DNA of 60,925 bases, the filler included, from Asterionella formosa (taxonomy: Eukaryota), in NCBI GenBank assembly GCA_002256025.1. It is 17 parts of 17 records of this genome, joined end to end, with 100 filler letters (N's around TTAATTAATTAA, not from the genome) between each part and the next. Parts side by side here need not be neighbours in the genome. Positions count along the whole stretch, not along the records: positions 25,179 to 28,673 come from NKIB01014109.1; 16 more parts are not named here. The stretch is one strand, 5' to 3'. Both the position numbers and the translations under genes were made by a program. Below the pieces are notes generated by a model, which was not told the origin of the DNA, made no database searches, and worked only from the letters and a program-made list of their open reading frames with translations. This document shows positions 1 through 60,925 of the stretch, in pieces (positions within the stretch are counted from its first letter, which is position 1; each line of letters opens with the position of its first letter).

Positions 1-1775
1 GGGAAGACATACAGGCTGAATGGGAAAAATTGGATTGCGACATAGGCAGGGCAATGATAATAGGCAAGAAGGCAGTAAGGAAACCAATGAGGAAACAGTC
101 CTGGTCCAAGCAATTGAGGAAAGCGGCTTATCATCATCAGTATTGGAAAAGGAGATATAAAATGTGTAAATACGGGATAGATGAGGATGAAGTGATGGAG
201 GAACTTCACCTCACAGCGGGAATCCTGCCAACCGAAAAGTGCATATGTTGCTCCAGGGAAATACTGTTATCAAAATGCAGGACCAGCAAGACAAAATTAA
301 GATTGTGCAAAAACAATTGATACCGATTCGCAGGAGGGAGCTGGAAGAAGAGTGAGCTAGAGCATCTAGAGGGTTATTCATCCAAAGAGGCCAGAAAAGA
401 ATGAAAAAGACTCAGAACCATTTTGCAAGCAGAGCAGTCCAAAGCCGGTTTCAACAACTAAAACTGATTTTTAATTCATGCAGAGCTGGAGCATTATCAA
501 AGGTTCTAGTACCTACAATTACAGTAGAAGAATCAATCACAACATGGACTACGGAATTCGAGGCAGAAGGCCTGGAACAGGCATTACTCAAGCACTGCCA
601 TTTCCATTATCGAAAAGCAGCCATCACGTAATTTGGGCATGGACCAATGAGAGATTTACTTGCGTTCAACGGGCTCACTGAGGCAGCGGATCAAATTTTG
701 GAGGGGACAATATTTCATAGTACAGACGAGGACTGCTTTCCATGCGTAGAGATTTTGTTGCGGCAATGGCAATCCCAGAACAGGAAATGAAAGACTTAGC
801 TCCGCTGAACACACAGACTAAATTGGAGGATTTTACCAAAGGAATCAGATAATGGAAGGAATCAACGTCTACTTCTCCAACTGGGAGGCATTTAGTAGGA
901 TACTATAAAGTGGCTCTACAGGATAAGGAACAACTTTCAGAAGGGTACTCAAAAATGATAAATATGCCAGTCCGCTACAGGTTCTCGCCAAATAGATGGC
1001 AAATGCGACATCAGTAATGTTGGAAAAAGACAAAGGTGATCCAAAGATACACAGACTCAGGATTATACATTTGTTTGAAGCAGACTATAATTTATTTTTG
1101 AAACTGATTTGGGGATGACGCATGATAGGAAGAGCAGAAAACTCGGGGTCTTTAGGAGAAGAAATGCAAGGATCAAGGAAAAACAGAAGTACTTTGGATG
1201 TGTTATTTAAGAAAACATTGACATTTGACATAGCAAGACAAGAACAATCAAATCTGGCGCTGCAAGCTGCTATGATAGAATACTTGCAAATCTGGCTATG
1301 CTTTGTTCCAGGAGGTTTGGGGTACCCAAGGAGGCTATACTGGCTCACTCAGAGACTCTAGGTCGGATGAATTACACGATTAAAACTTTGTATTGAACCT
1401 CCCAGGGCTTTATCGAAGTGCAGATCAAGAACAGTTAGCGGGAACAGGTCAGAGGAGTCGCGCCTCCCCGGCTATGTGGCTTTCAATATGTCTCGTTTTA
1501 TTAATAGCATATAAAAGGAATGCGCCAAGGAGCATGAGGTACATTGACCCGACAGGGAGAATTACATTGGATCAAAATGCGGATGCATTTGTAGACAATA
1601 AAAGGATAGGGTTAAATGTCGAAAGAAGCACCAATGGATATCATCACAATGCTGAATACGCTGAGAGAGTGTGCACAACTTTGGGAAAAATGCTTTTCTC
1701 CTCAGGTGGAGCATTGGAACTATTGAAATGCTACTATCAAATGATGCATTGGCATTGGGATCAGCTAGTCCGAAA
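1..1775 (+). mobile_element. Degenerate non-LTR retrotransposon (LINE, diatom Ambal-like), reverse transcriptase region
   Basis: Frame-broken motifs: WKESTSTSPTGRHL, LEKDKGDPKIHRLRIIHLFEADYNLFLKLIWG, MQGSRKNRS, GTGQRSRASPAMW, ADAFVDN (FVDD-like) and SGGALELLKC. Many stops and frameshifts. Confidence 0.85.
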
Positions 1776-1789
1776 TTGAAAATGTGTTT

Positions 1790-2460
1790 GAATCCACCAG
1801 CTTGTTGGACATTCTTGACCCCGCCTCAAGAATCACACCAAGGACAGCGTGATAATCGGATTCCTTTTGATCAGGGGTTAGGGACTGGATTTCCGATAGA
1901 CTTGATGAGGTCAGCTTTGGGATCAATCCGATTGGCTGCCATGCATTGACCTTATTTCTCACATTGGTAGTAAATATACCAAGTGACATTAGGACAGGCT
2001 CCATTGTGTACTTTCCTTTTTCAACCGTGTATGTCTTGTCAATAAAGAACATGAGTGGAACAAGGAAGTCATTTGTCTGAGAACGTAAATAGTATTCATG
2101 GGCATCTATCCACCAGGTACCATTGTTAAATTCGGATCTGACACTGGTGGGTTGTGGTGCTTTACACTGATTGACGAAATCAAATGACACATTTTGTGGT
2201 GACATTAGTGTGTCATTTTTCAAGAGATTCTTAACCTGAGCCATGAAATCAAAACATACAACATCATCAATCAGTTTTCCATCATGCAATATGGCCTGTT
2301 TCACCCCCTTATCGTGCTGCATTGTCACTTCAGTTTTTCGCATCCTGTGTTGCTTGAGCTCCTTCATTTCAGGAAGTGGAAACAGAATGACAAGGAACAT
2401 GAAAGGCATTTGCTCTTGACTTACCATCAATTGATTCCGCCCTTCTCTTCTAAGCCGCAA
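1790..2460 (-). mobile_element. Plavaka (CMC/EnSpm-related) transposase fragment, N-terminal catalytic region
   Basis: ORF 1765..2460 contains SEFNNGTWW...LVPLMFFIDKT...MEPVLMSLGIF...RNKVNAWQPIGLIP...DYHAVLGVIL, the pattern of Plavaka transposases. It is truncated where it meets the LINE. Confidence 0.75.
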
Positions 2461-3500
2461 ATATCATTGTGCTTTATTATCACTTTCGTTTTCCGTGTCA
2501 TCATCTGTGTTAATCCTTCATTTCAGGGGCAAAGTGTATGCATGACAAGGAACCTCATGAAATCATAATTTCAAATGTTTCAGCCATGAATGCATATATA
2601 TAAAGATTTGTAAGAAGTTTAAATGTATATATAGTTGAACATTTGCATAGTTTGAAACACCCTCATGATACGGCACATCCTGTGTATACTTTCATCAATT
2701 TTGATTACACATAATTCAACTATTATACAATGCATGATGAGTTCATAGCTTTCCACGACCTGTTGAGTTTTTTCAATTTTGTTGTGTCAATTCTTGTACC
2801 TACAAGTCAGTGGCTGATTTAATTAAGCCCCTTAATAAACGGGAGTCATCACCAATTTTTCAAATGGTCGAAATCATACATTTATGTACATAGACATATT
2901 AGCCAAAATTCATATGGCCTACCGGTAGTTCTGTATATGTGTACTTGCTGGGAATTACTTTCATCGTGGAAATACCACAATAGTGCAGCGGAAAACTGAA
3001 TATGCTCATGTGTTTAGGATCATTTGATCATATTTTTTAAGATCAATTAATCCTGATTCTTGGAAAAAAATTGTTGATCATTCATTTTCTCATCAACAAC
3101 ACCGTTCATCATATGATCAATATGTTATGATCAAAGGTATAGGATAAACAAATCAAGAATCATCGATTAAAGATCATACTTTATACCGAAGTAGTTGCTC
3201 ATGCATGCAACCCCTTCCTCCCCTGTATGCAGTCCGGAAGTGATAACTCCCAAGCTACCAAATTTTTATGTCTTGTAAGAATTATCGCAGCATGCATGCA
3301 TACATGATGACTCCTACTGGTATGTACAATGCGGGAGTGATGACCACCAGACTACTACCAATCCTATAGATCTTGTAGAATTATCACAACATGGCTGCAT
3401 ATCTACTAATGAAAGGGCGGGAGGAGTCATCCATGCACCTGTATAGTATGAAATATGGAAATGATCAAATATAGCTAGTCTACACAAAGAGCAGTGCATC

Positions 3501-3600
3501 NNNNNNNNNNNNNNNNNNNNNNNNNNNNNNNNNNNNNNNNNNNNTTAATTAATTAANNNNNNNNNNNNNNNNNNNNNNNNNNNNNNNNNNNNNNNNNNNN
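3501..3600. other. Artificial contig linker (44 N + TTAATTAATTAA + 44 N); first of 16. Others start at 7100, 10698, 14296, 17893, 21484, 25079, 28674, 32267, 35859, 39447, 43030, 46613, 50194, 53772, 57350
   Basis: Identical 100-nt block about every 3.6 kb. TTAATTAATTAA gives stops in all six frames, and fragment lengths fall roughly monotonically from 3500 to about 3476. Confidence 0.98.
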
Positions 3601-4248
3601 CCGTATACTTCATTGTCCTGGACCCCCCAATGTACACTGCCGTGACTGAATTTGACTGATTTTACTTAAGGGGGGCCCAGGACAATGAAGAGATTTCCCT
3701 TATAATGGACCTAAGTAAATTTCTTTAGTTCTACAGGATAGCGCACATTTTTCTAAGATGTATTAATATGACAATTATTTCCTTCTTATGAAAAATGAGA
3801 GAGTTCTTCACCTCGCAAGAAAAACGCGACTTCATGTTGTTATCGGCGATCTCAATTTTCGTTGTCATTATTAGTGTTATTACTTTACTTCTTTTACGAT
3901 TGTATTTTCCATGTCATTCTTAATACAGGTAGCAAGTAGCAAAGCGTCGTTCTCTATTTTCGTGGAGATAATTCGTATTTTCGTCATGGTCAAGGTTGCG
4001 ACAACATCATGAAGGATTCTCCAGCTGCTCACAGCCACTACCTGTCGTCTCTTGTGTTTTGTATGTACAAAAGAATCGCAAAATGGTAGCTAAATTATTA
4101 CATACTAGTGCCTACGAGGACAAAAAGAATTATAGCATGTTACTTTGTCTATGACAAGAAAATTATTGGGTGTTTGGTTCCACCTCGAGAAAAATGTACA
4201 GGGGGGTCCAGCAACCATAGGGGGGGTCCAGGACAATGAAGTATACGG
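3601..4248. mobile_element. Non-autonomous TIR element (MITE, Tc1/mariner-pogo-like), 648 bp
   Basis: Perfect 28-bp inverted repeats CCGTATACTTCATTGTCCTGGACCCCCC (3601-3628, 4221-4248), followed by TA at 4249-4250. Extra partial TIR copies at 3670-3690 and 4201-4211. No transposase ORF. Confidence 0.85.
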
Positions 4249-5147
4249 TAGTAATCAACAGTGTGGTACACACATGAATTATGAAGGATGAAGAAAATCA
4301 GATGTATTCCAATGCTATTACTGCTACTACAATGAATCAAGATTCAATGAAAAATGGTACTACTAACACTGTTACTACATTTGGAATAACTGATGCTGCT
4401 ACCATCCCCACAGCACAAAAAACCCGGAAAAGTGGGTCTATTGAATTTGACGAGATTTTTGAGGTTGCCAAAATGGAAGCTTGAATTGATCTTGAATCTT
4501 GCAAGCAAAATGGAGCATCTCCTCCACTCAGATGTGACTGAAAGGATGAGACTATTTGTTGTAAAATTCATCAAGCGGATCATTGCATGCTTCCTGAATC
4601 ATTGCGATGGCAACAGAGACACCACTTTCCACAGCCTCCATCCCCAGTTCCTCCAATCAAAACTCTCCAAAGGCTGCAGATGTGGCAAAGGTTGATTCTA
4701 GATTTAATTTGTTAGCAAGAAATAGCATGGTAACAATAGCAACAACCAGCAGTGACGGATTTCAACCATCACATTTTGTGACATTTACTTTTCATTTCGC
4801 TCTGTGCTGAAGTGCATGACGCAATGATGGAGAGGAATATTGTACAGATGCACACATACACACATACGCAAAAAATAAGTTTTAAAATGTCTCCGTGCTG
4901 ACCTCATAGCGTCGCTGCACCACCATAGACCTGGTCTAGTAGTTGTACTCCCTCTGGAAGGTCCGGTAATCAGCATACATAGCGTGCAGGTTGCTCGTTT
5001 TCTGTTCATCGATTCACATACAAGAAAAGGCAGGGGTACACCCCCAAAAATTGTCGAACCCCTAAATTTTGCCCCACTCCTTTATTCTTTAAATAGTTGT
5101 TTACATAGATGTTAAGCCGTTACTCATTTTATTGTCAAAATTAACTT

Positions 5148-5680
5148 TAAGTCAGCAGTCAGTAATTTGAAGTCAGCAGTCAGCAATTTCATATCATCAG
5201 TCAGCAGTCAGCGATTTTTTCAAAATTTCAGCGAAACAAAGTCCGCAGTCAGTTGCCAGCAAACTGAAGTCAGCATTTTTACGATAGTAAATAGTGGTAG
5301 CAATATGAAAAAGTAGATAGCAATGATTTTTTTAGGCATCAATGTCTATTTCACATTTTATAATTATGTACGGAGTACCTGGTACCTCTTTGTTACTCCC
5401 AATAGTATGAGTGTAGAAGGCATCGCTTTCAGTATCCCAACAACAAAAAGATGCTTCCATCGTTATTAAATATGAAAAGTAAATATGACTTCTACACCGG
5501 TACTGGTAGATGGTCTCTTCCTAAGAACAAAGTAGGTTGCTTGACGTCAGCAAGTTGAAGTTAGCAGTCAGCGATTTCATGTCAGTAGTCAGCAAATTTT
5601 CAGCAAATCAAGTCAGCAGTTTGCAACAAGAAGTCCGCCGTCAGCAAGTTGAAGTTGGTAGTCCTTAGCGATTCTGCTGT
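5148..5680. repeat. Two clusters of degenerate AGTCAGC repeats, probably transposon subterminal repeats
   Basis: Many (A)GTCAGCA units at about 5148-5275 and 5545-5650, separated by a non-repetitive spacer. Confidence 0.6.
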
Positions 5681-6070
5681 GAAAGGTGGCAGCGCTTTTC
5701 CGTTTAAAATTTTTATAACGGTTACAGGTAATCTTCTTTTCGGAGTTGGTGAGTTGGTCAGACTTCCAATGAAGTAGGTTGAAACCGCTACGTGGAATTT
5801 TTAGTTTATAGTGCGCGCAATTTGCTGATTACCGGACCTTCCTGGTGGGTGAAAACAATTGCGTCAATTCGTTGGCACCACTACTAGTGCCAAGCAGCTT
5901 ATTTCAGGAGGGATTACGTTGACAACATACCAATTTTTTACGTGAGATTCGTACCCCCTTATGTACATGTACAGAAAAAATAACAGCATATTGTTTTATT
6001 CTATTTGTTAATATATAGTTGCTATAATAGAATTATTACTGGCTGGTCACCATCATGGAACAACAACCAC

Positions 6071-6190
6071 ATGAGGGGAATGGCTTAGTGATTAGCACAC
6101 CTCTTGAGGTGGCCGCAGGTTCGATTCCTGCATTCTCTACCTGTCATTCTTTTATGTAGTCCCTAGGGTTCCGGTTTGTGTGGCTGATGG
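6071..6190 (+). mobile_element. tRNA-derived, SINE-like repeat head, copy 1
   Basis: A-box-like TGGCTTAGTG at 6081 and B-box GGTTCGATTCC at 6118-6128 within a perfect T-arm (GCAGG-TTCGATT-CCTGC). Acceptor-like pairing GGGGAAT/ATTCTCT. The anticodon arm is aberrant. A homologous copy lies at about 51950-52070 on the - strand. Confidence 0.6.
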
Positions 6191-6239
6191 GGAGACAGGC
6201 AGGTCCCGCTGTACTGCACAGACAAATCAAACCAGTGCT

Positions 6240-7099
6240 AATTGTGTCCATTTATTTGGGCATGAGTGCGCTTGTTGGATAGCTTTAATGTGGTACTATA
6301 ATTATTAATTGACAATTGTTTCTTGGAGCAACAACCAGCCAGCACATGAGCAATGCCAATGACATTTGGGGTGTTTTGATGCATATCCTTGACCTGGGGT
6401 GAGAGGTACTTCAATGATTGAAGCTGCAAGTAGCAAGCTTGTTGTTCTGTGATTGTCAAGTTGAATACTAACAGGCTCGGGCAGTGATGGCCTTGATTTT
6501 GTTGGCTTGCCGGAAGTGTTGCTGCTTCATTGAATCATTTTCGACCTCCTGTTGATGCAGAAATATTTCAAGCTTGTTGTAATTGTGGTCCAATAAACAT
6601 ATTAGAGATGTGTTAGACTAATCTTGATTTCTAGCACGATCCAATTTGTAAAACCCACACAAATTATTACCAGCATAGGCAGGATTAGATACAAATGCAT
6701 ACACAGGCACCACTCTAGGAATTGCATATCCTTGTTCACAAAATTTGGGCATGCCAGCGCACCAAAAATGGAAATTTTGTTGATCATAGAAACCATTTGA
6801 ACCTAGAAAATATCTCGTTTATTGTTATTCATGTTTTAGACCATGAAGAAAACAACGATGAAGGTGGTTTGTTCATAATGTTTAGCGGTCCAGAAGTCAT
6901 TGTCATGTACCCCCTCCAATTAACTGGTTGCCCTGTTAACTTTATATCTCATCTATCCCAAGCAGCTGCATCAGGGAACATAATCACTTCCGAAATGAGT
7001 GATTGCTTGCATTGTTGTCTTAGATGTATGTTGTCTTAGAACCATTCACCCTAACTGGCCACTTCTCCCAAATTGCTGGTATCATGTTGTTGTTGATGT
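6240..7099 (-). mobile_element. Possible highly decayed LINE remnant (endonuclease-like region)
   Basis: Broken peptides WTTI...KIKAITA.RAC...TITEQQACYLQ loosely resemble LINE endonuclease motifs. Very degenerate. Confidence 0.25.
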
Positions 7100-7619
7100 N
7101 NNNNNNNNNNNNNNNNNNNNNNNNNNNNNNNNNNNNNNNNNNNTTAATTAATTAANNNNNNNNNNNNNNNNNNNNNNNNNNNNNNNNNNNNNNNNNNNNG
7201 CAGGTACCTATTTGTCAACATTGTTTGGGTCAATCCATTCTTGTTCCCGCAAGACCAGCAGCAATTATCCCTTTACTTCCTCTCCTCCCAAGAACCTTCA
7301 TTTCTCTTTCACAATTGTCCTGATGTATGCAGAGAATTTTTAGTTCCCTTTTGATTTTTCAACTGGTTTTGATCCCTTTTGCATTCAAGTCAAGAAACAA
7401 GCTACTCATTCAGAAGGCTTCTATTTGTTTGCCCCCGCCCACTTGGCATTCTACCATTGCTTCAATAACAGTAAAATTGAAAACTGTGTGTAGATGAAAT
7501 GTGACTTCGTCTGCAAATAAAAACTATCATATTCCTATTATGCATCACAGGATTGTGATCTTCTGATCAATATTATTCGTTATATCACCTAATAATTTTG
7601 ATAAATGCCCTTGTAATTT

Positions 7620-8252
7620 AAATTGAAAATAAAATGTCAACAAGAACAAGTAGAATGTTTTTGTTTACAAGTTGATTGGCGAGATTGTCATGCTGGTGGT
7701 CGACGAAATGGATTTACTATTTACACAGCGCTGTGTGCAAAACCATTCCGAGTTCGAATGATTTCTTCTCTGTTAACTCTTAATTCAATGATTATGAAAA
7801 TAGGTTCACTGCACATGACGATTACTCAAAGATATAATGATCACTTGACCAAGCAACAATTGAAGACGTTATCGCAGACAATCATTCCACTTGTCATCGC
7901 TAGTATTTCGTTGTTGTTGTTGCAAAAATCGGAGTGATTACAGATGTAAATGACGAGCCAAATTACATTACCGGTACTTTAGCTGGTTGTATATTGAATT
8001 ATCATATGTTTTTTCTATTAGATTCCTGTATTTGAATTTCTTGGTGCTCCTCGAAAAGTCGGTGTCCGTGTCATCATCAATTGAGGTACAAGAGTCCTTC
8101 ATCATTGTGGTTTGCCGCTGGAAAAATTGGTACCCATCATATTGTCATTTGCTCGTTGGAACTGTCCGTTGCCTCAAGCAAACCTGCTTAGCGTGTGTGT
8201 ACGTACACTGTTGACTTGTGTAGATTATATTACACTGTGCTCTGTTCAACAA
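7620..8252. repeat. Dispersed non-coding blocks A (7620-7800), B (about 7990-8220) and C (8228-8252), shared with fragment 25179-28673
   Basis: A matches the reverse complement of 25179-25350. B matches 25500-25940 in the same orientation. C (TATTACACTGTGCTCTGTTyAACAA) matches 26581-26605. Confidence 0.8.
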
Positions 8253-9443
8253 TTACTACACTGGGTTACCATCACACCAGTTGGACCTCCACAAGCGCTG
8301 CCAAAAACTCTGCGTTTCCCTTCCACTGTTTTACATCATAGTCTTCTGGCCCTTTGACAGCTTTCCAAATAGCATTTCATGGATTTCATGCAAAGGATCA
8401 GTCAAAAAAGAAACGTGACTTACTTCCGTCGTTTACACTACTCGACTTTTTGTTTTCGGAAAAGAATATGAAGAAGCTTATGAAATCAATCGAAGATTCC
8501 TTTGAATACACTCAAATAACAGATGAATTTGAACAGATTCATAATACTCCAGAAAAAATAATGAAGCAAGTATGCCGATACAATAGTGGCAGAGATTGAA
8601 AAGAAGGAAAGATTGCTTTCGAAAGCAAGAGGAATCTCAAACATTTGTTCTTTGCGGATGAAGACTCTATTCCTACAGAGTCACAGTTCCATCCAGTGTC
8701 GTATTTTGCTCCTCATTCTCCTGAAATCGCTGATAATGAGGAAAAACTCAATGATTCTCATTCATTTGATGAACAAATTCATGCGATGAATGAAAATACC
8801 GGCGGAAATGTGGGAGACATCACTTCTGACGACAAATAGAAATGGTTGAAAAGTTGCAAAACCAAGAAATGTATCTCACTATTTGTCCAGAACATCAAGA
8901 TGAACACCATGAAAGCAGAGAAATTATTGCATTTCTTAAAGAAAAGCTATTCAGGAAAAAGTCTGCGCTAGATCAAGGCCTCGAATTCAAGAAGATCAAT
9001 GCAGACAGAGATGTGATGCTGGCTAAGGCAGTTGATGCACTGAGTCGGAAACGAAGCTTGAAGCACAAAATTGAATCTTTTTCCTAATTAGCTATACATG
9101 GTGGAAGAAAAAGAATTTCTTTGTAAAATCTTTGAGAACAATCCCGAAGGCAGCAAGCTACTTTTGTGAAGAGTCGGCATGTGATATGTGTAGAGTTGTT
9201 GTGCCAAATCAAAACTGCATTTTCCTTGAGTTGGCCGAAAACACATGGACAACTAAAATTGTGAAAAGATTTGTACACACATACCCCACAAGAAATATGC
9301 AATTACACCTCTGTATTTTATGGAGTCAAAGGTGGTATGAAAATCATCTTCAGATTTTAAAGATGTTGCAAATTGGCACCTTGAAACAATTGACTCTATG
9401 ATCTGTTGTTGGTTCTTGATTTTTGCTAGTGTAGATATTTTTG

Positions 9444-10045
9444 CTAATCAGTGCATGTGTCCATTTTGGTATTTGCCCATTTCTTCATTTGCTCTTGATC
9501 AAGAAAAGCAGTTTTTGTTGTTTCAGTGATATGTTTATGATCAGAGATGTTCTCTGGAATATCTGGTGATTTTCTTTCTTTAAAAATACATGTCCATTCT
9601 TCAGGGATAGTCCGATAATTGTACATTGATTCCAAAATGTACTTAAATATTACAAGTAATAATTGATGAAGAACCTCAAATGGAGTTGCACCAAATAATC
9701 CTTCTAAGTCACCACCAAAAATTGATTTATTAGTGCAGGCATAATAGGATTATGCGATATAACATGGCACCACTCGTTTGCTGTTGCGTATTTGCCATTA
9801 GATTGGGAGACACAATACTCAGGTGGGATACATGGTAATTTTCCATCGGGATATGCATTTTTGTCAAGAAATTTGTTTAAAAACTTTTTAACATCTGACA
9901 CTTTACAACGTTCACATCCGATAGCGGGATTTTCAGCATCTTCAGTTGAAACCAGGCAATCACGACATACATATCGTCGATATACTAATCCATTACCACA
10001 CCTGAAACCACAAATTTTGTTGTGCTTGTCAGAATGCATCACTAG
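9444..10045 (-). mobile_element. Plavaka transposase fragment, central region, frameshifted
   Basis: HSDKHNKICGFRCG...YVCRDCLVSTEDAENP, then in another frame FGGDLEGLFGATPFEVLHQLLLVIFKYILE. These match the GHDKLCG...CRxC and TPxxLHxLxLGxxK motifs of Plavaka transposases. Confidence 0.7.
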
Positions 10046-10053
10046 TGATCATT

Positions 10054-10527
10054 CCAATCTGGAAATAAACTTTGGTCATACCAAAACCATGAACCCAAAT
10101 ATCGTATGACTTGTTTGGATCGCTCTTCGAAAGGCGACAATAGAAATCCTGTAACAGAATGGAATAATTTGAGCCGACATAAGGACAAGTCGTCACCAGA
10201 TAACTTATTATTCATTTGTTTCCTCTCCAGATCACTGACTTCAATGTCTGGCAAAAGAGATACCAACTGCCATCCATCAACTTTTTTCCAATCTGGAAAT
10301 AAAATTTTGTTATACCAAGACCATGAACCCAAACATCGTATGACTTGTTTGGATCGCTCTTCGAAAGGCGACAATAGAAATCCTGTAACAGAATGGTATA
10401 ATTTGAGTCTATATAAGGACAAGTCTTCACCAGTAGATAACTTATTATTCATTTGTTGCTCCAGATCACTGACTTCAATGTCTGACAAAAGAGATACCGA
10501 TTGCCAGTCATCCATCAACTTTTTTCC
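10054..10527. repeat. Tandem duplication, 234-bp period, in frame (78 aa) within ORF 10042..10518
   Basis: CCAATCTGGAAATAAA starts at 10054 and 10288. The peptide WQxVSLLxDIEVSDLE...LFPDW occurs twice. Confidence 0.92.
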
Positions 10528-10999
10528 TTCATTCTAACGTTAAATTTAAGATTGTCAACAAAAACATATACTTGGAATGTTTCATTTGTTTATCAATACT
10601 AGGTGAACCATCACTGAAAACCTCTAGGGCGTAAAATAAACACCCTGTCTTCAACACTCCTTTTTCTGATGCAGGAGAATTGTTGAATGCATTTTCANNN
10701 NNNNNNNNNNNNNNNNNNNNNNNNNNNNNNNNNNNNNNNNNTTAATTAATTAANNNNNNNNNNNNNNNNNNNNNNNNNNNNNNNNNNNNNNNNNNNNCGT
10801 GATAATGACTGTGACCATGTATTTAGTAACTAGGTATGATATTATATATGCTTATATGTAGTATTGGCAAGGCAATCAGGGGGTAGTGGTTGTGTTCGTT
10901 CATGTATATAATTCATAGGCATAATGGTCATTCAGAAAATCTATTCTTATTTGCAAGTTCTACTAGTCGTAGTCAACAAGGTCAAGTCGTACATCTAAC

Positions 11000-11430
11000 C
11001 CGCGTATTACGTGAAGTGACCATCACATAAATAAGCCTAGTTGATTTTGAATGCATCACATGAATTAGTTGAAAACATCAAAATACGTAGTTGAATATAT
11101 CTATATATTATCTGAATACATCACCTTAAATATTTGATCAAAGTATCATGCATGCATTCCTGATCATCACTTTATTACGTCATCACCTTCACGTAATTAT
11201 TTGAAATACATCAAGTAATTATTTGCAATACTTCACGTAATTCTGTAATTTAGTTCACATTGCCTCATAATTTCGTTCACACAATTCTAGAATAAAGTTC
11301 ACTTAATATGTAAAATATGTTTACGTAATTTTATGGAGTTCATTCAACTAATTATCACAAGGTTGTTCAACTAATTATCTGAAGGCCATTCCACTATTTT
11401 TCTGAAGGTTGTTCAACTATTTTACTGTAG
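11000..11430. repeat. Degenerate short AT-rich repeats (TTCACGTAATT / GTTCAACTAATT), subterminal-repeat-like
   Basis: Many imperfect copies of these motifs. Confidence 0.5.
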
Positions 11431-11494
11431 GTAGTAATTCACCTAAATGAAAGAGTTTCATCAATGAAATAAAGCCTGCTCATTTGGAATGGCA

Positions 11495-12312
11495 TGCAAA
11501 TGCTCCTGCACTGAAAGGTTTTGCTGCAATGTCAATTGAATGTAGAGGAAGATCAGTGTGAGTTATCAGTAGCGTTGCTCATATAGCCGTCAAAATAGCG
11601 CAGTAATCTTACCAGAACAACTTTCATTGCGGACCTCATTGTCCCTGTTGTCAACAACAATGCGTGAGCTGACAAGCCATACTAGCATTTAGGTACGCAA
11701 CAAAAACACACTCACCATTCAACTGTATTGCAGAGTTCTTTTATTTGAGTCGAGGTGGCTGCTGGCACATAAAGTTTCGCATAGTCGTTCAATAATTCAG
11801 TAGAAATACAGCAGCAGGCAGCATGACAAACAGCATGTCAAAACACACTAACAACTCATGATTTACGGAGCCCTGTTATCATATGACATTAACACAGAAT
11901 CAGAAAGCAACAATACTCAATCCTGGATTTCATCCGAATGCTCCTGAATTGAAAGGGTTTGCTGCAATGTCAATTGAATGTAGAGGAAGATCAGTGTGAG
12001 TTATCAGTAGCGTTAATCTTACCTGAACAATTTTCATTCTGGACCTCATTTTCCCTGTTGACAACAACAATGCGTGAGCTGACAAGCCATACTAGCATTT
12101 AGATACACAAAAATACATATTAATCTAGCTGCTGAAGAGCCAGTAGGGGGTGATTGACTGTTGGCCGCATTGATTGGTTACTTTTTCACCATGCTAATTT
12201 TTGTGTTTGTGGAGCCTGCTGTGTGGCAAACTCCTGGCGCGGCCTGGATTCTCTCGTTGTACCACAACAACGTACATTCTACCAGAAAAACACCGGCGCG
12301 GTCTTGCTAAAT
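11495..12312. repeat. Dispersed repeat with an internal duplication (about 11495-11700 vs 11935-12110); also present at 52915-53424
   Basis: GCTGCAATGTCAATTGAATGTAGAGGAAGATCAGTGTGAGTTATCAGTAGC occurs three times in the window. 11815-12312 aligns by eye with 52915-53424. Confidence 0.9.
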
Positions 12313-12864
12313 GTTTCGTCCGGTCCAAATTCTGTATCTACAAGCGTGAATTGTTAGAATAGCATATTGTTACTCCTACTACTAGCTGACTATCAGCCAT
12401 TGTGCCTTTTTATGATACATATTTTATATATATGTACCACATCAGTACAGTAGACACTCCTTGATTTTCATTCAATGATGCAATTAAGTGATAGAAGGTG
12501 AAAGCTGATCAGTTTTTGCCTAGAAAAATACAGGCAACGAGCAACTACTAGATGTACTAGTAGTATAGTACTAGCTAGTACCGCTCACGAAAATAATGTT
12601 TCTTCCTGTTTGTGATCAATATCCCATCGATCCACACATTCTCGCATATGTTTTACTCGATGCCACCAGTCGAAACGATTGAGGTAATGAGTAGATATTG
12701 GCAGGACGCGCAGACGTTGGAGATATATAGAAATAACATCCTCTGCAAATGCATTGTTTCATAGATACGAAATTGGTTATCATTTACTAACAGCGAGGTA
12801 TATGTGTTACGGTTAGATCTCTTCCATTTCTCCTTCACACTGCATCATATTTCTCCGAACACTA

Positions 12865-13575
12865 CTACCCGTAGTAAGGTAGATGAACGTTTTCTTCTCT
12901 TGCAGCAGCATATCTTCTGTTCAGCTCCTCAGTATGGCAAGCTCGTTCCCTTATATTGAAAGCAGAGAAATTGCCTGATGTCTCAGCATAGCACTCAATG
13001 AAATATATCTTGAATCTTTTTTTATTGAGTCGCCTATGCTCGGGAATGTCACTGTCATGGAGATCCTCCATAGTCATCTGGTAGAATGCTTTATAGTTGT
13101 TGTTTGCCTTTAACATATCTTGGTGTTCTTCGGGAACTGTCAGGTAATCACGTTTCATAAGTTTTGTCATGGCTTCCATAACCAGAATAGCCATTCCTTG
13201 GCGCTTACAATTCATGAAATCCTTGTCCAACGATGAATTCCAGGTAACTTGCACCTGGTTCAAAGTAGTGGGTGTTTTAGTCGAACTTTTTGAGCGATTC
13301 GATAAGCTTTTAATAGAACTTCCTGACTTTCCATAAAGTTCATTTTCTGATGGTGTCACATTTCCTTCCATTGTTGGGAGCGAGGCCACATTGGGTGGCC
13401 GTGGGAAAGAACCATCAACACGAATTGGATTTCTTAAGGGAATGCTGCTTCTTTCAGTTGCTGGTGAAGTGCCCAAAAGATCGCTAATTGAAGAGGCTGT
13501 GGGAGGGATACAAGCGGTACTTGGAGTTTTTGCCTTCTCCAGGTCGTTTTGTACCCTAGTAATCACTGGTGGCAT
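12865..13575 (-). CDS. Hypothetical protein (236 aa), probably transposon-borne
   Basis: Intact ATG-TAG ORF with an S/T/P-rich N-half. It lies among repeats, downstream of a decayed ORF. No recognisable domain. Confidence 0.4.
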   Translation of the reverse strand: MPPVITRVQNDLEKAKTPSTACIPPTASSISDLLGTSPATERSSIPLRNPIRVDGSFPRPPNVASLPTMEGNVTPSENELYGKSGSSIKSLSNRSKSSTKTPTTLNQVQVTWNSSLDKDFMNCKRQGMAILVMEAMTKLMKRDYLTVPEEHQDMLKANNNYKAFYQMTMEDLHDSDIPEHRRLNKKRFKIYFIECYAETSGNFSAFNIRERACHTEELNRRYAAAREENVHLPYYG

Positions 13576-13664
13576 ATAAACAAGAACTTACCCGCATTAG
13601 AATTATGATTACATTACTAGTGTTAGCTAGTAAATGAGAATAATATTAATATTAATAATAACAA

Positions 13665-13870
13665 TTCATTTCTTACCTCCCATTTTGGTCACATTTGTAT
13701 CCTTCTTTTGCATATTCATGAACATAGATTCCAAAGCAATGCTGTTTGCAGACTTACGTAGGTGCTCGACTTAATCATAAATTGTATTGAACCTTGCATA
13801 ACCCTTTGTTTCCCACCCTCCATACCGTTTGCCAACTCCTCCATGGTTTGTATAGAGGCATTTCACCAAA
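13665..13870 (-). pseudogene. Decayed ORF with a YT...GW...G..RFN motif, putative Plavaka accessory protein
   Basis: Hand translation: LVKCLYTNHGGVGKRYGGWETKGYARFNTIYD*VEHLRKS... The link to Plavaka elements is from my recollection of diatom repeat proteins and is unverified. Confidence 0.4.
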
Positions 13871-15228
13871 ACACCTGAACCACATCTAAGATGCCATTTA
13901 CGGCACTTTTTCGAATTTATGTCTAAAGTGACGTATTTATGCTACTTTTCTAAAAACTTATGCTACTTTTTTGGAATTTATTTGGGTCAAACCAAAATTT
14001 ATGTGTTCTCAAACAAAATTTACTTCACTTATCGAATAATTATGTGATCAAACCAATAATTATGTGTGCTCGCAACAATACTTTCTTACCAACTAGCCGT
14101 TGCTACAGTGTGATGAAGAAATTATGCTGCTTTGCGGCTATATTATGCTGGTTTCAACACATAACTAAATTAAGAGTTCCCAATATCGATTCAATTATTA
14201 TATTTTCCGCTTTCAAATTATTCTTTGGTATCAACTCCCAATGAATGCCGGTAACACATTTGTTGGCACTGATAGTACCTGCATCCATGACTTCANNNNN
14301 NNNNNNNNNNNNNNNNNNNNNNNNNNNNNNNNNNNNNNNTTAATTAATTAANNNNNNNNNNNNNNNNNNNNNNNNNNNNNNNNNNNNNNNNNNNNCTGTC
14401 GTATACAGTATTGCTTTCTTTATTTATGAGCTGGGATTGTAGGAATGCCACATTTCGTATCCTTTCTTATTATTACTTATTCTTTGTTGCGTTAGGGCAG
14501 TCGTTTTAATGAACAGACCAGGTTGATGGGCGCCCTCGTTTTGGCCACTGAGAATATTTGGATCGCACCCTGTGTATACAGTATGTATGTAGAAGCAAAT
14601 GCAAGCAAATTCCATAAAGTTCAGCAGAGTATGTAGTATTTTCTGACCGTTAAAGTGGACGAATATTTACGAGGAATTTTAACCGCCATGACAAGCAATA
14701 TCCGTTGAAATGGAGACAACTTGTATCGTCCCTTGGATTTCAGGGCGGCTGGGAGGACATCTGGCCGATCCCCGCCACTTTCTTTCTAGCCTCCTCGGCG
14801 GGAGATGCGTTCGCGGATTCCGTTTAGGATTGTTCTTTCGGCTCGAGCGTAATTTCAAGTATGTACCGGTAAACGAAGAACCAACTACGGTAACATTAGC
14901 ATGGGCGGCCAAAGGACACCACTGCCAAGGTACCGTCCTACAGTTGGCACCGGCCGAGCTGAAAGTGCAGCTTGCTCATAATTGTTTCCCTATCTCATGC
15001 TTTGAGGAATAGCCAAACGTGGCGCCTGAAAGAGTACCGGTTTATTAATCCATTACCGCCCTCCACAATAATTCCTGCTCTTGGGTCATTGCAATTGGAA
15101 ATAGTAAAGGTTCGGGGACCTCCATTACCGGTAGTCCTCAAGAGTTATATTGTTCCTGGAACTCCGCCTGTTGACAGCTATCGTGAAGGCTCGTTGCCAA
15201 ACTGTTCATATTTGCTGTGCTTGCTGCA

Positions 15229-16899
15229 ATGAGCTCGCACTCGAATTGGTGGGGCATACTGACAGGTCAGTGCGCCCAGACTGATCAATTTGTGGCAGCT
15301 GCCTGTGCTCCTGATGATGATCAACAGTTCAAGGAGTTGGACTCGTTCCTTGTCCCGCATCAACCAGACCGACCGATGCGCTGTATCATTGAGACAAATC
15401 AAGTTTCGAAATCGATTCAATACCAGGGCGATGAAATGATGAAACGAGAATACATAAAACGCATGGATGAGAGCGAAGTACTGAGAAGGACAGAATCATC
15501 TAGAAATGAAATGCACGAAGATCGTGCAGGGAGATCATCATGGGATGATGATGTGTTGTCCACATTGGCTGAAACACTTTCGATCGCAATAACCGAGGCT
15601 AGAACTGAGATCACTACAGGAACTGGTGCCACTCGATTTGCAGCCAATTTAGATCGATACTCTAGGGCAAAACCAAAATACAACCAAGTCACGAGGCCAC
15701 CCTCATTCACCGTCTTGGATAAGATTCAGACCAGCCGGTCTTTGGGCTCGGCTGCTTCGTTTGATGTAATGGGCTTACGAGAACGATTTTCCAGTAGGAG
15801 TGCTTCCAATGATAGAGGCGAAGCAAGAATCCAGCAAAAGCCGCGACTGGGAACGCCAGTGATTGGATTAAACGACTCCATGTGCGTTTTTCTTGACCCA
15901 TGTGTTGGGGAACGAGCGGAATTTATTCTGGAAGAGGAATACTACAACGCCCTTCATTTGCAACTTCATTTTCATTGCATTGAATTTTACCGTAACTCAT
16001 TTCTTCCTATGTTCCCGAATTCTCCGATCCCTGAAGGATTTTTAAGGTCACGAACTTCTTTGTCAAACGGTTCGTGTCGATCATTTCTTGAGCGACCTCC
16101 ACAGCTTATAAAATCTGGTTCTTCTTCAACCAACTCATCGAGATCGCCACGCCGTGGCGTAGACTTCGGGACCAGTGATGTTCCGTCATGGCCAGTTAAA
16201 TACTTGGTGGACGAGTCTGCGTTTATGGACTTGGCCATTGTTGGATCGCTTGGACTCGTCGATCGTGGCGCCACTTCTCCTTCCAAATTAAACAAAAAAG
16301 CTCCGGAGCACTATTTGGTGTTAATGAACCGTCGATCTGGGGTCCCTCTAGCCGTCTGTGCCTTGAAATCTCCGTACGGTGAGCCTGTGGTTCGTATATA
16401 CGCTACAAAACAGCGTGTATTTGGTCAGCATCCTGCAGCTTCGACTTCGACTTTAGGTCTTGATTGGTCCGATCCATACCCACTCTATGCGTGGGCCGAA
16501 TTCACAGCGGAAGGTGAATTTCCGTTGCCAGTACGGTATTCCATGTATATGGCCTCAGGATCCGATGGTCGATTCGAAACAGAACCGTCGTATCGAGCGT
16601 CCCACAAGACCGTTGGGTGTCCTGATATCATGGTGGTGGGCCGTACTGAAACGGAAAAGGAATTCAGGGGGTGTGCCTTGCTTTCTTTACAGGCGGACAC
16701 GATCAATGACGAGTTACACTTTGCATCCTTGTCGCTGAGCCGCGGTATTGACCCAGTCCTTCTCATTTGTTTTTCAGCCATTGTTGATGAGACGATGGAA
16801 AGAACAATGCGACTCCAATGTGATGTTTCCCGACGACGACGGTCCAAAGCACTTGCTAGCGCTGTCGACTCAAAAGCTAGCAAACGAGGTCTTCGTTAA
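15229..16899 (+). CDS. Hypothetical protein (about 556 aa) with a disordered N-half and a probable Tubby-C/LURP-one-like C-terminal domain
   Basis: Long intact ORF from ATG 15229. The beta-rich C-terminus ends in GIDPVLLICFSAIVDE, resembling the terminal buried helix of Tubby/LURP/scramblase folds. Confidence 0.75.
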   Translation: MSSHSNWWGILTGQCAQTDQFVAAACAPDDDQQFKELDSFLVPHQPDRPMRCIIETNQVSKSIQYQGDEMMKREYIKRMDESEVLRRTESSRNEMHEDRAGRSSWDDDVLSTLAETLSIAITEARTEITTGTGATRFAANLDRYSRAKPKYNQVTRPPSFTVLDKIQTSRSLGSAASFDVMGLRERFSSRSASNDRGEARIQQKPRLGTPVIGLNDSMCVFLDPCVGERAEFILEEEYYNALHLQLHFHCIEFYRNSFLPMFPNSPIPEGFLRSRTSLSNGSCRSFLERPPQLIKSGSSSTNSSRSPRRGVDFGTSDVPSWPVKYLVDESAFMDLAIVGSLGLVDRGATSPSKLNKKAPEHYLVLMNRRSGVPLAVCALKSPYGEPVVRIYATKQRVFGQHPAASTSTLGLDWSDPYPLYAWAEFTAEGEFPLPVRYSMYMASGSDGRFETEPSYRASHKTVGCPDIMVVGRTETEKEFRGCALLSLQADTINDELHFASLSLSRGIDPVLLICFSAIVDETMERTMRLQCDVSRRRRSKALASAVDSKASKRGLR

Positions 16900-17094
16900 T
16901 GATTAATTCATCGAATTGCGTGATTTGTTGATATTTTTAGTTATCGCTATCAATGGTGCGTCAAGGAAGACCGGTGTTTGCGCTCCACCGCTGAATAATC
17001 CGATTTGAGGGCCGTAACATGGTACATGTCGATTTATTGACATGCCACAAATCAAATTGGTCCTTTTCGTGGATTTCTTAACCATTCCATGTGT

Positions 17095-17892
17095 CTATGC
17101 ATTCGCATTGTCACCACTACCATTTCCAGTACCCCCACCATTATTGTTGAACTCCGTTTGTAAACTCCACATATTTTTGTGCTCCCCTGACCGATGATAG
17201 GAGCCAATCTCTGTCAGAATCGCCCTGAGCTCCTTTTCCGGTTTCCCCGATTCCTGTCGCAGCTCTTTCATAGTCCAATGTGACCGATATTGGAACAGTT
17301 CAAATATGACGGAGCGAGCAGGTATTTCTTCATATTTTCGCTTCCGCGACTCATCGCCAACCTCATCAGCATGCTCCTGTTCTTTAATTCGCTCTCCAAA
17401 CTTTTGGACGGCTGATCCAAATCCCTTGTTCAAGGGAATGGCCTTTCGAACACTCACTTCGGTCACTTCAACCGACTTGACAAAGCGAGTATTGTTGACG
17501 GAAGTTTCCAACAAGCGCTGCTTGCACAATGCCCTAAAGCGAGCGTCATTTTTGGACGCCTGCAGATTGGCAGTACGCGTGACGGTTCCCTGGACTTGCA
17601 CATTTCCGTTAGAGTGTCGAGTAAACGGATGCATGACGGGTACCTTTTTGGTCATGGCTTCCAAATCGTATTCAACGGGAATGTCGGTTGATAGCAACGA
17701 CTCTTCCACTTGGATCTTTAATGATGGCTTGACAACTTTTGGTCCCACCTTGCCGCCCTTGGTAAACACAAGCTCGCCCAGGACCGTCCCCTCCGGCGCC
17801 TTGCTGTAAACATCCGACAACGTTGCCGGAATGCGAATTAGCCAATGGGATTCATCAACATGAGTCACGTCCAGCATACCTAACGTCTCGGC
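17095..17892 (-). CDS. GTF2F2: Transcription initiation factor TFIIF beta subunit (RAP30/Tfg2), possibly 5'-truncated
   Basis: N-terminal LDVTHVDESHWLIRIP and C-terminal winged helix IFELFQYRSHWTMKELRQESGKPEKELRAILTEIG...WSLQTEF. The frame is open to the fragment edge. Confidence 0.9.
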   Translation of the reverse strand, partial: AETLGMLDVTHVDESHWLIRIPATLSDVYSKAPEGTVLGELVFTKGGKVGPKVVKPSLKIQVEESLLSTDIPVEYDLEAMTKKVPVMHPFTRHSNGNVQVQGTVTRTANLQASKNDARFRALCKQRLLETSVNNTRFVKSVEVTEVSVRKAIPLNKGFGSAVQKFGERIKEQEHADEVGDESRKRKYEEIPARSVIFELFQYRSHWTMKELRQESGKPEKELRAILTEIGSYHRSGEHKNMWSLQTEFNNNGGGTGNGSGDNANA

Positions 17893-17992
17893 NNNNNNNN
17901 NNNNNNNNNNNNNNNNNNNNNNNNNNNNNNNNNNNNTTAATTAATTAANNNNNNNNNNNNNNNNNNNNNNNNNNNNNNNNNNNNNNNNNNNN

Positions 17993-18077
17993 ACGCGCGA
18001 TGATGATTGGCTTCAAAAGAAAGAGCCACCATCGAAAGAGAGACCAAACAAGCAAAAAGAAAATTTCTTGCGCCCAT
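17993..18077 (-). CDS. 5' end of a gene with a signal peptide or anchor, running off the fragment
   Basis: MGARNFLFACLVSLSMVALSFEANHHRA from ATG 18077, open to the edge. Confidence 0.4.
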
Positions 18078-18161
18078 GATGTTGGAGAATGTACCTGGTA
18101 CGTCGTATGGTGATGGTCAGACTTTGTCTACCGGTACCATAACCAGGTGCTCCGAGCACCA

Positions 18162-18253
18162 GCAAGTTGCGGTAATTTTGCTAAAACTAAAGGATTTAGC
18201 TATCTTTATCCCAGATTTAAAATGTTAGTTTAAGCAAAATGACCGCAACTTGC
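18162..18253. mobile_element. 92-bp mini-MITE, copy 1
   Basis: Termini GCAAGTTGCGGTAATTTTGCT and AGCAAAATGACCGCAACTTGC form a 21-bp inverted repeat with 1 mismatch. Confidence 0.75.
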
Positions 18254-18267
18254 AGGTACCGGTCATG

Positions 18268-19462
18268 AATGGCTTTGAGCCACGTTATTATATCGTTTTC
18301 CGACTAATTATGCTAAAATCGATCCCCTCTTTCGCCCTTTGGGACGAAATTAGTTATTTCATTAAGCTACCTGAGAATTAAATCATTTTGTTCCTTGAAT
18401 GCCTATTTACTGAGATCTATCCATTTTCAAAGTGACCAAAACGGCCGAAGTGGCTCAAAGCCATTTGTTAAAATTTTCACATACATGCATATATTTTTAT
18501 AGGCGACAGTTAGAAAATATTACCGGAATATCGTTTGCATGTTTTTTCGCTTCTACTGGTGGTGTTGTTCCAATTTTATCTTTGTTGGTTCCATCAAGAC
18601 TCCTTGCATTTTTTCGCAGTAGTCATAGTCATTGCATCGTTCTTCGACTGGTTGGTGGTCCTCCCATCATATATTGTCATGTAATACTAGGAGTGACCAA
18701 CAAAGGATGAGGAAGTGGCGCTGTCACACCAGTTGCAACTGGTACTGCAGCATTGCCATGCATCATGGTGTCATGGTATCTGGAAAGGAGAAGTTGCTTT
18801 GTCATTGTTAATGGAAGATCACATGCTTGCTTGTAGTACCGCAATGCCATTGTTTTCGTTTGTGCCACTCCTGTCCACTCTGCTGACTGTTTGTTTAGTG
18901 TTCTGATTGCATAAACCCCGTTTGCAAGTGCTGTGTGTGCATCTTTTTCCGATTCTCTCGCTCACTCTTCAGCATGCCTCTTCCTTTTCAGCTAGTCATC
19001 GACCACTTCAGGATCCAACAAGCAAGTAAGAACTGCCCACACTGACATGGAGACCAGCTGTGTACTATTGTTTACTGCTTGCAATTGCCTTGAGTGCTGT
19101 TTTTTTGTTGGTGGGCAAGTTTGTCCAAATTTATTCCATTTCTAGAATTGCTCAAGTACATCGTCCATGGCGGTTAAACACAAATAAATATACTTAGATA
19201 TTCAGTTTTCTAAACAAATGTAGATGTGTATTACTGGGAGATGCCGGCTCAATAGTATAATATTGTTTTGCCACTTTTGGCTACTTTCCGACACATTTAT
19301 CTGATTTTCTAAAGCACAAACCTCACCCAACAACTAGATATGTTGTATCCGGCGCAACATCAGGAACAACTTTGTTGCACTAAAAATAGTCATAACTTGA
19401 AAATGAGAAAAAATCTATGTATGCATTGTGAATATTATATCGTTAAGTGACTCAAAGCCATT
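18268..19462. mobile_element. Unclassified TIR element remnant
   Basis: AATGGCTTTGAGCCAC at 18268, with inverted copies at 18450-18465 and 19447-19462. No intact transposase. Confidence 0.55.
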
Positions 19463-19659
19463 TTGAACTGTATCAATAGTCTACTGCTCACCATCATCAA
19501 TTTTGAAGCAAAAAGAATACCAGTAGTATGCATATGTAGTATATATACATGGAGCAGAAGCAAGCAATAACAAGCAATGATAAGAATACGATGCACCCAT
19601 CCCAGCCTTGCATTTTTCCATATATTTCTTTATTATATATATACATATACTTCCTTGTG

Positions 19660-20860
19660 TATGGGGGTTCTGAAAACAATTGCCCCAAGTATGTGTACCT
19701 TCAGGGTTTACCAGGCAAGGGCCAAGATAATCTGTGTAAGTTTGACTGGCTTGTAGAAGCTGATGACGGACTGTCACTTGTCAATCCCATGTGCGACCAG
19801 CAGCATTCAAAATAGTACGCGCTCTTCCACTACCACTTGGATTAAAATTGTCTTGAAAAAAGTGACAACTGATACGCTCATTTTCTGGATGCATCACATG
19901 ATTGACTTCAGCGATGGGAAGACAGTTTTGATCAAAAGCCTGAAAAGCATTCTTCTTGGGAAGGTGCATGTCTCCGTCTTAAACAATTTTTGACTCTTGA
20001 AGTAAGCAAGAACCGAGCAAATTGATTGGTCCAAAGTCTTAGCATGATTCAATCCAAACTCTTTTTGATGCCACTCATCAGGCAAAGACCAGATAATGAT
20101 AATAGGCCCATCTTCTTTTGACAATCTCGTCTGATCTTCTGGATGAGGCATTAGTTGTAGCAGCTTTTAAAAGATTTAATTTTGGCTCCAAAGTCCATCA
20201 CCAACATCTGAAATTGTTTAGATAGATAGCAAGCAAAGCTTCCACTGACGTTGACTGTGAAAGCTATCATTTGGAAGACAACAATCATCCAGCCACAAAC
20301 CATTGCATCATCAATACTGTCATAAGATTGATCATCTGGATGCATTTCCATATTCAACCAATCTGATAAGGCATTATCTTTCAAACAACTTTTCAGGGAT
20401 GAAAAGGTATCTGCAGGGCTTAAAGCACATGTGTTAGCCATGTCATTAAATTGATTCACTCTCCAATCAACAATGCCTGCACAGAGCCAGCTTCCATTAA
20501 TGACATTTTGGTCAATGATTCAAACCTTCCACCAGTCAGAGCAACTCGAAATGTATTAGTCTTAATGGTCAATACATTGTAATCATTAATCAAGGGAATG
20601 ACAGTCAGGAACCCTTGAATACATTGCCATGTTTGTTCTGTTCTAATTGGACTCACTCTTTTTGAATTCAAAGTGAAGTATCTAACAAGAAGTAGTAGTA
20701 TTTATTTGTTGAACATATGAGCTTATTAACTATTCCTTGTGTGCAACTTGTTCTTCTAGCTTGACTTCAAAGTATTCAGTCAAGTTCTCTCCTGATAGAG
20801 TTCTGATATATCTTTTAGAAACCCTAACCCTATAGGGAATATGTGTAGTTGTGCGGGATC
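19660..20860 (-). mobile_element. Decayed Ty3/gypsy-like gag region, same family as 28500-28673, 43130-46612 and 57450-60660
   Basis: HPEDQ...EWHQ peptide shared with the 43500 region. GPCLVNPEGTHTWGNCFQNP shared with 57630. The 5' part is the reverse complement of 28530-28673. Confidence 0.7.
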
Positions 20861-20979
20861 GCTCAACTGGTACCAGGTACCGGAAGTCCTACCGGTACCT
20901 TGAATTTACGAAGTCCTGGGACTCCTAGGTTGCAAAAGTACGCATACCAGAAACGCCCTACGGACGAGTACTGGTACCT

Positions 20980-21069
20980 GCAAGTTGCGGTCATTTTGCT
21001 TGAACTAGCATTTTAATATCGGATAAAGATAGCTAAATCTTAAGTTTCAGCAAAATTACCGCAAGTTGC
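20980..21069. mobile_element. Mini-MITE, copy 2, inverted relative to copy 1
   Basis: Reverse-complement match to 18162-18253, including the internal GATAAAGATAGCTAAATC. Confidence 0.75.
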
Positions 21070-22706
21070 TGGTACCAGGGGTACCAGGTACCTGGTACTG
21101 GTACCTTGTACCGGTAGTTACCTGTCATATGATCGGGCGCCCTACATACGATGTGTACATATCATTACATACCGGTATTAGCTACATACCGGTAGGCATC
21201 CGGTTGCGGGATTGAAGAAGCAACACCACAACGAATACTGTAGCATGTCAGCCCTCCTCACAGCATGAAGAAATTCGCGCTCGACTGTTTAGTCGTTGCT
21301 TTCGATTGATTTCTTCCCGTCTGCTTGGATCTTGTCACAGAAGCGACGCTTCGATTATGGACTTGCTTCTCCTTGCAGCTGCGGTTGGCACGACAACATG
21401 CTTGCCAAAGACGAACCCGCTGCCGCAGTCATTCAAATCCATGCAAACGGTATTTGGTCTTTCCATGGGAATCTTTTCGTTGANNNNNNNNNNNNNNNNN
21501 NNNNNNNNNNNNNNNNNNNNNNNNNNNTTAATTAATTAANNNNNNNNNNNNNNNNNNNNNNNNNNNNNNNNNNNNNNNNNNNNTGCCAAGAAACCACTCA
21601 AGCGAGGAGGCATAATGAGCGCCATAACAGCAAGAATGAAATCTACGAAATCAAGAGGAAAAAGACAGTTTTCAATACACACAACCACCCACAGCAAACA
21701 ACAACCAACAAGCACAATGGTACTGGAAGGTCTCACTGCCAAAAACCAACACAAGGCATAGACTAATGATAATCACATCTACGATTTCATTAAGAAATAC
21801 ATTTTTAACATTATAGTACTCCTTTGCATTGTAGCTTCAATGGCGATTTGATTGTTTGATTGATTTTCGACTAGAAATACTAGTACAGGTAGCTTTACTA
21901 GCTAGCGAATATGACATACTGTCACACCATGCATGATACATGCAAAATACACAACGAAGCTAGTAAATTCTGGTTCCACTATACTGTCCCTATTTTTGCA
22001 TAGACAAACTCACCTGTTTATTATAACAGTCATATGTGGTCTCCAACAATGAATCCAAATAGACAGGCTTATTGCCTTTAAAGGTTGTTTTTAGATCTGT
22101 AGTGACCTTGGAAGGGACTGCCATGGTCATTTGAAAGTCATGAGCTTTGTCGTGTTAATTGATTTTTCGGGGTATCAAATCAATTTTGACCAGTGATTTC
22201 TATGAACTAGTCTTTTAAAGTACTATAGGGTTTTATTGACAAGCCTCATCAAAAAAACTCGGGAAAACTTGCAAAACAAGTTTTAGCTTTAACAACAAAC
22301 CTCGTGACTAACCATCGGGCATTGTTCCATGTTTTTGACCAAATTTTGGGGTTATGGGTACAACGATTTATGTTATCATACTGGTACGCGATACGTGCGT
22401 TTGCTGGAGAAATTGTTTTTTAGTTTCAGAGCGCGCCCATTACCTGGTACCAGGTACTGCGACCATCAACCAATATACCGGGTAGTTGAATAATGGTGTA
22501 CCGGTACATCATTTGCACTACAAACCGGTATCATTATTTGATAACTGGTGCAACGCTACCACCTTGCGTCCAATCTGCTGCTGAAAGGGAGAAATATCAT
22601 CATTCTTCAGCTCCGAAAGTCTATCCAGTTGTGTGTAGCTTCGCCGAGAAGTCACTACTGGTGTAGTCGTTTATTACCCGGCCTTTCCGCCGCTTCATTC
22701 CGTAGC

Positions 22707-24413
22707 ATGTCAGTTCCATCAACTGCATCTGAGACCCAATGCAGAATTGTAGAAGGATCTGCAACGATGCTGGTTCCGGCCGATCAGGAACAAGCTGTCT
22801 TTTACAACCCTGTTCAAGTACAAAACCGAGACTTATCTATTCTCATGATTACTCTCTACGGCGAACGACGACGGAAGCGCCTGGCATTGGAAGCCAAGAA
22901 GAAGGAACTTCGCGCTTCCATGTTAAAAGGAGAGGATCTGAAGAGTCACTTGGCAGAATACGAGACGAATCTTGATCCAACTCAGCTTGTCAGATATGAA
23001 GATTCCGCAGCAGATGGTCTCCATATTTTGGATGCGCTTGCTGCCTCGGGGCTAAGATCGATTCGCTACTGGAAAGAAATACCTGGGGTAAAGCATGTTA
23101 CAATCAATGATCTAGACCCTGCAGCCGTAGATAGAGCTCACGATAATATCAAGGTCAATGGATTGCAGACTGTTCTGTTAGACGAATCAAATGAACGTGG
23201 ACATGGAATTCGCATCCAAAACGGGGACGCAACTCATGAAATGTACATGTCACGAAGACAACCTGGTTTACTAGAGCCAAGTCCCTTGCAACTGAAACAG
23301 AAGGAGCAGTGGGATATCATTGATTTGGATCCTTATGGATCTGCGGCTCCTTTTATTGATGGTGCAATCCAGGCTGTCAAGGATGGAGGCATGTTGAACA
23401 TCACTTGTACAGATATGGCGGCACTTGGCGGCTCACACCCTGAGACCTGTTACGGAAGGTATGCGAGCATGCCAATTCAACGTGCCCATTACTTGCAGGA
23501 ATCAGCCTTACGAAATCTGCTATACACTCTGGCCGTTTCGGCAGCAAGGTATGGACGAACCATCCGCCCAATCTTGAGCGTGGGAATGAATTTTTACGTT
23601 AGATGTTTTGTGGAAGTAAACAACGACAAATCGGGTGTAAGTGAATTGTCTTTGAAGATTGGTTCCATCTACCAGTCAACACAGTGCCCGTCCTTTCACA
23701 CTGTACCTCATGGATCATATGGCTCAAAAGGGCGACATATTTATCAAGCGAACCGAGCGCCACTTGTCCCGCAATGTGAAGAGACAGGTGCACAATTTAA
23801 GGTTGGAGGACCAATATGGTTAGGTCCGTTGCATGCCAAAGATGTGGTTGATGAAGCTTTACAGCGCCTTGTGTCGAAGAAGGATTCCATTTTACCAGAC
23901 ATGGCATTAATTGCTACGAAAGAACGGCTAGTGGGACTTTTGACCAGTGTAAGCGAAGAGCTGATCGATGTCCCACTCTTCTATACGCTGCCACTTTTGG
24001 GACAGACTCTGAAAACGCACACACCCCCAATTCAGCAGTTCAAGGCCGCCATTGTCAATGCTGGATATCGAGTTAGTGGCTATCACAAGGAGCCGCAAGC
24101 AATCAAGACAGATGCTCCTAACCTTGTCATTTGGGATATCATGAGAGTGTGGCATAAAGCACAACCACAGAAGGAATTAAGTAAGAAGGAGAAGACAAAA
24201 AACGAGGGGAAGATCGAGATTTCTTCAGCAGCAGACAAGATTTTGGCGGTTGAGCCCACTATCGTGGTTGATTGGACTATTCCCAATACTTGTGAACCAG
24301 TCAAGAAAGTATCACGGTTTCCACAAAACCCAGAAAAACACTGGGGACCAAAGAAAGCTGCAACTGGAATTAAACGGAAGGCAGGCGACCAGCATCCTGA
24401 GACTATTTGTTAA
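22707..24413 (+). CDS. TRM1: tRNA (guanine(26)-N2)-dimethyltransferase Trm1
   Basis: VFYNPVQVQNRDLS, ILDALAASGLRSIRY, IDLDPYGSAAPFID, GGMLNITCTDMA, GGPIWLGPLH and KTDAP motifs. Intronless, first ATG at 22707. Confidence 0.97.
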   Translation: MSVPSTASETQCRIVEGSATMLVPADQEQAVFYNPVQVQNRDLSILMITLYGERRRKRLALEAKKKELRASMLKGEDLKSHLAEYETNLDPTQLVRYEDSAADGLHILDALAASGLRSIRYWKEIPGVKHVTINDLDPAAVDRAHDNIKVNGLQTVLLDESNERGHGIRIQNGDATHEMYMSRRQPGLLEPSPLQLKQKEQWDIIDLDPYGSAAPFIDGAIQAVKDGGMLNITCTDMAALGGSHPETCYGRYASMPIQRAHYLQESALRNLLYTLAVSAARYGRTIRPILSVGMNFYVRCFVEVNNDKSGVSELSLKIGSIYQSTQCPSFHTVPHGSYGSKGRHIYQANRAPLVPQCEETGAQFKVGGPIWLGPLHAKDVVDEALQRLVSKKDSILPDMALIATKERLVGLLTSVSEELIDVPLFYTLPLLGQTLKTHTPPIQQFKAAIVNAGYRVSGYHKEPQAIKTDAPNLVIWDIMRVWHKAQPQKELSKKEKTKNEGKIEISSAADKILAVEPTIVVDWTIPNTCEPVKKVSRFPQNPEKHWGPKKAATGIKRKAGDQHPETIC

Positions 24414-25178
24414 GTAAAAATAGCTTTATACCATATCGTGGCGTCAACCCCTGATGACTAAATGATTTCTTACCAAAGAACCGAAACGAAGCCATTATCG
24501 GAAGAGTGGAAAAGGGAAAATGGCGGTTTAGGTATATCTGTACTTTGAACTGGCAATGTGATGAGGTGCAACTGAATTGGAATTTAGCGTTTTGAGTTGC
24601 CATAACTTTGAATTGTTCTTTATGCGACGATTCCTTCCCCACTACCCTGTCATCCTCATCATTGCCATCAAAGTATTGGTACCATAATTTTTTTCATGGA
24701 CACAAGAAACGGTTGAGAAGTTGTACGTGAAACGAGTCCAGAACCATCAGAAATCTATCGTTTGATTAGAGGTACGACTGGGATAGTTTGGTTATGGCGT
24801 TTATCAACAAAATTTCAGATAGTCCAAGTTAAACTTGATTTAACTAGCTTTTTAATTTTACATTATCGCCAAGAAGGGAGCAGTAGGTGAATGAAAATTT
24901 CCGTTATCATCTAAACACCCCCGTTGCACAAAGGGTTACATTGTACTGGACAAAAATCCGCACCAGTTAAATCCGAGTTGTACACTTTAGTAGAGCAGTA
25001 AATGTGACCAGATCTGTCAGGTCCCATGATTGAACAACCGATTCGAACAAGGTAAAGTCCATTTCCCCCGCCTTCAGGNNNNNNNNNNNNNNNNNNNNNN
25101 NNNNNNNNNNNNNNNNNNNNNNTTAATTAATTAANNNNNNNNNNNNNNNNNNNNNNNNNNNNNNNNNNNNNNNNNNNN

Positions 25179-25940
25179 GTTCATAATCATTCAATTAAGA
25201 GTTTACAGGAGAGAAGAAACCATTCGAACTTGTAATGTTTCCGCACACAGCGCACAAAGTATATCCGTTTCGTCCACTTCAGCATGACAATCTCGCCAAT
25301 CAACCCATAAACAAACACATTCTACTTGTTCTCGTTGAAATTTTCAATTCTCACATGATACTACATCTACTATTGAGATTCAGCATAGAAGGAGATACGA
25401 AAATGTGCGTAACAGACTACTGTCCACATAGCTATAGTTATAGAATGATTCTGATTAGAACGCATTTCATTTTCATATCGCTCGCTCGTTTCTGCACTTG
25501 AATTAACTATTGAACTTGTCCGCATCTTTGATACCATCAAGAGAGCGAAAGCAAGTGGCTCTTTTCATTGTTGTTTGCTCGTAGGAAGAATTTGATATCT
25601 GTATCGTCATTTGCTTGTTGGAATGGTCCGTTGCCTCAAACTTGCTTGGCGTGTGCGTGCACACACTGTCGACTTGTTTTCAATGGTATGTTGTTCTTGT
25701 ATTCACTGTTGAACTTGTCCGTATCTTTGTTACCATCAATAGAGCGACAAGTGGGTCTCTTCATTGTTGTTTGCTCCTGGAAAAGTCGGTTTCCGTGTCA
25801 TCCTCATCAATAGAGAGACAAGTTCTTTCGTTGGAAAAATTGGTACACGTGGTATCATCATTCGCTCGTTGGAACCACTGTCCGTTGCCTCAAACCTGAT
25901 TAGCGTTTGAGTACCGGTATGTGCACCGTCGACTTTTGTA
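25179..25940. repeat. Dispersed block A (inverted) and block B (two tandem degenerate copies), shared with 7620-8220
   Basis: TGAACTTGTCCG at about 25511 and 25709, and TCCGTTGCCTCAAAC twice. GAAAAGTCGGT.TCCGTGTCATC is shared with about 8055. Confidence 0.8.
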
Positions 25941-26604
25941 CATTACAGGCGGAGTGACTTCGCTACTAAATTGCGTGATATAATAATATACCCTGTAGCA
26001 CAATGCAGAATACAGTTGCTTCCCAATCATCTCATCATAATTGATAAGATGATACTGTGATATCATGATAAGGTTACATCGATGCATACATCACCAAAGT
26101 ATGATGGGTAATAATGAATAAAGTGCATCACAGAACTATGATACACTGATCATAAAATTATGATGATTTTATAAAATGTTTATGATATAATTTTGATCAA
26201 AATATGATTATGTTAAAATAATACAATGATAATAAAATACGATAAAATATGTACACAAGTGTTACCAAGACATCATAGAAAATAAATCAAGCAATCATAA
26301 AGTATGTTAATTAGTATATGTGTTTGTCGTTTAATGTATACAGTTAGAGTCAACAGTTAATATGATAGTATTATACAGTGCATAGGATCTAAGTATACGG
26401 ATGCGTTGATATGTACATCACTATAATATGATTTGTGATATGGATTGATGCATATCACATACCGGTATCCTCAACAACCGGCCATCACGTTCATTGTCGT
26501 GTCGTCTTCCCTTGTTTTAGCTATATACCGGTATATGCCAGCATGTGTATTGTGTAAACACTACGCTGGCGGAACATGCATATTACACTGTGCTCTGTTT
26601 AACA

Positions 26605-26780
26605 AGGAAGTGTAGCAACTGTTGGCAGATCAATAGGCGAAATCACTGGAGAAACAGATGTAATAGGACCCTCTGTGATTGGGCTAGGAGAAACGACTGG
26701 AGATACAGAAGAAACTGGGGGTGCATCAGGAGGAAGTGTAGCAAGTGTTGTTCGATCAATAGGCGAAATCACTGGAGAAA
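26605..26780 (-). pseudogene. Pro/Ser/Thr-rich mucin-like coding fragment with a 126-bp internal repeat
   Basis: SPVISPIDRTTLATLPP...SPVISPIDLPTVATLP. AGGAAGTGTAGCAA starts at 26605 and 26731. Confidence 0.55.
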
Positions 26781-27501
26781 GCAATGAATTTACCAGGGAA
26801 GAGAAGCTTCTCTGTAATAAATTTAGATCCGGTGTAGAGGAACGGAGTGCCAATGAGGAGGAAGAACAAGAACAACGGGTTGATTCTCAACACAGTCGAC
26901 AAGAGTTCGAGACCAATACCAAGCCAAACACTTGTGAGAATAATAATGGCGGGAAGGTAGAGAAGATTTGATCTGAATTGGTCTTCTTTCAATGTGACAG
27001 TGCAAATTCCAGTGTCGATCTAGCATTTTGCAGATGTTGAGACTGCAAACTTCGATCCAGTTTCCTTGAGCTCCGTCTTCAATGCGTCAAACTCAGCATC
27101 TGGCATCATCGGTTCACCTTTCAAGTATGCCTGCATAGCGGCGAAATATGTGGCTTCCTTTCGGTTCATGACAACCATGTCAGATCCGTTCCATTGCAAA
27201 TCTTCCTTCAATAGGTCAAACTCGTCATCCTTGAGCATTTGCCTTCCAGTGGCATAGTAGGACTGAAGCGCGTCCAGAAAGATACGCTCCTTTTCGGCTA
27301 CTGTGAGACGAATGAGTTCCCCACTTTCCGGATCGACGACACAGTATTCCTCGTCAGGAATGCATTCTTCTTCCTGCAAGTTAGTCTCAAAGAATCGTCC
27401 AGACTTGGCGTCGTAAGCGATTTCTCTCGTTCCGCTCGTAATGGTGATCTTTTTGTCGCTTCCTTCTTCGGCCATTAAAAGTGGACCAGCAACACGACCA
27501 G
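26780..27501 (-). pseudogene. PGRL1: PGR5-like protein 1 fragment: truncated at both ends, with an in-frame TAG at 27020-27022
   Basis: FLDALQSYYATGRQMLKDDEFDLLKEDLQWNGS...AYLKGEPMMPDAEFDALKTELKETGSKFAV. The same frame continues past the stop as KC*IDTGICTVTLKEDQFRSNLLYLP plus two hydrophobic helices. The signal peptide and C-terminal CxxC domain are missing. Confidence 0.9.
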
Positions 27502-27554
27502 CTGTTGTCGTTGTCTTCCTTAAAGTTCGATGATCTTAAATTCATTTACCGGTA

Positions 27555-28025
27555 CTGTCCCGCTGTAGTAGCAGCAGTCATAGACATATGGTGTTCTATT
27601 GCTTGCTTATTACTCCGACTACCGGTACCGCTTTTCAGTTTCACGATCATACAATCCTAAAACTATCATGATTTACTATGGTGTGATATTGCTTGCTTAT
27701 TACTCCGACTACCGCTTTTCAGTTTCAAGATCATACAATCCTAAAACTATGATAATTTACTGTCCCACTGCAGTGTGGTAGCAACAGTTCTGAACATATG
27801 GTTTTCTATTTGTTTTTAGTTTTACGATCATATGATCCTAAAACTATGATGATTTACTGTCCTACTATATTGCAACAGTCATGAACATATGGTGTTCTTT
27901 TGGATTTTTGTTTTACGATCATACGATCCTAAAACTATGATGATTTACTGTCCCACTTAATTTGCAACAGTCATGAACATATGGTGTTCTGTTGCTAGTT
28001 TACTACTCCGACTACCCCCAGTATA
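27555..28025. repeat. Tandem array of about 80-95-bp units (4-5 imperfect copies); single copy at 47672-47800 on the opposite strand
   Basis: Recurrent GATCATACAATCCTAAAACTATGATGATTTACTGTCC...GCAACAGTCATGAACATATGGTGTTCT. Confidence 0.9.
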
Positions 28026-28499
28026 AGCAATACTTTATTTTTTTGACTTAGGGCTGAAATACAGGAACCTTAAACAAAAAGAATTTAATTGACAATCTGC
28101 TGAGAAAATAGGACCTAACTCTTTGGTTCAGCAAGATTTCGTCAACCACGCACTTGCAGTTAATCTCTGGTACTTGTACAGGTACCTGGTACCTGGTACC
28201 AAGAGGACTGGTACCAGTTCCACCAGGTAGTGAGGGTACACATAGACACCTGGTACAAGTTCTACGTGGGTGTTCATTGATTTTCTTATCCTATACACAA
28301 ACGCACCCACGCATGGCACACACTGAACTCCTCCTACCTAGTACAGTAAGAACCAGGTAACAGTAATTAATCAACAGCCAAGGAGATCATGGTGAGCAAT
28401 CCTGCACATCGATACAGATATATATAGAGTTGGGGTTATGTCAAATATATCGGAATTCAATAATGAGAGAACTCGACTAACACCCATTCTATACTTTGA

Positions 28500-28673
28500 T
28501 GTCAGTTCAGGAAATGAGTTATACATAAGGATTAATTAATAAGCTCATATATTCAACAAATACTACTACTTCTAGTTAGATACTTCACTTTGAATTCAAA
28601 AAGAGTCGAATTAGAAGACAACAAACATGGCAATGTATTCAAGGGTTCCTGTGATTCCTTTGATCAAAGACTA
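28500..28673 (+). mobile_element. 5' internal end of the gypsy-like family seen at 19660-20860
   Basis: TTAGATACTTCACTTTGAATTCAAAAAGAGT...AACATGGCAATGTATTCAAGGGTTCCTG matches the reverse complement of 20600-20690. Confidence 0.75.
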
Positions 28674-28773
28674 NNNNNNNNNNNNNNNNNNNNNNNNNNN
28701 NNNNNNNNNNNNNNNNNTTAATTAATTAANNNNNNNNNNNNNNNNNNNNNNNNNNNNNNNNNNNNNNNNNNNN

Positions 28774-29859
28774 GAGAAAGGTGACGTCGTTGAGCCTGCA
28801 ACACAAATGCATGCTTTAATGATTACCAAAAGAAAAGCTGCTATTGCAACGATTAATTCCACCATGCTTTCACGTGTGCATCGTACAGCCTCGACGGGAA
28901 TACAACTGGACATGAATCGACGCAATGCCATTGCTGAATCCTTGAAGAACAAGAACCAAAAGCAAGTACATCTATTGAAGAATGTCAGAAACGTTCAACA
29001 ACGTCGTCACCATGCCTTGACTTTGAAAGAGAAACGAATACACATTGCTGCCGCTCGTAACTACAAGCCAACAGCACTTCTGGGAAACCGCATCATTTAC
29101 TACTTACATATCCACAAGACGGGAGGGACCACCTTATGTGGAACTGCCTTCCTCAATGGGATGAGAGTAAACACGAAAAGAAATTGCAATGTTCAAGCAG
29201 ATCAACGCTGTTGTGGTGGAGAAGATAGTATGCAAGTGCAAGTATCGTATGCCCAAAAAACAAACTACCAGCTTGTTGCCAGTGAACAAGAAATGTATGA
29301 TGCGATGAACAAGAAATATTATTTTTATGTGGTGTCGCTACGAAATTCTCAAGCACGATACTTGTCTCATTGGAACCATGTTCGGAAGACAAAAAAATTA
29401 TTTATACCGCCCTTTCGAGAGTGGTGGGAGCACCAGCCGGATAATTTCCAATTACGTATGATCTGTGGGGTCTCGTGTATTGATACACCCAAGTATCAAA
29501 TCAGCAAAGCTCAATTCGACTACACAGTGAAGCGTCTGAAGAATTTTGAAGGGTTTGTATTCGTGGAGAACTTTAAAGTCAGTATGGAGAAGCTTTCCAA
29601 GAAATTGGGTTGGACCGTCAACACCCCTGTCGCGAAAAATATTGCCCCTGAGTATCCTAGACTCCCCAATGAGTATTGGGAAGATTTCATGTCTGTATTG
29701 GACGACGCATTGTATGAATATGCGCTGCAATTGGACGAAGGGTCAAAATCTTTGATTCTATCCGAGGATACCTTGAAACGATCGGAGGCCTACTTTGCAG
29801 AGGGACTTACGCATGGTTGTAGTGATCGTTGCTGTGGCAACTGTTCCAAATATCGATAA
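28774..29859 (+). CDS. Sulfotransferase family protein (Golgi carbohydrate sulfotransferase-like), 5'-truncated
   Basis: 5'-PSB motif YYLHIHKTGGTT and 3'-PB motif VSLRNSQARYLSHWNH. The frame is open from the fragment edge. Confidence 0.85.
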   Translation, partial: EKGDVVEPATQMHALMITKRKAAIATINSTMLSRVHRTASTGIQLDMNRRNAIAESLKNKNQKQVHLLKNVRNVQQRRHHALTLKEKRIHIAAARNYKPTALLGNRIIYYLHIHKTGGTTLCGTAFLNGMRVNTKRNCNVQADQRCCGGEDSMQVQVSYAQKTNYQLVASEQEMYDAMNKKYYFYVVSLRNSQARYLSHWNHVRKTKKLFIPPFREWWEHQPDNFQLRMICGVSCIDTPKYQISKAQFDYTVKRLKNFEGFVFVENFKVSMEKLSKKLGWTVNTPVAKNIAPEYPRLPNEYWEDFMSVLDDALYEYALQLDEGSKSLILSEDTLKRSEAYFAEGLTHGCSDRCCGNCSKYR

Positions 29860-30010
29860 CAAGGGGCAATTTGTTTGTAAATGGGTCAAATTATGTTAAA
29901 CTACTCTTTCTTTCACCTTCAATGCATGGTGTATTACCTAAATACATATACTTAAACTTTTTATCCATCGTTCTCATTCCAACATATCCAACTCAAGACC
30001 GGTTCTTCAC

Positions 30011-32050
30011 TCAGGCCATCATGACAACACCGATGGCAAGGACAAGTCCAATAGTCATACTAACCCTGTCAAGGGCTGTAAGAGCACCCGACGTGGATGT
30101 AGCTCCAGGAGCAATAGTAGATTCCGTTGCCTCAGGAGGTCCCACTCCCTCCACATCGTTGGGAAATGTGGGAGCGTAGACAACACGACTAGGAGGTCCA
30201 GTTAGGTTCACTTGACATTTAACCTGCTGGGTTGACATGTCGACAATCACAATCGAGTTGGGGTAGTTTGACACAGATGCGTCATACTTCTTACCACGTT
30301 TGTGACTACGATACGTGCGTCCGTAGGTGCATTCGTCAGCATTAGAATATGAAACGCCCTGTTGGACAGCACCAGCGTTGGGGATCAATTTGGCTTCAGG
30401 GTTAGACCCATCCACAACGGCACCGAGGTCGATGCAAGCCACTCCAGTCTTATTGAGGTCCACTTCGAATTCCTTGTCGCACGATCCACACTGAGGAGTA
30501 CAGGTGCAGGTGCCATTGACAAAGTTGCTCGAGTTGGAACACGCCAAACATGCGGTATTATTGGTAACACTAGTGACACGCATGAGCTGGTTGGGGGAGA
30601 CACCATTCACAAAGGAATGCAGACAGACTCCATTGTTAACGTCTTCGGCAGTTGAAGCATTAGTACATCCATTGTAGTAGTCGCACTTGACATATCCAGT
30701 GCCATTAATCTGATCAGCGTTAGGATTATTCGTCAAGGGCATGCATGCCATGAAATCGGCACCACCATCCACGTCATCAAGTGGGTAGAATGACGGGGTG
30801 TCGGGCCGACCTGGGACATTGGCGTTAAACACATTTGTGCTCTTAACACCGTTGGCGTTTGGCTTGAACACGTGAAGCTTCTCGTCTCCCTTGTTTGCAG
30901 CAACCACGTAGGACCCATCTGGGACTTCGTAGAGAGCTCCTGTAATGTCAAAGTGCTGTGCAACAAAGACAATCTTGTCGGGATCGTCCACATCAAATTC
31001 AAGAGTTGCACTTCCCCCGACACATTCGGCATAAATGTGTTGATTGACAGAAGAATAGGCAATGCCATGAAGACCAAAGCAAGTACCATCAAGAACGTCC
31101 TTGCTGAAATCATATGATCTCGTGAGTTCACCATCCAACATGTCCAATTGAAACAAGAACCGTTCCCCTGTTGATGTGGCATAGCCTCTGTTGCCGAGAG
31201 TACCGTCTTCATCCCAAAGGAGCTTGCCATGAAAGAAGAATTCTTCGTGGGCCTTGACCTTGTCACTGTACTTGGTTAGATCAGAAAGATCAATCACATA
31301 AAAGTGACCTGTTCCAGGGCAGAAAACAGAGTGAGCATGTACTAGTCCCTTTTGTGGATGGCAACGTGTTCTTGAATGATAGTTGCCGTTCAATCACCTA
31401 CCATCGTCATCTGAATGAGTCCAGAACTCATCACGTGTATGAATGCCTTAGGGTGAAACAGGTTGGTAAAGGAAAAGGAGAAAAGTGAGAAAATCAATAC
31501 AAAAGGTTGGATTCAGGTTCAGAAGCAAAATTCATCGAACAATAACTAATCTAAGTAATTAAGATACGACTCCTGCAAATCCACCAAACACACAATACAA
31601 ACCGTGAAACGTACCATAGGAATGAACCACCCCCGGACCAACTTGGACAATAGAAGTAACTGCGCGGGATTCCGTACTAACGGCGTAAACGTCAGATACT
31701 TTATCGCCAGTAGCGTTGTCGTAGCGGTTCACGCCACTGTTGATCATCACATACCCTCGAATGGAGTGGTCATGGTTTTCATGAAGTTGACGACGGGAAT
31801 CGGAAACTGTCCGATTGTGAAATTGCATGTATATTCCATCTGCCCAACGATCTGGAAGCGGGTTTCCGAACTGATCCTTATCAATGGTGGTTTCGATCAG
31901 GCACGTTTCTGGGTTGATGACCGCAATGCCTCCACTGTAAAAAGCCCAGAAGTTACCATCAAGGTTGGCATAACCTTCGTCACCATACAAGACAGCCTGT
32001 GTCGAGACAAGAGAGCTTAGGAGGAAGAAAGTAACAGGGATTTGCATCAT
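30011..32050 (-). CDS. Secreted Cys-rich beta-propeller (FSTL4/5- or YVTN-like) with probable GPI or membrane anchor; exons 32050-31615, 31446-31402, 31308-30011
   Basis: Signal peptide MMQIPVTFFLLSSLVSTQA. Two phase-1 GT-AG introns give a continuous frame (HSYG|IHTRDEFWTHSDDDG|HFYVIDL). A S/T/P/A linker precedes a hydrophobic C-terminal tail. Confidence 0.85.
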
Positions 32051-33479
32051 TAAGGCTTTTTGTTTAGGAGATTGTAAGTTGTATCTGACAAGATCAAAGG
32101 ATCTACCGGTACTACAACGTGATCTTTTGCTACTTGCATACCACAGGGTGTTAATTTTGCTCGGTGGACTTTCCCCTCCTTCTGCCAATCGCTTGCAGAT
32201 TTGTTTCTGTGCAGTTTTGAGTGGTCGAACGAATCAATCGGACAAATTGGTTTGTCACATATCGTTNNNNNNNNNNNNNNNNNNNNNNNNNNNNNNNNNN
32301 NNNNNNNNNNTTAATTAATTAANNNNNNNNNNNNNNNNNNNNNNNNNNNNNNNNNNNNNNNNNNNNGTTTGCGATAGCTCATTGAGATTGACGACTTTTC
32401 GTTTGTCATTGTAGAAGATTATGCAGAAGTAACAAAAGTAATATTGTGATTAGAAAGCAATGAAACAATGCTATTGTAGGGCAGCGGAAAAAAAGCCAAC
32501 ACGTGACCCCTAAAACTTGCTGCCGAGATCTGATTAGAGATAGTGTAGAACACGTAGAAAACATACTACAAAATATAGTTGAAATTTAACGGCTGATCAT
32601 ATCTGACGAAAATACCGGTTCAATGGCGCGATGGAAGCCTAACTTTGACCTATCATAACGTTTTGAGTTTTGATACTCAACGACTGATTGATGTCGCTTT
32701 TGAACAATCATTAATTTATTTATCACTATATATATCAAATATAGCGAAGGAGTTGACCGGAAAGGCTATCGGAAATCAACAGAAAGGGGAACCGAAATTT
32801 TGGCGCCACTGTGACGAAGCAAGCACTAAATGACATGTTACAAGGAGCTTCGACACTTTTACAGTAATTACTCAACAAATAAGACTACGACTACGTCGAT
32901 AACAAGAATAATTGGAGCAACAGATGTTAAATAAGTTATTTATCTACTGAGAATTGATTGATTACGAATTGGCATGTGAAAGCTGACAAATGTCAAATAT
33001 GCTGTCAAAACTACTACTAGTAATAACCTATAGTTAATGTTTGACAGCCCCTTCATGCAGCATACATGTGAGTGCTTAAAGGAGTACAGAACAGGCATGC
33101 CGGTATGTATATATGTATATAAAAATAAAATCAGAGCAAGCATTCCAATCGGGGCGCGATTCCACAAAAAACGCGCCAAAAAAGTAAATCGAAATGTACA
33201 ACATTAGGTTCGTAATAATTTTTGAATAGGAAGGGCTATTAGCTGGAGAATTTTCGGAGCTTGCACTTCATGAGAGGCAGTGACCAAAAGTCTGGTTGCA
33301 CCTTGAAAGAGTCTATTGACTATTGCGACTGACTTGACTAATTAGATTAGGAGTTTGGAACTTGAGGCTTAAGGCTTCTAATTTGGACTTCTCGTTGACG
33401 ATTCTCTGGCTTCTCGAATTGAGGTTCACCTCTGGGTTTCCAAACTAGTTCTATATTCTCATCATTTCTGTTTAACAAA

Positions 33480-35750
33480 TATTTGAAGACTGTATTACCT
33501 TAGCTAGGGCTGCGCATTCTGATCAGAAAAATAAATCATAAGGTACAGTTGTTTGACATTCTTGTTTTTGTATACCATAATTGGGAAGGTCTACGAGAAG
33601 AGGATTAAGTTGGACAGACGTTCACCAATGCTTTTGGTAACAGCATTACAGGCAGATGCGTTCCCAAAAGTTGAATTGGTAATGACTTATGACAAGAATG
33701 GGACAAAGAAAAAAATGAAAAGTTCCCACACATGATCTGGAGAATGTGGAACAGGTAGTACTATACTGCTTTCATTAGTTAATGGAGGTAGCAAGGAGGT
33801 TAACACTTGATGGAGCAGAGTGGTTTGAATTTTATCATGATACGCGTGGGCAGGCTCGCTCAGCTTGGGATTTGATGTCTGAGAAAGTGCTGGTGGAGTT
33901 AACAGAACAGAGAATACTTTTCGTGATACATTCCGGTCCTTTGTTGCATCACTTGTGGATGAAACAGCAGCGCATCTCACTTTTTTGGATTACTCATATT
34001 CCACTACTAAGCCTAGATCAATGTTGGTGATGTAGTTGTTTGGGTGTGTGCAGATTTGTTGCTTGTATGCTAAAGATTTACCTAGTACTACAGAGAGAGG
34101 GGACAAAAGACCAATTGCCATTACAGAGGAGGAAAGAAAACTATAGTTTATAATATGATGCCAGAAGAGCGGAAGACAAGGTTTACAAGAAGCATTTTGC
34201 GAGTTTCAGGTATGAGTCAAACTTAAATGACGATTTATTTCAACCGTTTGTGAGCTTTGGAGAGAGCAAGGAACTTCAAAGGTAGCTGTACTGGTAAGCA
34301 AAGTAGAGAAAAAAACTAATGATTCTAATCTTTGTAACAAAAGGTACCTGAACAATTTATCGATCCTTATGGGGATAGTTACAGGCAAAGGAACGGCAAT
34401 AATAATTATAAAAATGAAGATAATTTCAGCCTGGGTCAAGGAAACGGCTTGAGGAGTGGTGACTTCTACCATTCTAATAACAATGAAAACAACAATGGTG
34501 GCTGCAGAGGAAGTCCATGAAATCGCTCAAATACAATCTCCAATAATAACAACGACGGGGATCATTACAGCAGAAAAAAAATGATAATTATCTGGCAGAT
34601 GTGGGAATCAGGAATGACACGAAAAAACAAGAGAATTCATAGGTAAAGATCACCATATGTGTGATGAGATTTTTATATATGAAAATTTTGATGTAAATGA
34701 AAATTTTGCAAATGAAATTTTTTCAATGCGTAACAATGAAATCGACCAAGAAGCTGAAAAACAATAATGAAAATGTACCATGCACAATTATGCAAATACA
34801 AACCAATTCAAGAAAAATAAATGAAGAAATCTCTAATGATATTATTTGATCCAGGAAGTACACGATCATTAGTGAAAACATAACTTTGACTATTGGAGCA
34901 GTGCAAATTTGTGGGCTACGACATTGAGTGGCAAAACAGGGACAAACCGTTCAGTAAAACTTCAAAAAAAAATTCCAGAGTTTACGCAATCTCTGAAATA
35001 AGGAAAAAGGTAAAATTTTCGTTTTTGATAATTCTAATGAGTGCGATGATGCAATTGTTGGAAGAGATTGGTTGCAAGAGTTAAAAACTGATATTTGCTA
35101 TTCCGATAAAACAATGAAAATGGAAGGACGCCGAGATTAAATGAAAAAAGGGTAGAAACCGAGTTTTTACATCAATAATTATCATTCTGATGAGGAACTA
35201 GTGGAGAAGATGTATTTGAGAGAGATTAAGGAGGCTAAAAATGAGCGAATTCCTGTGGATAACGTGATTGTCCAACAAAAATCTAAACAAAAGTCAAAAA
35301 ATGCAATTGAGAACGACCTTTCAAGGATTAGAAACTCGTTTTTATGGAAAATTAAAGAAAGTTGTAGGAAAAAATCAATTGGAAATGAAGGATGGTACAA
35401 AACCAGTACGCTGTAAAACCTTTCTGGAACCTCACCAACATTCAGAAGTTACACCATGTGGAAATTTTCGGTACAAACGTCTACCAATGGGAGCTTCGCA
35501 AGTACCAGGCCTTTTTCAAGAAATCATGGAACCTATTTTAAAAGATTTACCGGATGTCAAAATATTTTTTGATGACATTGGCAGATTTTCTCAGGATTAT
35601 TTGTCACCTATGAAAACAATTGCAACTGTTCTACACCGTCTACAGGCAAATGAATTTACAGTCAATCCACTTAAATCCGAATGGGCAGTTAAAGAAACAG
35701 ATTGGCTTGGTTATTGGCTTCGTCTGCAAATAATAATATCGCACTTATAA
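33480..35750 (+). mobile_element. Decayed Ty3/gypsy retrotransposon (gag, protease and RT pieces)
   Basis: ILFDPGSTRSLV (aspartic protease) near 34840. RYKRLPMG...FQEIM...IFFDDI...VNPLKSEWAVKETDWLGY (RT). Confidence 0.85.
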
Positions 35751-35958
35751 GATCAGGGGTATCATGCAATAACTGGCACAGAATTTTTCTGTTCATGATA
35801 CATATTTCGTTATATGTATGATAAATGCATACTATGAAAGTGAACAGGCTAAGCTTACNNNNNNNNNNNNNNNNNNNNNNNNNNNNNNNNNNNNNNNNNN
35901 NNTTAATTAATTAANNNNNNNNNNNNNNNNNNNNNNNNNNNNNNNNNNNNNNNNNNNN

Positions 35959-37301
35959 TCCCTTAACGGACGGATCATGTGTTCCACTGGCATCTCCCTT
36001 CTCTGGCCCCCCAATTATTGATGGTTCATCTTCATTCAAACTGTAGGGAAGCTTAGATCGCACCTTAACATCCTCCTCACGGTCTGAGCATTCATCATCG
36101 GTGACAGTGTTAACATTAAAACATTTTAGATCTATTGTGTTCCTTCGTTGATCCTATAATGGCCTCGTAGATCTGATATCTGGTGCACCCTGGTGCAGTC
36201 TGTACAGTTGCCACATTTGTGCTTGGATCCAGCCAGATAGATCGCACATATTTATCATTACCCCAGTGGAGAGTTACCCTGTCCTCGTAGGTGGCGCACC
36301 ATGCTCCCTTAAGGCCTTGCTTAAGGCACTTATTAGTCTCCTGACTCCAATGTTGAGGAGAAAACATTCTAAAGGGGGCCGCCGGGGCAAAATAAGTTCC
36401 TGGAATACGAAAAATGTGAATACACCCCAGGTTGTCCTCTATGCGCCACTTCACCGTGCCTTTGAGAAGCACTGGGATGGGACCGCCCACACCATTTATA
36501 TTTATTTAGGGCCAGGTCCATCAGCGAATCCACATCAAAATCCACCCGTCCATCGTGATACTGATCCTGCTGACCAATCATGTAATCATGGAACACTTTA
36601 TCCTCCACAGCCTCGTATGCTGTAAACAGATTTGTCAGTAGGTCAGAAGAAGTTTCCCCACGAGACATAAGTGCGTCACGTTGCACACGGACATGGAGGT
36701 TAAACTTCTCAATGTTGCAGTCCACCGATAACATGTTTTCATCCAACACGCTGAGGGTACGGCGAATGGTAGCCACCGTGGATCGTGTATCGACCGTGCA
36801 TCTCGTAATGAGAAGTTTCAAGAATGCAGCACCACTTGCCACTATGTGTGTAGGGGCTGTAGGTGACGTAAGACGATAGGCAGATGAGTCTGTAGAAACC
36901 TTGAGCAAGGCCTCCATTGAAAGTGAATCGTAAATGCACGTAAACAACTGCGCACAGTTCTGTGCGTCACACGTCTGGGAATGAACATGTGTGGCTGCGT
37001 GAGCAACCACATTTGCCATGATGACCCTTACATATTCGGTGATTAGGTTTCGCCCAACGTTGTGGTCATCAGGGACCGTGAGGATGGAGGCACATCCAAA
37101 TGCGTCGGCTCGTTGCTGCAAGGCTTGAAGGAAAAGGCGGAGGCCTCCAGTTTCACCATCGAAGGGATGATTGAGTTTTTCGGTTGCAGACTTGTACAAT
37201 TTCATCCCTTCATTTGAGTTGTAATCAACGGGATCAGGATTTGCGAGAGCTGGGGTTAGAGCAAAGACGAAAGCCGCATGGGCGTTGGGAGCTTGAGCCA
37301 T
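35959..37301 (-). mobile_element. Ty1/copia (CoDi-like) element: gag joined by a deletion to the protease region
   Basis: Gag from ATG 37301: FALTPALANPDPVDYNSNEGMKLYKSATEKL...DSLMDLALNKYK. It is followed out of frame by GTVKWRIEDNLGCIHIFRIPGTYFAP...FSPQHW. Confidence 0.8.
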
Positions 37302-38317
37302 GTTAGGTTCTAGACCACGAAGTCGAGAGGATCGACGAAGAATGATAGACGATAGTCTACAATACGACGGTTGTCGTGTTGCGCAGGGGAAGCGTGAGGG
37401 AAACCAGCAAATATTCAAACGAATAAATGCAGTTTGACAATAACCAAAGTAAGACGCAAATCAATAACAGATTAGTCTAGTTTCAATTATATGTCTCATA
37501 ATCATTGGGCATTGTCTGCAAAAGCGCGCTAGCCTGTCTAACATGCACCAAACAGCAGCAAGACGAGAAGACCCTCATCATTCAGATATATCTGACTGTG
37601 GAATGAACACATCGCCCAAAAACCCTTATTATGCCAATAGAAGAATCGCTACACCGCAGCATGACTCGCCATCAACCAACTGCCAAAAGAGACCCAACCA
37701 CATCCGCTCGGACCCAATCCGGCAGCAAGTTACAAATCGAATCGTCAATACAAAAATGAAGGGGGGACCCGGAAACCCATCAGATACTTTAATACCACAG
37801 CCTCACCATCACACGTACGTCAAACATTTGAATACCCAATGGCACTGCACCCCTGGCACCAGGGAGCAAGGGCACATGAGAAATGCAGCATAATTCTCAC
37901 AGTAGGCACACCACATGAGGCCATATGGCCAGGTATTTTAGAACTACCCTTGATTGCAAATGAGACCATTGAACTTCCTACCATACATTATACCTGCAAA
38001 ACTGTGGGATCGCTTTCTAGGAATATCACCAGTCAGTCTCACGTTATTCTCCAATATAATGAAGTGGGATCCCACTAAACGATGGACTGCTCAACAGGCA
38101 AGCTAGTGGATTTATTTTGATGAATTGCCCACGCCAACACCAGACAATGCCATGCCAAGATTCCAGGACAGAAAATAGACAAACAATTTGCTAATATTTA
38201 AAATGAAATATAAATGACTCGAATCAACACCAGCAGATACTTGGTATTTAACTACTGGCAGCTTTAAGAAAGAAAATTATTATTATGCATGTTCACAAAT
38301 CATCAGAGCAAAAATGA

Positions 38318-39446
38318 TTAATCACAATCGAGCTTAATTGCGGAACAGTAGCTACCACAGTTGCAAATCAGCGGTGGGCAAAAAATTATTGTTGCAATAT
38401 TACATGCTTCTGTTGGAACTGGCCCTGTAAAATTGTTCTTTCCAAAATTTAATGTGGCTGTCAAGAAAGTGAAATTTTAGAACAAATGGTCAAGAAATGT
38501 CAGTTTCAGATAAACTAAACTTACTCAATGATGACATGAGACCAATTTCTGTGGGAATTGCACCAGTAAACATATTGGAATGAATCTGAAAATTATTGAG
38601 ACTTGTCAAATTGCCAATTTCCGTTGGAAGTGCACCAGTCAACTGATTATTAAATAGATGCAATAATGTAAGACTTGTCAAGAATCCAATTTCTGAAGGA
38701 AGTGTTCCATTGAAATGGTTTGTGCTTGCAGCAAATAATGCCATATTTTTCAAATTGCCAATTTCTGTCGGAAGTGCACCAGTCAACTGGTTTTCCCAAA
38801 GAACTAATACTGTTAGACCTGTCAAGAATCCAATCTCTGTAGGAACTGTGCCAAAGAGACGGTTGGAATTTGCTCTAAAATCAATGATATTTTTCAAAAA
38901 GCCAATTTCTGAAGGAAGCGGACCAGTCAACTGGTTTTCCTGTACATACAATGATGTTAGACCTCTCAGGTATCCAATCTCTGTAGGAAGTGTACCAAAG
39001 AGACTGTTGGAATTTGCTTTAAAATCAATGAGATTTGTCAAATAGCCAATTTCTGAAGGAAGCGGACCAGTCAACTGGTTTTCAAATAGATACAATGTTG
39101 TTAGACCTCTCAGGTATCCAATCTCTGTAGGAACTGTGCCAAAGAGACGGTTGGAATTTGCTTTAAAATCAATGAGATTTGTCAAATATCCAATTTCTGA
39201 AGGAAGTGGACCAGTGAAGTCATTATAGTTCATATACAATGCTGATAGTTTTGTCAACAATCCAATCTCTGTCGGAAGTGGTCCCTGTAATATATTATTT
39301 TGTAGAAACAATTTAACAACAAGGTTAGCCCATTGGCCAATTTCTGGTGGAAGTGTTCCTGTCAACTTGTTTTCATACAATGACAATGTTGTAATGTTGG
39401 TCAACTGTCCAAGCTCCTTTGGAATTGGGCCAGTAAGCAGATTCTG
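38318..39446 (-). CDS. Leucine-rich repeat protein (24-aa plant-type LRRs), 5'-truncated; intron 38524-38458; probable frameshift in the last exon
   Basis: About 13 repeats of LxxLxLxxNxLTGxLPxEIGxL. A GTAAG...CAG intron continues the repeat. The Cys-rich cap CPPLICNCGSYC is in a shifted frame. Confidence 0.85.
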
Positions 39447-39546
39447 NNNNNNNNNNNNNNNNNNNNNNNNNNNNNNNNNNNNNNNNNNNNTTAATTAATT
39501 AANNNNNNNNNNNNNNNNNNNNNNNNNNNNNNNNNNNNNNNNNNNN

Positions 39547-39790
39547 CTTCTGGCACCATTTACATATCCAAACGGTCCACTCTGACATGCCATAATCAAA
39601 CTTGCATAGGCAACCGTATTATTTCGTTTCGCACGCTTCTCATCGTTGTCGCTCGGGACAATCTTCACTCCAGCTGAATCTCTCTCACCTGGTGATACTT
39701 CATCTCCATTTAGTATTCCTTCAAAACCTTTGTAGCAGGCATAGGCCACAAATTTCGCTTTCCAAACATGCCACTTGGCTGGCATCGGTA
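39547..39790 (-). mobile_element. Ty1/copia gag N-terminal fragment, immediately downstream of an LTR
   Basis: KWHVWKAKFVAYACYKGFEGILNG...NTVAYASLIMAC. Confidence 0.75.
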
Positions 39791-39798
39791 CCATCAAA

Positions 39799-40261
39799 TG
39801 TTGGCAACCGCACTCCTGACGATTCGTCATCAATTCCCATCTTGAGTACCCTTTCAAACCTATCCGCTTTAAAGCTTGTTGAAATGGTCCGTACTCCTTC
39901 CCGCGGGCTGGGTCTCTCTTCACGTAGACTCTTACGTGCTCGTAGTACTACCTAGTACCACTTACTTTCTCTCTTGTCTCTGCTTCTAGCCTTCCTGATA
40001 GATAGACTAATTGACCTTCCTGTCAATTAACACACTGTTTCCTTGGTTGATAATCTAAAACTCAAATTAAATTATAAGCTAAACTAAATGTTTCCTTTCC
40101 ATGCATCTTTGCTTCCCGCAAAGTCGTTCTAAGACTCTCTTCGAGTTTCCACTCAATCTTTGATCTTGTTAGACAGCTGATTGACGTGGCAATGCAATAT
40201 TCGACTCGTTCGATTACAATCGAGTCCACAATCCTTGTGACTCGGGCTAATATTCTTGACA
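39799..40261 (-). repeat. LTR of the copia element (463 bp)
   Basis: On the - strand: polypurine GGGGAGGA, then TGT...ACA termini, followed by TTTGA-TGGTACCG (PBS-like) and gag. Confidence 0.7.
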
Positions 40262-43029
40262 TCCTCCCCATTGCCATGCTCAAGAGGCTGTAACATCATT
40301 CCACTCTGAACTGGTTTGGACAATCTCGTGTGAATCTGTTCCTTCACGCTCTTAGTCATAATGTCCGCTTTATCATCTTCCTTGATAACTTTCTTCATAT
40401 ACTCCACTGCACTTGGAGTCCCACATACAATACCGTCATCCACGTAATTAATAAGTAGACCATCAATTTGTCCCTCCTTGTTCCGGTGCATAAATAACAT
40501 AGGGTCGATCTTGCTCTTCGTCATACCTGATTTGTTGGTGACACATTTCGCAAACGTCTTGGACCAGCATCGTGGAGCTTGTACTATCCCGTACATAGCC
40601 TTCACAAGCTTGCAAACATGTGTTTTGGAATCGACTCCGATCAAACCTTGAGGGGGCTCAATATAAATGTCCTCATCGACGTCAGCATTTAGGAATGCTG
40701 CTTCCACATCAATAGCCTCCGCTCGCCAACCATTGTACATCGTCACTGCGAGTACCGTTTTGATTGTCGCATCGCTTGCAACTGGAGCAAATGTCTCAGT
40801 AAAATCGACACCTGGGATTTGCTCATATCCCTTGCTTCACGACCAATCTTGCCTTGTAAATGGTCTTCCCGGTTAACACATCTTCTTTAATTCGAAACAC
40901 CCATCTCGTTTTTAGTGTTCGCTTCTTAACAGTGTCACGCTTGACAACTTTCCACACTCCTCTCGACTGGAAGTTTTCATATTCTTTGTTGATCGCCTTG
41001 ATCCACTCTTTCTTGTCTGGTCTTGCCATTGCTTCATCATAGCTTGTTGGTAATCCTGGATCAGAAGCCAGACTTGCGTTGTACACAAAATTCACCTGTG
41101 TATTCTTCGTAATTTCCTTCATTTTATCCTCCTCGATAACACTAGGTATCTTAGTATCTCCCGAAAATTTCACAACTTTTGTATTCGTAGGATTGAACGA
41201 TGAGTCCAATCTTCGCATTTCACGTGCCAACTTCGCTTGCTTAGCCTGAGCACTTTCCGCACGTTTAGCCTTCATAATTGGGGTATTGGTACCTGTATCT
41301 TCGTATTTCGTAGTACCGTCTATCTTAGTTGATTCAGTTTTCCTCCCTAATTCTTGCTTGTCATCATCTTCATCTTCATTATCGGACACTTCTCCAGGTT
41401 TGAACTCGTCATAAAAATCGTCATGCAAATCTTCATTAACTTCTCGTACTGATATCTCCGTATCCTGTTGGTTGGTGACTGGTTTGAACATTTTCTCTAG
41501 TCCATCTGTTGGTACGTTTGTTCCATGCCACTCACTCCACTTTACGTCACGTGTATTGACCACAGTATTTGTCTCGTGATTATACATGCGAAACGTATCT
41601 TGAGAGTGATCATCTGAGTATCCCAAAAAGACAAACTTGATGGAACGTGCATCTAATTTCTTGACACCTTCTCTTATAGTAACCCAACCAACACGTCCAA
41701 ATTGCTTGTAGAGTTTGTAGGGCCGCCTTGCATTCGTTTCTCCATAGAACACATCATCAGGACTCTTCTTAGTCACTGAATTCACTGTACTGTTCGTCAA
41801 TCTTGTCGCAGTATGTACCGCTTCTGCCCACAATAGCCCCTGATATTCATCTGTAAACTTCGCACTTAGCATCATAGTGAGTGCTCTCTGACGCACTGTA
41901 ACAAAACCACGTTCCACAACACCATTGTGCTGCGGAGTATGAGGTGCCGTAAATTCCATCTTGACACCTTGGTTTTCACATACTTTCTTTAGTTGCTTGG
42001 AGTTCTCACCTGCGTCATCACATCGGACAAATTTAATCTTGTGTCCTGCACCTGCAAGTTTTGTAAGTAACGCTTCAATGACAGTTCCGATGTCACTTTT
42101 CTTCTTAATAAAATAACTCCAGCGTTTTCTTGTATAATCGTCCACGGCCATCACCCAATACTGATTTCCCACAGCGGATTTTGCGTAGGGTCCGCTAATA
42201 TCAATAAACAGTCTTTCTCCTGGTGTTGTAGCCTTCTCTTGCGTCATCTTGGGTACTGCGCGTGCTTTCGCCTTGGCTGCTGCGCATCCTGCGCACACCT
42301 TTAAATTTCCCACAAGTTTCCACCCAAATAATTTCGATGTCTCAAGAAGACATTTTTCTCCCACATGTCCGAGCATTTCATGCGCTTCATTTATTTCCAC
42401 TATCACATCATTATTTTCGTTCGCGTTTCTTTTCTCGATCGTTTCACTAATCACTTTCGTTGTCTTCTTCTTTTCGTCGACTTTCGTCCATTCACTCTTT
42501 TCTTCTTTATCATAGTCTATAGATTGTTGTGTTGGCTCCTCGCTTTCTTGTTCAACCTCCAACACCGTTTCCTTTAAAATAGGCGTTCCTTGCACATGGT
42601 ACATTGCGCCAATCGTCCTCGTTTCATCACGTTTGCAGATCAAAAATCCGTTGTTGTTTCTGATCGTCATCTTATCATCGCTAACATAACTTTATTTCCC
42701 TTGTCAATAATTCTCGAACATTGGTGAGTTTCAACACTTTTCCTTTGTCTGTCGTTGTAAGGGTCACTGTGCCTGATACGGTCGCAACAATTGCTGCGCC
42801 GTTTCCCACAAGAACAGTTTCACGCACTGCGCGCTTGTCCTCCATGATGCGCTCATCATTGCATATATGTACCGTAGCACCACTGTCTAGTAGCCAACGG
42901 TTCTTATGCACGCATGTATGATTTACCTCTTCATTGTACCTTGCCTCAATACACGTCACCACGAACATTCCTTGCGTAGTGGTATTGGCGTCTTCTCCCT
43001 TCTGCTTGATTGGTGCATTTTGTTGATTG
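40262..43029 (-). mobile_element. Ty1/copia pol (protease, integrase, partial RT, RNase H tail) with deletions and a frameshift
   Basis: WLLDSGATVHIC; HEMLGH...CAGC; FIDISGP, RCDDAGEN, NGVVER; YKARLVV/KGYEQIPGVDFTETFAPV, DVEAAFLNA, KAMYG, YVDD. The RT is fused directly to ADIMTK. Domain order is PR-IN-RT. Confidence 0.96.
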
Positions 43030-43129
43030 NNNNNNNNNNNNNNNNNNNNNNNNNNNNNNNNNNNNNNNNNNNNTTAATTAATTAANNNNNNNNNNNNNNN
43101 NNNNNNNNNNNNNNNNNNNNNNNNNNNNN

Positions 43130-46100
43130 AAGATATGATCAATTGACGCTCAGGGGAAGCTTGTTTATTGATTTCAGTAAATCCTGTGGTATGGCTTACA
43201 CATATATCTTCAGTCCAGCAAATTTCTTGCTTGTTCACCTACTGCTACAAAAGATGACTCATAGATATCGTCTTGTCTGACTGGATGAGCGTTGCAATAC
43301 ACTCAGATGCTCAGTCCCACCATAACAGTCTCAACAAGAAAGTCATAGTGATGTGGCTGGAAGATTACCTTCTTCATGATATCTCTGAGAGTCAATAACA
43401 GTGGCTGGATGCCATGATATTACTCAATAAAATTTTTTAACATGTTCATAATCGACTTTGCCGCCTGTCTCAAGACCTTAAAGAAGCTCCTAAAACTCAT
43501 GATAACTCATCCAGAAGATCAAGAGGTTTCCGCCAAGGATGATTTGAGGTTGATTGTCATTTTGCTTGATCGACAATGAGTGGCAACAAGTGTTTGAATG
43601 TAACAATGAAAAGAACACAAAATAAATGATTCGCTTTGTTTTGACTTACTTCGAGAGTCAACAATCATTTAAAGATCAACTCAAGCACATCCTCAAGCAT
43701 GAGTTCTACCATAAGCCAAAATCGACTTCGCATCGCTGAAGGCAATTGAGTTATGTCGAGAGAACGCGCGTGCCTGGTGTCAATTTTCTAACACAAAATC
43801 GTAAATAAATAGTTGAAGTTGACGACAATTCCATGACGCATCAAGAAAATACTCGTGACTGGTGTCAATTTTAACAAAAGATCGTCTTCGCATTGCTAAA
43901 TACAGTCCTGCGATGTATCAAGAGTACAACCACCATTTCAAACGTAAATTTGTACATGATAATTTTGTACTCAGTGGCAATGGCAGGGCACATGCATTTT
44001 AATGCAACCGACCACGCATGGGATATGAAACAACGGTCAAACATAAGCAAGGTTCATGGAGTTAACATTACTAACACTACTAACCGTGTTCCTGTTCCTC
44101 TCCTGGCGTAGAAATTCTACGCGGAGCAAATTATCATACGAACACAGCTAACTCTATTCATGTTTTTTTCTTCCGTGCGTGTTTTATACAAGCAAATCCA
44201 TGGGTTAACCCCATGATGATGTCTGGTTAGGGTACTGTGCCGATGGCCATACCTGCCGACTATTATGAATCTGCCTAGGAAATTTTAGTGGTCATGAACC
44301 CTCCTGTTGGTCAGTTAATGGCCGATGTGCCTAATAAAAACCAGCAGAATGCTGAACATATCGCCTTAACAGAAGTATGTGCGACAATAGCAACAATGCT
44401 ATGATTTTAATAATATACATATATATATATTTATGAGCGACAGCATATTGAATATGTCTTACGTCAATCATTACCTGAATAACTTTTGTTATTTACAGGA
44501 TAATTTCAGGTTGGATATCACCGCTATTGTAACACGGGATATTTTAAAATGCAAAGGTAGATTCAATATATCATTCCATATGCACATCTCAAGACCTGAT
44601 TCCGGTCTCATTAAGCTTAATTGCATTTCATTCTCATGTCATAAGCAACCCAAGCATTGGTGGCTGCGTTGTATATGCATGACATAAGATGAATATTATT
44701 GGATTGCGGTGGGTCTTGATTTTTAACTTATGAATGGATTGTAATTCAGGACATTTCGTTGTAAAATCGAACATTTATAATTAATATATACCATGCATAG
44801 CAGGTATGATCCCATCTTTTCTTCCTTTGCCAGTACTCAGCATGATGCTCCCAAAATTTAATCCGTCAGCTTGTATCTTGCAACAGAAGTACCTGGTCTT
44901 AGTACCTTCTGCGAGTTTGCTCATTTGTCCAGCTGATGAATTAATCATGAATAATTTACAAATACCATGTCCTGTCTGTATGGTGGATATATCAGTGTTT
45001 TTCTGCATGTCATGCATTCCTATAATAATACGCAAAGAACATTTGCACAATGGTTTATTATATTTTGATACACCTATCAAGGATTATGTTTACACATGGA
45101 ACATTCAAGATCCTAACTATACAGATACGGTAAAATGGTGTTGTGGCTGAAGTCCTCCAGCACCATTCTATATGAAATGGTCTGTTGAAGAAACTGACTC
45201 ATTGGGATATCGATAAACTCCAACCGACTTCAAATTTTGGTCTTCAAAACTTAAAACAGGATTGAAATGGAACTAGTCCATTTGTATGGTTACCTATGCA
45301 TACATCAACAAACTTTTGCATCAATGAAAACATTGTTAGTTGCAAATACAGTCATGAGTTATCCTGATCGTAATTTTCCTTTCCATATTTTTTACTAATG
45401 TTTCTGATTTTCAATTAAGAAACTTTCAAAGAATTTCGCTCTATGTCATTGAATGCGGTTCTACATGTTCACACTGAACATCATATTTTTTCTTTATTAC
45501 CCTACACAGAAACTCAGCGTGTTCTCCGGTGGAGGATTTATATTGAAGAATATCTTCTCACTTTTCACAATATGAAGGGTACTGATGATGTCAAATATTA
45601 CAGATTCTATCTCTCGCCTCCCGAGGCTTGAGTCTTTGGTGGGGGATGATATTGATATTGGACCGAAATCTCCAACATCAACTTCCACTTCTACTTTTTC
45701 AATTGAATTAGATGATGAACCTTTGTTTACCTTTTCCCTCAATCATCCAATTTTGGCAGACAATATTCAATATCCTCTGGAATACTATTCCATACATGAT
45801 AGACAATTGCTGGATATACAATTGATTCTCAATCAAACAACTCATCTCATTCTCAATCAACGAACCAAACACATCTATTAAAATTTCCCTCTATCAATTT
45901 TCATCATAAACATTTAATATATTTTGTGAAGAATCCAGGAGATACTTGACATATTGTTATTCCTACATCACTATCGAATCCTATTATTTATTGGTATCAT
46001 CAGATGTTAGCTCATGGTGTGGGTATGACAAGATGAAATACCACAGTTTCTACACATTTTTACTATCCTCCATTAAAAGCAAGAGTGGAACATATTGCAA

Positions 46101-46612
46101 GCATATATGAAACATGTCAAAACGTACAAAATTACCTGATGCTTGGTTTTGGTGAACTTCCACCAAGGAATGCATTGTTATTACAATGCTCAGAAGTCAC
46201 AATGGATTTCATTGGTCCATGGAAGATAACATAGACTGCACAAGCGATTGAATTTCATGCTCCAACTTGAGTTAACACAGTCACCAATTTACCAGAAATT
46301 TCACATATCGATAATAAGACATCAGAATATATTGCGATGAAATTTAAAAATGATTGGTTAGACAGATATCTCCGTCCAGAAGGTTGTATACATGACAATG
46401 GAGGTCAATTTACTGGTATTCCTTTCAGACACATGTAAGTGTTGAATGGAATTAAAATTGGGACCATTACAGTCAAGAATCCACAAACAAATGCTATCCG
46501 TGAACGTTTACATCAATCTATCAGTAACAGTCTATGTACAAGTTATGTTAAAGGCTCATCCTCCAATCAAAGAATTTCAAGTTCAGAATATTGTGGATAC
46601 CAGTTTGTTGCA
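43130..46612 (+). mobile_element. Heavily decayed Ty3/gypsy retrotransposon (gag, RT/RH, integrase)
   Basis: QRVLRWRIYIEEY, DSISRLP, DFIGPWK, CIHDNGGQFTG, NPQTNAIRERLHQ. Domain order RT-RH-IN. Confidence 0.88.
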
Positions 46613-47671
46613 NNNNNNNNNNNNNNNNNNNNNNNNNNNNNNNNNNNNNNNNNNNNTTAATTAATTAANNNNNNNNNNNNNNNNNNNNNNNNNNNNNNNN
46701 NNNNNNNNNNNNACGCAATTCCATCGTATCCTCTTGCTTCACTTACCACAAATCAATGCAACTGATGCATAAGTCTGTAATAGTAACTTGTCAGTAAGCC
46801 AAATTCTTGAATAAGTAAGTTTCGGGTATCCAATGTTGTCGAATAAAACTTACCAGTTCATTTTTGTCAGCTTAAATTTGAGAGAAGGTAAACGTTTTGT
46901 CAGTTTTGTTCCAACAGAAGTGAATAGGTCCAACGAGCGACAAGAGAACTTACGCAATTTGGTTTTGTTTTACATTGGTGCTCCCCGACAAGCGAAACGA
47001 GCTGTTGAATCAACTGAGAAAAAAGGAAATGTGGCTGCGTTTAGTTAACAATTTGTTGTTGTGCTGCCTGCCTCCCAACGATTGTCATCCAAGTACCACA
47101 TTGATGGCTTCATTACCTTAAACATTCTCCATCCTTCGAATGCGCAATGTGTCGAAGCCACAATGTTTTCTGTTATGTATTGCGAAAAGTTTCTTTTCTT
47201 GTCATGTGCTTTACTACGACATATCTTTTCATGAAGCAGCAGGCATTGTTTGTTAACATGACAGAACGATATCAAAAATATATATGCCATGAATATAGTA
47301 ATAAAATTTGTAAATATATATAGTTATATATACATTTATAAAATTCCAAGGCGCTCTCGATATGGAACATCTGATATGGTTGAGATGATCATACTTGCAT
47401 ATACATAATTCGAAAATACTCAATGCACTATATGTCCATTGTTTTCCACGACTACGTGTACCGGAATTGTTTCTGAAATTTGTTTGCATCGATATTTTCT
47501 ACGTCCGTTGAAACTAATTATTTAGACCATTCAATTGCCGCAAGGGTTTTGGTAGCAAATTGTTTAAGCCCCTTTTGTGGGCAGGAGCTCTTCATGTGTA
47601 CCGGTACATCATATGACAATAACAATATATGATATATATACACAGAGTACGACCAGTAGCAGGTAGTAAGT

Positions 47672-47994
47672 GATATACTGGGGGTAGTCGGAGTAGTACC
47701 GGTAAACTAGGAACAGAACACCATATGTTCAGGACTGTTGCTACTGCAGTGGGACAGTAAATCATCATAGTATCAGGATTGTATAATCGTATAATTGAAA
47801 ACAAGATATGCTATTACTCAAACTCGGTTCTGATTTTGTATATGATAATGTAAATAGCACCATTTGTCATGTGGTACTATCATCATATCTAGACAGCGTA
47901 AAATATTATTTGTAGTGGCTGATGATTCATTTCATTGTAACTAGCAACACCTGAATTTAAGATCATCGAACTTTAAGGAAGACAACGACAACAG
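47672..47994. repeat. Non-coding blocks shared with fragment 25179-28673: one tandem-array unit and an exact 42-bp block
   Basis: 47953-47994 (GAATTTAAGATCATCGAACTTTAAGGAAGACAACGACAACAG) is the exact reverse complement of 27502-27543. Confidence 0.92.
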
Positions 47995-48229
47995 TTATCT
48001 AGTAGTACAATGTCTTCAAGAAACCATAAAGAGGTTCATGGAAACAAGCGACATGTGGCAAATACTGCCGGTAAGGAACAAAGAAGCAAGTTCCAAAATG
48101 AGTTAACAGGCGATTATCCAACGCAACCCAATTGGCGATTGGGAGATGTTGGGGGTAATACCCCACCGTCGATGGGACACCATCAGCTACTAGAACAAAG
48201 GATCCCGTAATTGGCTGATACTGACAGCG

Positions 48230-49399
48230 ATGATGACGTTTCTACTTCATATATTGATACAAGAAAAATGGCTCCTGTCGATGATACCATTAAAAACTCC
48301 CGGATGCAGATGGATGACATGGAACCAAGACAAATTGAAACGACCCAGTAAGCGTGTCAACGGACAATTACATCGATTAAAGCATGACATTTTAACAAGG
48401 TCATATGAAACAAGGCAGTTTGCCTTGGCACGAAAAATTGTTTTTGTAAGTGATTCATTACATACAGAAAACAAACAAAAGAAGATGAGTAAAGTAAACA
48501 TCAATGTAACTGAGGGTATTTCAACAGAAATTGATTTCGAAGGAATGATTCCGAATACAATGATGTTGCCTAGTAGTAGGTCGCCTGAAAATTTGGGAAT
48601 ATCGCCTACCAAGATCCATTCACCAGCCCTTCCTGTTAAAGTTCAATTTTCTGCTTCATCATCAAATGGTCTATGGACTATAGCAGGTGTCCCTAATAAG
48701 ATTGGGCATGTATCACGGAGTAAGGATGCACCCTTGTCTCAATTGGTTCATCCTGATTTACCGAACAAGGGGGCCAACTATGTAAAGAGCATAGCGAATT
48801 CAGCAATAGAAATAGCAAGAATTAAAAGTCTTGAAGATGGGGTTGGGCCTGTTTCCATTGTAAGGATTGACTTTTATTATCATGTTAAAATTGAAAGTTA
48901 CGTTCCCGGCCAAACTACTATTTTCAGATGCCATCCGAAATGGAATAATGATTCAAAGGCAGGAATCTCTGGTCGTGAATGGTTTGACTGGGTCGAAGTG
49001 AACTCGGATAAGGGAGATGGATCAAGTTCCTTCACAGTTCCTGCAAAACTACTTCTTTGGGGAAATGTTATTTTCTCCAACACATCAACCATTTTCTTAG
49101 CCTGTATTCGTTCCTTGAAAGTTCAACTGAAATGAAAATTCATAAACGTATGTTTTTTGCAAGAGGAGACACCTTATGCAATGATACAACTGAATTGAGC
49201 GTTGTTGAATTTCATAACATGATACTTTCGGCAGCATTTGTTGTTCCTGCTTTGAAACCACAGGAATCAAGGAAATCTCTGAAACACACCGCAAGAAGTT
49301 TTGGAACAGATACGGAAAGATAATTTTTATGTTGTAATGCCTCCACGTAATTTATGGAAATCAATCAGGTTGGACCAAAAACTAACAAGCAAACGTTGA
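48230..49399 (+). mobile_element. Plavaka transposase C-terminal region, frameshifted
   Basis: IFRCHPKW...EWFDWVEV...VPAKLLLWG, then SVVEFHNMILSAAFVVP...FYVVMPPRNLW, typical of the C-terminus of Plavaka-type transposases. Confidence 0.65.
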
Positions 49400-49449
49400 T
49401 AAATATATAAGAATAATATAAATGATAATGGTAACAATATAGTTTCACA

Positions 49450-50193
49450 TACTAAATTGGTTATTATGAGGTTTTCACAAACTACAATTTCCTAAGAAAT
49501 GATTATCCAATGGTCCATTATTTCTTCTTTTTAACTCCCAAAGAACCTAAGATGGTCCTTCTCGTTTCTTGTTTCGTCCGAAATTTTGCTTCTCCACTTT
49601 TCAACTGCAGTTCGATATGAGTCTGTAAACTTTTTCAAGTAGATTCCAGAAGGGCTATCATCAGATACAAAATTTTCTTTCAACATTTTGTCAATTTTGA
49701 TGCATCCAGAAATTTGGCCAAGAGGTGCATGATTATACCATTTGAAGGGAGTAAGTTTTTCATTACTTTATTGTATCATGTATTTTACGTAGACAACTTC
49801 ATCCTTCTTGAAAGAAGAGTTGCAAGGAACTCGTCCAAATACTTCGTTCAACATTTTTAAATCTAAATAGGATGTCAAAATTTTGTCGATACAAAATTGA
49901 AGAACAGTTATTTCCAACTGAAACATATCCTCTCGAGAATTTATCGTTGTCACTTGAGGCCAAACTGTTCCAAGATGAAAGTATGTTGACTTGGTTGGTG
50001 GGTCAGATGTAATGGATAAGAAATCGTCTGTTCGATCTGTTGCTACCACCTGACGTTTTAAAACTTTCCAGGACTCAGTCTCCAAACGGAAATGTGTCCG
50101 TTTGCCAAGAAATTTGGTTTTGCCATTCCTTTCTAATTGCAATAGAGTTTCCAACACTTTCACAATTGTAAAAGTTCCACATGACCATCTACT
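49450..50193 (-). pseudogene. Unidentified stop-interrupted ORF convergent with the Plavaka fragment
   Basis: 131-aa ORF whose frame continues beyond TAA 49768 with further stops. No recognisable domain. Confidence 0.35.
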
Positions 50194-50338
50194 NNNNNNN
50201 NNNNNNNNNNNNNNNNNNNNNNNNNNNNNNNNNNNNNTTAATTAATTAANNNNNNNNNNNNNNNNNNNNNNNNNNNNNNNNNNNNNNNNNNNNTTGAGAA
50301 CACAACTGGTCTAGCTGTTTTCCGGAAGCACCAGCCAA

Positions 50339-51294
50339 ATGGGGCAAAATGCCAATCAGCTTGATGCATGTTTCACACGCGAGGTGATTCGAAGGAAGGA
50401 ATGCCAACAGTGAGCTTCTATGACAAGCCTATGGATATGGCCATAGGTGAGATTGCAGTCCCATTGGTCGGTGCTGACCAAGTTAAAAAAGCTGTCAAAG
50501 CAGCCGCACTAAATCCTATTGATGGAATTCGAGTTCATTTGAAGACAGATAAGGTTTTTCCAGTCATTTTTGGATTTGATGTCGCTGGTGTTGTGGAAGA
50601 CGTCGGCTCAGATGTTACATCACTCCAAGTTGGGGATCGTGTCTTTGGTTTCATCAAGCGGAGTGGAGTTGAACTGAACCCAAAACGAGCGGAGCCATCG
50701 CAGAATATGCTGTCGTTGATGCAGACCTTTTGGCCAAACTGCCTGAATCTGCAAGTTTTCAAGATGGCGCTGCACTTCCCACTGTTGTTTTTACGGCTTT
50801 GCAGTCAATGGGTGCCATCAAGCCGGGAGACAATGTTTTCGTGTCTGGGGGAGCTGGAGGAGTTGGTATTCATGCTCTCCAAGTTGCAAAAAGTCACTTT
50901 GGAGCCAAAGAAGTGGCCACAACGGCTTCCACTGCCAAGATCGACTTTTGAAACAAGCAATATGGTGCCGACATTGTGGTGGACTATAAAACTGAAAATG
51001 CTGGTGAAAAGTTGAAGGGCTGGGCTGACGTTGTTTTCGATACAACAAAAGAAGTGGAAATGGGAAAACTCATTCTCAAGGAGAGTGGCGGTGACCTTCG
51101 TACTATTGCTGATTTTTCGTATCCCGAATATAGCGTGTTGAGAACTTATTGAGTTAATCGCCAAACTTTTAAAGGAGGGTAAAGTGAAACCAGTCATTGA
51201 CCAAGTGTTTCCATTTGAAGAATCTTTTCAAGCGATTGAGTATCAGATGAGCGGACGAGCCAAGGGAAAGATCATTATCGACATCTCTGAATAA
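50339..51294 (+). pseudogene. MDR-superfamily NADPH:quinone oxidoreductase-like gene with several frameshifts
   Basis: [80 protein letters not shown]...GRAKGKIII, spread over different frames. Confidence 0.88.
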
Positions 51295-51949
51295 AAGATT
51301 GAAGATGAATGCAAGGACTAGCCTTGGTTGAATTTCTTGCTACATTCTTGTTGGTAGATTTTTTCTATCCTACTTTAATATTTAAAATGTCGATTTTTTC
51401 GATTCCATAGATCTAATAATTAGTTGGTCTTAATTTATACGAAAGCCAGTACTACTTTTGGCCCTATCAGAAAGCATTCTTCATTAAATGCCGCACTTTC
51501 TGTCTTCAAGGAAAAATCTTTGGTTTTCAAAATGAATTGTGTTAGCTTGCCATAGTATACCATAGTTTTATGTGTTGTATTTATTGAGTTTTGCTTTCCT
51601 TTTCGAAGTTTTCTAATATTAAATATTTGCTGTCTAACTCATCAAATACTTGTACAACTCATCATTCTCATGTACCATTGGAAAACTATCAAAATATTCT
51701 TCAAAATGGTTTCCTAGGGCCAGTGTTGAAATTCTAGTTTGGTATGAAAATTTTAATCTCACTTATATTAAACGCTGTACGGCTACTCCATTGTTATTAG
51801 TGTCGCCCAGCCATGTAGCGCGCGCTTCCTACTAGCTTTATCAGCTCTGGTGTTCATATTTACTTACAAATCCAGTAAAATACCAAAGTTGGTCACTTTG
51901 GGTGCTTAGTAATAATTTATTTATCCAAATAGCAGCATGCGAGTTGTCT

Positions 51950-52070
51950 TGTCAGTAACACCCCTGGAATCCTAGGTACTATATGAAAAAGACAGGTAGA
52001 GAATACAGGAATCAAACCCGCTTACCAATATTTAGACAACTTCAAGTTGGTAACCCTTTTCCACATGATT
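51950..52070 (-). mobile_element. tRNA-derived, SINE-like repeat, copy 2 (diverged)
   Basis: The reverse complement reads GCGGGTTTGATTCCTGTATTCTCTACCTGTC...TAGTACCTAGGATTCC, versus GCAGGTTCGATTCCTGCATTCTCTACCTGTC...TAGTCCCTAGGGTTCC in copy 1. Confidence 0.6.
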
Positions 52071-52914
52071 ATTTTTATCCTCATTTCTGGACACATGTTT
52101 GGAAAATCATGAAATGACAGCAATTTTTTCCCTTCACTCGTCTTTCTTGTTTTTCAGGATGATCTCACAAAGATATTTTTGAGTTGAGTTTTGTAATTTA
52201 CACTAGTAATCAACTGAGAAATTATTAATTGTTGGGCAATTTTTGTAGTTGCACATGCTGCAGGTATCTGTACTGACAAATGTGAAGTATCATGTGAAAA
52301 CTATTGCCTTAGCTAGCTACTGTGTGCTGTAGCCCTTTCAATGTGCAGATTCTCATCATCAAGACATTGGCAATGCTATAACTGGGCCTTGATGGGGCTG
52401 AGCACAATGACAACAAGAGAAATGCAGCTGCATGTGCTGAGCTCCATGGTGATCGGCATTTTGACAGCAAAATAAGGCGCAAAATAAGGCGCAAAATATC
52501 TAAAATTTAGGGTTATACTGGTAATTAATTTCTGACATACTAGCCGAACACAAGGCTACCCTGTGTTTTCTTGAATTTGCATCCAGCCATAACGACAAGT
52601 GCTCCAGCATGGCTGTGAATCACATATCTGGAGTCATGTAAGGCACACGCACTCTCTTTTAAAAGTGCATTCTACACGCGCGCACACATGATCATAGTGC
52701 GTATCCTCATGATAAATGAGCCGTTGAATGTGCCAGGTACCTGGTACTGTACCTCTTGGGGTATCAGGTATCCACTGGTGAGCGAGTCCCCAACAAGCTA
52801 TTGCCTCCCTGTCGGGTGCCAGTCGTTATGTATGATTAGGTACCTGGTAGCTTGGTATAACAATTACAGTATTGGACGGAGGGAGTACCACGGTGCCTGC
52901 AATACAGCATCAGC

Positions 52915-53424
52915 TGGCAGCATGACAAACAGCACGCAAAGGCACACTAACAACTCATGATTTACGGAGCCCTGTTATCATAGTATGACATTAACACAGA
53001 ATCAGAAAGCATCAATACTCAATCCTGGGGGTTTGCTGCAATGTCAATTGAATGTAGAGGAAGATCAGTGTGAGTTATCAGTAGCATTGCTCATATAGCC
53101 GTCAAAATAGCGCGGTAATCTTACCAGAACAACTTTCATTCCGGACCTCATTGTCCCTGCCTGTTATCAACAACAATGCGTGAGCTGACAAGCCATACTA
53201 GCATTTAGATACACAACAAAAACATGTTAATCTAGCTGCTGAAGAGCCAGTAGGGGGTGATTGGCTGTTGGCTGCATTGATTGCTTACTTTTTCACCATG
53301 CTAATTTTTGTGTGTGTAGATTCTCCTGCTGTGTGGCAAAACTCCTGGCGCGGCCTGGATTCTCTCATTGTACCACAACAACGTACTTTCTACCAGATAA
53401 AACACCGGCGCGGTCTTGCTAAAT
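52915..53424. repeat. Copy of dispersed repeat 11815-12312
   Basis: Long near-identical alignment by eye. Confidence 0.9.
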
Positions 53425-53427
53425 TTG

Positions 53428-53550
53428 ATGTACGGTTATGGTGGTACTATGTTTTTCCCTATTATTTTCTGTCGCAGCTCTGTAAAGGCTGCCATGTACG
53501 GTTATGGTGGTACTATGTTTATCCCTATTATTTTCTGTCGCAGCTCTGTA
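53428..53550. repeat. Two-copy tandem repeat of about 65 bp
   Basis: ATGTACGGTTATGGTGGTACTATGTTT.TCCCTATTATTTTCTGTCGCAGCTCTGTA occurs twice. Confidence 0.9.
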
Positions 53551-54178
53551 GAGAGGCTGTGAAAGTCAAAGCGCTGCCCCCCCCCGGAAAAATTTGGTAC
53601 ATCACCCATTATCGTGCATTGCAACGGCCCGCGACAGGGTGGCTGTGGTTATGGAGCAGGGGGTAGAACGCCACAACATGACGAAGTCCCAAGGATCATG
53701 AATGGGAAGAAAACTTTGCTGCATTCTGGTGGTACCATTGGACTTGGGAAACAGCGAGGAAGGTTGTATCCNNNNNNNNNNNNNNNNNNNNNNNNNNNNN
53801 NNNNNNNNNNNNNNNTTAATTAATTAANNNNNNNNNNNNNNNNNNNNNNNNNNNNNNNNNNNNNNNNNNNNAGCCCATTATCATCAGACAGGTTCCCATG
53901 GAGTACAGCCCAGTTTGGTTGTCAAATATGCATGGTCAACACAGATCAGAGTAATCCTAGGTGAACGTCAGTCCACTAAGGACTCTGACACATTTAGTCC
54001 TCTTCCTTGAACTGGTAACAATTTACAGTCTTGTCCTGAAACTGGTGGACAAGGTACTAGACTGCATACTGGTAGTCGTATACACCTGGATGGTGTTGAC
54101 AGGCAGTAGACCCAGCTTAGCAACAGTCAATAGTTGAGGAATCAACTTTATGATAGGGTGGATACTTGTATATGAATC

Positions 54179-54925
54179 TTAATTTCTACCTTTTTTCTTG
54201 CCCTTCCCTTTGCTGTTTTTCGTGACTTCCTTGGTTGCAAATTTGGACAAGACTTTCTGTGCCATTTTCAAGTTGGCAGCTCCACCCATTCCCTTCATAT
54301 TTGCCGCACCATGCTTTCCTTTGAATTTTGTGGCATGAGCCGACTTGCCCTTGGCAGGCATTTTCGTCTTGAGTTTGTCTAAAAAATGGTGTACATTCCC
54401 AGCCTCCCGTTGGTCGTGATCAACATGAATTTTTTGGGCAGGAGCATTGTCATCGCTCTCATCGTCAGACATGAGTGGTGCCATGGTAGTTGTAACAATT
54501 ACTTGCCCTCCCCACTGTTGCTGAGTTTGACTGTCCTCATATGTTGTCATCGTCGTAGCCACACCGTCTGCCGCTACATCTTCTGATACGGCGGCCTCCT
54601 TCCAGTGTGATGATGGCACTTTTTTCAATCGTTCCTGCACCATGACTTCCTTCGCACGTTCGGCTTCTTCAACCCGTTCCAGCACAGCACTCCGTGTTTC
54701 CTTTCGTTCCTCCAACTTGACTTGACGATCTTTCACCTTTTGCATGGCCAATCCAAATGCACGCCGTTGTCGCTTTCGATCACTAAAGCCGCATAGAAAT
54801 TCCTTTCTGGCGTCAGGATCAAATGTAATTTCCTTCTTGCGTTTTGTATAAAAAGACTTTTTCGTCGTTTGACTTTTAGAATTTCCCTTTTTCGTCGTTT
54901 CCTTGTTCTTGTTGGTCTTGGTCAT
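54179..54925 (-). CDS. NOL12: Nucleolar protein 12 / Rrp17 (Nop25 domain), rRNA processing
   Basis: KKEITFDPDARKEFLCGFSDRKRQRR signature, a coiled coil and Lys-rich termini. Confidence 0.85.
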   Translation of the reverse strand: MTKTNKNKETTKKGNSKSQTTKKSFYTKRKKEITFDPDARKEFLCGFSDRKRQRRAFGLAMQKVKDRQVKLEERKETRSAVLERVEEAERAKEVMVQERLKKVPSSHWKEAAVSEDVAADGVATTMTTYEDSQTQQQWGGQVIVTTTMAPLMSDDESDDNAPAQKIHVDHDQREAGNVHHFLDKLKTKMPAKGKSAHATKFKGKHGAANMKGMGGAANLKMAQKVLSKFATKEVTKNSKGKGKKKGRN

Positions 54926-55001
54926 GATGACTTGTCGCTGGCTTGGTTATTATGATTATGTGCGATTGTTGTCTTTTTCTTTCTACCGTGCTTGCTTAAT
55001 A

Positions 55002-55915
55002 NNNNNNNNNNNNNNNNNNNNNNNNNNNNNNNNNNNNNNNNNNNNNNNNNNNNNNNNNNNNNNNNNNNNNNNNNNNNNNNNNNNNNNNNNNNNNNNNNNN
55101 NNNNNNNNNNNNNNNNNNNNNNNNNNNNNNNNNNNNNNNNNNNNNNNNNNNNNNNNNNNNNNNNNNNNNNNNNNNNNNNNNNNNNNNNNNNNNNNNNNNN
55201 NNNNNNNNNNNNNNNNNNNNNNNNNNNNNNNNNNNNNNNNNNNNNNNNNNNNNNNNNNNNNNNNNNNNNNNNNNNNNNNNNNNNNNNNNNNNNNNNNNNN
55301 NNNNNNNNNNNNNNNNNNNNNNNNNNNNNNNNNNNNNNNNNNNNNNNNNNNNNNNNNNNNNNNNNNNNNNNNNNNNNNNNNNNNNNNNNNNNNNNNNNNN
55401 NNNNNNNNNNNNNNNNNNNNNNNNNNNNNNNNNNNNNNNNNNNNNNNNNNNNNNNNNNNNNNNNNNNNNNNNNNNNNNNNNNNNNNNNNNNNNNNNNNNN
55501 NNNNNNNNNNNNNNNNNNNNNNNNNNNNNNNNNNNNNNNNNNNNNNNNNNNNNNNNNNNNNNNNNNNNNNNNNNNNNNNNNNNNNNNNNNNNNNNNNNNN
55601 NNNNNNNNNNNNNNNNNNNNNNNNNNNNNNNNNNNNNNNNNNNNNNNNNNNNNNNNNNNNNNNNNNNNNNNNNNNNNNNNNNNNNNNNNNNNNNNNNNNN
55701 NNNNNNNNNNNNNNNNNNNNNNNNNNNNNNNNNNNNNNNNNNNNNNNNNNNNNNNNNNNNNNNNNNNNNNNNNNNNNNNNNNNNNNNNNNNNNNNNNNNN
55801 NNNNNNNNNNNNNNNNNNNNNNNNNNNNNNNNNNNNNNNNNNNNNNNNNNNNNNNNNNNNNNNNNNNNNNNNNNNNNNNNNNNNNNNNNNNNNNNNNNNN
55901 NNNNNNNNNNNNNNN
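55002..55915. other. Scaffold gap (914 N) inside a fragment
   Basis: N run without the TTAATTAATTAA core. Confidence 0.95.
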
Positions 55916-57270
55916 TACTGCAGTTGTGTACGCATGATGGCTCCAATATCAACGTCAAAGATTCTGACAGTCTTGTCGTCACTTGCTGAAACCACCACAG
56001 CATTCTCACTATCCACAAAGCACACGACCATATCATTAATCATATCAGTATTTCCCGTCAGAGTTGTCAACAACCTTCCATTGCGAGCATCCCACAATCG
56101 GACACACCCATCTGAATAAGACGAGAATACAAGTGGCACTGTTGGATGCCATACAATCCTAGTTATGCCTCCTGTACTATCATCATCATTTGCCGTTTTA
56201 CATTGTTGACGACAATGTCCACCACCACTTGCCAAATCCCAAATTTTCAAAACCCCATCTACACCACCTGTTGCACACCAAAGAGGGTTTGATACACAAA
56301 ATGCCACTGCTTCAACACTCATGGACAATTCCATATCCTCCTCGTCCACATTCCCCAGCGGTGCTTCAAAGTGCTTCAAGGTCGTGACAATCTTTTTCGT
56401 TCCTACATGACATACATGAGCCGCCCCATCTTCTGCGCCCACCATTACCAACTGTCCATCTGCTCCTCCTCCAATGGCCATACACAAGAGTCCGGCAGTT
56501 CCTGTCTGGAAGGTATGCTTGCACACGCCTGTTCGTGGTGCCCAAAGTTTCAATGTCCCATCCTGCGATGCACTGAGTGCCCACTTCCCATCCAGTGTAA
56601 ATGCTCCTGATGTGACACCAGAAACATGTCCACAAAAGACTTGCAAACATTTCTTCATCAGTACATGATACATCCAAATGGTTCCATCTGCCATGGAACC
56701 AGCCAATAGGACAGTTCCCCCCTTGGGATGCCATGCCAGCCATTCCACATCTGATGGTCCCTCCAGCTCTACAAATGTGTTGCCAGTGTCTGACTCGTAA
56801 ATGATAATCGAGCCATCGTATGCTCCAACGGCGGATAGTTTTGGAGAAGTGTTATCGTCTTCCGCCGTACGGTATGGATGATTGAATGCCACACACGAGA
56901 CTGAGTCAGTGTGATTGTGGGGCAAGCGCTTGGATTCTGTATCAGCAGCTGCAGACATGATGCGTCGCTTGTGAAGATAGGCCATATCGTCGCCGGCACC
57001 TGATAGAATGGACATGACTCCAGCATCCAAGCATGCCGCAACTGTGTAGACATGGTCAGTGTGAACTGTCAGTTGTACCTGGCTCATGTCGTGAATGGCT
57101 TCTGATGAGCCACCGTCACCATTGTCGCCATTTTCGTCGTCGTCGTCGTCGTCGTCCATTGGAACATTGGAATCGTCAACAAACACTTCTTCGACGTCGT
57201 TCAAGTCGTCCTCGTAGTCATCCTCATCCTCAACAAGCGAAGTATCGCTTTGTTCCTCCTCGGAGTCCAT
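55915..57270 (-). CDS. AAMP: WD40 protein Sqt1/AAMP, chaperone of ribosomal protein uL16
   Basis: Acidic N-terminus. LEGPSDVEWLAWHPKGGTVLLAGS...WMY...CLQVFCGH...GAFTLDGK, and further WD repeats. Probable stop (TAn) at the gap edge. Confidence 0.88.
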
Positions 57271-57449
57271 CCTTCGTTGTTCCGTTGGGTTGGTTGGATC
57301 AGGACAATACGGGTGGTATTCTATTCGACATTTGGATGGATGTGCTTGTNNNNNNNNNNNNNNNNNNNNNNNNNNNNNNNNNNNNNNNNNNNNTTAATTA
57401 ATTAANNNNNNNNNNNNNNNNNNNNNNNNNNNNNNNNNNNNNNNNNNNN

Positions 57450-60400
57450 CTTCGCATCGCTGAAGGCAATCATGTGATGCAACATCAAGATCAGGCGTCA
57501 ATTCGCAGGCGACAATTTCACTCCAAGCGGTTGTGGCTGGGTGCATGATATTGTGAATGCTGCCGGCCATGGGATCGTAAAGCTATGGTGAAACATAAGG
57601 ACCTACAAGCAAGTCAGAATTCTGTCGATTATTGTGGCCCTTGCCCAGGAGTACGTCCCAAAGGTGCTCATACTTGGGACAACTGCTTCCAGAACCCGAA
57701 GAGACGCCACAAGGCGGTCGGGCTTGCCATACCGGTGGTCTTAATGGGTGTACCCGTTGCTGTGGCTGGATGTTGGGTTTTGGTGGATGTTGAGAGGACT
57801 TTGGTGGTCGCAGTGGGCGTTGGTCAACAGGGAGATCCTGACACCGCTAAACATGTGCCTGTTGAATGCATGGGATAATCCCAATACTTCATCCTGTTGG
57901 GGTTATACTGTACCAAAAGCCGTTCCTACCAAGAATCATATTTTTGCCCAGGAAATTTGAATGGTCATGAAACCTCCTCCTATTGGTCCGTTCGTGACAT
58001 CTATCCATCAGCAAAAGAATGCTGATCACCGCAACATATGTACATGCGATAATAGCGATGCTATTTATGACGACATGGCAAGCATGTCTCACATCAGTCT
58101 TCACCTGTATAATATAGTTTATCTACAGGATAATTGCAGATTGGACACCGCCGTTGCTGTAATGTGGACCATATACACCAGTTGCATGTGGATATTACTG
58201 CACTGGTGGCTAAACAACTTCATGTGACGGTGGATCAACGATCACAATTACAAATGATATTGTCCAAATATCAAACGTAATTTGAAGGCAAATTAAAAAT
58301 TTGCTTTCATGAAGAAGTTAATTAGAATTGATACCCATAAATGCGCTTATCCTGTTGCTCATATTCATTTAGAGATATTCAAAACCGATTTGGCTACAAC
58401 GTTTATGTGATATTGGAGCACTGCAACGATGTGGTGCATCTAAATGGGCAGCTACTACATTCACTATTCCCAAAAGGATGGCAGTTGTTCCGTGAATTAA
58501 ATGAATCAATCAATCGGAATATTAATACTTTATCTCTAATACAAACTGCAAAAGCAACTATTCTCACCCAACTCGCTGTTTACAATGCACTCTTTACTAA
58601 ATTGTAATTTTCTATGCAATGTTATTTCTACACCATTTGGGTTGCACATATTAACGTTTACCCATGGGTGCTAGTCAACAATCTTTCGATATTTCTGAAG
58701 GATGAACCATGCAGGAAGCATTTAGAGATCTAGATGAATTGGAAATTTTATTCTGATGATTTTGGTTGTTTCCCTGTGGCATTTTCCAATCATATGAATT
58801 CGTTGAATACAATTATTGCTTAGCTCGATTACAAGCTCATGATTTATAATTAATTCTTCCAAATGTGAATGGGCTGTACAGGAAACGGATTGGTTGGAAC
58901 ATTGGTTAACTCCTACTGGTCTCAAACCTTCGTCTAAATTGGTAGAAAAAGGTGTTGGCTTCCTTAAATAATATGTCTCCCCCGACTTATGTTAAAAATT
59001 TCGCTCTTTTTTGGTGCAGTTAGTACCTATAATCGGGACATGTTTCCTCTTGGTTTACATGTTCTTATTACATTAACGGATTAGTCCAATTTATGGTTAC
59101 CTATTCATCAACATTCATTTGATGCTTTGAAAGTGTTACTGGTCGCAGATAGTCTTATGCGTTATGCTGATCACAATTTTCCTTTCCATATCTTGTTTCT
59201 TGATTCTTATGATTATCAATTAGGATTCATTATTATCATGCAAAATGTTAACCGAGCAGTTGCTTATTATTCTCGAAAACTTTCATCAGCACAAAAAATT
59301 ATACAAACATTACTGTCAATGTTGGAAACCTTTATTATTGGGAGCTATTCTTCAATCATGTTCACACTGATAATCGTGATTTGACTAACAATACCATACA
59401 CATTCAACGTGTTTTATCATGGCGCCTTTCTATCGAAGAATATAATCCTACTTTTCATTTTATGAAGGGCAGAGATAATGCTGTTGCAGATTCTATCTCG
59501 CGCCTCCCGAGGCTTTTCGCTTCTTGGTGGGGATGAAGATATGGGTCTAACATCAGCATCAGCATTTGATTCTATATCAATTGAATTAGATGATGAACCT
59601 CTTCTTACTTGTTGTTTTATCAATCATCCAGTATTAGCAGACAACATTCAATAACCATTGGATTACAACCTGATACATGATAGACTATTGCTAGATGCAC
59701 AATTAATTCTCAACCAGCAACCCCATCCATTACATTTTCTTTCTTATCAATTTCAATGATAAACATTTAGTATGCTTTGTGAAGAATCCAGAGCGAAGAT
59801 ATCTGGCTTACTGATACTCCTACTGCCCTCTTGGATCCCATTATTAGTTGTTATCATCATATGTTATCCTATGCGCGTATGACAATATTGAATGCCACTT
59901 TTGCTACAAATTTTATCATCCAACATTCAAAGCACGTGTGGAACATACAGTATATACATGAAAAGCATGTCAATGTGCAAATTACCTTGTTACTGTTTAT
60001 GATGAACTTACCAATCGAAATGCCTTGTTTCTTAAGTTGGTCAGAAGTTGAAGTGGATTTAATCGGTCTACGGAAAATAAAAGTGGCTGCACAAGCAATT
60101 GAATTTCGTGCATTAACGTATATTTTTGATAAATTCACTAATTTGGTAGAAATTTAATGTATTAATGACGAAACTGCTCAAAACCATCCGAAATATATAT
60201 GCATAGCTTTGAAAGTCGAGAGTGACTGGTTAGCCCTTTATCCACGGCGCCCAGAACATTGTATACATGACAATGGGAGTTAATTTACAGGTAATCCTTT
60301 ATGCATATGCTGCTGGTCTTGAATGGGATTAAAGATGTTACTACCAGTTTCTAGAATCCACAAGCAAGCCAATGCTATTTGAGAACATTTACATCAATCT

Positions 60401-60660
60401 GTTGTCAGCAACAGTCTTCGAGTGATGCTAAAAGGTGATCATCCAATTAATGATTTTAAGCTCAAAATATTGTGATCCTTCTTGGTTTGCTGCTACTTCA
60501 TGTGAAGTTAGAGCTACCATTCATAGTACACTTCGGATGTCACCAGGAGGAGCCTTGATTTTCCAACATGATATCATGATATTAAACATTCCTCTGATTA
60601 CAGATCTACAATTATCACATCAACTTTGTCAACAAGTGGTCATTTATGAACGCCTTCGTT
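57450..60660 (+). mobile_element. Heavily decayed Ty3/gypsy retrotransposon, same family as 43130-46612
   Basis: Starts with CTTCGCATCGCTGAAGGCAAT, identical to about 43727. [50 protein letters not shown] and CIHDNGS motifs. Confidence 0.9.
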
Positions 60661-60809
60661 GTTCTAATTTCTTAGTATGTGTTTGATATTTTGTTGGCAA
60701 TATATTGTTTACTTCACCTTATTTTTTTGGTATGTAGTGGTATCATTAGCTACATTATGCATTATGCAAGTACGTGGGTGTACAGCAGCTGGATTGAAAT
60801 GATGACATC

Positions 60810-60925
60810 AATCATTAAGCTTAAAATTTCTACTTTAAGCAAACACAAATTAAGTAAACCAACTTTAAGCAAGCAGCTTTAAGGAAAACTGAGTTTAAGT
60901 AAAACAGTATAACTTTAAGCAAAAC
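60810..60925. repeat. Short degenerate (ACT)TTAAGCAAA repeats at the fragment end
   Basis: Several imperfect copies; possibly subterminal repeats of a DNA transposon. Confidence 0.5.

What the first reader, a model, noticed from the sequence alone, without database searches (positions are those of the whole stretch)
25179..28025. Candidate 'Pack-Plavaka': a DNA transposon family that captured a PGRL1 photosynthesis gene fragment
Seen in sequence: the PGRL1 piece (27501-26780, - strand) lacks its signal peptide and C-terminal CxxC domain and has an internal TAG. Its upstream edge abuts a 42-bp block identical to 47953-47994, plus a repeat array also present at 47672-47800. In that other fragment the same block lies 15 bp before an ORF start and upstream of a Plavaka transposase C-terminus. 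On the other side of PGRL1, blocks A/B/C recur at 7620-8252, in a fragment carrying the central Plavaka transposase motifs. Both flanks therefore belong to Plavaka-bearing repeats, and copies carry different cargo next to the same blocks. Established: Pack-MULEs, Pack-CACTAs and Helitrons capture gene fragments in plants. Inference: this is equivalent capture by a Plavaka-type family in a diatom, which I do not recall being described. The element leader could drive a truncated 151-aa PGRL1 ORF or be a source of small RNAs against the real gene.
Basis: partly seen in the sequence, partly recalled or inferred. Interest (0 to 1): 0.82.

Follow-up and report, generated by a model that had tools for sequence, protein, structure and literature searches.

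The report
Transposon spreads spliced photosynthesis gene copy
A cut-and-paste transposon of a diatom picked up a spliced, front-truncated copy of the photosynthesis gene PGRL1 in place of its own transposase and spread it widely while the real gene stayed single and intact, which gives a natural test of whether silencing such transposons spills over onto an important host gene.

Summary
The PGRL1 piece sits in a TIR DNA transposon: 23-bp TIRs (338 hits), 2-bp target duplications in 3 of 3 two-ended elements read, and a Plavaka-type transposase. The intact parent gene is single-copy and has an 85-nt intron. The assembly holds 191 exactly spliced junctions against 1 intron-bearing one, so the cargo came from mRNA, unlike Pack-MULE-type DNA capture. 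It joins the transposase 5' leader 15 nt before the ATG (87 such junctions, 99 native ones) and replaces the transposase. Six PGRL1 contigs reach a TIR, with six different flanks; none reaches both. The window copy is a later, truncated form with a second host fragment of about 170 bp. Copies evolve near-neutrally with CpG decay. Chimeric contigs occur in independent DNA and in two lake metatranscriptomes of one study. The closest precedent is hAT capture of histone H3 transcript in fungi, so this is a new variant of a known kind. The scan had noted fragments of this system on other contigs of this genome without linking cargo, termini and transposase.

The parts
25179..26605 (.). Left arm of the element, cut by the contig end about 380 bp short of the left TIR
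   Evidence: 92% to native element C4775 (L130 9276-7844), whose left TIR is at 9655
26606..26776 (-). Second captured host fragment, about 1.4 units of a 126-bp Pro/Ser/Thr-rich coding repeat, in the same sense as PGRL1 but out of frame; 1-nt microhomology to the element at 26605
   Evidence: 97.6% over 168 nt between a copy and the ORF of C7664 (L197); paralogue on C12839; more than 30 contigs carry it
26777..26780 (-). 4-nt microhomology shared by PGRL1 and the second cargo's donor at their junction
26777..27502 (-). Processed PGRL1 cDNA, positions 112-831 of the parent CDS; 3.1% from the C12690 allele; one in-frame 6-nt duplication
27262..27263 (-). Exon-exon junction where the parent's 85-nt GT-AG intron is exactly absent
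   Evidence: 191 spliced hits against 1 intron-bearing hit
27020..27475 (-). 151-aa ORF from Met47 to the premature TAG (Y198*, shared by 19 of 27 distinct copies covering the site); no targeting peptide, no TM helices
27502..27544 (-). Transposase 5' leader; the cDNA is fused at a 1-nt (G) microhomology, 15 nt upstream of the native ATG
   Evidence: 87 PGRL1 junctions against 99 native ones
27553..28025 (.). Tandem array of about 91-bp units upstream of the leader, part of the element's right arm
   Evidence: present in native copies
28025..28026 (.). Private truncation of this copy: other copies continue about 1.7 kb further to the right TIR; 28026-28673 is unrelated repeat DNA
46713..50193 (+). 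Separate contig: PGRL1-free, internally deleted family member (right arm, leader, native ORF start at 48010, transposase C-terminus)
7508..10697 (.). Separate contig: rearranged PGRL1-free member with the left TIR at 7508 and transposase core fragments at 9444-10533 (minus strand)

Best explanation
This is a non-autonomous derivative of a Plavaka-type (CMCT-clade) cut-and-paste transposon that carries a processed PGRL1 transcript. SHOWN: the native element (at least 8.6 kb, 23-bp TIRs, 2-bp target duplication) has a transposase read inward from the right arm and a convergent second gene. In one founder copy, about 5 kb from the transposase 5' leader to within gene 2 was replaced by spliced PGRL1 cDNA 112-1055 (to 62 nt past the stop), with 1-nt and 2-nt microhomologies and no poly(A) tail. 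Derivatives occur at several different insertion sites and in 87 or more contigs. Later deletions, a second host-gene capture and shuffling with another repeat family made subfamilies; the window copy is one of them. INFERRED: capture happened by template switching onto PGRL1 cDNA or mRNA while a break or excision gap inside the element was repaired, with reverse transcriptase from the genome's retroelements. Amplification used transposase supplied in trans. The transposase promoter still drives chimeric leader-PGRL1 RNA. The copies are CpG-methylated passengers that decay near-neutrally.
For: Single intact parent with signal peptide, 85-nt intron and a syntaxin neighbour. 191 spliced junctions against 1. 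48 of 48 distinct fetched copies spanning the site are exactly spliced. One 5' breakpoint in 87 contigs and one 3' breakpoint in all 8 listed long-form rows; K62T in 41/48 and K63R in 43/48 copies. TIR 338 hits, control 0. TSD TT/TT, AT/AT and AC/AC. The family transposase is 92% identical to a stretch that hits PF18759 over cut-off and 74% to another at 63 bits. Six PGRL1 contigs reach a TIR, with six different flanks. Independent DNA run X11 bridges the leader junction by about 180/98 nt. RNA run X15 has a 791-nt contig over 26725-27531, and RNA depth is 0 at 26300-26604 where DNA depth is high. 58 synonymous among 202 changes against 55 expected; CpG sites hit 48/86 against 42/327. Precedent for transcript capture by a TIR element: PMC6710886.
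Against: No contig holds a PGRL1-bearing element with both TIRs, so its TSD was not read directly. The assembly is fragmented and partly redundant, so 87 and 191 are contig counts, not copy numbers. Microhomologies of 1-2 nt can arise by chance. No intermediate separates direct cDNA capture from capture of an earlier retrocopy. Nonsense changes are fewer than neutral (5 against 10.9, P=0.024), and 2 of 2 full-length long-form copies keep an open frame. The RNA contigs carry only 29 nt of leader (the tool's bridging rule asks for 31), come from one study and show no strand. Right arms of PGRL1 copies do not form one supported clade. The termini CGT..ACG match neither fungal PlavakaA nor PlavakaB.
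Confidence: 0.8

Rival explanations
1. Two-step origin: a LINE or LTR element first made an ordinary 5'-truncated PGRL1 retrocopy elsewhere, and the transposon then captured it at the DNA level by gap filling. The end product is the same; only the capture step differs.
For: 5' truncation is typical of retrocopies (recalled). Pack-TIR gap filling uses microhomologies with a median of 2 bp, and a captured ARF6 retrogene is mentioned (PMC8277862, passages).
Against: No free retrocopy was seen among the loci inspected; all lie against element or repeat sequence (not all 191 were inspected). No flanking DNA or poly(A) of an intermediate site at either junction.
Confidence: 0.25
2. Canonical target-primed retroposition of PGRL1 mRNA straight into an element copy, with a large target-site deletion.
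For: Intron loss, 5' truncation and a 3' end close to a possible mRNA end: an RNA contig stops about 2 nt from the 3' breakpoint (weak, may be a graph branch).
Against: No poly(A) tract, no target duplication and no T-rich priming site; 5 kb of element is replaced.
Confidence: 0.1
3. The cargo is kept because it does something: chimeric RNA or an untargeted PGRL1 protein regulates the parent, or PGRL1 homology softens silencing of the element.
For: PGRL1 leader junctions are nearly as many as native ones (87 against 99). Chimeric RNA contigs reach about a quarter of the parent-type depth in X16 (388 against 1544). Stop deficit. Open long-form frames in the genome and in public clusters. Three CpGs are lost in the parent allele relative to the copies (unpolarised). 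Conflict model: bioRxiv 777037 (abstract).
Against: Synonymous and non-synonymous changes are as neutral (P=0.33). 30 of 65 copies have a stop or frameshift. The main RNA path in X15 has a 28-nt deletion. CpG decay implies the copies were silenced. Short non-autonomous derivatives often outnumber their masters without benefit (recalled). The maize abstract reports no copy-number gain from capture.
Confidence: 0.15
4. Assembly chimera, in-situ decay of a PGRL1 gene, or segmental/tandem duplication.
For: Fragmented assembly; some contigs are near-duplicates; tandem structures exist in one subfamily.
Against: Identical junction in 87 contigs that differ by about 1-3%; distinct TIR flanks; junction present in an independent DNA run; intact parent in host context.
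Confidence: 0.03

Closest known systems
hAT transduplication of histone H3 transcript in Dothideomycete fungi (Pseudocercospora fijiensis, Pyrenophora tritici-repentis; PMC6710886, passages read)
   Same: A TIR DNA transposon captured an intron-less transcript of a single-copy important gene and amplified it to tens or hundreds of copies; the parent stayed intact.
   Different: Here the carrier is Plavaka-type, the host a diatom and the cargo a plastid-targeted photosynthesis gene. The cDNA replaces the transposase and sits behind its leader. Copies are young (median 1.2% from their majority), decay at CpG rather than by RIP, took up a second cargo and appear in RNA.
Pack-TIRs of animals (PMC8277862, passages read); Pack-MULE and Pack-CACTA of plants (search listings; review PMC13317346, passages)
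   Same: Host sequence between TIRs, short microhomologies at breakpoints, multicopy spread, serial chimeric cargo.
   Different: These are described as genomic-DNA captures, and the animal survey discarded intronless cargo by design. Here the cargo is spliced.
Plavaka transposons (Pfam PF18759; PlavakaA/B, PMC12730594, passages read; red-algal giant Plavaka with accessory genes, bioRxiv 2025.02.11.637652, passages read)
   Same: PF18759 transposase, C(2)C motif, 2-bp TSD, accessory gene and internal tandem array.
   Different: Termini are CGT..ACG, not TGT..ACA or CATCA..TGATG. The known passengers are old accessory genes, not a recent multi-copy host retro-fragment.
Processed pseudogenes and LTR-mediated retrocopies (PMC5131818, search listing only)
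   Same: Exact intron loss and 5' truncation.
   Different: No poly(A), no LTRs; amplified by DNA transposition from one founder.

Membership tests
Plavaka (CMCT clade) | Transposase matching PF18759 | tested here: met
   C14504 hit (37 bits, cut-off 26.3) lies in a stretch 92% identical to the family element; C12973 (63 bits) is 74% identical; P0191 (54% identity) carries PF18759. Single broken ORFs of C4775 scored only E=0.17.
Plavaka (CMCT clade) | First two catalytic Asp and C(2)C motif | tested here: met
   Read by eye in translations of family copies; assigning catalytic roles rests on recall.
Plavaka (CMCT clade) | H(3-4)H motif and final catalytic Glu | tested here: inconclusive
   This region is deleted in all family copies fetched; relative P0191 has H(3)H but ends before the Glu.
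Plavaka (CMCT clade) | 2- or 3-bp TSD | tested here: met
   TT/TT, AC/AC and AT/AT (outer TIR of C4775) in 3 of 3 elements with both ends read; none of the three carries PGRL1, and C899 has a different interior.
PlavakaA / PlavakaB of fungi | Termini TGT..ACA or CATCA..TGATG | tested here: not met
   Termini are CGT..ACG; not filed under A or B. The paper's supplementary termini figure was not read.
Plavaka (CMCT clade) | Phylogenetic placement among CMCT transposases | not tested
   No reference set at hand.
Pack-TYPE TIR elements | Non-autonomous TIR element with host gene fragment, multicopy | tested here: met
   six contigs link cargo to one TIR
Pack-TYPE TIR elements | Cargo enclosed by both TIRs and a TSD in one copy | tested here: inconclusive
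   No fetched contig spans a whole PGRL1-bearing copy.
Pack-TYPE TIR elements | Cargo taken from genomic DNA (introns kept) | tested here: not met
   191 spliced against 1 intron-bearing junction.
Processed retrocopy | Exact intron loss | tested here: met
   48 of 48
Processed retrocopy (LINE type) | Poly(A) tail and own target duplication | tested here: not met
   None at the 3' junction in any long-form row.
Helitron or LTR carrier | Helitron ends or LTRs instead of TIR with 2-bp TSD | tested here: not met
   TIRs, 2-bp TSD and a DDE-type transposase were found; no Helitron or LTR search was run separately.
PGRL1 | Homology to named PGR5-like proteins; bipartite targeting peptide, hydrophobic pair, C-terminal CxxC pairs | tested here: met
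   Atlas top hit 'putative PGR5-like protein', 0.98, diatom cluster (automatic name); 63-79% to diatom homologues; anatomy. Pfam (on the window fragment) and NCBIfam and PDB (on a full-length relative) gave no name; the expected anatomy is recalled.

The most novel reading that the evidence does not exclude
The transposon holds a photosynthesis gene hostage. By carrying PGRL1 behind its own promoter at roughly a hundred loci, the element produces chimeric RNA at a sizeable fraction of the parent's level. Host silencing of the element then feeds back on PGRL1 and cyclic electron flow, which favours the cargo-bearing lineage; the family repeatedly captures highly expressed mRNAs in sense by RNA-templated repair.
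Probability: 0.15. Interest if true: 0.87.

Novelty: new variant of a known kind. Interest (0 to 1): 0.63.

Why it matters
It shows RNA-derived gene capture by a DNA transposon outside fungi, in a Plavaka-type element of a diatom. The case is young enough to read the donor, both breakpoints, cargo-free sister elements and later captures. One dosage-sensitive photosynthesis gene faces about 190 methylation-scarred copies in the assembly, some apparently transcribed in wild lake populations, so the capture and epigenetic-conflict model becomes directly testable in an alga. Practical point: such copies inflate PGRL1 counts and expression estimates in diatom genomes and metatranscriptomes. No report of it turned up in five searches of the held library, which lacks most subscription papers.

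Tried and rejected
(1) Position 28025 as an element terminus: rejected, other copies continue to a TIR; it is a private truncation. (2) A TIR variant shared by the 4 PGRL1-linked right ends, tried as a counter of PGRL1 elements (56 hits): not diagnostic; most of the 48 ends read have another subterminal type, although 46 distinct flanks confirm dispersed transposition of the TIR family. (3) Right-arm tree: PGRL1 arms are clustered but not one supported clade; row L130 was mislabelled PGRL1 by a fuzzy match and is native; L068 carries PGRL1 but was labelled unknown. (4) Searches used a splice that was off by 2 nt; one search is discarded and redone; cDNA positions past 351 read 2 too high. (5) Pfam on single ORFs of the window and C4775 gave no Plavaka hit over cut-off, except the unrelated window ORF 1765-2463. 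(6) Gene 2 as an Ulp1-like protease: a catalytic-Cys-like motif by eye only; Pfam and Atlas gave no support. (7) The bacterial promoter scan is uninformative. (8) A third two-ended element (C3540): the right end was not in the stretch read. (9) Contig depths are not copy numbers or expression levels and are used only for presence and a rough junction ratio. Only 4 of 24 listed runs were laid. (10) Scan look-ups by words and by sequence found nothing. (11) A wider catalogue of cargo in the 99 native-junction elements was not made. (12) The profile search with P0191 found long relatives but added nothing on the cargo.

Full report
Setting. The window is a string of unrelated contigs of about 3.5 kb separated by N linkers. 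The finding is contig G000:C14109 of a fragmented 68-Mb, 15,436-contig assembly. The host is a diatom by protein similarity, and the runs that hold the stretch are mostly freshwater.

The parent gene. A search with the PGRL1 piece gave 41 matches among 40 scored of 280 candidates. One contig, C12690, holds an intact gene: ATG, a diatom-type bipartite targeting peptide (by eye), an 85-nt GT-AG intron, two C-terminal CxxC motifs and a convergent syntaxin-6-like neighbour. Its 5' end is single-copy (1 of 1 candidate), and the exon-intron junction occurs once in the assembly. The name PGRL1 rests on an automatic Atlas label (0.98) and recalled anatomy; Pfam (window fragment), NCBIfam and PDB (full-length relative P0131) gave no name.

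The cargo is spliced. The exon-exon junction occurs 191 times. Of 65 distinct fetched copies (103 alignments before removing contained ones), 48 span the site and all 48 are exactly spliced. Intron 20-mers occur only in the parent among fetched loci. Copies that keep their 5' end start at CDS position 112. The longest form runs to 62 nt past the stop and joins the element with no poly(A). Copies differ from the C12690 allele by a median of 3.3% (1.8-4.9%, n=52) but from their own majority by 1.2%. Three of the shared amino-acid differences (R40, E50, E99) also stand in a full-length, signal-bearing protein from another source (P0131), so part of the gap is allelic and the capture is young.

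The carrier. Following shared flanks led to PGRL1-free members with 23-bp TIRs; the pattern has 338 exact hits, control 0. All three elements with both ends read have 2-bp duplications: TT (in frame within a Harbinger-like ORF, identified by eye), AC and AT. The longest member, C4775 (8.6 kb between its inner TIRs, itself internally deleted), has a broken transposase read inward from the right arm and a convergent second gene. The transposase region is 92% identical to a stretch that exceeds the PF18759 cut-off and 74% identical to a 63-bit hit; a 54% identical public protein carries PF18759. The termini CGT..ACG fit neither fungal PlavakaA nor PlavakaB (PMC12730594, passages; supplement not read). 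I therefore call it Plavaka-type and do not file it under A or B.

The capture. Mapped on C4775, the cDNA replaces positions 2506-7517: the whole transposase from 15 nt before its ATG and most of gene 2. Junction microhomologies are 1 nt (5') and 2 nt (3'). The leader is joined to PGRL1 in 87 places and to the native ORF in 99. Four PGRL1 contigs reach the right TIR and two the left, with six different flanks; none reaches both. The founder was about 5.6 kb, inferred from separate contigs. The simplest reading is one capture by template switching onto cDNA during repair of a gap in the element, then spread by transposase in trans. A prior free retrocopy cannot be excluded.

Later history. The window form replaced PGRL1's 3' third and part of the left arm with about 170 bp of a Pro/Ser/Thr-rich host ORF (97.6% to C7664; 4-nt and 1-nt microhomologies; same sense as the leader). 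Other subfamilies end at cDNA 434 or 449, or keep only about 255-434 behind a block from a second repeat family; 18 of 20 further spliced-junction contigs sampled show or fit that last form. Part of the 191 therefore rides in patchwork derivatives. The window copy has also lost its right arm beyond 28025.

Function. Of 202 distinct post-capture substitutions, 58 are synonymous against 55.2 expected under a CpG-aware neutral model (P=0.33). 30 of 65 copies have a stop or frameshift. CpG positions are hit 48 of 86 times against 42 of 327 for other C/G, as expected for methylated repeats; DNMT5-dependent TE methylation is known in a diatom (PMC9998398, abstract). Against pure neutrality: 5 new stops against 10.9 expected (P=0.024; the common Y198* is not counted), and both full-length long-form copies keep an open frame, which would encode a nearly mature PGRL1 without targeting signal.

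Independent data (4 of 24 listed runs laid, all contigs). DNA run X11, of another study, bridges the leader junction by about 180 and 98 nt. RNA run X15 has one 791-nt contig from 52 nt inside the second cargo through PGRL1 to 29 nt of leader. In X16 the chimeric and parent-type 5' contigs have depths 388 and 1544, and the native leader-transposase junction also appears. RNA depth is zero at 26300-26604 and from 28008, where DNA depth is high, which argues against DNA carry-over. Limits: both RNA runs are of one study, 29 nt is under the tool's 31-nt bridging rule, strand is unknown, and the X15 path carries a 28-nt deletion.

Comparison. The closest case is hAT capture of histone H3 transcript, amplified to 784 copies in P. 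fijiensis (PMC6710886, passages). Pack-TIR surveys show the same microhomologies but excluded intronless cargo (PMC8277862, passages). Known Plavaka passengers are old accessory genes. Searches for Plavaka with diatom (4 papers, 2 listed, neither on diatoms by title), for PGRL1 with transposon, pseudogene and captured (0) and three broader ones (titles and abstract starts only) showed no such report. Earlier notes of this scan saw pieces on other contigs: one found no sign of a transposon carrier, one recognised intron loss, others described the element. The link between cargo, termini and transposase was made here from my own calls before I read them.

Verdict. Real; a new variant of a known kind; interest 0.63. 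The structure and RNA origin are well supported, the capture mechanism is inferred, and any effect on the host gene is untested.

Noticed in passing
window-wide; e.g. 27620-27627, and in-frame inside PGRL1 copies at cDNA 232 and 357-359: TACCGGTA occurs 18 times in the window against 0.8 expected from base composition, with TACC(A/T)GGTA 11 times against 0.5. It appears as 6-nt insertions in some copies, probably excision footprints of an active TA-targeting transposon.
   Followed up: partly
L130:273-1066 (G000:C4775): A second, outer right TIR encloses about 790 bp of foreign DNA (LINE-like by eye), and only the outer TIR gives a matching 2-bp duplication: possible capture of flanking DNA by a new terminus.
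   Followed up: partly
L130:6083-7477 (minus); window 49768-50193: Convergent second gene of the element with an Ulp1-like catalytic motif by eye; no Pfam or Atlas support.
   Followed up: partly
window 10798-14295 and 50294-53771; L159, L163, L031: A second repeat family (ORF at 12865-13587, 65-bp and 90-bp units) is recombined with the PGRL1-bearing element in several abundant subfamilies. Public protein P0133 reads through such a junction into PGRL1.
   Followed up: partly
L197 (G000:C7664) and L216 (G000:C12839): Host family of Pro/Ser/Thr-repeat proteins with a Met/Lys/Gly-rich C-terminal part, probably cell-surface or cell-wall; donor of the second cargo; no NCBIfam name for the C7664 ORF.
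   Followed up: partly
window 1765-2463 (minus): Fragment of a different Plavaka family (PF18759, E=8.6e-11); similar DNA lies inside the TIR-bounded element C899, so several Plavaka interiors share or nest within these termini.
   Followed up: partly
parent C12690 versus copies, cDNA 119, 504, 528: Three CpGs present in the copies are absent in the parent allele, and three the other way round: 6 of 23 fixed differences, unpolarised; could hint at methylation of the parent's captured part.
   Followed up: partly
window 43130-46612 vs 57450-60925: Two contigs share about 1.2 kb at 69% identity plus smaller blocks: another repeat family, not examined.
   Followed up: no
window 35268-37460 and 40153-43073: Decayed LTR-retrotransposon gag/pol fragments (by eye); observed only.
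   Followed up: no
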